The position numbers and the translations under genes are program-made. A stretch of DNA of 63,957 nucleotides, counting the filler, from Nemertoderma westbladi (Eukaryota > Animalia > Xenacoelomorpha), in assembly GCA_032718475.1 (NCBI GenBank). It is 3 parts of 3 records of this genome, joined end to end, with 100 filler letters (N's around TTAATTAATTAA, not from the genome) between each part and the next. Parts side by side here need not be neighbours in the genome. Positions count along the whole stretch, not along the records: positions 22,128 to 49,846 come from JAUCBJ010005290.1; 2 more parts are not named here. One strand, 5' to 3'. Below the pieces are notes generated by a model that saw only the letters and a list, made by a program, of their open reading frames with translations, made no database searches and was not told where the DNA came from. Numbering within the stretch: position 1 is the stretch's first letter; every line of letters begins with the position of its first letter. This document shows positions 1 to 63,957 of this stretch, one piece after another.

Positions 1-811
1 TTGTTTTAGCCGTACACTAGTAGGCTTAATCACAAGGACATATATACGTTATCTAACTTGACTAACCTAACTCAATGCAATCAATGCATACTGCAGTACT
101 GCATACACTGCATACTGTGTAACACTGTGCATACTTTATATTGTTATACTGCTATCTGCTGTCTGTACTTCATAATTTGGTTGATGAATTATTATATTTG
201 GAATAACGATAAATAACCCCGAAAACCCAATATTCTTGATATACTGAAGGTAAGAGAGAAAGGTTATACATAACGATTGTGACTTATGTTAAAGTGGTTT
301 GAAGTGAATCTAATGTTATTTGATAGCCCCTACATGAGTCAGTCCGTGTTCCTTTTATATGTGACTAAAATCAGTGAAGATCGGCAGATCAGTGTGCAGT
401 ATTGTGCAGCATTGTGTATGAGTGAGACTGATAACGAAGCACTTCCTAAAGAATGCGCCATATATGTGAATTATAATTAAGCCATATCGTTGTGAGTAGT
501 TTAAGTCATAACTCGGTTTATATAAATAAAGCGCCACGTCCTAAAGGAACTGTTAATATTCCCGAAGGTGAATAATATTGTCAGAGATTATATAATATTG
601 TCAGTCGAATAATACATTAAGCTTACATAGCAATAAAATTAAGCCGTCGAACCCAATCTCCCGGGAATTATCCAGCGGGTGAATGATCGCGCACAGATTG
701 GTTTCGACTAGTGTAGTGAATCAAATATTTGTCATCGGCTAAAGTGATTTATTATCTAACAGACATCCTAATTTGGCGGGTTAAACTGCCAAAGGTCTGA
801 AAGCGCGAACA
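1..811 (+). repeat. Partial LTR of the BEL/Pao family (3' or solo LTR), inserted in an RTE LINE
   Basis: Ends ...AAAGCGCGAACA like all other family LTRs. Very similar to the 45546-46784 LTR. Followed directly by LINE coding sequence. Confidence 0.9.
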
Positions 812-2153
812 AGGGCCCCCTGGACTGACAACAAAATTCAGAAGTGCCGAAATGACCTTCATAAGGCGCAGAAAGAGTCCCGACTCAAACAGACTACAGC
901 GGCCAAGAATGCAGTTAAGGCTGCATCTAGGTCCCTGAACAGGCAGTACTCTGTTAATCTACAGGAGCTAATAAACCAACAGGTTGATGCCATCAATGAT
1001 GCTGACGACAGCAGGCAATCATCCCAGGCATGGAAATCGATCAATCTGCTTACTGGGCGGAAAAGCCAACCAACCACCAAGGTTAAGGCTGAATCACCAG
1101 CCGATCGCCTCAATGATTGGAAAGCCCACTTTGAAAAGCTCCTCAATAATGACAGGGTATTGCCTGATAACTTTTATAGAAGTAAAAGTGTCTGAGTCTG
1201 TACTCCCAGATATTCCCATTGGCGATATCTCCTTTGCAGAAGTGAAGGCTGCTGCAAAGAGCATTAAGACCAATCGTGCCAGTGGAGTAGATGGTGTTCC
1301 CCCTGAGGTCTTTAAAATACCTGAGTGTTTAAAGCTCATCTATCCCATCATAGTAAACATGTACCGAACAACAAGAGTCCCACAAGAAATGAAAACAAAT
1401 AAGTTGGTGCCAGATCCCAAGAAGGGCAACCTAACACTCTATGGTTCTTTTCGGGGAATCTCATTGATCTCGATTGCTGCAAAGCTATACAATAGGATTC
1501 TATTAAATCGCATCAGGGATCCCATTGAGAGACTGCTCCGTGGAAATCAGAATGGGTTCCGTAAAGGTCGTGGGACCATGGAGCCCATTTTGGTACTTAG
1601 AAGGATAATTGAAGAATTATCAAAAAAGAAAGACAGGCATCTGGCTGTTATCTTTGTTGACTTCTTCAAGGCCTTTGATTCAGTCTCTCGCTCACGTATG
1701 TTCAGCATACTTTCATTATATGGGATTCCTGATGAAATTATTGCAGCAATCAGATCAGTATACGATGGTTCGACAACATTTGTGTCTACTGTTGACGGTG
1801 ACACAGAACCATTTGAAGTGTTATGGGGCATCCTCCAAGGAGACACACTTGCACCATTCTTGTTCATTATTGTGGTTGACTATGTTCTACGCATGTCCTT
1901 AGATCATCATAATGATGATGGGGTGATGATAACTCCACCTACTGGCTCCAGAAGTCTAGGAAATCCTGCCAAGTACCTAACTGATCTAGACTTTGCTGAT
2001 GACTTAGGAGTACTCTCAGAATCATTAGAGGGAGCCCAACGGCTCCTCAGCTCATTAGAACATGCTGCTTCTAGTTTTGGTCTTTTTATTAACTCCAGAA
2101 AGACAAAAATTATGACAGTTAACTTTGAAAGTCCTCAGCAAGTCGCTCTAATG
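812..2153 (+). pseudogene. RTE-clade non-LTR retrotransposon fragment (linker + RT), frameshifted near 1175 and 3'-truncated
   Basis: RT motifs PKKG, FRGISL, QNGFRKGR, FVDFFKAFDSV, GILQGDTLAPFLF, DLDFADD, INSRKTK. An upstream frame reads PWTDNKI...WKAHFEKLL. Confidence 0.9.
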
Positions 2154-3029
2154 TAGATCAATGGAGACATTGCCCTGGGACGATTAATCCAGCCGACATC
2201 GCCTCCAGAGGAGCAACTCCTCAAGAACTGATAGATACTCCAGACTGGTTAGGTGGACCCGACTTCTTAAGTAAAGAAGAGGATGAATGGCCTCCTCATC
2301 TTACCACGGCTGAGATTAGACAAGCCAAGGGAGTGGAGAAAGTCAAACCTAAAACCCGGACGAGTAAATCAAAGTTATTTAAACCCGTGATAGATCTGTC
2401 TGTACTACACATTTCCAGGGACGACGCTGTGGATCTAAAAAAATCTGTAGAATGCTGTAGAAATCGCCACCTATCTTAACGAGAGACCGTTTATGCCAGT
2501 CTCATCGAGTCCCGACTCCCTGGAAGCACTAACACCCGCGCATTTCCTACTAAAGAAACCTGTAGCCATGCTCCCACAATTGGAAATCACGGACGGAGAC
2601 GAATACTGCCGACAAACTTGGCAACTCATGCAGTTATTATCCCGTCGTTTCGCTGACCATTTCGAAAAACATTATTTGCCTACGCTACAACTTCGAACCA
2701 AGTGGTTTGCGCAGCAAGAAAACGTCAGCGCCGGAGACATGGTCCTTATTGTGGAATCAGATCTTCCACGAAAGCGGTGGCAGACAGGTCGTATCATCGA
2801 GACTCATATATCCGATGATGGTTTAGTGCGATCGGTAGAACTCGTCGTTATGCGACGTAACTTTAAGAAACCTGGAATTGTATTCGAAACACAACAACTC
2901 AATCGCCCAGTTGGTCGTTTATGTTTACTGGAAAGAGACAGAGAACTATCCGGAAACTATGGAAGGCAAGATACTCTTCCCACGACCACCTCCCTAATCC
3001 AACAAACATCTAGGGACTCCCCAACGTAA
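2146..3029 (+). pseudogene. pol: Pao-type pol remnant: RNase H C-terminus and integrase C-terminus, internally deleted
   Basis: QWRHCPGTINPADIASRG...WLGGPDFL, then LNERP...LTPAHFL...YLPTLQLRTKW...GDMVLI...WQTGRI...DGLVRSV...RPVGRLCLLE. These are BEL/Pao-type motifs. Confidence 0.9.
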
Positions 3030-4768
3030 CAGCGTCTGGAGTGGGTGTGTGACTATATGATTTTATATTTTTTTTATTATTTTTATATTTATGTATGTAA
3101 TATTATGTAATTTTATTATAATCATTTTCTTTAATTTTATTTAGTAGAACATTATTTTAGCGATTATTTAGTAGATTAGTGCAATATATATATATTCATG
3201 TTTATTACTTAATTACTTACCATTATATATTTAGTTTAACGGCGAGAAATAATTATTTTCTCTTTCCTTACTGTCCATATCATATTATAAATACGTGACT
3301 ACAGTAAGATGAAATGTCTGTACTTATTAAAGTACAAAATACCGCCCCTACTATACTCAAGTATTATCGGTAAGTAGAGTATTAGGAATGCAAAGTTCAG
3401 ATCCTCGTGTCTCAGCTAAACCAAGCTCTGGGTAGACCTTGGAAACGACTTGCCTCTTCTCACTGACATTGCTTCTTGCAATATTCCTCTCATACCGTAC
3501 ATTAAATAATACATATAGTAGCGTGATGTCCCTTTAACAGTAGCGTACCACGCAAAATAAATCTGTTAAACCCTTTGACCACCGGTAATTCTAGTCGATT
3601 AAGCCACCGATATACTTGAAAGACAAAATTCTAGAATCAGTGGTTAACGTCCCCAGACATGTTCTGGAATAAATAGGTGCCCATCTTAAATATTAAATAT
3701 TTAATAAATATTTATAAAATTCTATAAAATCTATTAAAACAAATGTTATAATAGAGTAATAGGCAGACAAATAAACTCTAAGGAGTTTGTAAACCAAGAA
3801 AATCTATAAATCCAAAATCTGTTAAAATTCAGATCCTTTAAAATTCTAGTCAATTAAGATATCGTAGCACTTACCGATACTCTTGAAAGGACAAATTTCC
3901 TAGAATCAAAGATCCCAGTCCCCAGACATGCTCTGGAATAAAATTGTGCCTATTTAATATTAAATAATAAAATTTACGGGAATAAATTTAAATTCATATC
4001 CTCTCATGAATTTGATAAATTGTTACTTTATACAATTTATAACATTCCCAAAATTCCATTAAATAATAGATCATGGGAGCGGAGATTCACCCTATTAAGT
4101 ATATTAGTGTGCGAGAATCTCCAATATATAGTCAATAGCCGATAAAATTCATAAAATCATGTATAAAGGGGAATATTGACAATTAAAGAATCACTATTAA
4201 ATAGCATCCCAGATCTGTATGCGTGAGAATTACCCTAATTCTACTGCTAGCTTTCCATAATGTCACCATAGCAACAACCACGCTAGAATTAGAAGCGAGT
4301 TAAAAGAACAATAGAAAGCTTGCCCCATTGAATAACATACGGAATAAATAGCGCACTACTAGTATCCAAGGATACATAATAATAACGTGGCATTCTTGAA
4401 GGCACTTGACTAATGGACAAATGGCCCGAATGTGTACAATTTGTGACAGTTGTGTGGAATTTGTGCATTTATAGGTGAATGTTACTACTATAGTGTGTTT
4501 ACAGTAGCGAGTTGCAGTTGTGAAAGTTGCCCTACCTCTGTAGTAAGAACCTGAAGTAATTCTAAGCCCTTGGGACGGACAGTGGAGTGACTCGCGCTGG
4601 TTATTGTTGTCGTTGTGTAGCTACTTACTACGTTGGCGAGAGGCACAGCGACGACAGTACATCAGCGCTGAGGATCTTGCGCTGTCCGGGGCCATTGAGG
4701 GGGAGGCAGCGACGACCGCTAGCCTAAATTATAATTAATTATAATATCGATAAACTCATATAGCAGCT

Positions 4769-6977
4769 ATGACTGAGTTGATAGAAAATGATCTTGGTAT
4801 CATGGAGCGATATACCCTACCATTGCAAGCGTTTGTTGATAGTTTAATACGTGGTGACGTTAGTCAACCCACTACGGAGGACGATGGCCGTTATATCGAA
4901 CCGCCAATGCCAAAGGAACAGCTCACGCGTGAATTGGACTATAGAAAATTCACCGCTCGCTATACGCATCGTAATGGTACATATATGGACTTCTTAACTA
5001 CTGGTCATCCTATCGATTTACATGACACGGACGATGTAGACACCGAAAGGGAAATGATCCTATTTAAATATCATACCCAGCGGAGTCGGAATGATAAACT
5101 GAGAATCGAACACGAAAATTCTATTTGAAACCAACTCGAAAGAGAAGACGTTGAAGAGCCGGATAAACGCAGTCACTTCAACGAATATCTGGAATTCTTG
5201 AGAGAAACATATCTCAATGTAGCCAGTCAACAAACAAAATCTAGAAACTCGATATCCTCAAGGTATACATCATGACCCTATGATAGAACTCAAACGACTC
5301 TATTTCACTATGATGTATCTTACCGCCGATCGACCGCTACCTATTGTACCGGATAGCTTCGAACAGATGGAGGAATATTGTAAAACTGGAGAAAGATCAC
5401 CCGCGTTTCCCCTACAAGACGTGCATCTTTGGTATTATTGCGATGAATGCCCTAGACCCAACCAACAAACGGAAAGACATAAACATCCGCGGAGACGTTG
5501 CGCCAAACACAGTTTTACTCGCTATACTTACGGGAGTTTCGAGCGAAACTTGTTCGATGTATCACCTACGCTCGCTCGACTCAAACGATCCTTAAATAAA
5601 CCGATGATCAGAGTTCCGGAATACTCGGTCAGACCTCCTCATTCCCTGGTGAGACCTCAGACTCTTGATCCTAATAGTATAACGGATCCTCCTGAACTGT
5701 ACTCACTGTTCAAAGATCTAGTGTTACCCAAACAATTAATCGGTGGCACTCCAGTAGTGGGATCTCTAGATATTCGCCCATCCTACCTAGCCGGATTGGG
5801 ACACGGACGTTTAATATCGCCGTTCAACCCGTATAATCGTCCCGGTTTAACCCCGATACAACCCGTCACCGAGGTGGAGGAGAGCGTTGTACGAAACGCG
5901 TTGGACGCTATTCGGCAAAAGATTGGAAAAGGAACTTACGATTGTTTAGATAAACGTAAATTGCAGCAGCAAGTCCAAGCGGTAAAAGAATTAGCTTTAC
6001 CTCAGTTCGATCGAGAAATCCAGAATCTCGAGGAGGACATCGAACTTGGACGAACCCACTCTCTACAAGAGTTTTTGGACGAACGCTTCCAACGACAAGC
6101 GGAGGAAAATTAGCTCGAGGAGAAGCATATAGAAATGGACGAGAGAGAAGAAGCAGCTTTAGCCCAGCCAGAAGCTCAAATCCTTATGACTGATCTCTAT
6201 TCCAAAACCGTTATTCACCCTTCAATGGTTCCCCATTTCGGAGACAAACTCTTCGCCACGGTACAACCCCAACCGGTTGATATCAACCTAAGATCTCGAG
6301 ATCTTATCGCTGATGCTCCTATGTTACAACGTCCACCAATCGAGACCGCTCGTGTCGACGGCATACTCGTTGAACCTCCGGACAATCGAGCGGATCTTGT
6401 CCGTCGTATGGTACACGAGGTCAACCTATGCGCTAGACCTTTTACCGAACTCATTTTATGGGATCAAAGACCACCCTTATTATGTCAATTTAACTCAATA
6501 TTATATGGTGAAACCGGAAGATCCTACATACAGTTTAAAGTTTCTACCATTGATAAATCACGCGGTGACTTGTTCATAAACTCGCATCCAGAGTTACAAG
6601 AAGTTCATAGACAACCATATGAATATAAAGCCAGAGAACGCGAGTTGGAAAGAACCATCAAACCGAGGAAATTTCTCACTACTCACGGTCAACCTACCGC
6701 TCTCGTGCAAACGACTCATCAGGGACCAGTAAGAGCTGCTGTCTTGAAACGCGCTCTAAAGGTTGTTCGACCTCGTTCCACTGAGGTTGATATCGATCAA
6801 CCGGGTACCTCGACCGGCGGATACACTGACCGTAACCCTAAACCTTCCGATGCAATTGTATTGCACCCCTCACCCAGGAGTTATAGCCCTCCTAGTAAAG
6901 TGGCTCGCCCCAAAGAGAAAAGGACTCTTGCTAGCCTCAAAAAACTTCGTAAACACCGTTCACGTAAGAAGGACTAA
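4769..6977 (+). pseudogene. Extra (cargo) ORF of the BEL family, type A, ~735 codons when reconstructed; unknown function
   Basis: The three ORF-track pieces join into one ORF. TGA 5126 is CGA and TAG 6111 is CAG in sister copies, and a 4-nt insertion near 5232 is absent in copy C. Confidence 0.8.
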
Positions 6978-7393
6978 TTGTTTAGAGTATTTTTATATTT
7001 TAGAAACTGTGATTTTTTATATTTTATAGAATTAAATCCCATTTTCTGGGAGCGGTGTAAAAGCTTTTGCGGACATAACAAGTCATTTTTCCCCGCAATG
7101 CGCAGTGTGGGTGCTTTGGCGGACGTGGTGGGTCGTTTTTGCCGCAGTGCGCATAATGCTCTAAAAGATTGGAGCTCAGATGACGAAATCTGTCAGCTGA
7201 TTTCCTGTAGACATGGAGCCTCTTTGTTCTGCTCAGCCAATCAGAGCGATTTTCACTTTATGTTGGACAGGGGCCTATGGAGGACCGCGCGGTGCGTTGC
7301 AGTTTTTGTTTGCCTTTCTGGGCCTCGGGGCCGGCTTGGAGTTCTTCTGGGCTTCCGTTTTGGAGGTTTCGGACTTTGGCCTGGGCATCTGAT

Positions 7394-7541
7394 TGTTAGA
7401 GGTATATTGTATAGGCCATGCCTTACAGGTGGAGGTTGGGGGGCAGCTCTAAGTATGTACCGGTAAGGTGATGATATATATATTTGTGTAGATTAAAGTA
7501 AAGTGTCAGACTTGTATGAACGTGTATTTCAGTATTTAACA
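7394..7541 (+). repeat. Copia 5' LTR (148 bp)
   Basis: TGTTAGA...TTTAACA; differs from the 3' LTR by one substitution and a 7-nt indel. Confidence 0.95.
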
Positions 7542-7559
7542 TGGTAGCAGAGCGTGGTT
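7542..7559 (+). promoter_or_regulatory. Copia primer-binding site, complementary to the 3' end of initiator tRNA-Met
   Basis: TGGTAGCAGAGCGTGGTT abuts the LTR; TGGTAGCAGAG is the PBS typical of GalEa elements. Confidence 0.9.
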
Positions 7560-7969
7560 GTACCGTTACCAAACAGATTTAGGCCTATTGAAAACTTATT
7601 TTAATATAGACATATTGGTGTTGCAAAGACAGAGATCGACTACCACCTACAGACTTTACTTAACTGTGTACTGCTGACTAGGGCTACAGCTGTACATGCT
7701 GTGCAGCAGTGCAGACAGGCCAGCAGGCTGACGTGCTGTGCCTGTTACCAGTATCCTATTATTACCACTGTCAGTACCGACACATCTGACCGTTGCGTTG
7801 ATCCATTTAATCTGTTCAGACAGGCAGACAGCCCCGTATTGGTATTGGTCATACGGGTCTGACGGTAGGCCTAGGCTTACAGGCCTATATCCAGATATCA
7901 TATTTACCGGTATTGCGGTACCTTACTGCTAAGGGTAACCGGTCTGTCGGTGCAAGAATCAAACGGACT

Positions 7970-10900
7970 ATGACTTCTGTAAAAGAGTTGACACCCCCTC
8001 TATTAGGGGAAAATGAAAATTATAGGGAATGGAAGAAGTTGGTCAATCTTTGGTGTCAACGCAGCAAGGCCCCAGGAAGACAGAAAGCAGGTGACATAAT
8101 TCTTTATTCACTTAAGGGAGAGGCCAGATCTTTAGCTCTTTCACTGGAAGAAGACCTATTGCAAGCAGATGGGCAAGCTGGAGTGGAATATCTGTTAAAA
8201 GAATTAGATAAACTTTTTGAAAAAGACCGTGATACCCAAGGATATGAAAATTGGAAGAAATTAATTAACTTTACAAGAGGTGAGCGTACTGTTCTAATGT
8301 ATTGTTCTGAATTTCGCAGATTGCGCAGAGAGGCAAAATTATTTAGTATAGATCTTTCAGATACTACGTTTGCCTATATGGTACTAGACAACTGTGGCTT
8401 ACCCAACAGTCAAAAATTATTACTACTATCAGTTGCTTTAAGTCAAACTGTGGCTGGTAGTGGGTTGAGTTCAGATAATGTGGAAACAGCACTACGTCGT
8501 ATTGATAGCAGTAGCAATAACAACATTACTACCGGTACTGATTTAGAGAATGCAGATGCATCAAATTCAAAATATACAAATAGCGTACTTGTAGCAGCAG
8601 GACAAGATGAACCATCACTTGAGTATGAATTATCTGAAATGGAAGTCAGTGAATGTGACACATCATCTTTCAATGATGTAGAGAAAGATGAATTAGTGCG
8701 CTATGCAATGACTACTTATAATACTGGAAAAATAAATCAAGGTGGTACGAAGTCATGCAATAGAAGCTGGCATCAATCGGTACAAGGTAGACCTCGAATG
8801 AATGCTAGAGACATCCAAACTAGTGAAATAATCAGATGCTATGGTTGTGGGTCGCGATTCCATCTATATAGGTCAGGAAATTGTCCCAAGAATATTGGTA
8901 GTAAAGGTTCATATAGATTTCACAATAATAATGTATGTAATAAAGGAAACAGTTTTCAAAGATATCATCCGATGGGTGAGGAAAATCTTTTTGTAGAGAG
9001 ACATGAGTCAATAGTTGAATCTCAAGAATCATATATTACTAACCAAAACGAAATAGATATTGAAAATGATTCAGTAGCGATAATCGATTCAGCTTGTACA
9101 TGTACAGTGTGTGGGACAACATTCTATACACAGTATCGTGATAATTTAAAAACGGCAACTGGTTTAGAACCATTAAGACAAGAAGATGGTGGTAAAGTAT
9201 ATCGTTTTGGAAATGATGGCGTTAAAATTAGTCTATTTAATGTTAGTTTACCAGTTTCAATTTTTGGCAAAGTTTATCATCTATCTTGTGATGTTGTTAG
9301 GGGAAATTGTCCACTTTTATTAAGCCGAACAGCACTTTCAAAGTTGGGTTTGATACTTGATTTTAAAAATAAGATGGCAACAATTGAAAATCAAAGTTTT
9401 AATCTTAAACAATCACAAAAGGGGCATTTTGTCATTCCATTGATAACAAATTGGCCAATGAACTCAATGCGTATGGTTGCAGATAAGCATAAAGTAACTG
9501 TTTCAGGAAATCAAACACCTAAAACGATCTCTTCTTCTTCAGCCAATATTGCAATATCGAATGGTGATTTGAGTATGCCATGTGATGATGTTGATAGTAA
9601 CATTCAAATAGAATTCTCTCATACTATTGGTGATAAATGTGAAGTTTACAGTGTATCTAGTAAGGATATAACAACAATGGAGCATAAAGTTCTAGCCAAG
9701 AGATTGCATATTAACCTAGGACATCCCTCTGAAGATAGGTTAATTAAAACAGTAAAAAGTTCATTGGACAATCGGAAAAACATACCGGTAATTAATGATA
9801 TTAACATTAGAGGTATTGTGTCAGCGATAAATGAAGTTTCCAGGCAATGTGAAATTTGTAAGGCAGGAAAACGGCATAATAATCGGCCAAAGGTGACAGT
9901 TGCCCACGCTGACAAGTTTAATGACACATTAGCTATGGATCTTTCGGATTGGGTTGACCCAGTAACGTCACGGACGTATACAATGTTGCATTTAATAGAT
10001 ATATATTCTAGGTTTTCTGCAGCTTGTTTTATGAAGAGTAAGGAAACTAAAGAAGTAATAGAGGGGATAGCACAAACTTGGCTGACTGTATTTGGTCCAC
10101 CTCAGAAAGTATATTCAGATAATGGTGGAGAGTTTCATTCTGTTGAATTAATGTGTTTTTACGAACGATTTGGAATTTACGTTGATACTACGGCAGCTGA
10201 ATCGCCTTTTTCAAATGGTATATGCGAAAGAAATAATGGTACACTTAAATCAATTATGACTAAAGTACGTAAGGATAACTTCAGCTGTTCTTTGAGTACT
10301 GTTCTTGGATACAGTTTATTAGCTAAAAATACTCTTATAGACAATCTTGGTTTTTCTCCATTTCAGCGTGTATTTGGCTCAAATCCTAGATTACCTGTTA
10401 TAACTTCTGAAATATTACCAATGATCAATGATTCTGAAAACTATCAGCGCATACGCCAACATTTAAATTTGTTGCATGAAACAAGGATGGCTTGTATTGG
10501 AGCTGAATGCGATGACAGAGTAAAGAGAGCACTAAAACAGAGAATAATTTCAAGTGATGGTCCTTTTGAGTCTGGTGATAATGTATGCTATTGGCGGGAT
10601 GAGAAGTCAAAAGCTGGAAGAGGTTGGCACAGTCCAGGAAAGGTTATTGGTCAGGATGGGTCAGTAGTTTTTCGTACGACATGGAGGATTTGTGATAAAT
10701 GTACATCAGCGTGATTTGAGAAGAATGAGTGATGAAGGCAAATTACTGAAGTTGAAAGCAATTGGTGGAAAACTTGTAGAAAATGAGAGTGAAACCAGAA
10801 ACATAGAAGGAAACAACAAAAGTTCATTGTTAAACATGATTACTCCAAATACAACAATTGGTATTAATCAATCTCCGTTATCTACAGTCAAGCAGTTAAG

Positions 10901-12575
10901 TAGTATTGCTATGGACACATCTAATAATAATATTAGCATAAATAACACTGGAGCTCTAGATGATAAAATGGATAAAAGTGGGTCTCTAGAAAGGCCACAC
11001 CGTAACCCTAAACCAATTGTAAGATATGGAATAGATGAGGTTTATGAACTATCTGATAGTTATATAACTACTGCTGAAAATAATAGTAAACGATTTGCAT
11101 ATGCAAAGGAAGATGAACTAATTTCTTGGCAACAACACGGCGTAATGAAGGAGGTTAAAGAAGAAGACATGACTAATCAGCCAATCTCTTGCAAGTGGGT
11201 ATTAACGGAAAAACAAGGAGCTACAGGATCAATAAGGTTAAAGGCAAGACTTGTAGCTCGTGGTTTCCAGGAGAACAAGTTGGATTTACAAACATACTCC
11301 CCAACATCCCACAGGGATACTCTCAAGCTCATTCTTGCTATTTTTCCATCACTTTGTTTTAGACCTCATTCCCTAGATGTTAAAACTGCTTTTTTGCAAA
11401 GTAAATCATTTGAACGAGATGTTTTTGTCGTTCCTCCACCTGAGGCTCATCTTTCTCCTAATATTTTTTGGAAATTGCTTAAACCAGTATATGGCTTGGT
11501 TGATGCTCCTAGAAACTGGTTTAATAGTTTATCAGAGGCACTTGTTAATCTTGGATTAAAGAAAAGTGACCTGGATCCCTCGTTGTTTGTGTATATAGTG
11601 AATGGTGAAATACATGGTTTAGTAACCATTCATGTAGATGATCTGTTGTATGGTGGTACAACTATATTCCATACAAAAATAATCAATAAATTAAAAGAAA
11701 TCTTTGTGGTAGCACCTTCAAAGAAAGACAATTTTGAGTATACCGGACTAGTGATAAATACAATTGACAGTGTTGATAACTCATTTAACATTCATGTACT
11801 TACAAAAGATGAATATTTAATGAAAATGGGTTTCATGGCTGTTCGGAAGGGAGAATTAGACTGCCCAATGTCAAAGGACGAAATAACAGAATTTCGCTCC
11901 ATTCTCGGTGTTCTTCAATGGGTTGGTTCACAAACACGTCCTGACATAATGTATGGAACATCTACATTATTGGGATCATTGAGAAATCCATTGGTAAAGC
12001 ATATTCAACAACTTAATAAGTTAATTCGCAAAGCAAAGTCATTGCAGCCAATTAAACTTGTATATCGGCCGTTAGATTTAAAGACATTATCTCTGATTAT
12101 TTATTCTGATTGTAGCTTTGGAGCCTTAAATGATGGGGGAAGTCAAGGGGGATTCATTGTTGGTCTCCATGGTCGATTAAGGAATTACGATGAGGTTAGA
12201 GTTAATACGTTAATGTGGAAGTCAAAACGTGTACAACGAGTAGTACGTTCTAGTTTTGCAGGGGAAACTCTTGCTGCACTTGACGGGTGCGATGCTGCGA
12301 TATACATAAAAGCCATGTTGCATGAACTCACATTGAAAATTGACTTTATGAAACTTCTGACAGACTCTAAAAGCTTAGTGGATCACATCTTATACACAAA
12401 GAATGATCCTGCAGAAAAGAAGTTAAAGATTGACCTAGCAATACTCCGTGAAGAAGCATTACAGGGACTAAGTGTTCAACATGTAACTGGAAAGAAACAA
12501 GCAGCTGATGTCCTAACAAAGGAGATGCCTGGTGAACAAATTTTAAATCTAATAACTGATGGAATTATTGAATAA
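7970..12575 (+). CDS. gag-pol: Copia Gag-Pol polyprotein with one extra T near 10670
   Basis: Knuckle CYGCGSRFH, protease IIDSAC, integrase LHINLGH...CEIC and SDNGGEF...NGICER, RT KARLVARGF / YGLVDAPRNWF / HVDD, RNase H TDSKSL / ADVLTK. Removing one T from the T5 run restores VFVRHGGFVINVH. Confidence 0.88.
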
Positions 12576-12695
12576 AAAAAAAATAATAATAATAAATAAA
12601 TGGAAAGGGGAATATTAGTCTATACTAGAATTTCATAAATGTGTGGTGGAGGTATTTTATGTATATAACTAACATATTAATTAAAGTAGAGTGAG

Positions 12696-12850
12696 TGTTA
12701 GAGGTATATTGTATAGGCCATGCCTTACAGGTGGAGGTCGGGGGGCAGCTCTAAGTATGTACCGGTAAGGTGATGATATATATATTTGTGTAGATTAAAG
12801 TAAAGTGTCAGACTTGTATGAACGTGTGTCGTGTATTTCAGTATTTAACA
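12696..12850 (+). repeat. Copia 3' LTR (155 bp)
   Basis: Direct repeat of 7394-7541, followed by TSD CTGAT. Confidence 0.95.
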
Positions 12851-13799
12851 CTGATGGTTTTGATTATAAGAACGTAAATCTATTATCTGACCTGGATCAC
12901 CGACATGCTGACTGACGAACTGAACACTGCATAATATAAACTGCATGAACCGGCTTGGAATTACATTGTTTAACACATACATTATTTTACTTCTGTTATT
13001 AATTGTTGTCATATTGATGTATATTGCTGATATATTTGGAGAATACCGATGAATAATCATAAAACCCCCAATCTTCTTGATTACTGAAGGTGAGAGGAAC
13101 AGGTTACCGGTAGCAACTGCGACTTACATTATAGTGGTTTTTGTGTGAATTAAATGCTACTTCATAATCCCTACAAGTGTCAGTTGCGATCTTCCTTATT
13201 TATATATGATCAAATTCAGTGACGGTCGGCAGATCAGTGTGCAGTAGTGTGAAGTCGTGTGAAGTAGTGTGAAAGATAATAAAGCATCTCCTAAAGAATG
13301 CGCTATTTACGAAACTCAGTAGCCATCTAGTTGTGATTAGTATAAGTCATAACTCTGTTTTTATACTTAAAGCGCCACGTCCTAAAGGAACTGTTAATAT
13401 TTCCCCGAAAGTAAATATATTTGTCAGAGATTATATAGTAACGATCAATCGAATAATACATATAGGTCTGCACCGCAATAACTTCAAAGCACCCGAATCC
13501 AGTCTCCCTTAACTGTGGGTGAATGATCGCGCACAGACTGGCTTCGGCGGATGTAACTTCAGTACAATAAATAATTGATATAGGCTAAAGTCGATTTATA
13601 AACAAGAGGACAACTAAAATTGGCAGGTTAAACTGCTAAAGGTCTAAAAGCGCGAACAGTTAATTAAATTACGAAAAAGTAAATTAATCAATCAAATAAG
13701 AATAATTAAAATATAAAACATATTTGCCCCATTCCGCAAGCTGAAACTTGTCAGATATGTGATAGAACACAATCCTGTGTCATTGTGGGGTCGGTAGTC

Positions 13800-13914
13800 G
13801 GTTATCCATAATAATAATAAACAGTTATCCATAATAATAATAAACAGTTATCCATAATAATAATAAACAGTTATCCATAATAATAATAAACAGTTATCCA
13901 TGATAAACAGTTAT
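13800..13914. repeat. 23-bp tandem repeat (CAGTTATCCATAATAATAATAAA), about 4.5 units
   Basis: Seen directly. Confidence 0.9.
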
Positions 13915-14169
13915 CTAGTCTGCCGCTAGAGGGCGAAATGTATGTAAGTGATAACCTTCCCCATTTCCTTGATCTTAATCTGTTTAAACTGAATCTTGGA
14001 ATATATTTAAGGGTAACTGGCAACCAAATCGCCATGGCGATTTGGCAGTGCAAAATTAATACCATACAAATAAATAATTGCATAATGACATAAAGAAAGA
14101 CCACTACAATTTTAATAATTGAATTCAACCCCGATCTAACCAAAACATCTAGGAATTTATCTTTATCTT

Positions 14170-14392
14170 TTGCTGAAACGCAACTTTTTGCCGAAACGCG
14201 ACTTTTTTTGCCGAATCGCGACTGTTGCCGAAACGCAACATTTTGCCGAAACGCAACTTTTTTGCCGAATTGCGACTTTTTGCCGAATCGCGACCTTTTT
14301 TGCCGAAACGCATCTTTTTTGCCGAAACTCAACTTTTTTGCCGAATCGCGACTGTTGCCGAAACGCGACTGCCGAAACGCGATGTAACCCGT
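14170..14392. repeat. Degenerate ~19-bp tandem array (TTGCCGAAACGCGACTT); possibly a subterminal repeat of a DNA transposon
   Basis: About 11 units seen directly. The transposon link is inference. Confidence 0.8.
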
Positions 14393-14790
14393 ATACATAT
14401 GTTTTAGTGTAAGTCTTACTATAATTATTCTAGGGCCAGAATAATTATAGATGTTCGCTAATGGCTTGTAGTTCTGCCTCTCCCCAGAAGTTAAAGCCTG
14501 ACACTTTCATTGCCTAAGTTGCTTCTGTATCTCATCAGAACCAAAGCTTTTTATTGGCTTGTATATTATTACTATGCTTGTTTTATTGGCTGGAATATTT
14601 TTTATTGGCCAATCCTAGCATGGACCGGCTTTTATGGATCGACTTTTAGGGGTCAGGACCGACCTGGTTTTACCCAATCCTAGTTTTGGATAAATTCCCC
14701 GTAGACTATCATTGGGAGAGACATGGGGGGGGGGGGCTCGATGCAAAACCCGCCTTGACGAATTAATATCCCACCTCAATGTTGAATTCT

Positions 14791-15064
14791 GCAAAAAGCA
14801 AAAAGCAGCAGCTTGGTCTAGTGGTGACATTACTGTGCTTCCGATTAGGGAGCCCGGGTTCGATCCCTAGATGGGGCAGCACTGTTTGGGCACAGTGCTT
14901 TAAATGCTGCAGCCTAGCCCAACCCCGGCTTTCATCCTTCAGTGGTCGATAAATGGGAGAACCAAGGCAACTTGGGAAACAGAGTGGAAGGGTTTACTGT
15001 GGAAGATCACCCATGGTGGTGAACAGGCATTCCTTGGCTTAACGAGCCTAAAAGATTCTCCCAT
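14791..15064 (+). mobile_element. tRNA-derived SINE with a Deu/Nin-like core
   Basis: A box TGGTCTAGTGG, B box GGTTCGATCCC, core GCTTTCATCCTTCAGTGGTCGATAAA. 15-bp TSD TCAATGTTGAATTCT (14776-14790 and 15065-15079). An empty-site paralogue lies on the reverse strand at ~22140-22270. Confidence 0.8.
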
Positions 15065-15494
15065 TCAATGTTGAATTCTCAATTTAGGGAAAGGAACAGG
15101 TTACAGTGGCACGTTATTTTAACCAAAACAATAAACTAAACACAATACAACAGGTTACAGTTTTATTTTTGAGAGTAATCAGCTGTTATTTGCGTCGAAT
15201 TTCCCCTGGAGAGGGATGAATTTTTATTGCGTCCAGCCCCCCCCCCCCCCCTAATTTTAGGGGTCTTGGGGACCGGGACCGGGTTTTAGGAAGGCCCCTG
15301 GGGTACCAGTATGGCACGTATGGCGATCTGACGTATGACGGTATGACAGAAATCACGAAGATTCTCAAGTATACTGTAGGATCATTATTGATACAATCAT
15401 TTTGAGTTTCTTCCTTATTGTCGATATCAACTGCACCAGTAAGCCAGTACCAGAAATAATGGGTCGTCCTAAATACCCTAATATACACTACAGC

Positions 15495-15775
15495 ACTAAT
15501 ATGGACTAATATACAATATGGACTAATATACAATATGGACTAATAAACACTAATGGCTTAATGCAGCATGATAAATGCATGATAAATGCTGAAAATAGAT
15601 GTTGAAACAGTTCAGAGGGCTTCGTGTTCGTGCAGCATGATAAATGCTGAAAATAGATGTTGAAACAGTTCAGAGAGAGGGCTTCGTGTTCGTGCAGCAT
15701 GATAAATGCTGAAAATAGATGTTGAAACAGTTCAGAGGGCTTCGTGTTCGTGTGATAAATGATAAATGCCGAAAA
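15495..15775. repeat. Short tandem repeats (18-bp ATGGACTAATATACAAT-like units and three ~58-62-bp units)
   Basis: GATAAATGCTGAAAATAGATGTTGAAACAGTTCAGAG occurs three times. Confidence 0.8.
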
Positions 15776-17630
15776 GAAAATAACTGCTGAAACTTTCAAT
15801 ATTGGCAAAGTGCCGGACTGGCATGGTAAAAGAGGATCTATTAGGCCTATGTCAATATGTAGGCTACTTGGATTGGAAGCCCTTTCGCCTTACAAAGGCA
15901 AACTTAATTGTTAGCTAATAAAAAGAAACAGACATGTTGTACCGGTAATTGTTGTAGTACTAGTACCGGTACCGTACTGTCTGACTGTAGTACACTACTG
16001 TCAGACTGTCGTATACTTAGTAGAATAGGCCTACCGGTACTAAAATTGTAGGCCTAGCTATGTAATATAAAGGCCCAGGGGCCTACTGTGTCAGACTGTA
16101 TTTGGTCTCATTTCGCCATTGAGACGAAATCAAAACTACTTAGCTCCTTACAGCCTTAGTGCGTACTGTGCGTAATGTTGCCCGATCGGGCTACTTGAAA
16201 TAGCTACTTCTTCATTCATTAGGCTGTTAGCAGTTAGGCCTATTTCATTATCTGATTATTTTCTGTGAATTGCAATAATTGTATACTTACTTACTCTGTT
16301 ACTTGGTGAATATATTATACTTGTGAGTGTGACCTAGTCAGCTAGTCGAGTCATGTTTAGTTTAATAAGATATAATTTGTTTCAATTAGTCAGTTAGTGT
16401 TTCTATTACTGTATTAGGCCTACTGTATTACAGTATTCAGTCAGTCAGTATTACTGTATTATTGTTTCTATACTGCTATACAGCTATAGTGTTTTGGTGT
16501 AATAAAATAATTCAACTTCTACTTGTCTGCTTGTAATAGCAGAATCGCAGAATGAGAATACTTGAATATGCTGGGTCCTGGATGCAGTGATGGCTGTCAG
16601 GCTGTGGCTGATCACAGATCAGCTGATGGAATGCAGAATGATAGGCAGATAGCAGATAGACAGACTGACAGACAGGGTATACTGCCACACTACAATAGGG
16701 CCAAGGCATATCAGTATATAGGCTACCGTCTGACCATTAGCCGTAACCAAACCATGCTGACAACCAGTCTGCCAGTGGCTGAGTGGCGGCGCCAGTTGCC
16801 AGTCTGCCATTTAAAGCATAGGCCTTCTGTAATTACCGGTCCGACGAATCTGTACAAAAAAGTAGGCCTACAAAAAAATACAAAATAGTACAATATAGAG
16901 GCCTAGGGTGCCTAGTACAAAAGAGTACAATAAAGTGCAAAAATAGTACAAAAGAGTGCAAAAATAGTACAAACGAGTGAGGAACGCATACAAAACGTGT
17001 ATACCAGTGTAGTCGGCCTACAGTAGTATACACTACACTCAGACACTACACTGCTACACTTGTATACAAATATAATTAATTGTAAGCAAATGCAACGGCA
17101 CCGAAATATGCGCCGCTACAGTGTCAATCACTTGCGGTTGCGGCCTTGGTTCTGTGGTCAGTATGAAATGATTGACATAACTTTGATTCATGTAGATTTT
17201 GACAGGCATACAAGTAGAAATAGGCTCTACAGTTCGTATAGGCCTAAGAATACAATATAATAATGCTGTAATGCAATACATACTATGCAGTGGGTAGATA
17301 AAACTCCTATAACTGAGATTCAAAATTTAGGTCATAGTCTTAATCTTAAAGTAGCCCATATACTGAAGGATAGACTGTATGCTACATTATATGTAGGCTA
17401 TGTGTGTGTGTACGCATCCAGCCTCTATCAGCAACTTTATTGAGTTCTCCCTCTGCAATTTTGCGGACTTGGGACCGTTTTTTGAACACAAAAAGCTGCA
17501 TTAAAACACAGCTAGATCAGCCCCCGCTCAATGCATGGCTCGCCCCACAATCAGACAATGCTTTGTTTTATTTTGCACATCATGCTGTCATGTGCGCCCC
17601 TCTAAATGATTTGAACTACACTTGGATACA

Positions 17631-18815
17631 TGTTCGCGCTTTTGAAGACCTTTAGCAGTTTAACCTGCCAAAATTTATATGTCTTTTAGTTAATTAAAAC
17701 ACCTTTAGCATACGACAATATTTTATGCTAATAAACAAAACATTAACCGAAGCCAGCCCATGCGCGATCATTCACCCGATGGATCTACACCCGGGAGGCT
17801 GAATTCGGCTGCTTAAATTTTATTATTGCAGTGTAAGGTTGCAGTGTAAACCTATTGTATTATTCGATAGATCGTTAATAATTAATTTCTGACAGATATT
17901 ATTTGCTTTCGGGAAATATTAACAGTTCCTTTAGGACGTGGCGCTCTATCTATTTAAACAGAACTAGGACTTATACTAAACGCAACGATACCGCTTAGGA
18001 TTAAAGTATAAGGCACATTCTTTAGGAAATGCTTTGTTACCAATCACAATCATGCACACTATTCTGCCGACCGTCAGTAAATTTGATCACACATAAAGAG
18101 AGCAGCAATTGACTCATGTAGGGTCTGCTAAATAACATTAGATTCAATACACACCACATTAATATAAATCGCAATTGTTATGTATAGCCTGTCTCTCTAA
18201 CCTGTAGTGTATCAAGAAAATTTGGAATTTTGGGTGATTTATCCGTATTCTCCAAAGAGCAATATTTCCTCAACAAATCGATACAATTAATAACTGACGG
18301 TAAATAACAGTACAAACAATATAATTAATAAGTAAAGTTCGGGAGAATTATATGATTAATAACAGTTATACTTTCGATAATTTAAGCAGTTTTACTAGAG
18401 TTCTTCCCAAAAGCCGGTGTTATGGCGAAAAATGGGAACACAACAACAGAATCATATGAAGAATCATATGACTACATAACTATACGAGGATACCAACTAC
18501 CCTTATTCCCCGAAGCTCCCGTCCAACACAGAGGATGAGCAGTGAGATAGGAAAATTCAGTTCAGTAGCTCTGGGATAGGTCAAAATCCACGCCCACTCA
18601 AATTCTATTGGCCGATACGGACAGCAAGGCTGAGGCAACCTCCCTAAGCTGGTTGGCCGATTAAACGGAGCCCAGATACCTTCGTACAGCACATCAGCCA
18701 ATAAGCTGGTAGCTTGCACTATTTTAACTATAGATCCCTTTTAGAGTATTCTAGCGACCGGGGGGGAACTGGCCAGCAAGGCAAACGAATCAGTTATCCC
18801 ACAAAAGCTTTTACA
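17631..18815 (-). repeat. 3' LTR of BEL copy B (1185 bp)
   Basis: Plus strand reads TGTTCGCGCTTTT...AAAAGCTTTTACA, the reverse complement of the family termini. Confidence 0.92.
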
Positions 18816-18893
18816 CCGCTCCCAGAAAATGGGATTTAAGTCTATAAAATATACAAAATCACAGTTTCTAAAATATAAAAATACTCTAAACAG

Positions 18894-20343
18894 TTAGTCT
18901 TTCTTGCGCGGACGGCGTTTACGAGGTTTTTTAAGGCTAGCAAGAGTCCTTTTCTCTTTGGGGCGAGCCACTTTACAAGGAGGGCTATAACTCCTGGGTG
19001 AAGGGTGCAATATGATTGCATCAGAAGGTATGGGATTACGATCGGTATATCCGCCGGTCGAAGTACCGGGTTGATTGACATCAACGTCCGGGGAGAGGGG
19101 TCTAACGGCTTTGAGAGCTCGTTTCAAGACAGCCGCTCTTACGGGTCCTTTACGAGTGGTCTGAACGAGGGCCGTGGGTGGACCATAGGCAGTTAGAAAC
19201 TTCCTTGGTTTAATGGTTCTTTCCAACTCGCGTTCGCGGGCTCGGTACTCGTAAGGCCGTCGATATACTTCCTGTAACTCGGGGTGTGAGTTGACAAATA
19301 AGTCTCCATAGGCAGGATCTTGACGGATAAAGTTTATTAAGTTGTAAGAATTTATGTCACTCGGATTAATGCTCCTGAGAAATTTGCGTACATATTTGGT
19401 TGAAATACATTCTCCAACGCGCTTCAGTAGTTCATAACTTGATAGGCGTGATTTCTGCTCGACGGAGGCAAACAAATAAGGATGGAACGCATAAACTCCT
19501 TCGTAAGCGCGTCCAGGGTAATAGCGATGGCGCGAATCACAATGTAAATCAGCGTTCGCTTCCCAAGCTCTGATGTAACGTAGTGTGATCGTTTCATTTA
19601 CGCCTTCCAAATCGTGACTAAAAAGGGCAATCGAAACTGGCGCGTCCCTTTAGTTGACAATGGTGACATTGAGTCATAAATTGAGGGCAAACCGCAAAAA
19701 TGTGCAAGTTATTGAGTCTGTAATACGCGCAATAAATTTCCATCGTTGGTTGTTCGTGGAAATAGGAACAGCGGACGTTTGTGTCCATGGGCGTAACATG
19801 GTCTCTCGATGCGCATAACCGACAACGTTGCCGAGAAACATAGTTGGCATGGCGATAATCGTACGCAGTGAGACACTGTGGACCTTGATACCATTCTAGG
19901 AGGTAATCGTTGTCGTTGTTCCGGGCGCGATAGGCTGAATCTCCTCAGATTCTAGGCATATTGGTTCGTCTTCCCAGTCTGTTACGAATATAATTTTCGT
20001 GATCTATTCTCGGTTTATCGTTACGACTCCGCTGGGTATGATATTTAAATAGAACCATTTCCCTTTCGGTGTATACATCGTCCGTATCATGTAAATCGAT
20101 AGGATGGCCGGTAGTTAGGAAGTTCATATACGTACCATTACGATGCGTATAGCGAGCGGTTAATTTTCGATAGTCCAATTCACGCGTAAGTTGCTCTTGG
20201 GACATCGGCGGTTCGATATAACGACCATCGTCCTCCGTAATAGTCGGATCGGCTTCACCGCGTATCAAGCTATCCACAAACGCTTGTAAAGGTAGAGTAT
20301 ATCGCTCTCTAATACCAAGGTCATCTTCTATCAATTCCGTCAT
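18894..20343 (-). pseudogene. Extra ORF type B (~483 codons reconstructed) with a central triple Cys/His knuckle region
   Basis: Ends are homologous to type A. The frame stays open past TGA 19945-19947 down to ~19621, then a 1-nt shift joins the 18894-19610 ORF. Confidence 0.78.
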
Positions 20344-22027
20344 ATCTGCTATCTGAGTTTATTAATATCAGTATGAGTTAATATTTAGGCAAGCGGGCGT
20401 CGCTGCCTACTAGTCTTTGCCCCCGGACAGTGGGTTTCTCAGCGCCGATGTACCGTTGTCGCGGTGTTTACGCCAACATGTAGCAACAGCACGACAACGA
20501 TAACCGGCACAAGTCCCACCACTGTCCGTCCCAAAAGCTTGAATCCACTTGAGGTTATCTCGGTAGAGTTAGGGCTACTTTACAATTGCGATTAGCTACT
20601 GTAAACACACTTTAGTAGTAACATTCACCTATAAACGCACAAATTCCATACAATCATTACTTACTGCACACATGCAGGCCATTTGTTCGTCAGTCAGTGT
20701 CTTCCAGAATGTCACGTTATTACTATGTATCCTTGGATACTAATAGTGCGCTATGTATCCTCTTAGGCTACGCAATGGGGCAAGCCTTTTATTGTTCCTT
20801 TAACTTGCTTCTAATTCTAGCGTGGGTGTTGCCATGGTGACATTATGGAAAACTAGCGGTAGAATTAGGGTAATTCTCATGCATACAGATCTGGGATGTT
20901 ATTTAATAGTAATTCTTTAGTTGTCAATATCCTCTTTATGCATGATTTTATAAATTTTATCGGCTATTGACTATATGTTGGAGATTCTCGCACTCTAGTA
21001 CACTCAATATGAATCTCCGCTCCCATGATCTATTAATTACTGGAATTTTGGGAATGTTATAAATTGCACAAAATGACAATTTATGAAATTCATTTGAATA
21101 TGAACTTAAATTTATTCCCGTGAATTTTATTATTTGATGTTAAATTGACAAAAATTTTATTCCAGAGCATATCTGGGGACTTAGGATCCTTAATTCTATA
21201 AAATAGTCCTTCTAAGAATATCGGTAAATACTGCGATATCTTAATTGACTAGAAATTTTAAAGGATCGGGATTTTATAGATTTTAATAAATATTAAATTA
21301 ATATTTAGGATGAGCACCGATTTATTCCAGAACTTGTCTGGGGACGTTAACCACTGATTCTAGAATTTGTCTTTCAAGTATATCGGTGGGTGCCACGATA
21401 TCTTAATCGACTAGAATTACAGATGGTCAAAAAGTTTAACAGATTTATTTGCGATTTACGCTACTGTTAGAGGGACATCACGCTACTATATGTATTATTT
21501 GTTATAAGGTAGAAGAGCAATATCGCACGAAGCAATGTCAGTGTGAAGGGGCAAGTCGTTTCCAAGGTCTACCCAGAGCTTGGTTTAGCCGAGACACGAG
21601 GATCTGAACTTTGCATTCCTAATACTCTGCCTACCAATAATACTTAAATATAGTAGTGGCTTTATTGTACTTTAATAAGTACTGACATGTCATCTTACTA
21701 TAGTCTCGCATTTATAATATAATACGGACAGTAAGGAAAGAGAAAAATAATTATTTCTTGCCGTCGCACTAAATATATTGTAAGTAATTAAATACGTAAT
21801 AAACACTAATATATTGCACTAATTTACTAAATATTCTAAAATAACATTCTACTAAATAAAATTAAAGAAAACGATTATAATAAAATTACATAATAATACA
21901 TACATAAATATAAAATAAAAACAAATATAAAATGATATAGTCACACGCCCACTCCATATGTTATTACGTTATGGAGTCCCTAGATATTTGTCGGATTAGG
22001 GAAGTGGTCGTAGGAAGAGTATCTTGC

Positions 22028-22127
22028 NNNNNNNNNNNNNNNNNNNNNNNNNNNNNNNNNNNNNNNNNNNNTTAATTAATTAANNNNNNNNNNNNNNNNN
22101 NNNNNNNNNNNNNNNNNNNNNNNNNNN
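22028..22127. other. Assembly gap with artificial TTAATTAATTAA spacer
   Basis: 100 nt of N with a central six-frame-stop linker, identical in design to the second gap. Confidence 0.97.
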
Positions 22128-23904
22128 CAAAAATAATAATTGTGTTTTAGTTTATTGTTTTGGTTAATCTAACGTGCCACTGCAACCTGCTCCTTTCCCT
22201 AAATTGAGAATTTAACATTGAGGCGGGATATTAATTCGTCAAGATGGGATTTGCGTCCAGTCCCCCCCCCCCCCCCATTTCTATTTATTTCAAACAATGC
22301 ATTGATAACGTTTTCTCTTTCAAACTTCTTGCCTTCTAGCGGCAGACTGGAGAACTGAAGATTGTCTCTAGTGCATGTGTTATATATCAGTATATAGTAC
22401 AGTATAGTATAGTATAATTATACAAATACAATAACTGCCAAGCCCATTGTGTATACCTGAAGACGGGTACTGTACTGTATAAGTAGGGGCAATAGTCTCT
22501 CAGTCTCTGCATTAGATATTCTAGTATCTAGTACCTACTGCAGTGCAGTACCGGTTACCAGCCTGACCTGTTGTCAGAAAGACTAACAATTACTGATACG
22601 AGTTTGGTCAGTTGGTGCTGGAACTTGTTATTTACATCCTAAATTGCCAATTTGTGGCCGATGTGGCTCCGATGTGGCCCCGATGTGGCCCCGATGTGGT
22701 CCGATTGGTCCGATGTGGTACCGATTGGGTCCGATGTGGCTTTTAGACGGACCCATATTGATAGATATAGGGCCTACTACTGAAGTACGGGCAGACGGCA
22801 GGACGGGAGGTACTGTATATTACTACAGTCCCAATCCCAATAAACATTAACTTGGTCATTTTGGCGGCCAAAACGACCAAAATGGCCAAATATAAATTGC
22901 GGCATTCATGAAAGGAACTTCTGAGGCAAGTTGGCTTGTCAATCACAGCCAGTGAATAGAGGCTGAGTGTAAGTAAAGCCCAGGATGTTGGCAGATAGAA
23001 AAAGGCTTCGATTTCCGGACATTCCCTCCCCAACCCCCCCCCCCCCCCCCCCGGACAGTTCCGTTCCGTTCGAGTAGGACACTACTGTTTTATATTTCGC
23101 ACGTTTATTTTTCATTTTGTAAGGTAAACGGACCGCTTGTATCCAGACAAGTTGTACAGTATCCAATTTCCCTTTCTTAGCTCAGAAATTTATATTTTGC
23201 ATCCCGATTTTACATTTTGTATCCACGTTTTATTTATGGATTTCATCAATTCAATTACACTGTATTGTTTGCTAATCTTTAAACAATTAATTAGATGACC
23301 TATATATTCCATCTGTTTCTCCTGTTCAAAGCAAAATCTAATCATGAATACTTTTTCACTGTAACTCGTAACTCAACCAATTGGTCCTTTTTCGAAGAAA
23401 TCCTACATGGGCATTTTGGAGCTAACCCGCCACTACTGCTTGGCTCACTGGAAGTGTATTTAGGTAAAGCTCTATTGTAGGCTGTGGCTCTGTTTAAGCT
23501 TAGCTGAGCCAAGACGACAGACATTAGGATGGGAACACGAACACACCATATTATCCTTCCCCTATTCATTTCAATGGTAGCCAGCTTGTCTTTCCCGCAC
23601 TGGGGGTAGACCATTGCCATTGGTTAGCTGTATGCTATTGTAATACAAAGAGAGCGGCAGGATAAAGAGAAATGCCGACCTCACTAATAATGGGCTGGTC
23701 CCACAGGTCACTTTAAGGTAGGTGGTACAGTAGGTACTACAGTTTACATGTTCAAGGGCGCCAGTCCCTAGTCGCTAGCCCATAGTCTGTCATGGAGTTC
23801 CTGTAGTAGTTTCAGACGCTTTCACTCAGTATCCTAGTGTCCAGGAAGTTGGGAGTTGAGTGTGGGTGGGTGGATTGGTGGCCCCCACGCAACACCGCAG
23901 TGTC

Positions 23905-24308
23905 GGGTGACTACAAAACAAAGACCAACGACCCAAATAATAAAGACCTGTACAAATACAAAACACATGTGTTAACTTTCGTTTATTGTTTTGGTTCCCC
24001 AACACGCCTCTGTAACCTGCTTCTTTACTAACCTGCTCCTTTAAATGGCAATGTGACCTCACGCTCTCTGGCAATGGGACCTAAAGCTCTTTGGAACCTA
24101 ACGCTCTTTGGGACGTAACGCGACTTTACCTCTTTGTTTTGTACAGGTCACAATGAGCGTTATGTACCATTGCTATTTAAAGGAGCAGGTTAGTAAAGGA
24201 GCAAGTTACAGAGGCGTGACGGGGGATTCAAAACAATTAACGAAAGTTAACACATGTAACAAGATTATGCAGGTCTTTATAATTGGGTCTTTGTTTTGTA
24301 GTCACCCC
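23905..24308. repeat. Imperfect fold-back (MITE-like) element with ~150-bp arms, nested in the TIR element
   Basis: GGGTGACTACAAAACAAAGACC...CCTGCTCCTTTAAATGGCAATG is mirrored by CATTGCTATTTAAAGGAGCAGG...GGTCTTTGTTTTGTAGTCACCC. Confidence 0.75.
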
Positions 24309-24465
24309 GCAGTGTCCGCGAATTATACATTGTAAAAAAATATTAAAAAAAATTTTATTATAAAAAAAAATATTATTGAAATTAATTTCCGAAATTAACA
24401 TCCCGAAATTAATTTATGGACGTCCATTAATTAGTTATTTCATTACGATTCTGATTGGTTGATAG

Positions 24466-24614
24466 ATTAATTTCGGGACGTCCATAAATTAATTTCGGGA
24501 CGTCCATAAATTAATTTCGGGACGTCCATAAGTTAATTTCGGGACGTCCATAAGTTAATTTCGGGACGTCCATATAGTTAATTTCGGGACGTCCATAAAT
24601 TAATTTCGGGACGT
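24466..24614. repeat. 22-bp tandem repeat (ATTAATTTCGGGACGTCCATAA), about 6.5 units
   Basis: Seen directly. Confidence 0.9.
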
Positions 24615-25456
24615 TCAGATTATTATACATACTCCTCCTTTAACGAAGCCCCATTCAACTCCTTTTATAAGACTGTGTACTCTATCAATGCCTCAGTGGG
24701 CGGACTCCAGTACTGCAAGGCTCAGCGCCGGGTAAGTTAACAATCTGTCAATAATAAAAATGAAAGCGAGCCGACATTTAGTCAGATCCACCAAATGGAT
24801 GGCCAAGGAGACAGACTGTCTGGATTGAGCTGATTCGAGTTAAATCGCTTCGCCAAAACGACCAAGTAGCCCATAGGAATACACTACATTTTTTTGGTGA
24901 TTTTGGTCATTTTGGCCGCCAAAACGACCAAGTTAATGTTTATTGGGATTGGGACTGTATATTGTACATTTACATTATTATTATTGCAGTGTTATTTGTC
25001 TATCAACTGATTTATAAATATGGATATGATAACAAAAAGTATGTTTTTTAATCAACACGGAGTAGGTTACAGTAGCTGCTTTTTTTTAACCAAAACAATA
25101 AATGAACCTACACTTCAAAATTGAGGGAAAATAGTAAGTTGTAGTTACAGTGGTGGTGCTTTTAACTAATACAATAAATGAAGCTAATCGTAATTAACTG
25201 ACAAGAGCTGGTTAAAGTTGCAGTGCTTATTCTAACCAAAACAATAAAGGAAACTAGATTGACGGAAAAAAGCTGAAGTAAAATACAGTACATTTTCTTC
25301 AGCCATTAGGCCAGGGATTGCGCACAAAGTCAGACGACTTATTTCTATTGCGGACCCCCAGAGCTATACTCCCCAGAGGAATTTCCAGTACTCATTTAAC
25401 TACCATTTAATGACGCAAGGCAGAGATGCGCCCTGGTTAGACTCTTCAATAGAATC

Positions 25457-25598
25457 TTCTGGCAAGCACTTATAATATCCTTGCCCGTTCTGGCAAGCAC
25501 GTATAATAACCTTGCCCGTTCTGGCAAGCATGTATAATAACCTTGCCCGTTCTGGCAAGCACGTATAATAACCTTGCCCGTTCTGGCAAGCACGTATA
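25457..25598. repeat. 31-bp tandem repeat (TTCTGGCAAGCACGTATAATAACCTTGCCCG), about 4.5 units
   Basis: Seen directly. Confidence 0.9.
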
Positions 25599-25599
25599 C

Positions 25600-26650
25600 T
25601 GCTACTACTAGGATCGGCATGCTGCATTGCAGCTGCATTTTTAAGAATGCTGTGCGGGCTTATCGACAAAATTGCACCGCCACAACTCCCTATCACCCAT
25701 GACATTAGCTAGATCATCCGCATCTTCAAGGCCAGTGTCCTTTAAGATGCGTCTCAAGAAAGTCATGGGCTGTCCACCATGCTTATTCAATCCATGAGGC
25801 TGCCAAAGTACAAGATTATGCACTGGCTGGTCCTCACGACGAAAGCAATGTCCTGCAAAGCGGAGGCGATTTTGTTCTAGTGTCAAGCTTGGGGGAACCA
25901 ATGAGAAACCTCCAATGTTATATAGTGTCTGGTTGGAGATGTGTGCATTGTACTTGATACAATGAACCCGGCGTAGCATTCTTGTGAATGTGCCATCCAG
26001 AGATTTGGTGTCCTCAGCAGTTAGAGCCCAGCATGGACTCCTATAGAGGAGTACTGGAACTACTGCTGCTCTAAATAATCGGACCTTAAGTTTCCGATTA
26101 ATTCTCGGTGACTTCCAAATTCTGGAAAGCCTATTCAAGGCTGCCCATGCCTTTCCCTTACGTACCGGTATTCGAAGGTCCTCACCTGACTTCCGGATCC
26201 ATGATCCCAGGTAACAGAAGTCATCCACATGCTCAAGCATACCATCTTTTGAGCTTATGCTCATCCGATCAGAGACTTGCTGAGGACTTTCAAAGTTAAC
26301 TGTCAAAATTTTGGTCTTTCTGGAGTTAATAAAAAGACTAATACTACTAGAAGCAGCATGTTCTAATGAGCTGAGGAGCCGTTGGGCTCCCTCTAGTGAT
26401 TCTGAGAGTACTCCTAAGTCATCAGCAAAGTCTAGATCAGGATTTGGCAGGATTTCCTCGACTTCTGGAGCCAGTACAGCAGTAGGTGGAGTTATCATCA
26501 CCCCATCATCATTATGATGATCTAAGGACATGCGTAAAACATAGTCAACATCAACAACAATTACGAACAAGAATGGTGCAAGTGTGTCTCCCTGGAAGAC
26601 GCCCCATAACACTTCAAATGGTTCTGTGTCACCGTCAACAGTAGACACAA
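25600..26650 (-). pseudogene. RTE LINE 3' portion (same family as 812-2153)
   Basis: GVFQGDTLAPFLF, DFADD, FCYLGS, RLRFAGHCFR, DRELWR. Short 3' UTR ending in (TAG)n-like repeats. Confidence 0.9.
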
Positions 26651-26687
26651 TCATGACATTCTCCTACATAAATTGAGATGCATTGGC

Positions 26688-27843
26688 TGTAAAAGCTTTT
26701 GTGGGATATAACTGGCCCTTTTGCTTCACAATCCAGTTTCCCTCAATGCGCTCAAATACTCTAAAGAAAAACTCCCTAACTCAAATGATGCAAGCTACCG
26801 GCTGATTGGCTGATTTGCTGTACGTATGGCCTCTTTGTTCTGTTCGATCAACCAACCAGAGCAAGGTCAACCAAGCAGAGTGATTCATCCTGTGTGTTGG
26901 CTAAGGGCTGCAAAAACCCGAATAGTTCGGCATTTAGACATTCGTGGAATCTGTGGAATATGGAGCTCTGCCAATGAGAGCTTTTCCTCTTTGTGTTGAA
27001 AGCTACCTGCAACAGCTCACAGGGTTCAGTGTGTTGGTTTTTCCAGAGCCTAGAACATCGGCTATGAAATTATTCTGAATTATTCCAACATTAGAACGGC
27101 TTTACACATAAAGAACACATAACTGTTACCAGTACGGTACGGTACCTACTGCTGTATTGCACATTATTTACTGCTATTTACTGTTTGTTATTAATTGTAT
27201 CAGTTGTTTACATATTGTTATTTGGAGAATAACGATAAACGATCAGAAACCCCGATCTTCTTGATACACTAAGGTTAGAGAGACCGGTTACATATAGCAA
27301 TTGCGACTTATATTATCATGGTTTGTAGTGAATTGAATGCTATTTTATAGGCCCTACAAATGTCGGTTGCTATTCTCTTTATATATGATTAAAATCAGTG
27401 ACTATCGGCAATTCAGTGTGCAGCGGTGTGCAATAGTCTGTATGTGCTTGTCCGCGTAACAAAGCATCTACTAAAGAATGCGCCTTATGTGTAACTTATA
27501 ATCCATTCCGTTGTGTTTAGTGTAAGCCATAGCTCTGTTTATATAGATAGAGCGCCACGTCCTAAAGGAACTGCTAATATTTCCCGAAAGTGAATGATAT
27601 TTGTCAGGAATTATATTAACGATCAATCGAATAGTACAGTAGGCCTGCACCGCAATCAAATTAAAGCATCCGAATCCAGTCTCCCGGGTATATCCAGCGG
27701 GTGAATGGTCGCGCATAGACTGGCTTCGGCTAATGTTGGATTTATTTGTGTCAAATACTTGTCATAGGTTAAAGTCGATTTATAACCTAGAAGACATATA
27801 GATTTGGCGGGTTAAACTGCCAAAGGTCTTAAAAGCGCGAACA
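26688..27843 (+). repeat. 5' LTR of BEL copy C (1156 bp)
   Basis: TG...CA termini; direct repeat of 38531-39694. Confidence 0.96.
27119..27129 (+). promoter_or_regulatory. Putative transcript 5' end / self-primer (ATAACTGTTAC)
   Basis: Exact reverse complement of 27844-27854. Starts at the A of a C-A dinucleotide (YR initiator-like). The TSS assignment is inferred. Confidence 0.7.
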
Positions 27844-27854
27844 GTAACAGTTAT
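27844..27854 (+). promoter_or_regulatory. Non-tRNA primer-binding site (GTAACAGTTAT)
   Basis: Abuts the LTR, lacks TGG, and is complementary to 27119-27129. Confidence 0.75.
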
Positions 27855-28187
27855 TAACTCTGATTGCAGTGTAGGCAATAAATACAGTTTACTATTGTTC
27901 TGGTAAGAACAATAACAGATATAGCTTCTGTATTGCAGTAGGCAATAAAGCTGAAGTACCGGTTAACCGGTACCTAGTAGGCCTGACTACCTAACCACCC
28001 GGACCGGTACCTACAGCAGTACAGGTACAGCAGTGTTATTCGAATGTGAAATTGTATACCGGTAGGCTGTTTAAGAGATTAGGGACTGTACACCCCTTGT
28101 TTCTTTTGGAGCTTACTTATTTCTGTCAGTTTTATTTACTTGTAGGTTAATATTGAGCAGAAGACGTGTAAGCCTGCCCAGATTGTA

Positions 28188-28768
28188 CAGACAATTTGTA
28201 GGCTGGACTGTTGTCTGACTGTTGTTAAGTCTGAAGGGACTGTAGTGTGTGTAGAGCGTATGTCCGAAAAAGTACTAGTTAGGAAAGTAGGGGCTGCCAG
28301 TGCTGTGAGGTGAACCCCCTCGAAAGAATAAGTCGTACTACTCGGTTAGAACGCATACTAACTAACCATTTCGGAGTCTGCATATACTGTAGTTTATTTA
28401 GGCTTGATAGTAGTCTGCCAGCGTTTGGTCTGTATTTTGTATGTGTAGTCTGTACGGGTAGCGTAATATTTATTACTTAGATAATTTGTAGGCTGGATTT
28501 TGTCTGGCTGTTGTTAGGTCTGAAGAGATTTCGGTATGTGTAGAGTGTATGTCCGATAAAGTGCCAGTTGGGAACGTAGGGGCTTCCAGAGCTGTGAGGT
28601 AAACCCCCTCGAAAGAATAAGTCGTACTACTCGGTTAGAACGCATACTAACTAACCATTTCGGAGTGTGCATATACCGTAGTTTGTTTAGGCTTGATAGT
28701 AGTCTGTCAGTATTTGGTCTGCATTTTGTTTGAGTAGTCTGTACGCGTAGCGTAATATTTATTATTCA
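28188..28768. repeat. Tandem duplication (~290-bp unit x2) in the BEL 5' leader; also at ~47104-47678
   Basis: AGAYAATTTGTAGGCTG...GTAGCGTAATATTTATT is repeated in both copies C and D. Confidence 0.85.
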
Positions 28769-29162
28769 GAGTTTATGTGATTATTCGCAACCTTCATATA
28801 TCCCCAAGTTTATTCCTACAGTAATTGTGCTTGTTATATATACCGTTATAGTTAAACTAACCCCGGTACTACATCAGGGCTGCTTGGCGTAGGTAAAGAC
28901 TGGTGATTTTGTGCCCCGGTCACTCCAGCAGATACCGTGGTTCTTTTAGCTGTTCAAGTATTTTTAACTACTGATTATTTGTTGTATAAGTACTTGTACC
29001 TAATTTAGGGTTTAGTGTACAGTACTTTCCGAAGGTGATTAGTGTGTGGGCAGTATATTTGTGTTGTAAAGTGGTTAATAGGCACGTTGGTTCTGGTAGA
29101 CCGCGGTAATTAACTTCTAGGTAGGAACACTCCGTGATACATAACGTGGTACTTATAGCGAT

Positions 29163-29501
29163 AGTACGAATTTTTACGGTAATTTTACAAGAAGTCTACA
29201 AACCAGCCTAACAAAGGGTTAGAATATCTGGTTATTACAAAGGACAGGGTACTACGGTATTTGAAAATAATAAGTAGTAGTAAATATACTGCGTTGTCCA
29301 GATAGGAAAAATACCACCGTCTGACAACGCTATAAGTCGTCAGACGGTGGTATTTTTCCTATCTGGACAACGCAGTATATTTACTACTACTTATTATTTT
29401 CAAATACCGTAGTACCCTGTCCTTTGTAATAACCAGATATTCTAACCCTTTGTTAGGCTGGTTTGTAGACTTCTTGTAAAATTACCCTAAAAATTCGTAC
29501 T
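29163..29501. repeat. Near-perfect inverted repeat (~163-bp arms, 13-nt spacer)
   Basis: 29163-29325 is the reverse complement of 29339-29501, with one mismatch seen. Copy D has only one arm. Confidence 0.95.
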
Positions 29502-29714
29502 TGTAATTTTTGTGTTTATTTAGAGATTGTAATCTCACCCGAATTGTATGTAATTTGTAGTATTAAGTAACTTAGGTAAATTAGAATTATTTGTTTTAGT
29601 GTCCAACAAGTAGCACTCCACTGAGAGCGCACAGCTTCTGTGTAGTGACTTCCCCCAGAAATAATAACATTTATTTCAAATATTGACAAAAACCCATTTT
29701 AACGGGTATATATA

Positions 29715-30024
29715 CTAGAGACGGCGTCAAGATGCCGTTAAGCAAGTCGGAAGTCATCAATCAAATGTAAATTCCATCAACAAGCTGTCATTGGTGTTAT
29801 TTTACCATTGCGCCTATGGCGTTTTTTTCATTTATGTCTATTTTTCGAGCCCACGGCTCATGGACGAAATAGCGGAACATACCAGGGACCTTAGAATCGT
29901 GGTATCTAGCCGCTGTGAAAATTTCATCAAAATCGTTAGAGTAGTTTTGGCTGTAGATCAGTCAGTCAGCCAGCCAGCCAGTCAGCCAACAATTCTTACA
30001 GTAATCAAGTCCTACGACTTGCTA
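29715..30024 (-). mobile_element. Small HINE/DINE-like non-autonomous rolling-circle element
   Basis: Absent from copy D. CTAG terminus next to hairpin GACGGCGTC-AA-GATGCCGTT. Subterminal IR AGCAAGTCG/CGACTTGCT. Internal (CAGY)n microsatellite. Confidence 0.7.
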
Positions 30025-30698
30025 ATTATAAATCAACTCAAACCGATTTATAAAATAGTAGGCCTGTCTTACAACAATTAGGTCAAAATATCAGTTGGAC
30101 TACTGCTTAAATAACGGTAATCAAGAAAAGCAAAGTAACCAAGTAACCCCTAAAATTTCAGAAATTCAATTATTCTAAAATAATTGACATACCGGTATTT
30201 ACCATAGGCTTATTATATTTATTTCTATAAATTTAGGCTAAATTATATACCGGTATTCTGTAATTAATTCTAGTCTGTAATTATACTTCTATATATACAT
30301 TATAAGTGTAAGCTGTATACCGGTATTCACGATAGGCCTATTATATATTTATAAATTTAGGCTGAAATTATACCGGTATTCTGTAATTAATTCTAGTTAA
30401 TAATTATACTTATATATACTATAAGTGTAAGCTGTATACCAGTATTCACGATAGGCCTATTATATATATTTATATATTTGTGCTAAAATTATATACTGGT
30501 ATTCTGTGACAAATCTAGTCTGTGACAATACTTATATATATATATTATAAGCATACCGGTATTCTAATATATTATATATATATTACGCTACACTGAGTAG
30601 CAGTATCGGTAATTAATTACTAAGCTAACAGTGATACTGAATTACTAGACTTGCTTAAACTGTAATAGAGCAGTAGGCATTCAACTGTACAAACAAAC

Positions 30699-33600
30699 AT
30701 GTCTGACACAAAGCAAAACCTGTCAGACAGTCTCCTAGATACAACCATCTGTGACCCAGACAGGAGTGTGGAACGTGTGAGACCGAAGTTCAACTCACCT
30801 CCTACTGTAAGAAAGATCATCCCTCCAGTAGTAATATCAGACCCTAGGCTAGTCCAACACCGTAGGTCTGTCATAGGCACTAGAGCTCAGGTCAAGCAGG
30901 ACCAAGAAGCAGTGGAACAGCAACAACCCGCGAGCCAAGAACTTGTTTCTCAGCGGCCCGACAGCTCCAGTAGTGCGGATACTGTAGAGCTGACACCCGA
31001 GCACGGAGCAAAGATGACAGATGCGGTTTATTCGGACCACCTTCTCATCCTTCCTGCAGCCGTACTCACTAGGTTATTGATTGCGGTGGAAGAACACCAG
31101 ATCGATTGGGCGAGAAATAAGCGATCGACTAAAGATAGTTATGCGGGATACACAAGGGAAGAACTGAAGTCTATTGTCGAGTCGCAATGGAACTTCCCCG
31201 GACCCGGACTCCCGTTTGATTTATCAGAAGCTGCCTGGGAAGACATACACAGGATGGGAGTAATCAAGGAAACCATCGATCCAGCTGTGTGGAAGAGGTC
31301 CGCAGCCGGATACGTACAGGGATTCTTCAGCTCCATGGAGCGATTAGAAGAACAATTGTTTAGACAATCACAAGGACCTCAAGAGCAGGGAGAACTGCTT
31401 TATCAAGTTCGAGAAAGAATTCTAAGAATCAGACTAATCCTATCGGCCTTTGAGGAGGCTTCGAAAAGAAAACAGGACACGTCGTTGCAAGTTGCCGTAA
31501 AAACTTGGTTACAGCGGGTGAGTCTCCAAGTTCAAAGAACTGCCCCGTGGAAATCTCAGTTAGCGGAGCGCTCAACCCTTGGAGAATCCACAGACGCCAC
31601 ATTTTCCCAAGTGGAAAGTGAAGCGACGGTGGAGAAACCGCATAAGAGGGATGCTATTGACATCTATCTGTCGGACTATCAACGTTTTGTATGAGATGAA
31701 GAGTTGAGGAGAAGACTAGATGGACTTAGCCCTAATAGTGAAGGAGCCAAGCTTGTGTTGGACGCAATCGATGTGGATAGGTTAGCTGCGAACCAAGCTA
31801 AATTCAATGAAAGCATCCGCATCGCTAAGGTTCAAGAAGTACAAGTAAAGAAAAAACGTATAGAAGATAGAAAGACAGCAGCAGCGGCAGTGGCAGCGGC
31901 CGAAGCGGAAAGAAAGCTAGCAGTGGCAGAAGCAGAACGGAGGGCATCTGAAGAGACAACCCAACTAGAGTTGGAAAATCTTCAAGAGAGGCAAGACAAC
32001 TTCAATAAACAGTTAACAGCTAGTAATATGCAGATGATGAGTCGATCTACTCCCAAAAGACAGGGATATACATCATCTGAGGAAGGCGATACCATCGATA
32101 CTGAAGGCGGAGGAAATAGATCTCGTCTAAGCAGACGTAGAAGAATATCCCACCGTCAGAAATTGCCTGATTTGCCCCCAGCTGTTAGAAGGCAACTAAA
32201 TAACACAAACTTAGGTAGTACAGAACCCACAGACCAAATAATTAAAATAGAAAGACTCCCTACTATAGTAGATGAGCCTGAAATAATTAGGCCTGTTCCC
32301 GAAGCCACCCCTTCGGTGATAGAGACACCTGTACTCCCTGAACCTACCTCTAAATTCCCTCTGCACAGCACTAAGCTATCTGTGCCCCACAGAACCACCC
32401 TTGAAAATGTTCATGTCCTGGACTCCGAGCGAAATATTAATGATTTGTCGCCCGTTGTCCCTCGTCCGCCCGCTACAACGTTGGCGCCTCCCGCTTCGGC
32501 GGTCGAGTGGGTAGATGAGGGACGACGGGAGATGGGTCTCCTGCTCGGGCAGTTGAGGGAACACCGTTCCCGCTCCTCTCAGCAAGTCCAGGAGATGGAG
32601 GGGACTGTGCAGCAGTTAAAGGGAACAGTTAGAGAGAGTAGGTTAGAGTTGCAAGAAGTGCAGCAAAGTATCGCGTTAGAACGCGATAAATTAGTAAATA
32701 CACAAAAGGGTATACCACCACCCCCTGTAACAATGTGTCAACCTGTTAGGTCTGAAGTATTTCATGCGCAAGGTGTGGAGCCTACACGCATCTATACTGC
32801 TAGCGAAGTGGAAACTCCTATAGTAAACCCTATTAAGGGTAATTATAAACCTGTTGACAATGATATTCCATATAGACTTGATAATAATCCGAGAAATTTA
32901 TATACCGATAATTCGATATTAAATAACACGATGGCCCAAGAAAGTTTTACGCGTCAAATGGCTAGAACCGAAGCCCGTCAAGCAGTAAAGGTGGGAGAGA
33001 TCGTCAAGTTCAATGGAGATGAGATGAAATGGTTACCTTTTAATGAATATTACAAAGATAATGTACAGAACTCTGTGCTATCTAACGGAGAGAAACTTAG
33101 ATTCCTTATCGAGTGCTTGGAAGGATCTCCCAAGTTAATGGCGTTAAAGTTTATTGGACATCCAGATGGATTAAGACAAGTTTGGGATACACTGAACATC
33201 AGGTATGGTAATAGGACTAACATAGCTAGGTATTTATATGCGAAATTAATGGCGCCCCGAAAGTTTCTTAGCAGCAGGATTATAGAGTTTTCCTACGAGA
33301 TTCAGGAGATCTGTAGACAACTAGATTGGTTAGGTAAGTCTCATGAATACCAGAATTCTATGGTTGTAGGAGCCTTAGCATCTAATTTGCCCAAGGGCGG
33401 AGTAGGTACACGCTGGGACAAGACAGTGTTATATATGATGGAACAACAACGAAGAGATCCTACCATGGCTGATCTCATGTCATTCTTAGATGGAGAGGTA
33501 AAATTACAGCTCCTAAAGCAGTCCAGAGAGAAGACACCGGAAAACAAGGTAAGTGAGAAACCCGTTTCTAGGAGAAAGGTAATACCAGTGTGTTATACAG

Positions 33601-35272
33601 ACGACGGCGAAAGCCAGGCTTCTCAAGAGGAAGACAGCGGGAAAGACACTGAAAGATCTTACTATGACAACAAAGCGCCTAAGGACGTAAGTAAATTCAA
33701 GTCTCGAACCAATGACAGGAGAGAACAGGTAAGAAAAACTCCTCCTACGTCTCCTAAGAGAATTCATGTAAGAAAGCCCGAAGAAAGAACGAGTGTGCAC
33801 AACGTTACTCAAAGTAAGGTAAGTAACATCAAACCAAAATGTGTGCTGTGCGACGGGCCCCCCGTTTAAGTGCGTGTGATGAATTCCTGAGGAAATCACT
33901 AAAGGACAGACGTGAAGTCATGTGGGATAAGCGGTTGTGTTATAATTGCCTCAGACGAGGACACCAACGGCGAACCTGTTACTCCGACGCAAGGTGTGCA
34001 AAGTGCGGCGCAAAACATCATATCTTGTTGCACACTGAATTCGATCGAAACAGCCCGAGTCAGGTAAGTGAGTCCGAACTACATGTCCAATTCAGTGATG
34101 TGAACGACACTGACCAAAGTTCTGAGATTGAAGGATTCTATACGGACGAATTCTCCGACGAAGATGAATCCTGTTACATGATAAATACCGCAGTGTATCG
34201 AGCACTTACGTATGAAAAAGATACAAACAGCGAGCTCACCCTAACTACTTCTGATCGACAACCATCTTGGAAAGCACCAACTTCCAATGTAGGAATCCGA
34301 GAATTTCCCGTAGTGCAGTTAAGGGTCCACGGACCTAAAAGGAGTTATATAGTGAACGCCCTCCTTGACTCCGGTAGCACAGGAACATTCATCGACAAAG
34401 AACTAGCCGAAGACATCTTTGCTGGACAACCCAAGTTCCGAACTAAGTTAATCATGTCAGGAATTATGCAGGTTTGGAAATCTACAGTAATAGCGGATTA
34501 TTATGTAGGTGCGTTGTCCACCCCCCAGGATGAACTAGGAGAACATAGTATAAGGTCAGTAAAAATGGTGGCGATAAAGAACTTCGCTACCAGCCAAGTA
34601 GAACCTTATAACTGGGATGAGGACGATTCCACCCAGCAGCTTAATGTACCTAGATTCAACACAGATTACCCTGGAGTGCAAATACTCATCGGCCAAAATG
34701 CGCATGAAGCGCTTGAGACATTGGAGAAACGGCCTGCTCAACCGCAACCATTACAAGTCTATGCGGGAAGAACTAGAGTGGGTTGGTACTTTACTGGCCC
34801 TTCCCGTAGAACTCTCATGGAAAGATTACCGAAAGAACAGGTATATCAATTAAGTGAACGGGCAGTGGAGAGCAGTGAAGTTGACAACCCAACTGAGGGA
34901 ACACCATACTCCTCAGATAATGACGATATCAACTCCAATGTAGATCAATGGAGACATTGCCCCGAGACGATTAATCTAGCCGACATCGCTTCCAGAGGAG
35001 CAACTCCTCAAGAACTGATAGACACTCCAGCGTGGTTAGGTGGACCTGACTTCCTAAGTAAAGAAGATGAATGGCCGCCTCCTCATCTTACCCCGGCTAA
35101 GATTAGACAGACCAAGGGAGCGGAGAAAGTAACACAACAACTCAATCGCCCAGCTGGTCGTTTATGTTTACTGGAAAGAAACCGAAAACTGTCCGGAAAC
35201 TATGGAAAGCAAGATACTCTTCCCACGACCACCTCCCTAATCCAACAAATATCTAGGGACTCCATAACGTAA
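30699..35272 (+). pseudogene. gag-pol: BEL/Pao gag-protease fused to RNase H and integrase tail remnants; in-frame TGA at 31692, 1-nt frameshift near 33860, RT deleted
   Basis: Gag core KFNGDEMKWLPF...EKLRFLIECLEG...WDTLNIRYG. Three knuckles: CVLC, CYNCLRRGHQRRTC, CAKCGAKHHILLH. Protease ALLDSGS. Then QWRHCP..NLADIASRG and RPAGRLCLLE. Confidence 0.9.
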
Positions 35273-36929
35273 CAACATACGGAGTGGGTGTGTGACTATA
35301 TTATTTTATATTTATTTCTATTATTTTATATTATGTATGTATTATTATGTAATTTCATTATAATCGTTTTCTTTAATTTTATTTAGTAGAATGTTATTTT
35401 AGCGATTATTTAGTAGATTAGTGCAATATATTAGCGTTTATTACTTAATTACCTGTATATTATATATTTAGTGCGACGGCGAGAAATAATTCTTTTTCTC
35501 TTTCCTTACTGTCCGTATTACATTATAAATACGTGACTACAGTAAGATGAAATCTCCGTACTTATTAAAGTACAATAAAGCTCCTACTATATTTAAGTAT
35601 TATTGGTAGGCAGAGTATTAGGAATGCAAAGTTCAGATCCTCGTGTCTCGGCTAAACCAAGCTCTGGGTAGACCTTGGAAACGACTTGCCTCTTCACACT
35701 GACATTGCTTCGTGCGATATTGCTCTCATACCGTATATTAAATAATACATATAGTAGCGTGATGTCCCATTAACAGTAGCGTAAAACGCAAAATAAATCT
35801 GTTAAACCCTTTGACCATCTGCAATTCTAGTCGATTAAGATATCGCGGCACCCACCGATATACTTGAAAGACAAATTTCTAGAATCAGTGGTTAACGTCC
35901 CCAGACTTGTTCTGGAATAAACCGGTGCCCATCCCAAATATTAACTATTAATATTTATAAAATCCGTCAAATTTCAGATCCTTTAACATTCTAGTCGATT
36001 AAGATATCGTAGCACTTACCGATACTCTTAAAAAGACAAAATTCCTAGAATCAAGGATCCCAGTCCCCAGACTTGTTCTGGAATAAAATTGTGTCTATTT
36101 TAATATTAAATAATAAAATTACGGGAATAAATTTAAATTCATCTTTTAATGAATTTGATAAATTGTTATTTTATACAATTTATAATATTCCCAAAATTCC
36201 ATTAATTAATAGATCATGGGAGCGGAGATTCACCTATTAAGTGTATTAGTGTGCGAGAATCTCCAATATAGAGTCAATAGCCGATAAAATTCATAAAATC
36301 ATGTATCAAGATGATATTGACCATTAAAGACTTACTATTAAATAGCATCCCAGATCTGTATGCATGGGAATTACCCTAATTCTACCGCTAGCTTTCCATA
36401 ATGTCACCATAGCAACAACCACGCTAGAATTAGAAGCGAGTTAACAGAACAATAAAAAGCTTGCTCATTGAATAGCATACGGAATAAATAGCACACCGCT
36501 AGTATCCAAGGATACATAATAACAACGTGACATTCTGGAAGGCACTTGACTAACGGATAAATGACCCGAATGTGTGATAGAATGTGTGCCATTTGTGACA
36601 GTTACGTGGAATTTGTGCGTTTGTAGGTGAATGTTACTACTAAGGTGTGTTTACAGTAGCGAGTCGCAATTGTGAAAGTAGCCCTAACTCTCCAGTAAGA
36701 ACCTGAAGTATATCTAAGCCTTTGGGACGGACGGTGGAGTGACTCGTGCTGGTTGTTGTAGTCGTTGTGCAGCTACGACGTTGGCGATAGGCACATCGGC
36801 GAAAGTACACCAGCGCTGAGGATCTCGCACTGTCCGGGGGCAGAGAGGGGTAGGCAGCGATGCCCGCTCGCCTAAATATAAACTCATTATATAACCTTAT
36901 ATAAACTTAGATAAACTTATATAGCAGAT

Positions 36930-38452
36930 ATGATTGAGTTGATAGAAGATGATCTTGGTATCAGGGAGCGATATACTCTACCTTTACAAGCGTTTGTTGA
37001 TAGCTTGATACGCGGCGACGCTGGTCCAACTACTACGGAGGACGATGGTCGTTATATCTAACCGCCAATGTCCTGGGAGCAACTTGCGCGTGGGTTGGAC
37101 TGTAGAAAATTCACCGCTCGCTATACGCATCGTAATGGTACGTATATGGACTTCTTAACTACTGGTCATCCTATCGACCTACACGATACGAACGATATAG
37201 ACACCAAAAGGGAAATGGTTTTATTTAAATATCATACCCAGCGGAAGCGGAACGATAAACTGAGACTCGAGCACTAAAATTCTATTCGAAACCGACTCGA
37301 AAGTGCAGATGTTGAAGAGCCGGATAAACGCAGCGACTTCACCAAATACCTGGAATTCTTGAGAGAAACCTATCTCGATATTACCAGTCAACAGAATCTA
37401 GAAACTCGATATCCTCAAGGTATACATCATGACCGCATGGTAGAACTCAAATGGCTCTATTCCACTATGATGTATCTTACCGCCGATCGACCGCTACCTG
37501 TTGTACCGGATAGCTTCGAACAGATGGAGGAATATTGTAAGCTGGAGAAAGATCACTCGCGTTTCCCCTACAAGACGTGCGTCTTTGGTATTATTGCGAT
37601 GAATGCCCTAGACCCAACCAACAAACGGAAAGACCTAAACATCCGCGGAGACGTTGCACTAAACACGGTTTTACTCGCTATACTTATGGGAGTTTCGAGC
37701 GAAATTTGTTTGACGTATCACCTACGCTCGTTCGACTCAGACGATCCTTAAATAAACCAATGATCAGAGTTTCGGAATACTCGATCAGACCTCCTCATTC
37801 CCTAGTGAGACCTCAGGCTCTTAATCCTATTAGTATGACGGATCCTCCCGAGCTGTACTCACTGTTCAAAGATCTAGTGTTACCTGAACAATTAGTCGGT
37901 GGCACCCCGGTTGTGGGCTTCCTAGATATTAGCCCATCCTACCTAGCCGGATTGGGACGCGGACATTTAATATCGCCGTTTAACTCTTACCATCGTCCCG
38001 GCTTAACACGATATAACCTGTCACCAAAGTGGCGGAGAGCGTTGTACCAAATGAGTTAGACGCTATTCTACAAAGATCAGAAAAGGAACTTACGCTTGTT
38101 CAGATAAACGTAAATTGCACTAGCAAGTCCAAGCGGTAAACAAAGTAACTTTATCTCAGTTCGATCGGGAAATCCAGAATCTCTAAGAAGTTATCGAACT
38201 TGGACGACCCTATTCTCTGCGAGAGTTTTTGGATGAACGTATCCAGCTACGAGCGGAGGAAAATCAGCTCGAGGAGAAGCATATCGAAACGGCGGATACC
38301 CCGACCATAATCCTACACCTTTTCATGCAATCATATTGCACCCTTCACCCAGGAGTTATAGCCCTCCTAGTAAAGTGGCTCCCCCCAAAGAGAAAAGGAC
38401 TCTTGCTAGCTTTAAAAAACTGCGTAAACGCCGTCCACGCAAGACAGACTAA
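36930..38452 (+). pseudogene. Extra ORF type A in copy C, degraded, with an internal deletion near 38289
   Basis: Homologous to 4769-6977, with several stops and frameshifts. Confidence 0.85.
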
Positions 38453-38530
38453 CTGTTTAGAGTATTTTTATATTTTAGAAACTGTGATTTTTTATATTTT
38501 ATAGAATTAAATCCCATTTTCTGGGAGCGG

Positions 38531-39694
38531 TGTAAAAGCTTTTGTGGGATATAACTGGCCCTTTCTTTTGCTTCGCAATCCAGTTTCCCTCAATGCGCTC
38601 AAATACTCTAAAGAAAAACTCCCTAACTCAAATGATGCAAGCTACCGGCTGATTGGCTGATTTGCTGTACGTATGGCCTCTTTGTTCTGTTCGATCAACC
38701 AACCAGAGCAAGGTCAACCAAGCAGAGTGATTCATCCTGTGTGTTGGCTAAGGGCTGCAAAAACCCGAATAGTTCGGCATTTAGACATTCGTGGAATCTG
38801 TGGAATATGGAGCTCTGCCAATGAGAGCTTTTCCTCTTTGTGTTGAAAGCTACCTGCAACAGCTCACAGGGTTCAGTGTGTTGGTTTTTCCAGAGCCTAG
38901 AACATCAGCTATGGAATTATTCTGAATTATTCCAACATTAGAACGGCTTTAATTATAAGAACACATAACTGTTACCGGTACGGTACGGTACGGTACCTAC
39001 TGCTGTATTGCACATTATTTACTGCTATTTACTGTTTGTTATTAATTGTATCAGTTGTTTACATATTGTTATTTGGAGAATAACGATAAACGATCAGAAA
39101 CCCCGATCTTCTTGATACACTAAGGTTAGAGAGACCGGTTACATATAGCAATTGCGACTTATATTATCGTGGTTTGTAGTGAATTGAATGCTATTTTATA
39201 GGCCCTACAAATGTCGGTTGCTATTCTCTTTATATATGATTAAAATCAGTGACTATCGGCAATTCAGTGTGCAGCGGTGTGCAATAGTCTGTATGTGCTT
39301 GTCCGCGTAACAAAGCATCTCCTAAAGAATGCGCCTTATGTGTAACTTATAATCCATTCCGTTGTGTTTAGTGTAAGCCATAGCTCTGTTTATATAGATA
39401 GAGCGCCACGTCCTAAAGGAACTGCTAATATTTCCCGAAAGTGAATGATATTTGTCAGGAATTATATTAACGATCAATCGAATAGTACGGTAGGCCTGCA
39501 CCGCAATCAAATTAAAGCATCCGAATCCAGTCTCCCGGGTATATCCAGAGGGTGAATGGTCGCGCATAGACTGGCTTCGGCTAATGTTGGATTTAATTGT
39601 GTCAAATACTTGTCATAGGCTAAAGTCGATTTATAACCTAGAAGACATATAGATTTGGCGGGTTAAACTGCCAAAGGTCTTAAAAGCGCGAACA
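38531..39694 (+). repeat. 3' LTR of BEL copy C (1164 bp)
   Basis: Direct repeat of the 5' LTR, preceded by GGGAGCGG. Confidence 0.96.
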
Positions 39695-40745
39695 TTGGCC
39701 TTTCCCTAGAAGCATTAGATTGGATTCGCTCATACCTCTCAGAACGATGCCAGTTTGTAATTATCAGTAATTCCAAGTCAGGTCTACTTAAGATAAAGCG
39801 CGGCTTGCCCCAAGGATCCATATTAGCCCCGTTACTGTTCCTAATCTATCTGAATGACTACGATTTGTCTACAGACTGACAGATGGCCCGTCCCCTAAGT
39901 ACGCCAATGATACAAACCTCACCTGTAGTGGGAAAGACGCAGCATCCATTGGCAGATCCCTCACCACAACCCTCGAAAAAGTCTCCCTATGGGCCATTGA
40001 TAATAGGCTCAGCATCCACCCGGACTAACTAGAAATTATCATTTTTGGGACACCAGTGGCTTGCCTCCAGCACAGATTTCAGAGTCTATTACCAAAACAA
40101 GCCAATCCTAAAGTCATCCTTTGTGAAATTCCTTGGTTTCCTTTCCACCTCGATGAAACTCTATCAGGCGTAAAAGCTGCCTCTGCCATAATAAAGAAGG
40201 GAAACGCAACATTCAGACATTACGCTTCCTATACAGAAACTCCAGCTTCCTAAATGGTCCCCTTCGCCGTCTATTCTGCAATGCCCTCATTCAACCTCAT
40301 CTGGATGCGGTCATATCGTGCTGGTTCCACAGCATAAACCAGCCATTCACGTGCCCAGCTGGAAGCTTTGCAAATGAAGTGTGTCTGCTTTTGCTTATTC
40401 CTAGACTCCCGAACTCATATCTCCATCGCTCACTTCATCCAAATAAACTGGCTGCCTCTGAACTGTCGCGCAATACAGGTTATCCTGACTTGGATGTTTA
40501 AAATCAAGAACACCTTAGCGCCTGAATATCTTTGTGATCTAATATCCTTTCCCCCATCTCAGAGAAATCTCTGGGGAAAACCGCGCTCTAATACCACGGA
40601 AACTATCGGCTGTGGGGTGTGATTCCCTCTCATACACAGGTCCAGTACTCTGGAATAAGTTGCCAGCCGCCATCACGAGTTCAGCATCAGTCGAGATTTT
40701 TAAACATAATGTAAAGACTCACTTATTCGCTATCAGCCTAACTAA
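39695..40745 (+). pseudogene. CR1/L2-like LINE RT C-terminal fragment (continues from 26651-26687)
   Basis: WIRSYLSERCQFV, GLPQGSILAPLLFLIYLND, YANDT, APEYL, SYTGPVLWNKLP, FKHNVK; frameshifted. Confidence 0.85.
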
Positions 40746-40876
40746 TGATCTGGAGCATTGGACACGCCCAGGCCGTTTTGCCTTCCTATTCCTAGACTCG
40801 CAGCCTCTCTCTACCCCAGTGTCTCATGATTGACTTCAGAATTACCAGAATCTAGTTTTTGAAATTATTTGGTCCT

Positions 40877-42045
40877 ACTAATTACCCCAACCTACCACAA
40901 TCTACCACAATCTACCCCAATAATTCGATACAGGCATCTAATTACCACAATAGTATTTTACAATGGCATCTAATTACCACAATATACAGAACTCAAGTGT
41001 CTATTTACCACAAGACTAACTGCGCATCTAATTACCACAATATACAGAACGCAAGTGTCTAATTACCACAATACTATACAGCGTCTAATTACCGCAATAT
41101 ACAGAACGCAAGTGTCTAATTACCACAACACTATACTGCGTCTAATTACCACAATATACAGAACGCGAGTGTCTAATAATTACCACAACACTATACTGCG
41201 TCTAATTACCACAATATACAGAATGCAAGTATCTATTTACCACAACACTACACTGCATCTAATTACCACAATATACAGAACTCAAGTGTCTATTTACCAC
41301 ACAACTATACTGCGTCTAATTACCACAAGACTATACTGCGTCTAATTACCACAATCTATTTACGAACAAGACTACACTGCACACTGCATCTAATTACCAC
41401 AATATTATTTTACAATGGCATCTAATTACCACAATATACAGAACGCAAGTGTCTATTTACCACAAGACTATACTGCGTCTAATTACCACAACACTATACT
41501 GCGTCTAATTACCACAACACTATACTGCGTCTAATTACCACAACACTATACTGCGTCTAATTACCACAATCTATTTACCACAAGACTACACTGCATCTAA
41601 TTACCACAATATTATTTTACAATGGCATCTAATTACCACAATATACAGTATGCAAGTGTCTAATTACCACAACACAATACTGCGTCTAATTACCACAATC
41701 TATTTACCACAAGACTACACTGCATCTAATTACCACAATATTATTTTACAATGGCATCTAATTACCACAATATCTGAATATACAGAATGCAAGAGAGTGT
41801 ATAATTACCACAATATACAGTACGGTAGTTATTAATATTCAGTGTCTACACTACACTGTATCTAATTACCACAATATTATTTTACAATGGCATCTAATTA
41901 CCACAATATCTGAATATACAGAATGCAAGAGAGTGTCTAATTACCACAATATACAGTACGGTAGTTATTAATATTCAGTGTCTAATTACCGCAAGACTTC
42001 ACTAACGTCTAATTACCACAATATACAGAACTCAAGTGTCTAATC
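40877..42045. repeat. Degenerate minisatellite built on TCTAATTACCACAA
   Basis: Dozens of 26-30-bp variants sharing this core. Confidence 0.92.
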
Positions 42046-42110
42046 ACGAGTAGGACTAAAAACCCAAACGGACCCAAACGGTACCCAAACGGTGGAATAC
42101 GGAGTTATTT

Positions 42111-42980
42111 CAACAGATGTTATAGTTGCCACAACGGGGAAACAATTATACGATTATACGAAAAATAATTACATTAATGCAGCTTTTTGTGTTTTACTTT
42201 CATGAAGAACACAAAAAACGGTGCCAAGCCCGTATAAATGCAGAGGCTCATCTATCAACCACGCTATTTTACACGTATATGATATACAATGGACATCATT
42301 ATGTATAAAGTAGCGCTTTATTTATACGGGGGGGGGGGGGGGGGGGGCTGAAAGCAATTGGAGAATTGATATCTCGTTTCAATGGTAAAGCATCAAATTA
42401 AGGGAGAGGAGCTAGTTAAACTGCTACGTTATTCTAACCAAAACAATAAACTAATGTCAATCGAACATGGTTAAGGTATTAGTTTTGGAAGTAATCAGTT
42501 GTTATTTCTGTAAATATCGTTTGTATCGAAAGACCCCCCTATTTAAAGTACTGTATACTTAGTTATCTAAATAAAAAGTATTTATTGTTGGGTGTTGTAG
42601 TTAAAGTTGCCGCCCTCTGGAAACAATCGCCACTACGATGTTATAGTTGCCCAAACGGAAGAAACAATCGCCACTACGGAGGATATAGTTGCCACAACGG
42701 AGGAAACAATCGCCACAACGGGGGACACAATCGCCACAACGGGGGACACAATCGCCACAACAGATGTTATACTGTATTTGCTACAACGGAGAAACAATTA
42801 TACGATTATATGAAATAATAATTACAGTAATGCAGCTTTTTGTGTTTTACATTCATGAAGAACACAAAAAACGGTGCCAAGCCCGTATAAATGCAGAGGC
42901 TCATCTATCAACCACGCTATTTTACACGTATATGATATACAATGGACATCATTATGTACAGTATAAAGTAGCGCTTTATC
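42111..42980. repeat. ~215-bp direct duplication (42111-42325 and 42759-42980) plus AATCGCCACAACGG array (42620-42760); possibly a MULE terminus
   Basis: The repeats are seen directly. The link to the adjacent MULE is inference. Confidence 0.7.
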
Positions 42981-43099
42981 ATTTAATTCCTAATAAAAAT
43001 AATCTTAGTTCATATAAATCAATTATTGGGGCACAATTTCAGTATATTACAGTATATCCATAACGAAATCAGTTTATTTCATTTAGTAATAAGTTCTTA

Positions 43100-43415
43100 G
43101 GTAGGTGAGTCTGTCGGTAGGTCAGTTGGTTAGTCTTTCGGTTGGTCAGTCTGTAATTCAATCTGTCGGTCAGTCTGTTGGTCAGTCTGTCGGTGAGTCT
43201 GTCGGTAGGTGAGTTAGTTAGTCTATCGGTCAGTCGGTCGGTTGGTCACTGGTCACTCTGCCCGTCAGTCTCTCGGTCGGTTGGTCAGTTTGTCAGTCAG
43301 TGTGTCGGTCGGTCAGTTTGTTTGTCAGTGGGTCAGTCGGATGGTCAGTCTGTCGGTCGGTTGGTCAGTCTGTCGGTCAGTCGGTTGGTTGGTCAGACTG
43401 GGTGGGTCTGTCAGT
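43100..43415. repeat. Degenerate (GTCN/GGTC)n tetranucleotide microsatellite
   Basis: Seen directly. Confidence 0.85.
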
Positions 43416-43459
43416 GTGTACCATCTTAAGTTAGATAGACGGTCGCTCAGTTCGGCTGA

Positions 43460-44560
43460 CTGAAAATAAATCATCTTTGTATTATGCGGGTGCGCTCGCT
43501 TTTGGGACGTTTGCGTTGTTGGGGTTTTTTTGCAGTTCCTTTTCTTCTAGGCATCGTGAATATTTTATCTTTTGAAAATATTACTTCGGATTCCCCTTTA
43601 GGTTGACCAGATCCACTACATGGTAGTCGCTTATCGCTTATGGATAAAGTCCATTACCAGCTTATCTTTTTGGGCTTCAGTTTTCTGCAAGTTTCAGTTT
43701 TCAGTATTCTTATCGAATACTGGGTACTTTGTTAAAAAGGGCATAAGCTCGAATAAACGAGTATTGAACGTATGTTCATCACAACTTTTTGCAATACCAT
43801 TCGGACCGAATATAATACCTATGATAGCATTGCGTTCGTCCCCATCGCAGCCAACTTTATTAATTAGGTATCGACTTATATCGTCTTTGAGATGTTTACT
43901 ACAAATAATGTTAGTTGCAGACGGAAAAGCAACTCTAATTGCTTTCGTCAAACCCTTTTCCTGATCGCTTCCTATTCTAACTTCCACTGTCCTAGCATCG
44001 GTGGTTAGTTTCGTCTTTATATGTGAAAGAAATGGAAAATATGTATTAAATTCGCCGTCCCAATGTAGAAGCATGGGTCCCAAAAAAATGGGAATTTCTG
44101 AATTTTCTTTGCGCGCTAAAGCTTGATTTTTATACACTAAAGTAGTAACAAAAACTGGACCTAAATTAAATGTCCGATCTATTCCTATAATACTCGCGCT
44201 GTTTCTTTTAAAGTCTTCCAGTTGTTTCTCTGTGTATAGAATAACACTGGGTGGCTTATTTTTTTGATGTATTATTTCCTGAACAAAAGGATCGCTATGA
44301 ATGGATGAGATAACACTTAATACATCATCAGCCAAATTGCTTGATACCTGTTCGCATTTCTTTTCAACAAGTTTTCTTTTATTGTTGTATTTTTTGTTGC
44401 GTATTTGGCGAAAGTCTCTCGGCACCTCCATCGAATTATCATGAACCATCATAGATAGATAAAATTGGTCTACATATTACGCTACAAGCAGCTGCCATAG
44501 TCCAGCTGCTTGAAAATGAACCATCTTTCGCACAGTCTGTTATTGTCTTTTCATATCTTT
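43460..44560 (-). pseudogene. MULE (Mutator) DDE transposase fragment
   Basis: IGIDRTFNLG...PIFLGPMLLH...GSDQEKGLTKAIRVAFP...CSKH (D, D, CxxH). The basic C-terminus is joined after an internal deletion. Confidence 0.85.
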
Positions 44561-44562
44561 TT

Positions 44563-45545
44563 ATCTAGCGCGTAGGTTGACCTCGTGTACCATACGACGG
44601 ACAAGATCCTCTCGATTGTCCGGAGGTTCAACGAGTATACCGTCGACACGAGCGGCCTCGATTGGCGGACGTTGTAACATAGGAGCGTCAGCGATAAGAT
44701 CTCTAGACCTTAAGTTGATATCAACCGGTTGGGGATGTACCGTGGAGAAGAGTTTGTCTCCGAAATGGGGAACCATCGAAGGATGAATAATGGTTTTGGA
44801 ATAGAGATCAGTCATAAGGATTTGAGCTTCTGGTTGGGCTAAAGCTGCTTCTTCTCTCTCATCCATTTCGATGTGTTTCTCCTCGAGCTGATTTTCCTCC
44901 GCTTGTCGTTGGAAGCGTTCGTCCAAAAACTCTTGCAGAGAGTAGGTTCGTCCAAGTTCGATATCTTCTTCGAGATTTTGGATTTCCCGATCGAATTGGG
45001 GTAAAGCTAATTATTTTACCGCTTGGACTTGTTGTTGCAATTTACGTTTGTCTAAACAATCGTAGGTTCCTTTTCCGATCTTTTGTCGAATAGCGTCTAA
45101 CGCGTTTCGTACAACGCTCTCCTCCACATCGGTGACGGGTTGTATCGGGGTTAAACCGGGACGATTATACGGGTTGAACGGCGATATTAGATGTCCGCAT
45201 CCCAATCCGGCTAGGTAGGATGGGCGAATATCTAGAGAGCCCACAACCGGAGTGCCACCGACTAATTGTTCGGGTAACACTAGATCTTTGAACAATGAGT
45301 ACAACTCAGGAGGATCCGTCATACTATTAGGATCAAGAGTCTGAGGTCTCACCAGGGAATGAGGAGGTCTGACCGAGTATTCCGGAACTCTGATCATAGG
45401 TTTATTTAAGGATCGTTTGAGTCGAGCGAGCGTAGGTGATACGTCGAACAAGTTTCGCTCGAAACTCCCGTAAGTGTAGCGAGTAAAACTGTGTTTAGCG
45501 CAACGTCTCCGCGGATGTTTATGTCTTTCCATGTGTTGGTTGGGT
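44563..45545 (-). pseudogene. Fragment of type-A extra ORF (BEL copy E), interrupted by copy D
   Basis: The translation is nearly identical to 5455-6437. Confidence 0.9.
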
Positions 45546-46010
45546 TGTAAAAGCCTTTGCTGAATTGCCCCGTTATTTTTATTATCTTTTACATTAAAAT
45601 ACTCTGTAGTTGATTTAATAAGTGTAAGAGACCGTATTATTGCTGTATCGGTGTTTTTAGAGGATCTAAGACCTATTTCCTCCGTATGTGTACTGTGAAA
45701 GGCATATTTTATGATTCTATGGCAATTCGTGACGCAAAGGGGTGATAGCTACTCTTGAACAGTAGTTACTATGACTACGGTTAACAGCTGACATTCATAC
45801 GTGTTGATTTCCTTTGTTCTACGGCGTCTCTCAGTTCAGTCAGCCAATTAGAGCGTTTTTGTGGCTCCTTGTACAGAAAATTTCCGAGAAATGACGCAAT
45901 GCCTATGTGCAGTGTTTACATTCAGTCTTGAGCCAAAGAAAGAACGGCTTGGAAGTATTTTGTGCTTACTGTTTTTAGTCTTACACTAGTAGGTTTAATT
46001 ATAAAGGGCA

Positions 46011-46022
46011 TATATCCTTTAA
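46011..46022 (+). promoter_or_regulatory. Putative self-primer of copy D (TATATCCTTTAA)
   Basis: Exact reverse complement of 46785-46796, at the position homologous to 27119-27129. Confidence 0.7.
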
Positions 46023-46784
46023 CTGACATATCTGCTACCTAAGATACTGCTACGATCATACATCCTGACTGCTGAAACATTGCAAACTCTAACAATCAGT
46101 GTTCAGTTGTTGTTTTATACTGCTATTTACTGTCAGTTCTTCATAATATGGTTGATGAATTATTATATTTGGAATAACGATAAATAACCCCGAAACCCAA
46201 TATTCTTGATATACCGAAGGTAAGAGAGAAAGGTTACCAGATAAACGATTGTGACTTATGTTAAAGTGGTTTGAAGTGAATCTAATGTTATTTGATAGAC
46301 CCTACATGAGTCAGTCTGTGTTCCTTTTATATGTGACTAAAATCAGTGAAGATTGGCAGATTAGTGTGCAGTATTGTGCAGCATTGTGTATGAGTGAGTC
46401 TGTTAAAGAAGCAATTCCTAAAGAATGCGCCATATATGTGAATTATAATTAAGCCATATCGTTGTGAGTAGTTTAAGTCATAACTCTGTTTATATAGATA
46501 AAGCGCCACGTCCTAAAGGAACTGTTAATATTACCGAAGGTGAATAATATTGTCAGAGATTATATAATACTGTCAGTCGAATAATACATTAGGCTTACAT
46601 AGCAATAAAATTAAACCGTCGAACCCAATCTCCCGGGAATATCCAGCGGGTGAATGGTCGCGCACGGATTGGTTTCGACTAGTGTAGTGAATCAAATACT
46701 TGTCATAGACTAAAAGCAGATTTAATATCTAGAAGACATCTTAATTTGGTGGGTTAAACTGCCAAAGGTCTGAAAGCGCGAACA

Positions 46785-46796
46785 TTAAAGGATATA
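46785..46796 (+). promoter_or_regulatory. Non-tRNA PBS of copy D (TTAAAGGATATA)
   Basis: Abuts the LTR end and is complementary to 46011-46022. Confidence 0.75.
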
Positions 46797-48995
46797 GCTT
46801 CTTTATTGCAGTAAGCAATAAAGTTGAAAGTACCGGTCAACCGGTACATCTGTAGGTCAGTAGGCCCAACTGCCAGAACCGGTACCAGTAGGCCTGACTA
46901 CCTAACCACCCGGACCGGTACCTACAGCAGTACAGGTACAGCAGTATTATTCGATTTTGATAATTATATACCAGTAGGCCTTAATAATTAATCAGGGACT
47001 GCAGCCCTGGTTTTTTATTGAGATTTTTACTTATTTCTGTCAAGTTTTATTTGTTTGTAGGCCAGTATTGAACAGAAGGCGTGTAAACCTGATCAGATTG
47101 TACAGACAATTTGTAGGCTGAGCTGTTGTCTGATTGCTGTTAAGTCCGAACGGATTACAGTGTGTGTAGAGCACTTGTCCGATTAAGTACGATTAGGAAG
47201 TAGGGGCAGCGAACGCTGTAAGGTAAACCCCAACTAAAGAATAAGTCGCACTACTGGGTTAGAGCGCATACTCCCTAATCATTTCGGAGTCTGCATGTCC
47301 TGTAGTTTATTTAGGCTTGAGAGTAGTCTGCCATCGTTTGGTCTGTACTTTGTTTGTGTAAGTCTGTACGGGTAGCGTATAATTTTATTTAGATAATTTG
47401 TAGGCTGGATAGTTGTCTGGCTGTTATTAAGTCTGAACGGATTGCCGCGTGTGTAGATCATCTGTCCGATTAAGTACGATTAGGCAGTAGGGGCAGCGAA
47501 CGCTGTAAGGTAAACCCCCAACTAAAGAATAAGTCGCACTACTGGGTTAGAGCGCATACTCCCTAATCATTTCGGAGTCTGCATATACCGTAGTTTGTTT
47601 AGGCTTGATAGTAGTCTGTCAGTGTTCGGTCTGTATTTTGTTTGAGTAGTTTGTACGCGTAGCGTAATATTTATTATTCAGAGTTTATGCGATTATTCGC
47701 AACATTCAAGTCCCCAAGTTTGTTCCTACAGTAATTGTGTTTGTTATACATACCGCTATAGTTAAATTAACCCCGGTACTACACGGGCTGCTCGGCGTAG
47801 GTAAAGACTGGTGATTTTGTGCATCGGTCACTCCAGCAGATGCCGTGGTTCTTTTAGCTGTTCAAGTATATTTAACTACTGATTATCTGTTGTACAAGTA
47901 CTCGTACCTAATTTAGGGTTTAGTGTACAGTGCTTTCCGAAAGTAATTAGTGTAGACATTATATTTGTGTTGTAAAGTGGTTGATAGGCACATTCGATTA
48001 GCTCTATTAACTTCTAGGTAGGAACACTCCGTGATACATAACGTAGAACCTATAGCGATACGGCTATAGGTCGTCAGGCGGTGGTATTTTCCTATCTAGA
48101 CAACGCAGTGTATTTACTACTACTTATTATTTCAAATACCGTAGTACCCTGTCCGTGTAATAACCAGTTTTCTAACCCTTTGTTAGGCTGGTTTGTAGAC
48201 TTCTTGTAAAAATACCCTAAAAATTCGTATTTTGTGTTTTTGTAAATTTTTGTGTTTATTTAGAGATTGTAATCTCAACCCGAATTGTACGTAATTTGTA
48301 GTATTAAGTAACTTAGGTAAATTAGAATTATTTGTTTTAGTGTCCTGTACGTAACACTTCACTGAAAGCGCACCGCTTTGTGTAGTGATTACTCCCCAGA
48401 AATAATAACATTTATTTCAAACATTGACAAAACCCACTAAAACGGGTATATATATATTATAAATCAAATCTAACGATTTATAAATCGTAGGCCTACCATA
48501 CAACCATTAGGTCTCAATATCAGTTGGATTACTGCTCAAATAACGGTAATAAAGTAAGTAAAGTAACCAAGTAACCCTAAAATTCAGAAATTCAATTATT
48601 TAAAATAATTGATATACCGGTATTTACGATAGGCCTATTATCTTTATTTCTATAAATTTAGGCTGAAATTATACCGGTACTTGTAATTAATTCTAGTCCA
48701 GAATTATATATACTACAAACTGTAAGCTGTATACCGGTATTCCGATAGGCCTATTATATATATATATATATTTGCGCTAAAATTATACCGGTATTCTGTG
48801 ATAAACCTAGTCTGTAATAATACTTATATAGTTATATGTACTATAAGCATACCGGTATTCTAATATATTATATATATCACGCTACACTGAGTAGCAGTAC
48901 CGGTAATTAATTACTAGGCTAGCAGTTCATACTGAGTTACTAGACTTGCTTAGACTGTAATATAGCAGTAGGCATTCAACTGTACATACCTAGTC

Positions 48996-49846
48996 ATGTC
49001 TGATACTAAGCAGAACCTGTCAGACAGTTTATTAGATGTAACTATCTGCGACTCAGATAGAGACGTACAACCGTCTGGTCGTAAATCCAGTTCACCTCCC
49101 ACTGTGAGGAAGGTCATCCCTCCAGTAGTAATAACAGAACCTAGGCTAGTCCAACATCGTAGGTCTATCATAGGCACTCGAGCTCAGGTCAAGCGGGACC
49201 AAAAGGCAGCGGAACAGCAACAACCCGCTAGTCAAGAACTTATTCCTCAGCGGCCCAGCAGCTCCAGTAGTGAGGATACTGTAGAGCTGACACCCGAGAG
49301 CGGAGCAGAGATGACGGATGCGGTTTATACGGATCCCCTTCTCATCCTTCCTGCAGCCGTGCTCGCTGGGTTATTGATCGCGGTGGAAGAACACCAGATC
49401 GATTGGGCGAGAAGTCAACGGTCAACTAGAGATAGTTACGCGGGATACACTAGTGAAGAACTGAAGTCTATTGTCGAGTCGCAATGGAACTTCCCCGGAC
49501 CCGGACTCCCGTTTGATTTATCAGAAGCTGCCTGGGAAGACATACACCGGATGGGAGTAGCCAAGGAAACCATCGATCCAGCTGTATGGAAGAGGTCCGC
49601 AGCCGGATACGCCCAGGGATTCTTCAGCTCTATGGAGCGAGTAGAGAGACAACTGTTTCAACAACCTCAAGGACCTCAAGAGCAGGGATCGCTGCTTTAT
49701 CAAGTTAGAGAAAGAGTTCTGCGGATTAGGCTAATCTTATCCGCCTTTGAGGAGGCTTCTAAAAGAAGACAAGACACGTCGTTGCAAGTTGCCGTGAAGA
49801 CTTGGTTTCAACGGGTGAGTCGCCAGGTTCAAGGAGCAGCTCAGTG
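48996..49846 (+). CDS. gag: BEL Gag N-terminal region (open until the gap)
   Basis: Close homologue of 30699-31550 with no stops. Confidence 0.85.
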
Positions 49847-49946
49847 NNNNNNNNNNNNNNNNNNNNNNNNNNNNNNNNNNNNNNNNNNNNTTAATTAATT
49901 AANNNNNNNNNNNNNNNNNNNNNNNNNNNNNNNNNNNNNNNNNNNN
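49847..49946. other. Assembly gap with artificial TTAATTAATTAA spacer
   Basis: 100 nt of N with a central linker. Confidence 0.97.
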
Positions 49947-50285
49947 ATAACGCCCAGGTGAGGCGCTCGGTTTCGATGTCGAACGGGGGCGGATTACCTC
50001 GAAGAATGAAGCTTCTCGGATCGCGGTGGTCCGACATCTTCAGTAGTGTTGGCAGATTGGCGTTGAGTGAGTTGGGTGGTGTAGGTAGGTCGAACCTAAA
50101 GCTGCGCCATGACTAATCAGGGGGGCAGGGTGCAGCAATGCAGACAGCCGTAGTACAGTAGTACGTATGTACTGCTGTATAATCAGGAAGGATGTACCGA
50201 TATCATAAAACATAATATAATAATAATAAGATAAGCTACGCCATCTAGCGGGCCATAGGCGTAGGGCTTATGGTGATACTACACA
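49947..50285 (-). mobile_element. 5' end of a Gypsy-like LTR element (LTR 50110-50285, PBS TGGCGCAGC, gag start at 50037)
   Basis: Minus strand reads TG...CA (176 bp), then TGGCGCAGC, then MSDHRDPRSFILRGNPPPFDIETERLTWAL. It begins exactly where the Penelope left arm stops matching the right arm. Confidence 0.65.
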
Positions 50286-51363
50286 ATAATGACACCACCA
50301 GGGGAAAAAACCCAAACACCTATACAGTATGTATTATTTCGTTATCAGTTCTATAATGTGTAATCCTAAACTAAAGAAATATACTTATGTTGGCTGGTTA
50401 TATACCCAACACGTTACGTGGGGGCTTATAGTAAATGAGCGTATTTCTACTGTACAAAATACACAATAGGGCCTACAATCTGTGCGTAGTTAAGTCGCAC
50501 CCTAGTTACAAATGTAATGTATAACCTACGTATTATATCCCTAAAGCTTTCCAACATCGGATCCGACATTTAATTAGTATTGGCACCAAATAAATGAAAA
50601 TATACAGTATGTAACATGAAGCGTTCTTTACACTCATTGAGGAGCAAAACAAAATAAAATAAATTAAATATCTCCTACGAATTTTTATATAATATATTTA
50701 AAGAACTAAACTGAAAACCTTATAAGTATCATATCCCAAAATAAATGAAGATATACAGTATGTAAATTGAAGCGTTTTTTACACTCATTGAGGAGCAAGA
50801 CAAACTAAAATAAATCAAACTAAATATCTTCTACGAATTTTTATATATAATATGTTTACGAACTTAAACTGAAAACTTTTAAACTAATTTCTAATAGATA
50901 TATTTACAATACCTAAAACTACATCGCAATATACAGTAAATAACTGGAAACAGGAAATATAACATCCGCACAAATTTCATATTAAATATTTCATATATAA
51001 TTAATATACTTGCCGACTCCCCCAACGTAGGGTTATCCAATATGTTGCTTAGACGCAAAATATGTAGTAAATGAGCGTATTTCTACTGTACCATAAGGTG
51101 CATTAGGGTTCAAAAAATATGTACGTAACAGTTTACTAATGTGGCGTTTACTAACGAGCTAGATCCTTTAAACTAAATTTGGGTATTAAAGCCTAAATAA
51201 ATTTACAATACACAGTCACGGAGCTTTATAATTGGTTTTTTCCGTTCCCAAAACTACGTAATCACATGCGCTTACTTTATGTTACATGTAAATCAGTTTA
51301 TATGATTGATATAATAGTTTCCCCACCAAATAAGAGCGGAACTGCTCGGTAATTATATGGTGT

Positions 51364-53598
51364 TCAAATTGCGGGTTTAGACGCATTCCATGGCGGTTTG
51401 AACCTGTATATGTAATTTGCCTCGGCATGGATCCTACTCGAGTCATCCCTGAACCTCCGGAAAGCCGTCACTCTCAGGTTCGATATTGGGCAAGACAGGA
51501 AATGCTCAAGAAGGATGTACTCGACGTTGTCGCATACATCCGGTTCAGCTTCCCTTCTGTAAGCCCTCATGGTTGACCTGTGTTTTGACAGTCGTTCCCG
51601 CAGGGCTTGCTCGGTTTGACCGATGTAGAAACCTTCACCGTGAGCTGTACACGTTAAAATATAAAGTACGTTAACCGATAGACAATTGAAAGACCCTGTA
51701 ATCCCCTCCCCCCACGGAGTTTCTTTAAAGTCCCTCATAGCATTACATGTTAAACATCTAGCCCTCCCACACGGTCGGTTCCCCCTCTCCCCCCCTCCCC
51801 CCCTTTTCTCTACTAACATATTCCCCAAGTTTCTACCGGGCGTCGGTGTCATAGTGACGCTGAAACCCTCCCTATTTAGTGCCTCCCTATGCTGTCTAAT
51901 GGTATTCCTCGTTGGTCCTGCATAGCGCATGTCCATCGAGAAATATGAGACGTCCATGTCCCGTTCCTTTTCCACCCTACACCTCCCCGCCCCGGGTTTA
52001 AACTTCCCATCTACCGCCAGTCTCCTTAATCTTTCCAACAGTGCCCGTGGATAACCCGAAATCAAACAATCTGTCAGATATCTGTCAACGGCGATATTCA
52101 ACGCCTCCCCCCCTCCCGTGAGTCTGACGTATCTTTGTAATTGGCCCGACACTACCGCCTCCAACATCCTTGCACTATGGAAACTCGAATACGGAATCGG
52201 TAATTTCCTCGACAAGGGTTTAAAATGCACCCCAGTGGTAATTCGGCCGTCCACGTTCCTAGATAACTCCATATCAAGGAAAACTGCTCGTTCCGTCGAA
52301 AATTCAACTGTAAAGGCTATTCCCGGAGTCCCAAATACGTTACAACAACCGGCATTGTAACGTTCTTTTATATCTTCCTTCTCGCTCTCCGTTAAACGTC
52401 CCGCGAAAATTCCTTGGCCGTCATCCACGAACGTGCGGAAGTATAACGCGCTGTACAAGGAAATTATATTAACATGCGAATGGATGCGGTCCACCGCTAT
52501 AACGGCGATAGATTTACCCGCCGGTCCCCCCATCCCCAATCCCTTAATCAAAACATAATATAAACGGTTGTGAGAAAAATACGTATGCTCGATGACGTAT
52601 TTTAATAATAAAGCTATTTGTTGTATCGAGTAACCAGTTTCTTCGCATAAATCCTCATTTTCCCTTATCACGGCGTCCACTGCGGCGAGGGCTACTTCGT
52701 GCGACACCGACGGATACATATCCACGACGTCTAATGACATAAACGTTGCGCTCTCCAACGGTTCCGATGGTAGGAAGGATCGGGCCGATGCGGAATCCTT
52801 AGTGAAGTGAGGCATACGTTCCAAGAGGGGTTGTATAATGGAGTTCAAAAGTTTCGCTGGACGTTCCGATAGAGTTCCCCGCGTAGCTATAATTGGTCTC
52901 GCTTTTGGTGCTTTGATTCCATCGCCCCAGTCCAACCAGGTGTCGACTTCCTTGTGATCCTTGAAGAGGGGGTACATATATCCCTCAGACGGATGTCTGG
53001 GTACCAAATACCGTTTCAACGATTCATCTTTGATATTCATATCTTTAATAGTCCTAATTAGGTCGGCGCGAAATCTACTCGTTGGGTCGTACTCCAGTTT
53101 GCGATAAGTTGATTCGTCGGCTAAAATTCTCTCTAGCTCCGCTTCCTTCACGCGAGTATCCACGATAATGACGTTCCCGGTTTTATCACCGCGGACGATT
53201 GATATGTCTCCATTCTTCTTTAAACCACGGATTTCCCTAAGTTGGTTTGCGCTAAGGTTTGGTTCCAACCACTTTGTTTCCTTTTTTTGTGATGAGCGTT
53301 CCACTGCTTTGTGTAGATCGTTGATGAATTCTTCTACGACTACATTATCCCCTCTAGGTGCTACGAATCTTTGTTTATATGGAATGGCTAATTGCTTATA
53401 CCGGAGCTTCCCGTGTATCCCTGCACCCACGTTGGAGTTTAACCTCCCTCCCCGTTGATCTCTGCTCGATACAGGCGAAATATCCCCTATATCCCCATTT
53501 CCCGTTCCTATGTTTGTTATATTCCTTACCATACCGGGTTGATTCGGTGTTGATGAGAGGATGTCGACTGATCCGCCCTCCCCCCCTCCCCCCTCGTC
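51364..53598 (-). CDS. Penelope RT + GIY-YIG endonuclease (open frame, N-terminus missing)
   Basis: GDKTG, RPII, SLDVVDMYPSV, GLGMG, FRTFVDD, FLDM, HFKP. Cys linker PCGRARCLTC...FNCLSVNVLYILTC...YIGQT...LRERLSKH. Confidence 0.92.
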   Translation of the reverse strand, partial: DEGGGGEGGSVDILSSTPNQPGMVRNITNIGTGNGDIGDISPVSSRDQRGGRLNSNVGAGIHGKLRYKQLAIPYKQRFVAPRGDNVVVEEFINDLHKAVERSSQKKETKWLEPNLSANQLREIRGLKKNGDISIVRGDKTGNVIIVDTRVKEAELERILADESTYRKLEYDPTSRFRADLIRTIKDMNIKDESLKRYLVPRHPSEGYMYPLFKDHKEVDTWLDWGDGIKAPKARPIIATRGTLSERPAKLLNSIIQPLLERMPHFTKDSASARSFLPSEPLESATFMSLDVVDMYPSVSHEVALAAVDAVIRENEDLCEETGYSIQQIALLLKYVIEHTYFSHNRLYYVLIKGLGMGGPAGKSIAVIAVDRIHSHVNIISLYSALYFRTFVDDGQGIFAGRLTESEKEDIKERYNAGCCNVFGTPGIAFTVEFSTERAVFLDMELSRNVDGRITTGVHFKPLSRKLPIPYSSFHSARMLEAVVSGQLQRYVRLTGGGEALNIAVDRYLTDCLISGYPRALLERLRRLAVDGKFKPGAGRCRVEKERDMDVSYFSMDMRYAGPTRNTIRQHREALNREGFSVTMTPTPGRNLGNMLVEKRGGGGERGNRPCGRARCLTCNAMRDFKETPWGEGITGSFNCLSVNVLYILTCTAHGEGFYIGQTEQALRERLSKHRSTMRAYRREAEPDVCDNVEYILLEHFLSCPISNLRVTAFRRFRDDSSRIHAEANYIYRFKPPWNASKPAI

Positions 53599-53665
53599 CC
53601 GAGCAGTTCCGCTCTTATTTGGTGGGGAAACTATTATATCAATCATATAAACTGATTTACATGTA

Positions 53666-55690
53666 GGCTCATTCCATGAAAAGGTCAACCTCCCCACTAA
53701 TTTCGAAAAATGAGATGTAGCTTTGAATTTATACTTCTTTTAAGTCAAAATTTATCGTACTTCCTGAATTCAGTGCTAAAAATTGTATCAACACAGGTGG
53801 TTTCTCAAAAATAGTCGAATTACAAATTATGCACCTGCTCTGCACAAAATGTGAATAAAAGTGTGCAAAAGTTTCGTTTCCAGTAGGCACTTCCTATGAC
53901 CAATAAATTAACATTTCTGAGCATGTACCAAATCAAAAACAAACCCATTTTCGAATTTTTTTGGTTTCATTTAATTTCACCCGTGATTAATTCCTCTGTA
54001 ATGAAATCGATAAAGTTAATCATGTGATGTCCCATACTTTACCCAAAATAGTGAAATTTTTAGTTTATTCACAGAGATGTAACTCAGCCTAATCACCCAG
54101 TGGAATGCAAAGCACGTTTGTGTTGCGTCATCGTATAAAACAATTAGTTTCATCTTCACTCCCTCAGAAATATCATGGCGGCCAATTGAAAATTGTCCCA
54201 TACTTTACCATTAAAATGGCGATTATATTAGTGCACTGTATTAATGTAATATGTGAAGCCAGGAGTGATATAATACTCTAAGGTCATATCGGCCGTAAGA
54301 ATAGGAGTCTATATTTAGACTGAGAATCATTCCTCAGTCAAGAAATCTTTGGGTTTATGCATGTAAAGTCCCATACTTTACCAAAAAATAGTGACATTTT
54401 TAATTTATACACAGAGAAGTAGTCAACTCAGCCCAATCACCCATTGGAATGCAAAGCACGTTTGTGTTGCGTCATCTTAAGATCAATTACCTGTAGTTTC
54501 ATAATCTACTCCCTCAGAAACATCATGATCACGGCCAATTGAAAATTGTCCCATACTTTACCATTATAATGGCGATTACATTTTAGTGCACTGTATTAAT
54601 GTAATATATGAATGAAACCTGGAGGGCAGGAGTGTTATAATGCTTTAGGGTGATAGTAGTGGGAAGGATAGAAGTATGTATTTGAACTAAGAATCATTCC
54701 TCAGTTAACTAATCTTTGAGTTTATGCATGTAAAGTCCCGTACTTTACAACAAATTTCAAAAAATTTAGTTTTTTAGCAGATAAGAAGATCGGTAAGTAC
54801 AGTAATTTATACATTTTTAGAAAAATGGAAAGAATTTCTAAACTTTTCACAGAATACATGTGCACCAAGTTTGGTTATACAGTATTTCATCAATGATTGG
54901 CGGACTTATTTCGGTTTTTATCAAAATTTTGAAACTATCGGTACCAACAGACATAATATCTGATATGTGACCTTTGATTCCTTAAACTTCAGATTATTTC
55001 CAAACTTTTGACAGACTTTATACGTGCCAAGTTTGGCTTAATTTCATCTATAAATGACCGAGTTATACAGTATTAGCGATCAAAAATTAGACAGATGACA
55101 GACAACTCCTCAACGGCACCCATATGCTAAGACTTCAGGTCAATTTGTGGGTCGCCCCACATTTTGCATCCATATCTTGGTTGGAAATACTTAGTTGTAC
55201 TTTATTATCACTAATTATCCAGAAATTACTGTTAGGTTAAGTGTAAGAGACCATTTTGACCATAAAATTCGTACAGGTCCCGTACTTTACTTAGCAATGT
55301 CCCATACTTTACCACACACACCACACTGTAAAAAATTAGCAATGTAGCAATTCGTCTCATATTTATATTTTTATTTAAGCTTAATAATACAGCATTATCC
55401 TAAACATCAACTCAACACCGTACCTGCGCACAATTCGCTAAATTTTAGAATTGAAATCATAAAATAAAAAAAACCATTTCGTACGAATCCGTACTTTACC
55501 TTAATTGGACAAGCTGGTGTTTTCTCAAAAGTGACTAAGTCCCGCCATAAGCTTCGCGAAATCAAAGCTGATATTCGAAAGTTCAATCCAAGCACAATTT
55601 TGTGCACATCTGTGCTGTGGATAACATTGTACAGGCAATCAAAGTTCAAAATTGTGTACGAATGTCCCGTACTTTACTTTGGAATGAGCC
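53666..55690. mobile_element. Non-autonomous DNA transposon with 11-bp TIR and 4-bp TSD
   Basis: GGCTCATTCCA...TGGAATGAGCC with TSD TGTA. The empty site is visible in the other Penelope arm. Internal GTCCCRTACTTTAC motif recurs about 8 times. Confidence 0.88.
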
Positions 55691-56647
55691 TGTAACATAA
55701 AGTAAGCGCATGTGATTACGTAGTTTTGGGAACGGAAAAAACCAATTATAAAGCTCCGGGACTGTGTATTGTAAATTTATTTAGGCTTTAATACCCAAAT
55801 TTAGTTTAAAGGATCTAGCTCGTTAGTAAACGCCACATTAGTAAACTGTTACGTACATATTTTTTGAACCCTAATGCACCTTATGGTACAGTAGAAATAC
55901 GCTCATTTACTACATATTTTGCGTCTAAGCAACATATTGGATAACCCTACGTTGGGGGAGTCGGCAAGTATATTAATTATATATGAAATATTTAATATGA
56001 AATTTGTGCGGATGTTATATTTCCTGTTTCCAGTTATTTACTGTATATTGCGATGTAGTTTTAGGTATTGTAAATATATCTATTAGAAATTAGTTTAAAA
56101 GTTTTCAGTTTAAGTTCGTAAACATATTATATATAAAAATTCGTAGAAGATATTTAGTTTGATTTATTTTAGTTTGTCTTGCTCCTCAATGAGTGTAAAA
56201 AACGCTTCAATTTACATACTGTATATCTTCATTTATTTTGGGATATGATACTTATAAGGTTTTCAGTTTAGTTCTTTAAATATATTATATAAAAATTCGT
56301 AGGAGATATTTAATTTATTTTATTTTGTTTTGCTCCTCAATGAGTGTAAAGAACGCTTCATGTTACATACTGTATATTTTCATTTATTTGGTGCCAATAC
56401 TAATTAAATGTCGGATCCGATGTTGGAAAGGTTTAGGGATATAATACGTAGGTTATACATTACATTTGTAACTAGGGTGCGACTTAACTACGCACAGATT
56501 GTAGGCCCTATTGTGTATTTTGTACAGTAGAAATACGCTCATTTACTATAAGCCCCCACGTAACGTGTTGGGTATAACCAGCCAACATAAGTATATTTCT
56601 TTAGTTTAGGATTACACATTATAGAACTGATAACGAAATAATACATA

Positions 56648-57913
56648 CTAGAAAGGCATTTCCTAAAGGAAATGCAACCACGAAGCTAAGGAAAATTAAA
56701 CAAAGGGCCACAATTTGGTTTGTTGCTTAGCCGAGTTTAGTAGCATTTGCCCATCAATAACTTATATTCCCATGGAAACTAGAGTTCTCTGGAACTGTTG
56801 GTTTAACCTTTGGAAAGAGATTCAGTCCAGATTGTGGTTCAGATAACACATACCAAGTTTCAGAAAATATTGTAATTTATGTCCAAATTAGGGATTTTCT
56901 ACCAAAATGCATCTGTTTGCAGTGGTTGTCATGGAAACTGAAAAATAGAACATGTAATTCGGATACAGAATAAGTCATAGTGGGGGTAGGTGTTGGTCCC
57001 AAGTCATTATACTATTAAATTGTGCTTCAAATTATCATTTTATAAATTTTAACATCTGTTTAGTCTTGTTGCTATGGTAACTGGATTGTGTAATTAACCT
57101 CGAACGGCTTGTATATGGACCTTATAGATGAGTTGCAAAACCCCATATTTATATATATTACATCATTTTGCTACAAATAGAGTTATGAATATAGACTTGA
57201 ATGATATAATCTGTAATAAACTCCAGTTACCACGGTAACTAGATATTTCTGGAATGTTTTGAGTTTCACTAAAAGTTCCAACTAGTGGTCTAGTTAACAC
57301 ATAACCAGTTTCGTAAAATTTTATCACGAAGTATACGTCCAAATGAGTAATTTTTGTATAAAAACATCTGTTTACAGCGGTTGTCATGGAAACTGCAAAA
57401 TAGAACAATGAAATTTGGACGCAGAATAAGTTATATAGTGGGGGTAGGGGTTGGTCCCAAATCATAACACCTTAACCTTAGGCTTCAAATTAACATTTTA
57501 TAAATTTTAACATCTGTTTAGCCCGGTTGCCAAGGTAATTGGAATTTCTATTTAACCTCAATCGGCTCTGCTATGGACCTTATAGTTGAGTTGAGAAACC
57601 CCAAGTTTATATCTATTATAGTTTTTCTAAAAATAGAGTTATAAATATTGACTTGAAATACATAGACTTTTTTATAAGTCCGTTGCCATGGAAACCAGAT
57701 TTTTCCTGGATATGAGACCCATCCCACACGACGCGCCTTGATGAGTAGTATATACATGCAAAATTTCAGGGTACTTTTAAAGGCTAGTTTTTTCCCCGAC
57801 CAAAAAAAACCAAATCTGCCCCACACAAGTAAAATAGCCCACTATGAATAGACCATCTCAGCTAAGGAAAATCTTTCTTAGCGAAAGTAGTTGATTTTCC
57901 TTAGCTTCGTGGA
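56648..57913 (-). mobile_element. Non-autonomous Helitron/Helentron-like element
   Basis: Minus strand runs 5'-TC...hairpin GCATTTCCT-TT-AGGAAATGC...CTAG-3'. No TSD relative to the empty arm. 19-bp subterminal IR CCACGAAGCTAAGGAAAAT. Internal ~450-bp duplication. Confidence 0.85.
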
Positions 57914-58304
57914 CTGTATAGGTGTTTGGGTTTTTTCCCCTGGTGGTGTCATTATTAAAGGTGCATGTTTGTTTAATGTTGTTTACTTGCTACTATTGTT
58001 TTGAATGGATCTGGTTTAGCAATTTGCTGTCACGTATATGTAATATAAAGAAGGATAGGCCCTAAAACTACGAACTACGCGTAGTTACAAGGGAGGGGAT
58101 ATTGGGCAGCACCCCACCCCGGGGTCCTGTACCGGTCCGGTACCTAGACCAGTACTACATGACCGCTGTGGTGTAGTTGGTTGCGGTGTTTTGTAGTTAC
58201 TTCAGTACTTACCTAGGCCTATTTTTGTACTTTTTTATTGTAACATGTATGTAAATATAAGTAACTGTATGTAGTCGGTGTGGTTTCTGTCCGTTTTGTT
58301 TTGA

Positions 58305-58350
58305 TTATATCCTGAAGATGGCCCTAGTGGCAGAAATTAATTGATAATAA
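58305..58350 (+). ncRNA. Candidate minimal (degenerate) hammerhead ribozyme in the Penelope pLTR
   Basis: TATC-CTGAAGA-T-GGCC(CTAGT)GGCA-GAAA-TTAA-TT-GATA: core boxes, short stems I and II, palindromic AATTAATT stem III. The G10.1-C11.1 pair is mismatched. Confidence 0.45.
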
Positions 58351-58444
58351 AGAACCTGTTTTGTTTTCTCAGTTAGTCACCAGGGCTGTAATAACTCCAT
58401 AAAGAAAACCCATATTTCCTATATTACAATGAATGCCCTAAAAT

Positions 58445-59387
58445 CGGCTTGCCGCGGACTGAATGTTCTCAATGTTTGGTGGCTGCCCAAGCAAGTTGCT
58501 GAAGTGATTTTTCCACTTCCCAACACGTTCTTCAGGACTATCGGCTTTGAGGCGCCCCTTTGCACAACTTTTCCGACCAGATACCTCATTTACAGTTTGC
58601 CAGGTAAGTCTTGATTGTTGCTGTATGTGAGCAGTTGTAATTGCTTCAGTTTTATCCTGTATGTACTTTTCCTGGCTGATGTTGTAAGCCAATTTAAGAT
58701 CGTCCTTAGCTTTCTCAACCTTGTTAATGTTTTCGGTTGTTGGTTGTTCGGTTTTAACTTTGTAGGCTATCTTAAGATCTTCTCTCTTACAAGTAACCTC
58801 AGTGTTTTGCCATGGCACATATTGTTTTCGTTTGGGTTTCTGGGGGATATGCCTCTTAGCTGATTCCTTGTGGGCTGTTATTATATTCTGGTATATTGAA
58901 TTGGTGGATTGGTCTTCATCCATTGACTGAAGTGCTTCATAGCGGTTTTGAACTTCTACTGTATAAGCATCCTTTACAGCATTGTCAGTTCTGAGTTTTT
59001 CCCAGTCATATTTGATTTGCTTGCTTGTCCTGGGTTTGCTGGCTCTCAAACTGAGTCTGATCTCTGCAGTCACAATTCTGTTGAACTTAGGTTGCCAATT
59101 AGGTTGAACGAGCTGTATGCCTCGCAGTTGATCATGCTGTTTCTCCACTTTTTGTTTATGAGGATGTAATCCAGTTGTGCTTTGGTTCCATTAGGGTATT
59201 GAAAGGTCCATAGCTTCCCCTTACTCTTTTCGAATGTGTTGTTTGTTGGTATCAATTCACATTCTTCCATTAGGTCTAAAAGTAAGTACCCATTTCTGTT
59301 AGAACTGGTGTTATAGGTGTAACCCTTGATGTCTTCTGGGCCAATTTGGGCATTCAGGTCACCAGCAATGACTTTAACATTGTTTTA
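58445..59387 (-). pseudogene. RTE-like LINE fragment (APE endonuclease C-terminus + linker)
   Basis: IAGDLNAQIG, NRNG, WTFQYPNG, QLDYILI, then RYEALQ...PW...WKNHFSNLLG. Confidence 0.85.
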
Positions 59388-59584
59388 AGGGTAGAAGCGT
59401 TGCAAATTTCAATTAGACGTTACCCACATTATATCCAGACATACCCCATACGTATGCGTATGCGATGCGTATGCGATGCCCTCAAATCCACACCAATTGT
59501 TCAAAAAGTTGGATGGTTTTGTTTCGTTTTCTTACCTTCCCCTCCCCCTTTCTCTCCTTTCCAACCCACGCTTACTTGGTTGAT

Positions 59585-59780
59585 GGCCGGCCCTGCAATG
59601 TATTGGTTGTGGGTTCGAGCCCCGCCAGGGTTCACTCAGCCTTTCATTCCCCATGGGTCGATAAAACGAGAACCAGTTGAATTACTGGGAGCAAAACTTT
59701 GGATAGGAGTAGCGACCACCCCTACCTTCGGCGATTTGAAGCATCGTCCCTTTATTTGCAAATACTCAGTGGAACTAAAA
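59585..59780 (+). mobile_element. SINE fragment related to 14791-15064
   Basis: B box GGTTCGAGCCC followed by CTCAGCCTTTCATTCCCCATGGGTCGATAAAACGAGAACCA. Confidence 0.6.
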
Positions 59781-60848
59781 TAACTGACTGTTAAACTATC
59801 CAATACCTAAAACTTTGACCATTTAGACATTATATAGATATGTAGCGACCACCCCTACCTTCGGCTTCATTATCTAATTTCGCCTATTGTGTGGATGTTA
59901 CAGACATTTGACTGCCAACAACTTTAAATTTCCAATGTCAAAGACTAAACTTAATAAATACTTTATAAAGTTTCCGATATTTCAATTTTTTGTTGATTTC
60001 ATTTGGTGTATGTTTGTTGTTTACCTTATGAAAGCTGATAAATTCTCATTAAGCAGCACATAATTTTATATTCTCGGATACTTAAGGCCGGAGTTCCCTT
60101 CCCGTCTGAACACTTTGTTAAACGTCAATTACGATACAATTTATACTGAAATTAAAATATTTTGATTTTATACAGAATGGGCTGTTAGAATATGGCTAAA
60201 CATTTGTTTTTTCGAAAAATTCTCAAATTTCCACTCGCCCTGTAGCGGCCATTGAATTAAATAAGTGTTGCGGTTAGAATGCTACTAGTAATTCAATTTT
60301 AGGTAAAATTTTCTGAAACAAATTTTTTTCGAATTACGGAGGTGAGCTTCACAAAAGTTATAGGTTAAAATTTTTATTTTTGCCTTTTTATGAAAATTTA
60401 TTAATATTTGGCAAAATTTTAACAAATTTTTGGCTTGAATGTTAAAAATTTGCTCTAAAACAGAAATATAAAAATTCCAACCGATAACTTTTACAGAACT
60501 GCCGAAACCCTTTCAAATGAGCCAAAAATAAAGAAAATTGGTTAAAAAATGGCGGAGGAGTAGTTGAAAAATGTCATTCCGAGATAATTGCTTTCAAAGT
60601 TTAAACCTTCCCGCCAAAAGTGGCTGTCTGTGGTCTGGTTGGTTAATCAATTCTGGAACGAACGACGCACATCACCGAGCTAAAACTTTCAATATTGGGG
60701 TTTTCGGGATCGCTGATTTCATTTCCAATGTCAGTTTTAAGGTTTGGTGGAATCTGTAACCAGCTGCAATTGTAACAAGTTTATTGTCGAATAAAAATTA
60801 CATTTATCTCCCTCAACCGGTATATATTTACTCGTGAGAAACGAATAC

Positions 60849-61329
60849 CGGTATTCCAATACCGATATATAAATATTTCGGTATTCCAATACCGATATAT
60901 AAATATTTCGGTATTCCAATACCGATATATAAATATTTCGGTATTCCAATACCGATATATAAATATTTCGGTATTCCAATACCGATATATAAATATTTCG
61001 GTATTCCAATACCGATATATAAATATTTCGGTATTCCAATACCGATATATAAATATTTCGGTATTCCAATACCGATATATAAATATTTCGGTATTCCAAT
61101 ACCGATATATAAATATTTCGGTATTCCAATACCGATATATAAATATTTCGGTATTCCAATACCGATATATAAATATTTCGGTATTCCAATACCGATATAT
61201 AAATATTTCGGTATTCCAATACCGATATATAAATATTTCGGTATTCCAATACCGATATATAAATATTTCGGTATTCCAATACCGATATATAAATATTTCG
61301 GTACTCCAATACCGATATATAAATATTTC
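60849..61329. repeat. 30-bp tandem array (CGGTATTCCAATACCGATATATAAATATTT) x16
   Basis: Units are identical except one substitution in the last unit. Confidence 0.97.
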
Positions 61330-61759
61330 CCACTTTCCCACAAAATGACAAATTTGAATCAAATTGTCTGGATTTGAAAAAAATACGCAATTGTAATTGG
61401 GTATTTTTGCTTTTTGAAAATTGACCCCAATAACTGGTGAAGGATTTGGGTGCATGTTTCTTTTTTATTTAATTTTCTGTATTTAGTTTTCATTCAATTA
61501 TTTGTAACAATATTAATTGGTTTATTTTTGGATCTCGGGTGTTTATTTCGATTTAACACTTGTTTACTTGGCGCAGGGGTAGTGTTGGTTATTACTTTAC
61601 TTATCTTCAAATTATTTCGCTAACTTGCATAATTGCCTAAAAACAATTGTCTTAAAGTTATGTATAAAACCAATATAAATATACAACATTGTGTAATATT
61701 TCATATTTCAATCTATATTTTGTAGTCATTTGATTGGCTACCTGTGCTAGTTACCTTGG

Positions 61760-61878
61760 TTATCTATGTGGACTTCTTGAAGTCCTTCGATTCAGTCTCC
61801 CGACAACATATATGTTCAGCAATATATACTTGCATTATATAGGATTCCTGAAGAAATTATTGCAGCCAATCAGATCAC
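61760..61878 (+). pseudogene. Short decayed RTE fragment homologous to ~1648-1757
   Basis: GTGGACTTCTTGAAGTCCTTCGATTCAGTCTC...GGATTCCTGAAGAAATTATTGCAGC. Confidence 0.7.
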
Positions 61879-62862
61879 TCAAAACTCAAAAGCAGCTGTA
61901 ATTATAGAACCAACCTTCAAATTCATCTGAAATTTGGTAGTAGTAGCCTATGAGCTGAGCATTGCTTAATTAGAAATTCTACAGACAGACAGACTTTACA
62001 GTTCCTCTTACGAAGTTCCTCTTAGCGTTGCCGCTAGGGGGAAAAATACCAGAGCTCCAATTCATCGGGCTTAGCCCGTTTAAATGAATTGATAACACAA
62101 TAAAGTAACACAAGCTGGCAATAATTGTTTACCCTAAGAATAGAGCTCGCATTGCACAAATATCATCTCAAAACCTAATTTTCTGTATGAGCCGTCGTTA
62201 TGCCTATATCTAACGCTTCTCCAAATTTCGTTTCAATTGTTTCTTAAATAACGGAGATATCGCTCTGGACACACACACAGTACGGTAATAATGGTCACTT
62301 ATGTCAATAGGACCGTGAACCAATAAAAATATCAGTAATATACAGTAGCAGTGTGATTGGGATAATAATGGCTCCCACTACTCCTTCTCTATCATACGAT
62401 TAAAAATAAACACACGAGATTTGATATGATATCGCGAAAAATTAGAACATTTTTGTTCAATTCCTTGACACAAGCAACCTCTCTGGCCGTCGGTAAATAT
62501 AATACATCGATAGTAAAGAAAATAAACGAAGTAATCAAACTTCTCAAGTTATAAATATTTAAATTATCCCATTGACAGCTTTTATAAGCCATTCGACGTT
62601 TCGCATATTATTTTTAATTTATAAGTAATTTAATTAAAATTCCATTTCCACAATGCTTTCAGATATTAATAATTTAAACTATTTAAGCCAACACACCTGC
62701 TGGCTGTTGGTGCTTCTACGGCACTTAACAAACCAACTTTAATTTATTACAGTCATTCATTCGCTTTATTTATCTCTGTTTCAATCAATTTATAAAGTTT
62801 ATATATGAAGTAAAATCACAACTAGATACCGTCAGAAGAGAGGGGAATGTAAAGTATTGTAC

Positions 62863-63255
62863 TGTGGAACGAGTTGGGGCTGATATGGAACGAATTGGGG
62901 CTGAAGGGAAACAAGTTAGGGCTGATGTGGAACGGGTTGGGGCTGATGTGGAACGGTTTGGAGGTAAGGTGGAACGGGTTGGGGCTAATGTGGAACAGAT
63001 TGGGGCTGATGTGGAACGGGTTGGGGTTGTTGTGGGACGGGTTGGGGCTGTGGTGGAATGGGTGGGGGCTGATGTGGAACATGTTGGGGCTGATGTGGAA
63101 CGGGTTGGGGCTGATGTGGAACGGGTTGGGGCTGATGTGGAACGGGTTGGGGTTGTTCTGGGACGGGTTGGGGCTGTGGTGGAATGGGTGGGGGCTGATG
63201 TGGAACATGTTGGGGCTGATGTGGAACGGGTTGGGGCTGATGTGGAACGGGTTGG
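62863..63255. repeat. 21-bp tandem array (GGGGCTGATGTGGAACGGGTT), about 18 units
   Basis: Seen directly. Confidence 0.95.
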
Positions 63256-63957
63256 TATTAAAAGCGATTTTAAATTATACCGAAAGTGAGCAAAATTTAA
63301 TGATTTATTTAACTTCCGGCGGTTAACTTTAAGGAAGCCGAACTGAGACGCTTTTAATTAGGAAGGCCAGAGGCTGTTTGCCCAAGCAGGGTTTATTCTT
63401 TGTAATACTTTATAATGCGTTACCGCGTTAATCAGACGCTCGACTATTAAAAATGTTTAGTTATTACAATGTATGTAAGGCCGACAAATTTGTTGAATAA
63501 ATAAATTGGTAAAGGGGGGGATTATCAAGCTGATACACCATTTAATATTACTTAACTAGTCTATAAGTAGATATATAAATATTTACAAGAGAAACATTCA
63601 TCACTTTACCACTAGAAACTATATTACAGCAATCCCATAAGGCCGTACAGACAGAATTGGCAGTCTATACACGGATACGGTATATTCAAGGTGTACTAAA
63701 TTATTAGTACCGGTACACCTTGGGTATATTACACTAAACAAAGAATAAAAAGAAGAAGAGGGCACAAAGTAAACTCAATAATGCAATAATATTGTACATC
63801 GAAAAACACTAGGCCTAGTGCTGAAAAACAAAGGATTAAAGTTCAACTTTGCACTGACAAAACACACTATAAAACACGATCACAAATGAAAATCTCTCCA
63901 GCTCTCAGTAAGGCTGTAGGATAGATATTAAGATATATTATAACTATTTACTAAATT

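Follow-up and report, generated by a model that had tools for sequence, protein, structure and literature searches.

A non-Env extra gene that evolved under purifying selection in atypical, putatively self-priming Bel/Pao elements of Nemertoderma westbladi

Bel/Pao elements (Belpaoviridae, Semotivirus) form an LTR superfamily whose replication is poorly understood; they are assumed to be tRNA-primed, with a primer site of 18 nt that in the ICTV profile is complementary to the 3' end of tRNA-Arg or tRNA-Gly, and to carry a third gene that is at most env-like (PMC8742986). Orphan extra ORFs are common, and one found alone is an ordinary finding. The accessible text of a plant survey counts 45 + 314 unrelated groups, 21.4% of them with a known domain (PMC6317226), and the accessible text of a rotifer study describes ORF3 types that vary (PMC5408684). 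The extra ORF described here has no match in Pfam to the known-domain ones among them, and it differs from those cases, as far as they are described there, in having an exchanged middle between two ends that are kept.

The closest animal comparator is CERV of the C. elegans element Cer1, described in the accessible text as a lineage-restricted, non-Env, Cys-rich nuclear protein that is expressed by splicing, encoded at the same position, and needed for export of genomic RNA (PMC10309623). The present gene shares its position and its non-Env character with CERV, but Cer1 is a Gypsy/Ty3 element of another superfamily, CERV includes a G-protein-like domain and has exons in common with gag, and no sequence or fold links the two. 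Splicing and export are shown for CERV, whereas here they are postulated. A second point of comparison is the tRNA-free priming of Tf1/sushi-type elements and of plant Tcn1 and TAR: here, too, the bases directly after the 5' LTR (11-12 in this family) exactly complement a site in the same LTR, but those are Gypsy or Copia and this family is Bel/Pao. No report of self-priming or of a non-Env third gene in Bel/Pao appears in the accessible text of the literature searched, which included PMC5443660, PMC3601003, PMC3118150, PMC11952523, PMC554778, PMC5341516, and PMC8556966; Repbase, GyDB, supplements, and older Cer papers lay outside that search and may contain such cases.

An atypical Bel/Pao family

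The window, meaning the whole stretch of 63,957 nt that was analysed, consists of three N-joined contigs (1-22027, 22128-49846, and 49947-63957) and is full of eukaryotic repeats. The LTR element family is represented by the following copies and parts.

2146-13658 (+): copy A of the LTR element, cut by a LINE at 2146
2146-3029 (+): Bel/Pao pol remnant of A, the end of the RNase H region followed by the integrase C-terminus with DUF5641, without the integrase core
7056-13658 (+): 3' LTR of A, with a purine tract just before it, split by a Copia insertion (7394-12850)
17631-22027 (-): copy B of the LTR element, reaching the contig end
17631-18815 (-): 3' LTR of B
26688-39694 (+): element C, 13,007 nt from LTR to LTR, with a TTGGC target duplication
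30699-35272 (+): gag-protease of C, with DUF1759, zinc knuckles, and aspartic protease; broken, and fused to short pol remnants
44564-45545 (-): fragment E of an A-type extra ORF, 94% identical to A and interrupted by the insertion of element D
45546-49846 (+): element D, with 5' LTR (45546-46784), leader, and the start of gag, truncated by the contig end

Pfam recognizes DUF1759 in gag (E 1e-11) and DUF5641 at the end of pol (E 1e-21), and the remnants map in order (protease, RNase H, integrase) on a complete Bel/Pao polyprotein, with no RT of this element in the window. The gag-protease matches four Bel/Pao polyproteins, two of which are full-length matches at 27% identity and one of which belongs to an Acropora coral cluster; these matches suggest a marine invertebrate host. 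The LTRs are 1156-1239 nt long, that of D slightly over the family range of 0.2-1.2 kb, and have TG..CA ends; A, B, and C have the same purine tract. The DUF1759 gag, the DUF5641 integrase end, the domain order, and the 5-bp target duplication are thus those of Bel/Pao, but copy C, despite its loss of RT and integrase, measures 13.0 kb, as against 4.2-10 kb in the ICTV profile, a tRNA-type primer site is absent, and the third gene is not env-like (PMC8742986). The element is therefore filed as an atypical variant of the Bel/Pao lineage, not as a typical member. The family is abundant, with 16,162 contigs from one DNA run, possibly the window's own source, matching the extra ORF region.

Several insertions and rearrangements lie within these copies. 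A near-complete Copia element is nested in the 3' LTR of A at 7394-12850, with a CTGAT target duplication, a gag-pol in two overlapping frames (7811-10714 and 10668-12575), and a TGG-type primer site that is presumably initiator-Met-like. The leader of C holds a 340-nt near-perfect palindrome at 29163-29501 (arms of 166 nt, 99%), which is mostly missing in D and is likely a MITE or foldback insertion. Within the 5' leader of ~2.9 kb, C (28189-28770) and D (47104-47682) have in common a 289-nt tandem duplication.

Structure, constraint, and relatives of the extra gene

The extra ORF is in sense orientation between the Bel/Pao pol remnant and the 3' LTR, and it exists in two types that have the same ends and different middles.

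4769-6977 (+): extra ORF of copy A, from an ATG at 4769 to a stop ending at 6977; 2209 nt, ~735 codons
4769-5143 (+): N-terminal module of ~125 aa, common to A, B, and C, with 83-84% aa identity between A and B
5439-5510 (+): C-x2-C-x16-C-x2-H motif (CDEC..CAKH) in the A-type middle, a possible zinc finger with putative metal binding; also in C
5865-6149 (+): helical, coiled-coil-like stretch of the A-type middle
6552-6974 (+): C-terminal module of ~140 aa, common to A and B at 83% identity, ending in a basic tail
6939-6974 (+): basic tail, in A, B, and C
18894-20343 (-): extra ORF of B type, with the common ends around an unrelated Cys/His-rich middle (~19320-19970); broken near 19946 and 19620
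36930-38452 (+): extra ORF of copy C, 1523 nt, with five stops, three frameshifts, and a ~680 nt deletion near 38290

All five copies in the window are broken or partial. A sequence-only reading had reconstructed one protein of ~735 aa from copies A, B, C, and fragment E. That length holds for A, whose frame is interrupted at three places (stops at 5126-5128 and 6111-6113, and a frameshift near 5230); it does not hold for B, which spans 1450 nt and has another middle, and C retains only a broken 1523 nt. None of the three breaks of A is found in C, and the stop at 5126-5128 is missing in nearly all sequencing-run contigs that cover it. Contigs of two sequencing runs contain a deletion of the same net size as that of C. 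The smaller features claimed in that reading stood up better. The CDEC..CAKH motif is present in A and retained in C. The coiled-coil-like stretch is helical and corresponds to residues 215-309 of the frame starting at 5223, the sole part that AlphaFold modelled with any confidence (block means of 50-84 pLDDT, vs 25-44 elsewhere). The basic tail of A, B, and C is more basic than shuffled sequence, its value being reached in 26/2000 shuffles for A and 11/2000 for B.

The B-type ORF has its ~125 N-terminal and ~140 C-terminal residues in common with A (83-84% identity), and its middle, which the sequence-only reading had missed, matches neither A (best E 0.77) nor any other part of the window. 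Loose ends of contigs in two sequencing runs diverge from A at the place where B diverges, so B-type copies other than this one exist. The nearest resemblance of the B middle is to CCHC zinc knuckles, a lead only, with an Atlas value of 0.86 (lead threshold 0.9) and 13.4 bits against the Pfam CCHC zinc knuckle (cut-off 27; E 0.07).

The extra ORF is a real gene that evolved under purifying selection and is now broken. Its dN/dS is 0.34 for A/C, 0.14 and 0.09 for the N-terminal and C-terminal modules of A/B, and 0.12 for A/E; neutral evolution simulated with the same transition bias, in 500 runs per comparison, gave means of 0.68-0.82, and in none of the four comparisons was the observed value reached (0/500 each). 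The ratio is therefore not near 1 between subfamilies, which was the check that the sequence-only reading had proposed. For the N-terminal module of B vs C it is 0.23, and gag compared between C and D gives 0.25. Shifted frames of the extra ORF return 0.78-2.16, and removal of CpG sites leaves the values nearly unchanged. Differences by codon position are 50/33/69 for A/C, 12/9/35 and 15/9/52 for the two ends of A/B, and 15/4/38 for A/E; in the sequencing runs, third positions make up 23 of the 40 listed variant sites, these being the best 40 of 558.

Two unalignable middles between strongly conserved ends could also mark an arms-race cassette, in a counter-defence protein that blocks the piRNA or RNA-decay machinery of the host, and the high abundance reached by the family would suit such a protein. 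This explanation is improbable, as the A-type middle evolved under purifying selection (A/E 0.12; 0.41 for the A/C middle) with no sign of positive selection, and the searches found no host-like domain.

The protein was earlier said to be non-Env, of an unknown family, and without an obvious signal peptide or transmembrane segment, and these statements are supported. By hydropathy alone, the largest 19-residue value over five ORF pieces is 0.46-1.05, and the usual membrane threshold is ~1.6; a 584-aa stretch has no N-glycosylation sequon. No match past cut-off for the extra ORF appeared in Pfam, PHROGs, or PDB sequence searches, none to any known fusogen was found, and sequence searches gave no homology to CERV or Rev. 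A word-indexed search with the 584-aa stretch found no relative among 7997 candidates, the 212 longer proteins compared with the N-terminal 241 aa of B included none (weak evidence), and 5.8 billion clusters held no credible relative. HMMER against 1.84 billion representatives, a search that left out the first 150 residues of A and the last 250 of B, likewise gave no credible relative; its sole match, a cyanobacterial Calx-beta repeat protein, was rejected because its score was the sum over six weak repeats. The Atlas offered no usable match for 5223-6110. Structure prediction, which had been recommended together with Foldseek, was informative only for the helical stretch: the AlphaFold models were poor overall (pLDDT 38 and 30), and the Foldseek matches to the predicted model, with TM-scores near 0.1, were discarded as meaningless. 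Metagenome and viral contig scans returned no related locus. Three stretches in the viral contig scan did encode a relative; should they derive from the window's own record, repeat DNA of an animal may have been filed as viral.

The lack of both a hydrophobic segment and a credible relative argues that the extra ORF is not Env. A degenerate Env or fusogen, or a useless captured fragment of host or foreign DNA, would sit well with the breakage of every copy in the window and with the usual env position (PMC8742986), but this view is largely refuted by purifying selection across subfamilies, the missing hydrophobic segment, and the missing host homologue.

The fate of the gene can be followed best in element C. 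Aligned with a complete Bel/Pao polyprotein, C has one gap between residues 612 and 1174 and another after 1221, so that RT, integrase, and most of RNase H are missing. Copy A jumps from 1230 to 1624, with the integrase core missing. RT loss is demonstrated for C only, being masked in A by the LINE joined at 2146 and in B by the contig end. The two LTRs of C differ at 14/1155 sites, and together with the TTGGC duplication they indicate that C transposed as a unit. Its extra ORF carries five stops, compared with ~0.5 expected from LTR age (P ~2e-4, at a rough nonsense rate of 6%), so the ORF was likely already dead before the last jump. The earlier suggestion that the gene was kept in elements that lost RT is thus not supported, since the only proven RT-less copy probably carried it along broken. 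Because C moved as a unit with a broken ORF, the gene was likely selected in autonomous lineages outside the window and is likely dispensable in cis. The LINE junction of A (2146) lies within ~10 nt of where the RT deletion of C ends (~34930), either by coincidence or through shared history.

The spacer and possible functions of the product

Upstream of the extra ORF lies a spacer whose reported conservation over 1.7 kb was confirmed, at 1.62-1.74 kb and 88-92% identity between copies.

3030-4768 (+): non-coding pol-to-ORF spacer, more conserved than the four-fold sites of the ORF
3586-3935 (+): two related hairpin-forming units in the spacer (~3586-3680 and ~3841-3935), weakly supported
4761-4766 (+): TAGCAG, a candidate splice acceptor two bases 5' of the ATG, identical in A, B, and C, with an AT-rich stretch upstream

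Between A and B the spacer differs at 12% of sites, vs 34-41% at four-fold sites of the ORF, and between A and C at 8.5%, vs 14%. The 5' leader likewise exceeds gag third positions in conservation, though more mildly than the spacer does, so the conservation of the spacer is not special. No stop-free stretch with a start codon kept in all three spacers stood out, and Rfam gave no match at gathering score and one chance match within the spacer. Three of six hand-picked hairpin units have z below -2.5, and compensatory change was seen in 0/24 pairs of the spacer hairpins. The TAGCAG is without a pyrimidine tract, and TATA-like words occur 30-60 nt upstream of the ATG; they fit an internal promoter as well as TAGCAG fits a splice acceptor. 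One sequencing run, guessed to be RNA and possibly DNA, covers 30/30 bins of the ORF region at low depth and was given no weight as evidence.

That the product might be a nuclear accessory protein, as first proposed, is suggested by the basic tail and the Cys/His motifs. By analogy with CERV and Rev, the reading preferred here, tentatively and with a probability of roughly 0.4, is a trans-acting RNA-binding protein that works in the nucleus, is translated from a spliced RNA, and would export unspliced genomic RNA. An RNA joined at TAGCAG before the ATG would provide the ORF mRNA, the basic tail could mediate nuclear import, the zinc motifs may bind RNA, and the RNA target might lie within the conserved spacer. 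The protein would act in trans on the genomic RNA of the element, a mode suggested by the copies with a broken ORF that still transposed. The knuckle-like middle of B, the basicity of the tail beyond shuffles, purifying selection, and the conserved spacer all speak for the export reading. Against it, no homology or fold links the ORF protein to CERV, Rev, or others, and basic tails and zinc motifs equally suit DNA binding; NES-like patterns are at chance level (8 vs 7.2 expected).

The protein could instead be a transcriptional transactivator or an anti-silencing protein, expressed from an internal promoter in the spacer and binding LTR or chromatin, for which foamy-virus Tas-like and VANC-like proteins are comparators. 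The basic tail, the C-x2-C..C-x2-H motif, and the TATA-like words are compatible with this, and the U3 parts of the LTRs diverge strongly between the subfamilies whose ORF middles are exchanged, as would be expected of a middle that determines specificity. In plant Retand elements, extra ORFs that bind DNA have been proposed, according to the accessible text of PMC11963269. Such a role is possible and yet somewhat unlikely: no DNA-binding family was matched, the B middle resembles CCHC knuckles (a lead only), which usually bind RNA, and the copies are too few to compare ORF type with LTR type.

If the export reading is true, a non-Env gene that was under selection and whose zinc module can be exchanged would stand next to CERV as the second animal case of retrovirus-like regulation in an LTR element.

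Putative self-priming and other repeats

The absence of a tRNA-type primer site, also missed in the sequence-only reading, is matched by exact complements between the 5' LTR and the sequence that follows it.

27119-27129 (+): putative self-primer in the 5' LTR of C, exact complement of 27844-27854 (12/20000 shuffles)
27844-27854 (+): putative primer-binding site of C, directly 3' of the LTR
46011-46022 (+): putative self-primer in the 5' LTR of D, exact complement of 46785-46796 (8/20000 shuffles)
46785-46796 (+): putative primer-binding site of D, directly 3' of the LTR

TGG is absent from the 40 nt after either 5' LTR (0/2), and the nested Copia, which served as control, has it. A published in-silico criterion, in the accessible text of PMC6317226, asks for a complement that begins 0-5 bp past the LTR and is no shorter than 10 bp, and the Tf1 primer is described as using 11 bases in the accessible text of PMC7175516. 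The complements of C and D, at 11 and 12 bp directly after the LTR, fall within that criterion and suit the Tf1 geometry, and three non-5' LTR ends on the + strand have complements of only 4-6 bp. The two primer pairs differ at 4/11 positions and each shows 2-3 mismatches against the LTR of the other element, and when the stretch between primer region and site is folded, the two pair with each other in C and in D alike. These comparisons draw on just two testable 5' LTRs, whose sites MAFFT placed in different columns; D also has a two-mismatch match to the site of C, 17 nt downstream of its own. A TATA-like word stands only ~8 nt upstream, a spacing closer than is usual for a start site. On this sequence evidence, the element probably primes reverse transcription from its own RNA and not from a host tRNA. 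Of all the features in the window this signature is probably the most novel; if it is genuine, a self-priming Bel/Pao element would mean that priming without a tRNA arose independently in a third LTR superfamily.

Self-priming bears on one further explanation of the extra gene, a nucleocapsid-like RNA chaperone that aids packaging of the long genomic RNA or its folding, the self-priming duplex included. Putative primer pairs spanning ~730-780 nt, an element of >13 kb, and the knuckle-like motifs of B would give such a chaperone work to do, but Gag has knuckles of its own, the A type has none, and Tf1 is described as self-priming by RNA structure and RNase H alone in the accessible text of PMC7175516, so that this role is very unlikely. 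Returning to the export reading, its combination with the other features would yield a giant Bel/Pao lineage (~16 kb, as extrapolated from the missing parts of C) that switched independently to Tf1-style self-priming and resembles a complex retrovirus in its behaviour. Its Rev/CERV-like regulator, of a new protein family, would act on the conserved spacer RNA and exchange its zinc-finger middle between subfamilies as a cassette, and deletion derivatives would ride in trans. Taken as a whole, this scenario is rather doubtful.

Other repeats are found elsewhere in the window. LINE fragments with RT and endonuclease and one MULE transposase fragment lie at 785-2156, 25641-26663, 43694-44476, and 58438-59384. 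A 791-codon RT-like ORF at 51364-53739 (-), in which Pfam found no RT and whose end is presumably GIY-YIG-like, is located inside 50326-56649, flanked by 961-nt inverted repeats of 99.6% identity; the interval is likely a young element of Penelope-like type, bounded by inverted terminal repeats. Tandem arrays at 60849-61329 (30-nt units), 62860-63255 (21-nt units), and 40913-42047 (~57-60-nt units) give rise to spurious long ORFs.

What the first reader, a model, noticed from the sequence alone, without database searches (positions are those of the whole stretch)
19308..19974. Exchangeable central module in the extra ORF; the type-B module hides three zinc-knuckle-like motifs
Seen: copies A and B share the N-terminal ~123 aa (to HENxIRNxL) and the C-terminal ~137 aa (from GDLFxNSHPELQEV). 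Their middles do not align (A ~5138-6562; B ~19308-19974). Reading through TGA 19945-19947 gives CRLCASRDH...C, CAYYRLNNLHIFAVCP and CHHCQLKGRASFDCP (19627-19824). These are three CCHC-like knuckles, two with single-base ligand losses, and they are absent from the ORF track. Inference: a cassette-like protein with constant ends and swappable metal or nucleic-acid-binding payloads, as expected in a host-element conflict.
Basis: partly seen in the sequence, partly recalled or inferred. Interest (0 to 1): 0.7.

Follow-up and report, generated by a model that had tools for sequence, protein, structure and literature searches.

The report
Retrotransposon accessory gene, two alternative middles
A jumping gene of the BEL/Pao kind carries an extra gene with no known relatives whose middle comes in two unrelated versions, one with three zinc-knuckle-like motifs found in many other copies; this copy is broken and is likely a chance out-of-frame join rather than a precise swap, and the protein is predicted to bind nucleic acid.

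Summary
Copies A and B of a BEL/Pao LTR retrotransposon share the ends of an extra ORF (ORF3, between integrase and 3' LTR) but have unalignable middles; the three knuckle-like motifs are where stated. Type B is no accident: it is covered end to end in four public runs, in copies up to ~19% diverged, and 96-100% of laid depth carries the two ligands this copy lost. Both ends and both middles show purifying selection; type A has its own CCHC-like motif. The clean-cassette reading holds on one side only. The right boundary is old and in frame. The left boundary is not: a diverged lineage continues the B module upstream into sequence absent from the window, substitutions there favour another frame, the join sits at a short microhomology, and the stop at 19945 is shared by a deep contig. 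Copy C shows a second out-of-frame deletion that also multiplied. So: two old, selected ORF3 types, reshuffled by recombination; this copy is a decayed derivative. No homologue, fold, expression or sign of host conflict was found. A new variant of a known kind, moderate interest.

The parts
19975..20343 (-). Copy B, shared N-terminal 123 codons of the extra ORF (ORF3)
   Evidence: dN/dS 0.13 against copy A
19976..19982 (-). Left join of copy B: short microhomology between an A-like N-terminus and the inside of the B module; a diverged lineage leaves the window sequence at 19982
   Evidence: (loose ends X5 19982, X3 record 14)
19929..19982 (-). Junction-proximal B segment; substitutions in other copies are mostly synonymous in a frame other than the N-terminal one; holds the TGA at 19945-19947
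19768..19824 (-). Knuckle-like motif 1, CX2CX4HX9C (atypical spacing)
19684..19731 (-). Knuckle-like motif 2, CX2CX5HX4C; second ligand lost in this copy, present in 98-100% of laid depth in 4 of 4 runs
19624..19668 (-). Knuckle-like motif 3, canonical CX2CX4HX4C spacing; histidine lost in this copy, present in 96-100% of laid depth in 4 of 4 runs
19618..19624 (-). Stop and frame change between the knuckles and the rest of the ORF in this copy
19308..19617 (-). 3' half of the type-B middle, in frame with the shared C-terminus; 21 of 33 listed variable sites at third codon positions
   Evidence: p 0.0004
18894..19307 (-). Copy B, shared C-terminal 137 codons with basic tail (13 K/R in last 25 residues)
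   Evidence: dN/dS 0.09, synonymous sites saturated next to the junction
17631..18825 (-). Polypurine tract and 3' LTR of copy B (LTR 18815-17631)
4769..6977 (+). Copy A extra ORF (two premature stops, one frame change); type-A middle 5144-6563
5439..5501 (+). CX2CX11HX4C motif in the type-A middle (histidine lost in copy C, 37595)
2451..3029 (+). Integrase C-terminal remnant (DUF5641) upstream of copy A's extra ORF
   Evidence: E 1.4e-21
26688..39694 (+). Element C: TG..CA LTRs 98% alike, 5-bp target duplication, gag (DUF1759), protease, pol mostly deleted
36930..38452 (+). Copy C extra ORF: type-A middle with an out-of-frame deletion at ~38290 whose join is also seen in two public runs
   Evidence: (loose ends at 19037 in X4, X5)
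44564..45545 (-). Fragment D: 982 bases of type-A middle, 94% to copy A
   Evidence: dN/dS 0.12

Best explanation
This is the third, env-position ORF of a BEL/Pao retrotransposon family, present in two unrelated middle versions on a shared C-terminus; the protein is predicted to be a nuclear nucleic-acid-binding helper, and copy B is likely a decayed, out-of-frame recombinant of a longer type-B gene. Shown: position, two middle types, multi-copy type B, ligands in other copies, purifying selection, breaks. Inferred: the two types split long ago at the right boundary; reverse-transcriptase template switching between co-packaged RNAs has since homogenised the flanks and, at a short microhomology, joined an A-like N-terminus to the inside of the B module; such derivatives multiply because helper copies supply proteins in trans. 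Inferred with least support: knuckles plus basic tail bind the element's own RNA in the nucleus and aid its export or packaging, as Rev-type proteins and Cer1 CERV do.
For: Position between DUF5641 and PPT/LTR in A, B, C. dN/dS 0.13 (N), 0.09 (C), 0.12 (A-middle A/D), third-position bias in the B-middle 21 of 33, p 0.0004. Synonymous difference 0.94 in the first 23 codons after the right boundary falling to 0.17-0.27 near the LTR, but only 0.22 next to the left boundary. B-middle covered in 30 of 30 bins in 4 of 4 runs; contigs up to 19% diverged span the B-middle up to the right boundary region. A diverged lineage (X3 record 14, X5 loose end of at least 255 letters) leaves the window at 19982; its next 30 letters have no match in the window (best 13 mismatches of 30). 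At 19930-19954 a diverged contig differs by 3 synonymous and 1 replacing codon in the other frame, against 1 and 4 in the N-terminal frame. X5 record 32 (depth 2918) has six differences, all accounted for at other places, and no gap, so it shares the join and the TGA. The out-of-frame deletion join of copy C recurs in X4 and X5. No hydrophobic segment (max KD19 1.05), 12-13 K/R in the last 25 residues. All ten best Atlas hits with a family share the zf-CCHC family or clan, best score 0.86, a lead only.
Against: The frame argument rests on 25 letters of one contig plus two polymorphic sites. The knuckles do lie in the N-terminal frame in this subfamily, which could mean a second indel was kept because it re-coupled them. 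Only 30 letters of the longer type-B upstream part were seen, so its link to the shared N-terminus is unknown. The break near 19620 is absent from 5 of 5 listed bridging contigs (each has a gap) but only 159 of 2602 X5 depth and 50 of 8252 X1 depth show the gap at 19620, so its spread is unresolved. Depths are summed contig depths, not copy numbers. No homologue, fold or transcript supports the function.
Confidence: 0.6

Rival explanations
1. One reading: a cassette protein with fixed ends and swappable payloads, diversified by conflict with host silencing; the TGA is read through or is a recent lesion.
For: Two selected, unrelated middles on 86-87% identical ends; sharp protein-level boundary on the right; both middles hold CCHC-type motifs; the N-terminus and knuckles share one frame in this subfamily.
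Against: Left boundary differs between type-B lineages; stop shared by a deep contig; frame evidence against the read-through frame; only two payload types seen; no excess of replacing changes anywhere.
Confidence: 0.17
2. A and B are both deletion products of one longer ORF holding both middles.
For: Deletions at microhomologies are common in this family (copy C; a 160-base skip in X5) and B is cut on its left side.
Against: The sequence upstream of the B module in the diverged lineage does not match the A middle; none of the 21 loose ends shown of 111 is an A-middle/B-middle join; saturated synonymous sites beside the right boundary imply long separate descent of the A and B C-termini.
Confidence: 0.12
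3. The B module is a piece of another element's gag nucleocapsid or of a host zinc-knuckle gene, captured in frame and kept; the A middle is the ancestral state.
For: Knuckle pair with canonical look; Atlas neighbours are zf-CCHC and Gag fragments at 0.79-0.86; LTR elements are known to capture ORF3s (PMC5408684).
Against: No donor found: no match to the window's BEL or copia gag knuckles and no protein hit in 1.84 billion representatives. Which middle is ancestral cannot be told.
Confidence: 0.11

Closest known systems
Variable ORF3s of bdelloid rotifer LTR retrotransposons (Juno, Vesta, TelKA; PMC5408684, read parts 1-3 of 5)
   Same: Non-env ORF between pol and 3' LTR, differing among related families, proposed to be gained by RT template switching; microhomology deletions give partial copies.
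   Different: There whole ORF3s (env, GDSL, DEDDy, coiled-coil) differ between gypsy-like families; here a BEL/Pao family keeps the ends of one ORF and differs in the middle, the protein has no known relative, and it shows clear purifying selection.
BEL/Pao (Belpaoviridae) env-like third genes (PMC8742986 whole text; PMC3118150 passages)
   Same: Same position and orientation in the same family.
   Different: No signal or membrane segment, no fusogen match; basic tail and zinc-knuckle-like motifs instead.
CERV of C. elegans Cer1 (PMC10309623, passages)
   Same: Retrotransposon accessory protein with a cysteine-rich loop and a basic nuclear signal, needed for export of genomic RNA: the functional model used here.
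   Different: Cer1 is Ty3/gypsy, CERV shares its N-terminus with Gag and has a possible C4 finger; no sequence likeness was found or tested directly.
Additional ORFs of plant LTR retrotransposons (PMC7264820, part 1 of 3)
   Same: Conserved orphan ORFs between pol and 3' LTR of unknown origin and role.
   Different: Plant gypsy/copia elements, often antisense; the part read reports no alternative middles.

Membership tests
BEL/Pao LTR retrotransposon (Belpaoviridae) | LTRs of 0.2-1.2 kb with TG..CA ends and a target duplication | tested here: met
   Element C: ~1.16 kb LTRs, 98% alike, 5-bp duplication
BEL/Pao LTR retrotransposon (Belpaoviridae) | BEL-type gag and integrase C-terminal domains (DUF1759, DUF5641; their link to BEL/Pao is recalled) | tested here: met
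   DUF1759 E 1.2e-11, DUF5641 E 1.4e-21, weak protease and knuckle hits
BEL/Pao LTR retrotransposon (Belpaoviridae) | pol order PR-RT-RH-IN and RT phylogeny | tested here: inconclusive
   No copy in the window keeps RT or the integrase core; remnants are in the expected order
BEL/Pao LTR retrotransposon (Belpaoviridae) | Polypurine tract before the 3' LTR | tested here: met
   Purine-rich ~10 bases before the LTR in A and B and C
BEL/Pao LTR retrotransposon (Belpaoviridae) | tRNA primer-binding site after the 5' LTR | tested here: inconclusive
   None evident by eye after C's 5' LTR; not compared with host tRNAs
env / viral fusogen | Signal peptide and transmembrane anchor | tested here: not met
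   Highest 19-residue hydropathy 0.46-1.05 in six segments
env / viral fusogen | Homology to a viral envelope protein | tested here: not met
   No Pfam, PHROGs or PDB match
Retroviral-type CCHC zinc knuckle | CX2CX4HX4C spacing with all four ligands | tested here: inconclusive
   Motif 3 canonical with ligand in other copies; motif 2 has X5; motif 1 has X9; none complete and canonical in this copy; Pfam E 0.072 only
Retroviral-type CCHC zinc knuckle | Zinc and single-stranded nucleic acid binding | not testable with these tools
   Needs biochemistry
Cassette-exchange system (fixed ends, swappable payloads) | Coinciding breakpoints and preserved frame at both ends | tested here: not met
   Right end in frame in A and B; left end differs between type-B lineages and is followed by a shared stop
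Cassette-exchange system (fixed ends, swappable payloads) | Many payload types | tested here: inconclusive
   Two types plus deletion forms seen; loose-end tables cut (24 of 361 and 21 of 111 shown); no genome held
Conflict-driven gene | Excess of replacing changes | tested here: not met
   Pairwise dN/dS 0.09-0.42 over five comparisons plus two more at 0.22; site-level test not possible

The most novel reading that the evidence does not exclude
A BEL/Pao family keeps a modular accessory protein, unlike any known, in which alternative zinc-finger payloads (a triple knuckle, or a long-loop CCHC plus coiled region) are carried on one conserved basic C-terminal scaffold and exchanged between subfamilies by template switching, each aimed at a different RNA or host silencing target.
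Probability: 0.2. Interest if true: 0.7.

Novelty: new variant of a known kind. Interest (0 to 1): 0.38.

Why it matters
Extra ORFs at the env position of LTR retrotransposons are mostly unexplained. This one is plainly selected, is not an envelope, has no relative among 1.84 billion protein representatives, and comes in two old forms that differ only in part of the gene, which gives a natural comparison for mapping what each domain does. If the forms target different host factors it would be a rare case of domain-level exchange in a retrotransposon accessory gene. The copy flagged is itself likely dead.

Tried and rejected
No genome held, so no census of copies. Protein searches found nothing: B N-terminus plus knuckles against longer and near-length proteins and 1.84 billion representatives; A middle plus C-terminus; shorter proteins not searched. 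DNA collections: no relative in viral, prokaryote or metagenome contigs. Pfam, PHROGs, PDB sequences: nothing significant. Atlas: no usable hit for the A middle, lead only for the knuckles. Single-sequence AlphaFold models were unusable (mean pLDDT 38 and 45), so no fold search was run. No RNA holder listed; X4 is only guessed to be RNA, so expression is untested. Earlier findings: none. Programmed frameshifting at 19620 considered and set aside: bridging contigs differ in length there, which points to decay. Remote homology of the two middles rejected at tblastx level. Literature searches for a BEL/Pao third ORF with zinc knuckles or swapped middles listed none in titles or abstract openings; the library lacks most subscription papers and Repbase, and I did not open the BEL/Pao sequence supplement of PMC3118150, which could hold relatives.

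Full report
Setting. The window is repeat-rich eukaryotic DNA; no genome is held for it. Self-alignment shows four pieces of one LTR family. Element C (26688-39694) has TG..CA LTRs of about 1.16 kb, 98% alike, and a 5-bp target duplication, a gag with DUF1759 (E 1.2e-11) and a protease; copy A keeps DUF5641 (E 1.4e-21). These domains mark BEL/Pao elements (recalled); the ICTV profile gives LTRs of 0.2-1.2 kb and an occasional env-like third gene of unknown function (PMC8742986, whole text). No copy here keeps RT or the integrase core. The ORF in question lies in sense between the pol end and the polypurine tract, ending about 80 bases before the 3' LTR.

The observation. A and B align up to 5143/19969 and again from 6564/19307, giving 123 and 137 shared codons. 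The middles (1420 and about 675 bases) show no blastn or tblastx likeness. The three motifs are at 19824, 19731 and 19668, in the N-terminal frame beyond the TGA at 19945-19947. No base shuffle of 3000 gave two such motifs in a frame and no residue shuffle of 20000 gave three, though the pattern was fitted after the fact. Two additions: a stop and frame change near 19620 cut the knuckles from the C-terminal frame, and the type-A middle has its own CX2CX11HX4C motif at 5439.

Type B is real and many-copied. Nine runs were listed, seven holding the stretch; I laid four, from four studies, one of which may be the window's own source. The B middle is covered in 30 of 30 bins in 4 of 4 runs, by 2986, 949, 24 and 49 contigs. 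Listed contigs bridge the left join (X5 record 29) and the right boundary (X5 record 26, 13% different; X4 record 18). At the two ligand positions this copy has lost, the other copies read cysteine (98-100% of laid depth) and histidine (96-100%) in all four runs. A diverged contig over knuckle 2 differs by 5 synonymous and 2 replacing codons in the knuckle frame, against 0 and 6 or 2 and 5 in the other frames. The single-copy-accident refutation fails. Depths are summed contig depths and were not used as copy numbers.

Selection. dN/dS is 0.13 (N-terminus A/B), 0.22 (A/C, B/C), 0.09 (C-terminus A/B), 0.12 (A middle, A/D) and 0.42 (A middle, A/C, a decayed copy). In the 3' half of the B middle 21 of 33 listed variable sites fall on third positions of the C-terminal frame (p 0.0004; only the sites shown in the cut tables were counted). 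The gene and both middles were protein-coding and conserved. Nothing points to positive selection.

The two boundaries differ. On the right, the protein is about 86% identical from the first shared codon while synonymous sites are saturated (0.94) and then fall to 0.17-0.27 towards the LTR. That fits an old in-frame replacement of the middle followed by recombination that homogenised the distal part (inference). On the left, synonymous difference is low (0.22) up to the join, which is abrupt. A diverged type-B lineage matches the window only up to 19982 and then runs on into other sequence (X3 record 14; X5 loose end of at least 255 letters) whose first 30 letters have no match in the window. 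The same lineage shows small indels at 19926-19930. Between there and the join, a diverged contig differs by 3 synonymous and 1 replacing codon in the acidic frame but 1 and 4 in the frame that holds the TGA, and both polymorphic sites listed there are third positions of the acidic frame. A-type copies and B share 6 of 7 bases at the join. The deepest X5 contig over the join has six differences, all listed at other places, and no gap, so it carries the join and the stop. I read copy B as a member of an amplified subfamily made by an out-of-frame join of an A-like N-terminus to the inside of a longer B module. The evidence for the frame is thin (25 letters and two sites), and the knuckles do end up in the N-terminal frame, which a cassette model could use.

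A precedent in the window. Copy C lost the end of the A middle and the start of the C-terminus at a 2-3 base microhomology, out of frame, and that join appears as a loose end in X4 and X5. X5 also shows a 160-base skip across the right boundary. Broken ORF3 forms therefore spread in this family, as expected if the product is supplied in trans or is dispensable in cis. The break near 19620 is unresolved: 5 of 5 listed contigs that bridge it have a gap, and depth collapses there, but only 159 of 2602 (X5) and 50 of 8252 (X1) depth show the gap at 19620.

Function. No homologue was found in any protein, profile, structure-sequence or contig search, and both models were too poor to search. The protein has no hydrophobic segment and ends in a strongly basic tail, so it is not an envelope. 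The Atlas places the knuckle segment near zf-CCHC clusters at 0.86, a lead only. CCHC arrays in nucleocapsids bind genomic RNA (PMC10309623 and PMC2774666, passages). The likeliest role is a nuclear RNA-binding helper for export or packaging, by analogy with CERV (passages); I give this role about one in three, anti-silencing somewhat less. Expression is untested.

Comparison and verdict. Variable non-env ORF3s are known in bdelloid LTR elements, with template switching proposed as the source (PMC5408684, parts 1-3 of 5), and orphan ORFs in plant elements (PMC7264820, part 1 of 3). Eight literature searches listed no BEL/Pao third ORF with knuckles or alternative middles; I saw listings and abstract openings only, apart from the papers named. 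The finding is a new variant of a known kind: a selected orphan ORF3 with two old middle types. The precise, conflict-driven cassette is not excluded but lacks its left boundary, more payloads and any sign of adaptive change. Interest 0.38.

Noticed in passing
window 44564-45559 (-): Fragment D (type-A middle) is preceded by an inverted copy of the LTR's first ~14 bases and sits in a MULE-like remnant (Pfam E 0.003); this looks like an autointegration-type product.
   Followed up: partly
window 7390-12850 (+): A copia-type element (integrase before RVT_2, ~150-bp LTRs 94% alike) splits copy A's 3' LTR.
   Followed up: no
window 30669-31694 and 48972-49898 (+): A ~340-codon reading frame without Pfam match precedes the DUF1759 gag, separated in copy C by one stop; the BEL gag region is unusually long.
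   Followed up: no
window 51364-53739 (-): A 791-codon ORF that looks by eye like a Penelope-type RT with a GIY-YIG-like end (recalled motifs; only a weak Pfam hit).
   Followed up: no
window 4760-4771, 20341-20352, 36921-36932: An AG lies 2 bases before the extra ORF's ATG after an AT-rich stretch in all three copies; possible splice acceptor.
   Followed up: no
window 60849-61329 and 62860-63255: Tandem arrays, the first of 60-base units over 99% alike and open in several frames.
   Followed up: no
window 22028-22127 and 49847-49946: Assembly gaps (N runs) cut off the 5' part of copy B and the 3' part of a fifth copy, so B's pol cannot be seen.
   Followed up: yes

Follow-up and report, generated by a model that had tools for sequence, protein, structure and literature searches.

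BEL/Pao elements, which make up one of three large groups into which LTR retrotransposons fall, are described as tRNA-primed: the ICTV account gives them an 18-nt primer binding site (PBS) for tRNA-Arg or tRNA-Gly, a genome of 4.2-10 kb and a mode of replication that is poorly understood (PMC8742986). As far as the accessible parts of the respective papers go, self-priming has been demonstrated for Tf1/Tf2 (PMC7175516; PMC5341516), release of the Tf1 primer by RNase H cleavage provides a precedent (PMC7175516), and the PBS of about half of the Tf1 cDNA is copied from the primer (PMC11042837). Similarly, the accessible sections of further sources predict self-priming from complementarity between PBS and LTR for Tf1/sushi, Tcn1 and TAR/Houba (PMC6317226) and propose an unexplained self-priming variant for Skipper (PMC5006619). 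For BEL/Pao itself, the accessible text of two papers contains no mention of primers (PMC3118150; PMC554778), and the corresponding portions of three others add nothing further on priming (PMC3601003, PMC13524379, PMC8220671). A search of the full-text literature, with most subscription papers lying outside it, returned no paper on a self-priming BEL/Pao element or on an internal primer guide in the text it covers; supplements and Repbase PBS tables could bear on this point. A nematode BEL element is reported to encode its own tRNA-like primer.

The window analyzed here, a stretch of 63,957 nt from Nemertoderma westbladi, contains six LTRs of one family that we classify from its sequence as non-autonomous BEL/Pao. 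Copy C (26688-39694, plus strand) is a whole element of 13.0 kb without reverse transcriptase (RT) or integrase. It is flanked at both ends by the 5-bp target duplication TTGGC, its 5′ LTR (26688-27843, plus strand, 1156 nt) and 3′ LTR (38531-39694, plus strand) have TG...CA termini and are 98% identical, and a polypurine tract (38523-38530, plus strand) adjoins the 3′ LTR. The remaining copies are represented by the 5′ LTR of copy D (45546-46784, plus strand); by LTR A (1-811, plus strand), which is truncated at the window start; by LTR B (12692-13658, plus strand), the downstream part of a 3′ LTR split by a copia insertion; and by the 3′ LTR Bm (17631-18815, minus strand). A profile search with the LTR region revealed no seventh copy within the window. 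Roughly the first 400 nt of the LTR are diverged between copies, and the remainder is 70-89% identical between subfamilies. Assembly gaps at 22028-22127 and 49847-49946 (N runs flanking a 12-base spacer) truncate copies Bm and D, respectively.

Other repeats are interspersed with the family. The copia-type element (7541-12692; integrase followed by RT_2; ORFs 7811-10714 and 10668-12575) lies inside the 3′ LTR of copy B. The 2.8-kb leader of copy C contains a 166-bp, 99% perfect hairpin (29163-29501), one arm only of which is found in copy D, as well as 289-bp and ~123-bp repeats. Non-LTR-type RT fragments at 975-2156 (plus strand) and 25641-26663 (minus strand), 90% alike across 385 nt, adjoin BEL/Pao copies. 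At 50326-56649, 961-bp inverted repeats (99.6%) enclose a 791-aa ORF (51364-53739, minus strand) without a clear Pfam family; this is an unclassified DNA transposon-like element. A weak MULE transposase match (E 0.003) was seen at 43694-44476 (minus strand), and three twister-P1 matches (17445-17507, minus strand; 42171-42251 and 42824-42904, plus strand; E ~1e-8, under the Rfam gathering score) lie outside the BEL/Pao LTRs.

The sequence-only reading had assigned the protein motifs to BEL/Pao, and domain searches and homologues bear this out, though RT is absent from all copies. In copy C, a gag with one internal stop (30669-33869, plus strand) matches DUF1759 (Pfam, E 1.2e-11), and a second stretch (33827-35272, plus strand) encodes zinc knuckles and a protease fused to an RNase H fragment, with the RT deleted; DUF5641 was matched in copy B (Pfam, E 1.4e-21). 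The best 62 protein matches are BEL/Pao polyproteins with 22-62% identity over partial coverage, PF05380 or PF03564 being listed in at least 60 of the 62; among 1.84 billion representatives, no protein was found at E 1e-30 or better. Six BEL/Pao polyproteins aligned to the window match the protease, a short RNase H piece and the integrase C-terminus, and detect no BEL RT in any copy within it. The domain order is protease before RNase H in copy C, from which the integrase piece is missing, and RNase H before integrase in copy B. The family thus shares with Belpaoviridae (Semotivirus) the DUF1759 Gag, the triple Cys-His knuckles, the protease and the RNase H and integrase pieces, together with the TG...CA LTRs, the 5-bp target duplication and the polypurine tract. 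It differs from the ICTV description (18-nt tRNA PBS, 4.2-10 kb; PMC8742986) in its length, in the deletion of RT from every copy and in the want of a tRNA-Arg/tRNA-Gly site, TGG being absent from both of the two PBSs. A quick tree of the integrase C-terminus left the family unplaced on a long branch; alignment of the BEL proteins against viral contigs gave no match, nor did two exact LTR motifs in viral or metagenome contigs. Past the integrase region, extra reading frames at 5223-7466 and 37062-38504, broken by stops and without a Pfam family, are possibly an accessory or envelope-like gene.

Both readable PBSs of the window, those of copies C and D, are complementary to the LTR that precedes them. 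The PBS of copy C (27844-27854, plus strand) abuts the LTR at offset 0 and is the exact complement of 27119-27129 (plus strand), which we number nt +1 to +11, with a predicted primer 3′ end at 27129. That of copy D, a 12-mer (46785-46796, plus strand) likewise at offset 0, is the exact complement of 46011-46022. The two LTR sites can be aligned in register, with differences at 4 of 11 positions that are compensated in every case, and neither 5′ LTR is followed by TGG. These observations of the sequence-only reading all held. Dinucleotide shuffles of the LTR produced such a match at offset 0 in 2/5000 (C) and 1/5000 (D) trials, and at any offset from 0 to 5 in 20/5000 and 7/5000. Each PBS suits its own LTR alone (best cross matches of 8 and 7 nt), and for the LTRs that are followed by flanking DNA in place of a PBS (C 3′ LTR, A, B and Bm) the match to their own LTR is only 4-6 nt long. 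The three PBSs that the sequence-only reading predicted for the truncated copies follow none of the LTRs in the window.

The wider claim of tRNA-independent self-priming in BEL/Pao is well supported by the sequence and recurs in the distant relatives described below; one part that changes is the weight of the PBS covariation. This is probably automatic, a footprint of priming rather than selected compensation, since synthesis of the plus strand would rewrite the PBS from the primer, as reported for Tf1. A local duplication in copy C (27855-27930), which some public contigs skip, made a second PBS-like copy (27912-27922, plus strand); this relic has two mismatches to the LTR site of copy C, which would be expected if rewriting from the primer affects the copy next to the LTR alone. 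Public contigs hint at a PBS variant with one extra base, with no matching site variant among the matches listed, in which differences at contig ends are hidden. An 8-nt match between the PBS of copy C and an invariant LTR block was dropped, as it shows no covariation.

The stronger and newer feature, missed by the sequence-only reading, is a clamp of three helices on the primer strand, which is common to all six LTRs. In copy C (all features on the plus strand), guide arm 1 (27456-27461) is the complement of nt +6 to +11, guide arm 2 (27485-27492) that of nt -4 to +4 (27115-27122), and guide arm 3 (27662-27667) that of nt -20 to -15 (27099-27104). The first helix is paired in 36/36 cells with 3/6 pairs changed on both sides, the second in 47/48 cells with 5/8 pairs changed, and the third in 36/36 cells with 4/6 pairs changed. 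Arms 1 and 2 recur, together with the 11-mer site (38965-38975), at 39307-39312 and 39336-39343 in the C 3′ LTR. The equivalent positions (site, then the two arms) are 46012-46022, 46403-46408 and 46432-46439 in D; 42-52, 431-436 and 460-467 in A; 12876-12886, 13276-13281 and 13305-13312 in B; and 18359-18369, 18035-18040 and 18004-18011 in Bm.

The arm 1 helix was found by joint folding of five LTR copies and was the sole fully paired window among 516 tested. The arm 2 helix was found by a scan, as nt +1 to +4 with 27485-27488, and was extended by aligner-free anchoring, by which it reaches nt -3 in all six LTRs and nt -4 in five of them; the arm 3 helix emerged once upstream DNA had been added. 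When the 327 helices that are paired in each of the five subfamily copies were scanned without bias, the highest numbers of covarying columns, 5, 4 and 3, belonged to the three primer-strand helices; among the others, one had two covarying columns, 29 had one and 294 had none. Pooled over six LTRs, 119/120 cells are paired and 12/20 pairs are changed on both sides, with the LTRs amounting to five independent ones and the independent events to fewer than the cells (the two LTRs of C are almost copies of each other, and A is 89% similar to D). The pooled score was matched by 0/500 shuffles, which ignore relatedness, and slid partner controls pair at 27-49%. No fourth clamp helix stood out upstream of nt -20 in 14,148 tests. 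The three wobble cells are all of the G-U kind on the plus strand, a sign of pairing that would take place at the RNA level. Because no copying step links or can write these arms, the clamp pairs are selected.

The clamp lies inside the conserved 700-nt downstream region of the LTR, and its geometry bears on the primer end. The arm 1 helix ends at the predicted primer 3′ end, namely at nt +11 in copy C; D, A and B each have an additional pair, and Bm has a continuous helix. The other two helices reach 4 and 20 nt upstream of the 11-mer. Since nt -4 to -1 and -20 to -15 sit in covarying helices, the upstream bases must be part of the RNA, either through a transcription start further upstream or through formation of the clamp on the 3′ LTR copy. 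Contrary to the sequence-only reading, the primer would not necessarily consist of the first 11 nt of the transcript. In all four DNA runs, public contigs track the C 3′ LTR from about -31 as far as +10, past which they diverge. Arms 1 and 2 are separated by a near-invariant 23-nt insert (27462-27484, plus strand) that is predicted to pair with 27552-27575 or to form its own hairpin; 27552-27575 (plus strand) is the most conserved block of the LTR, nearly invariant and without covariation. The computed binding of the cut strand is ~-12 kcal/mol to the PBS versus -3 to -5 to the core. Folding of the whole leader predicted primer:PBS pairing in D (p near 1) and its absence in C (p near 0), and guide pairing in neither C nor D. 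In none of five window copies is the guide duplex energy better than that of shuffles (p<=0.05).

Further RNA features accompany the clamp. A predicted spliceosomal intron (27274-27607, plus strand) contains arms 1 and 2, with an AG/GT[AGT]AG donor and a YTGTCAG acceptor in 6/6 LTRs; this stretch is kept in every LTR, and therefore the RNA that is copied would be unspliced there. Beside a poly(A)-like hexamer, the segment 27644-27659 (plus strand) is complementary to 27861-27876 right after the PBS, a pairing seen in two copies, C and D (46593-46609 with 46802-46816 in D). Lying next to or over the hexamer, it could stop premature polyadenylation in the 5′ LTR only. A covarying stem (27670-27729, plus strand; 27670-27682 with 27717-27729) presents a loop segment, 27709-27714, that is complementary to the LTR end at 27835-27840, and this pairing is invariant.

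Distant relatives were sought with an alignment of 17 BEL/Pao polyproteins, which retrieved 79 metagenome loci; a profile of the window LTR region matched none of the 79. Forty-five had at least 150 nt of upstream DNA and were searched, with primers split by an intron allowed: 17 were used, three were near-copies of these, two were of the tRNA type and 23 were placed in no class. Selection of the 17 relatives, for a self-complementary PBS, combined searching with inspection by eye; their LTR ends are mostly inferred from the match itself, and two of them (L007 and L008) are one family. With this selection, 14/17 have a PBS that matches an LTR site, contiguous or spliced, over 11-15 nt; in the other three, the first exon is off the contig or misassigned, and L032, for which the donor was wrongly chosen (an 18-nt intron), is counted as a miss. 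Among the families with an LTR end fixed by both copies of the LTR (L026/L027, L051, L072 and L053), the PBS is self-complementary in 3/4 and a TGG site in 1/4; L001, with old LTRs, adds an 11-nt PBS match. L072 and L076, one family, have LTRs with and without the primer-splitting intron, the 3′ LTR of L072 being intron-less. L053 and L049, within the same set, carry a TGG-type PBS 5 nt past the LTR: this group of BEL/Pao elements contains both modes of priming.

An internal guide that bulges by one base opposite the predicted cut (three pairs after the cut, one unpaired guide base, two pairs before it) was present in 14/17 relatives versus 4.5 expected (P ~7e-7, for a motif defined post hoc). 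Versions with a bulge of zero or two bases occur at chance level (4/17 and 5/17), and some of the 14 matches are due to chance as well. In terms of duplex energy, the guide outperforms shuffles (p<=0.05) in 5/17. These data make it likely that the clamp has a counterpart in distant relatives. The bulge motif itself is not general in the window family, because among the window copies the bulge is found in copy C only.

Set against described systems, the family resembles Tf1/Tf2 and Tf1/sushi (Ty3/gypsy), according to the accessible parts of the sources, in having an 11-nt PBS complementary to the LTR, no tRNA site and candidate extra duplexes on both sides of the PBS (PMC7175516; bioRxiv 10.1101/2022.12.06.519325). 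The candidates for such flanking duplexes are the invariant loop-to-LTR-end pairing and the post-PBS pairing of two copies. Unlike the Tf1 group, the window family is BEL/Pao and does not have the Pol of a Ty3/gypsy chromovirus. Its primer and PBS are ~715-760 nt apart, and its three covarying helices compete with the PBS, two of them extending upstream of the 11-mer; the accessible Tf1 texts describe no such guide. With the plant elements Tcn1 (Ty3/gypsy) and TAR/Houba/Osr-1 (Ty1/copia), the family has in common that self-priming is inferred from PBS-LTR complementarity; these belong to other superfamilies, and the parts of the source at hand report no internal guide for them (PMC6317226). 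As judged from these comparisons, the family resembles Tf1 in outline, stands outside the Tf1 group and adds a selected three-helix clamp.

Taken together, these results argue for self-priming of some form, to which we assign a probability of about 0.9. The version we favor, at somewhat short of even odds, is that the primer would be the element's own LTR RNA, cut after nt +11 at a point that the pairings would mark. Its observed part comprises the complementarity of the PBS, the clamp of three helices and the end of these at nt +11/+12; the remaining steps, which we infer, would run as follows. Transcription would start at least 20 nt upstream of 27119, making the primer the 3′ end of an RNA of at least 30 nt, and the downstream LTR RNA would fold round nt -20 to +11 while being made. 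A protein, most likely the RNase H of the RT of an autonomous helper element, would cut the 5′ copy after nt +11, and the PBS-side pairings, being present at the 5′ end only, would confine the cut to that copy. The cut end would then shift to the PBS, the more stable duplex, and prime the minus strand flush with the LTR end. Finally, the plus strand would copy the primer into the PBS, so that both would stay matched as subfamilies diverge. The position of the helices suggests that an RNA guide, rather than the PBS duplex, may fix the primer end.

The reading that fares next best, which we consider unlikely, adheres strictly to Tf1: transcription would start at +1, an 11-nt primer would be released by RT cutting in the primer:PBS duplex, and the clamp would guard the 3′ copy, where U3 supplies nt -20 to -1 at the RNA 3′ end, by barring it from pairing with the PBS or from being cut. 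Consistent with such a start, the PBS pairing ends at nt +1 in copy C and at nt -1 in copy D, and a pyrimidine-A step occupies -1/+1 in 6/6 LTRs. In 5/6 LTRs, a poly(A)-like hexamer near +540 to +600 would place every arm in R, and candidate duplexes flank the PBS in the manner of the Tf1 'pretzel' in the accessible text of that work (bioRxiv 10.1101/2022.12.06.519325). Against it, the six LTRs share no TATA box ~30 nt before +1; in the relatives, a splice junction falls within the primer, and the guide is paired with bases of exon 1 that precede the stretch matching the PBS; and a decoy role leaves the bulge opposite the cut unexplained.

Slightly less probable still is that the primer derives from the LTR copy at the 3′ end, or else from a short LTR transcript made separately, with the clamp setting its 3′ end at +11 and the 5′ copy remaining uncut and sequestered. 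This would account for a clamp that spans nt -20 to +11 and for intron retention in the relatives whose primer is built by splicing, and in several relatives a poly(A) hexamer, as judged by eye, follows shortly after the primer end. It is at odds with the window family, in which no common poly(A) hexamer was found upstream of +11; moreover, the 5′ copy must evade the same cut, and if priming occurred in trans, subfamilies would tend to become mixed, contrary to the fit of each PBS to its own LTR.

We also considered that the downstream LTR RNA might itself be the nuclease. Group I and group II intron ribozymes bind their substrates through short covarying guides that end at a cut leaving a 3′-OH; group II introns possess a domain 5 with a catalytic triad and have EBS2 upstream of EBS1. 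By analogy, the LTR would encode a large RNA of an undescribed class, in which three interchangeable arms bind a 31-nt stretch and hydrolysis after +11 leaves a 3′-OH primer; on the sequence evidence this is improbable, more so than either of the preceding alternatives. What speaks for it is a substrate-like mode of binding (6+8+6 bp) with free choice of sequence and crossing helices, and the near-invariant core between arms 1 and 2. Contig cover of the LTR is deepest on this core in all four runs, with the peak over 27536-27597, the contigs coming from three studies of one organism plus a few under a second organism label, with depth not equal to copy number. The clamp layout is reminiscent of group II EBS/IBS pairing, and the A-rich loop of group I J4/5. 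Mapping onto either class was nevertheless rejected: a group II intron by the want of an Rfam match and of a D5 signature and by the order of the arms, arm 1 being upstream of arm 2 and so differing from EBS2-EBS1; a group I intron, with its P3-P7 core and U-G at the cut, by the want of an Rfam match, the variable last pair (C-G, A-U, U-A or U-G) and the absence of a covarying P7-like partner among the listed helices. Rfam returned no family at E<=1 in any LTR of the window, and the folding z-scores of the core are weak (-0.7 to -2.9). None of the relatives matches the window RNA, and some retain the guide with only ~50 nt between primer and LTR end, a distance too small for a large ribozyme.

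Priming by a host tRNA, tRNA half or other host RNA, the match to the LTR being incidental, is very improbable despite the tRNA-Arg or tRNA-Gly priming of BEL/Pao in the ICTV account (PMC8742986) and the TGG-type site of two related loci, as there is no TGG here, two distinct PBSs are each matched by their own LTR at a site common to both, that site is under selected pairing, and the pattern recurs in relatives.

The favored reading, a primer cut from the element's own LTR RNA under the direction of a guide, has consequences at several levels. The clamp yields exact predictions, namely a 3′ end at 27129, three named helices and, in the relatives, a bulge opposite the cut. Should the RNA prove to cut without protein, it would represent a new ribozyme class with programmable arms, one that makes the primer of an LTR retrotransposon in an animal. 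A non-tRNA primer would be free to vary between subfamilies and, going by the accessible literature on the subject, would evade the silencing of the PBS by host tRNA fragments. If true, self-priming in BEL/Pao would mean that a mechanism tested only in fission yeast has arisen independently, and would account for the many BEL/Pao copies without a tRNA site.
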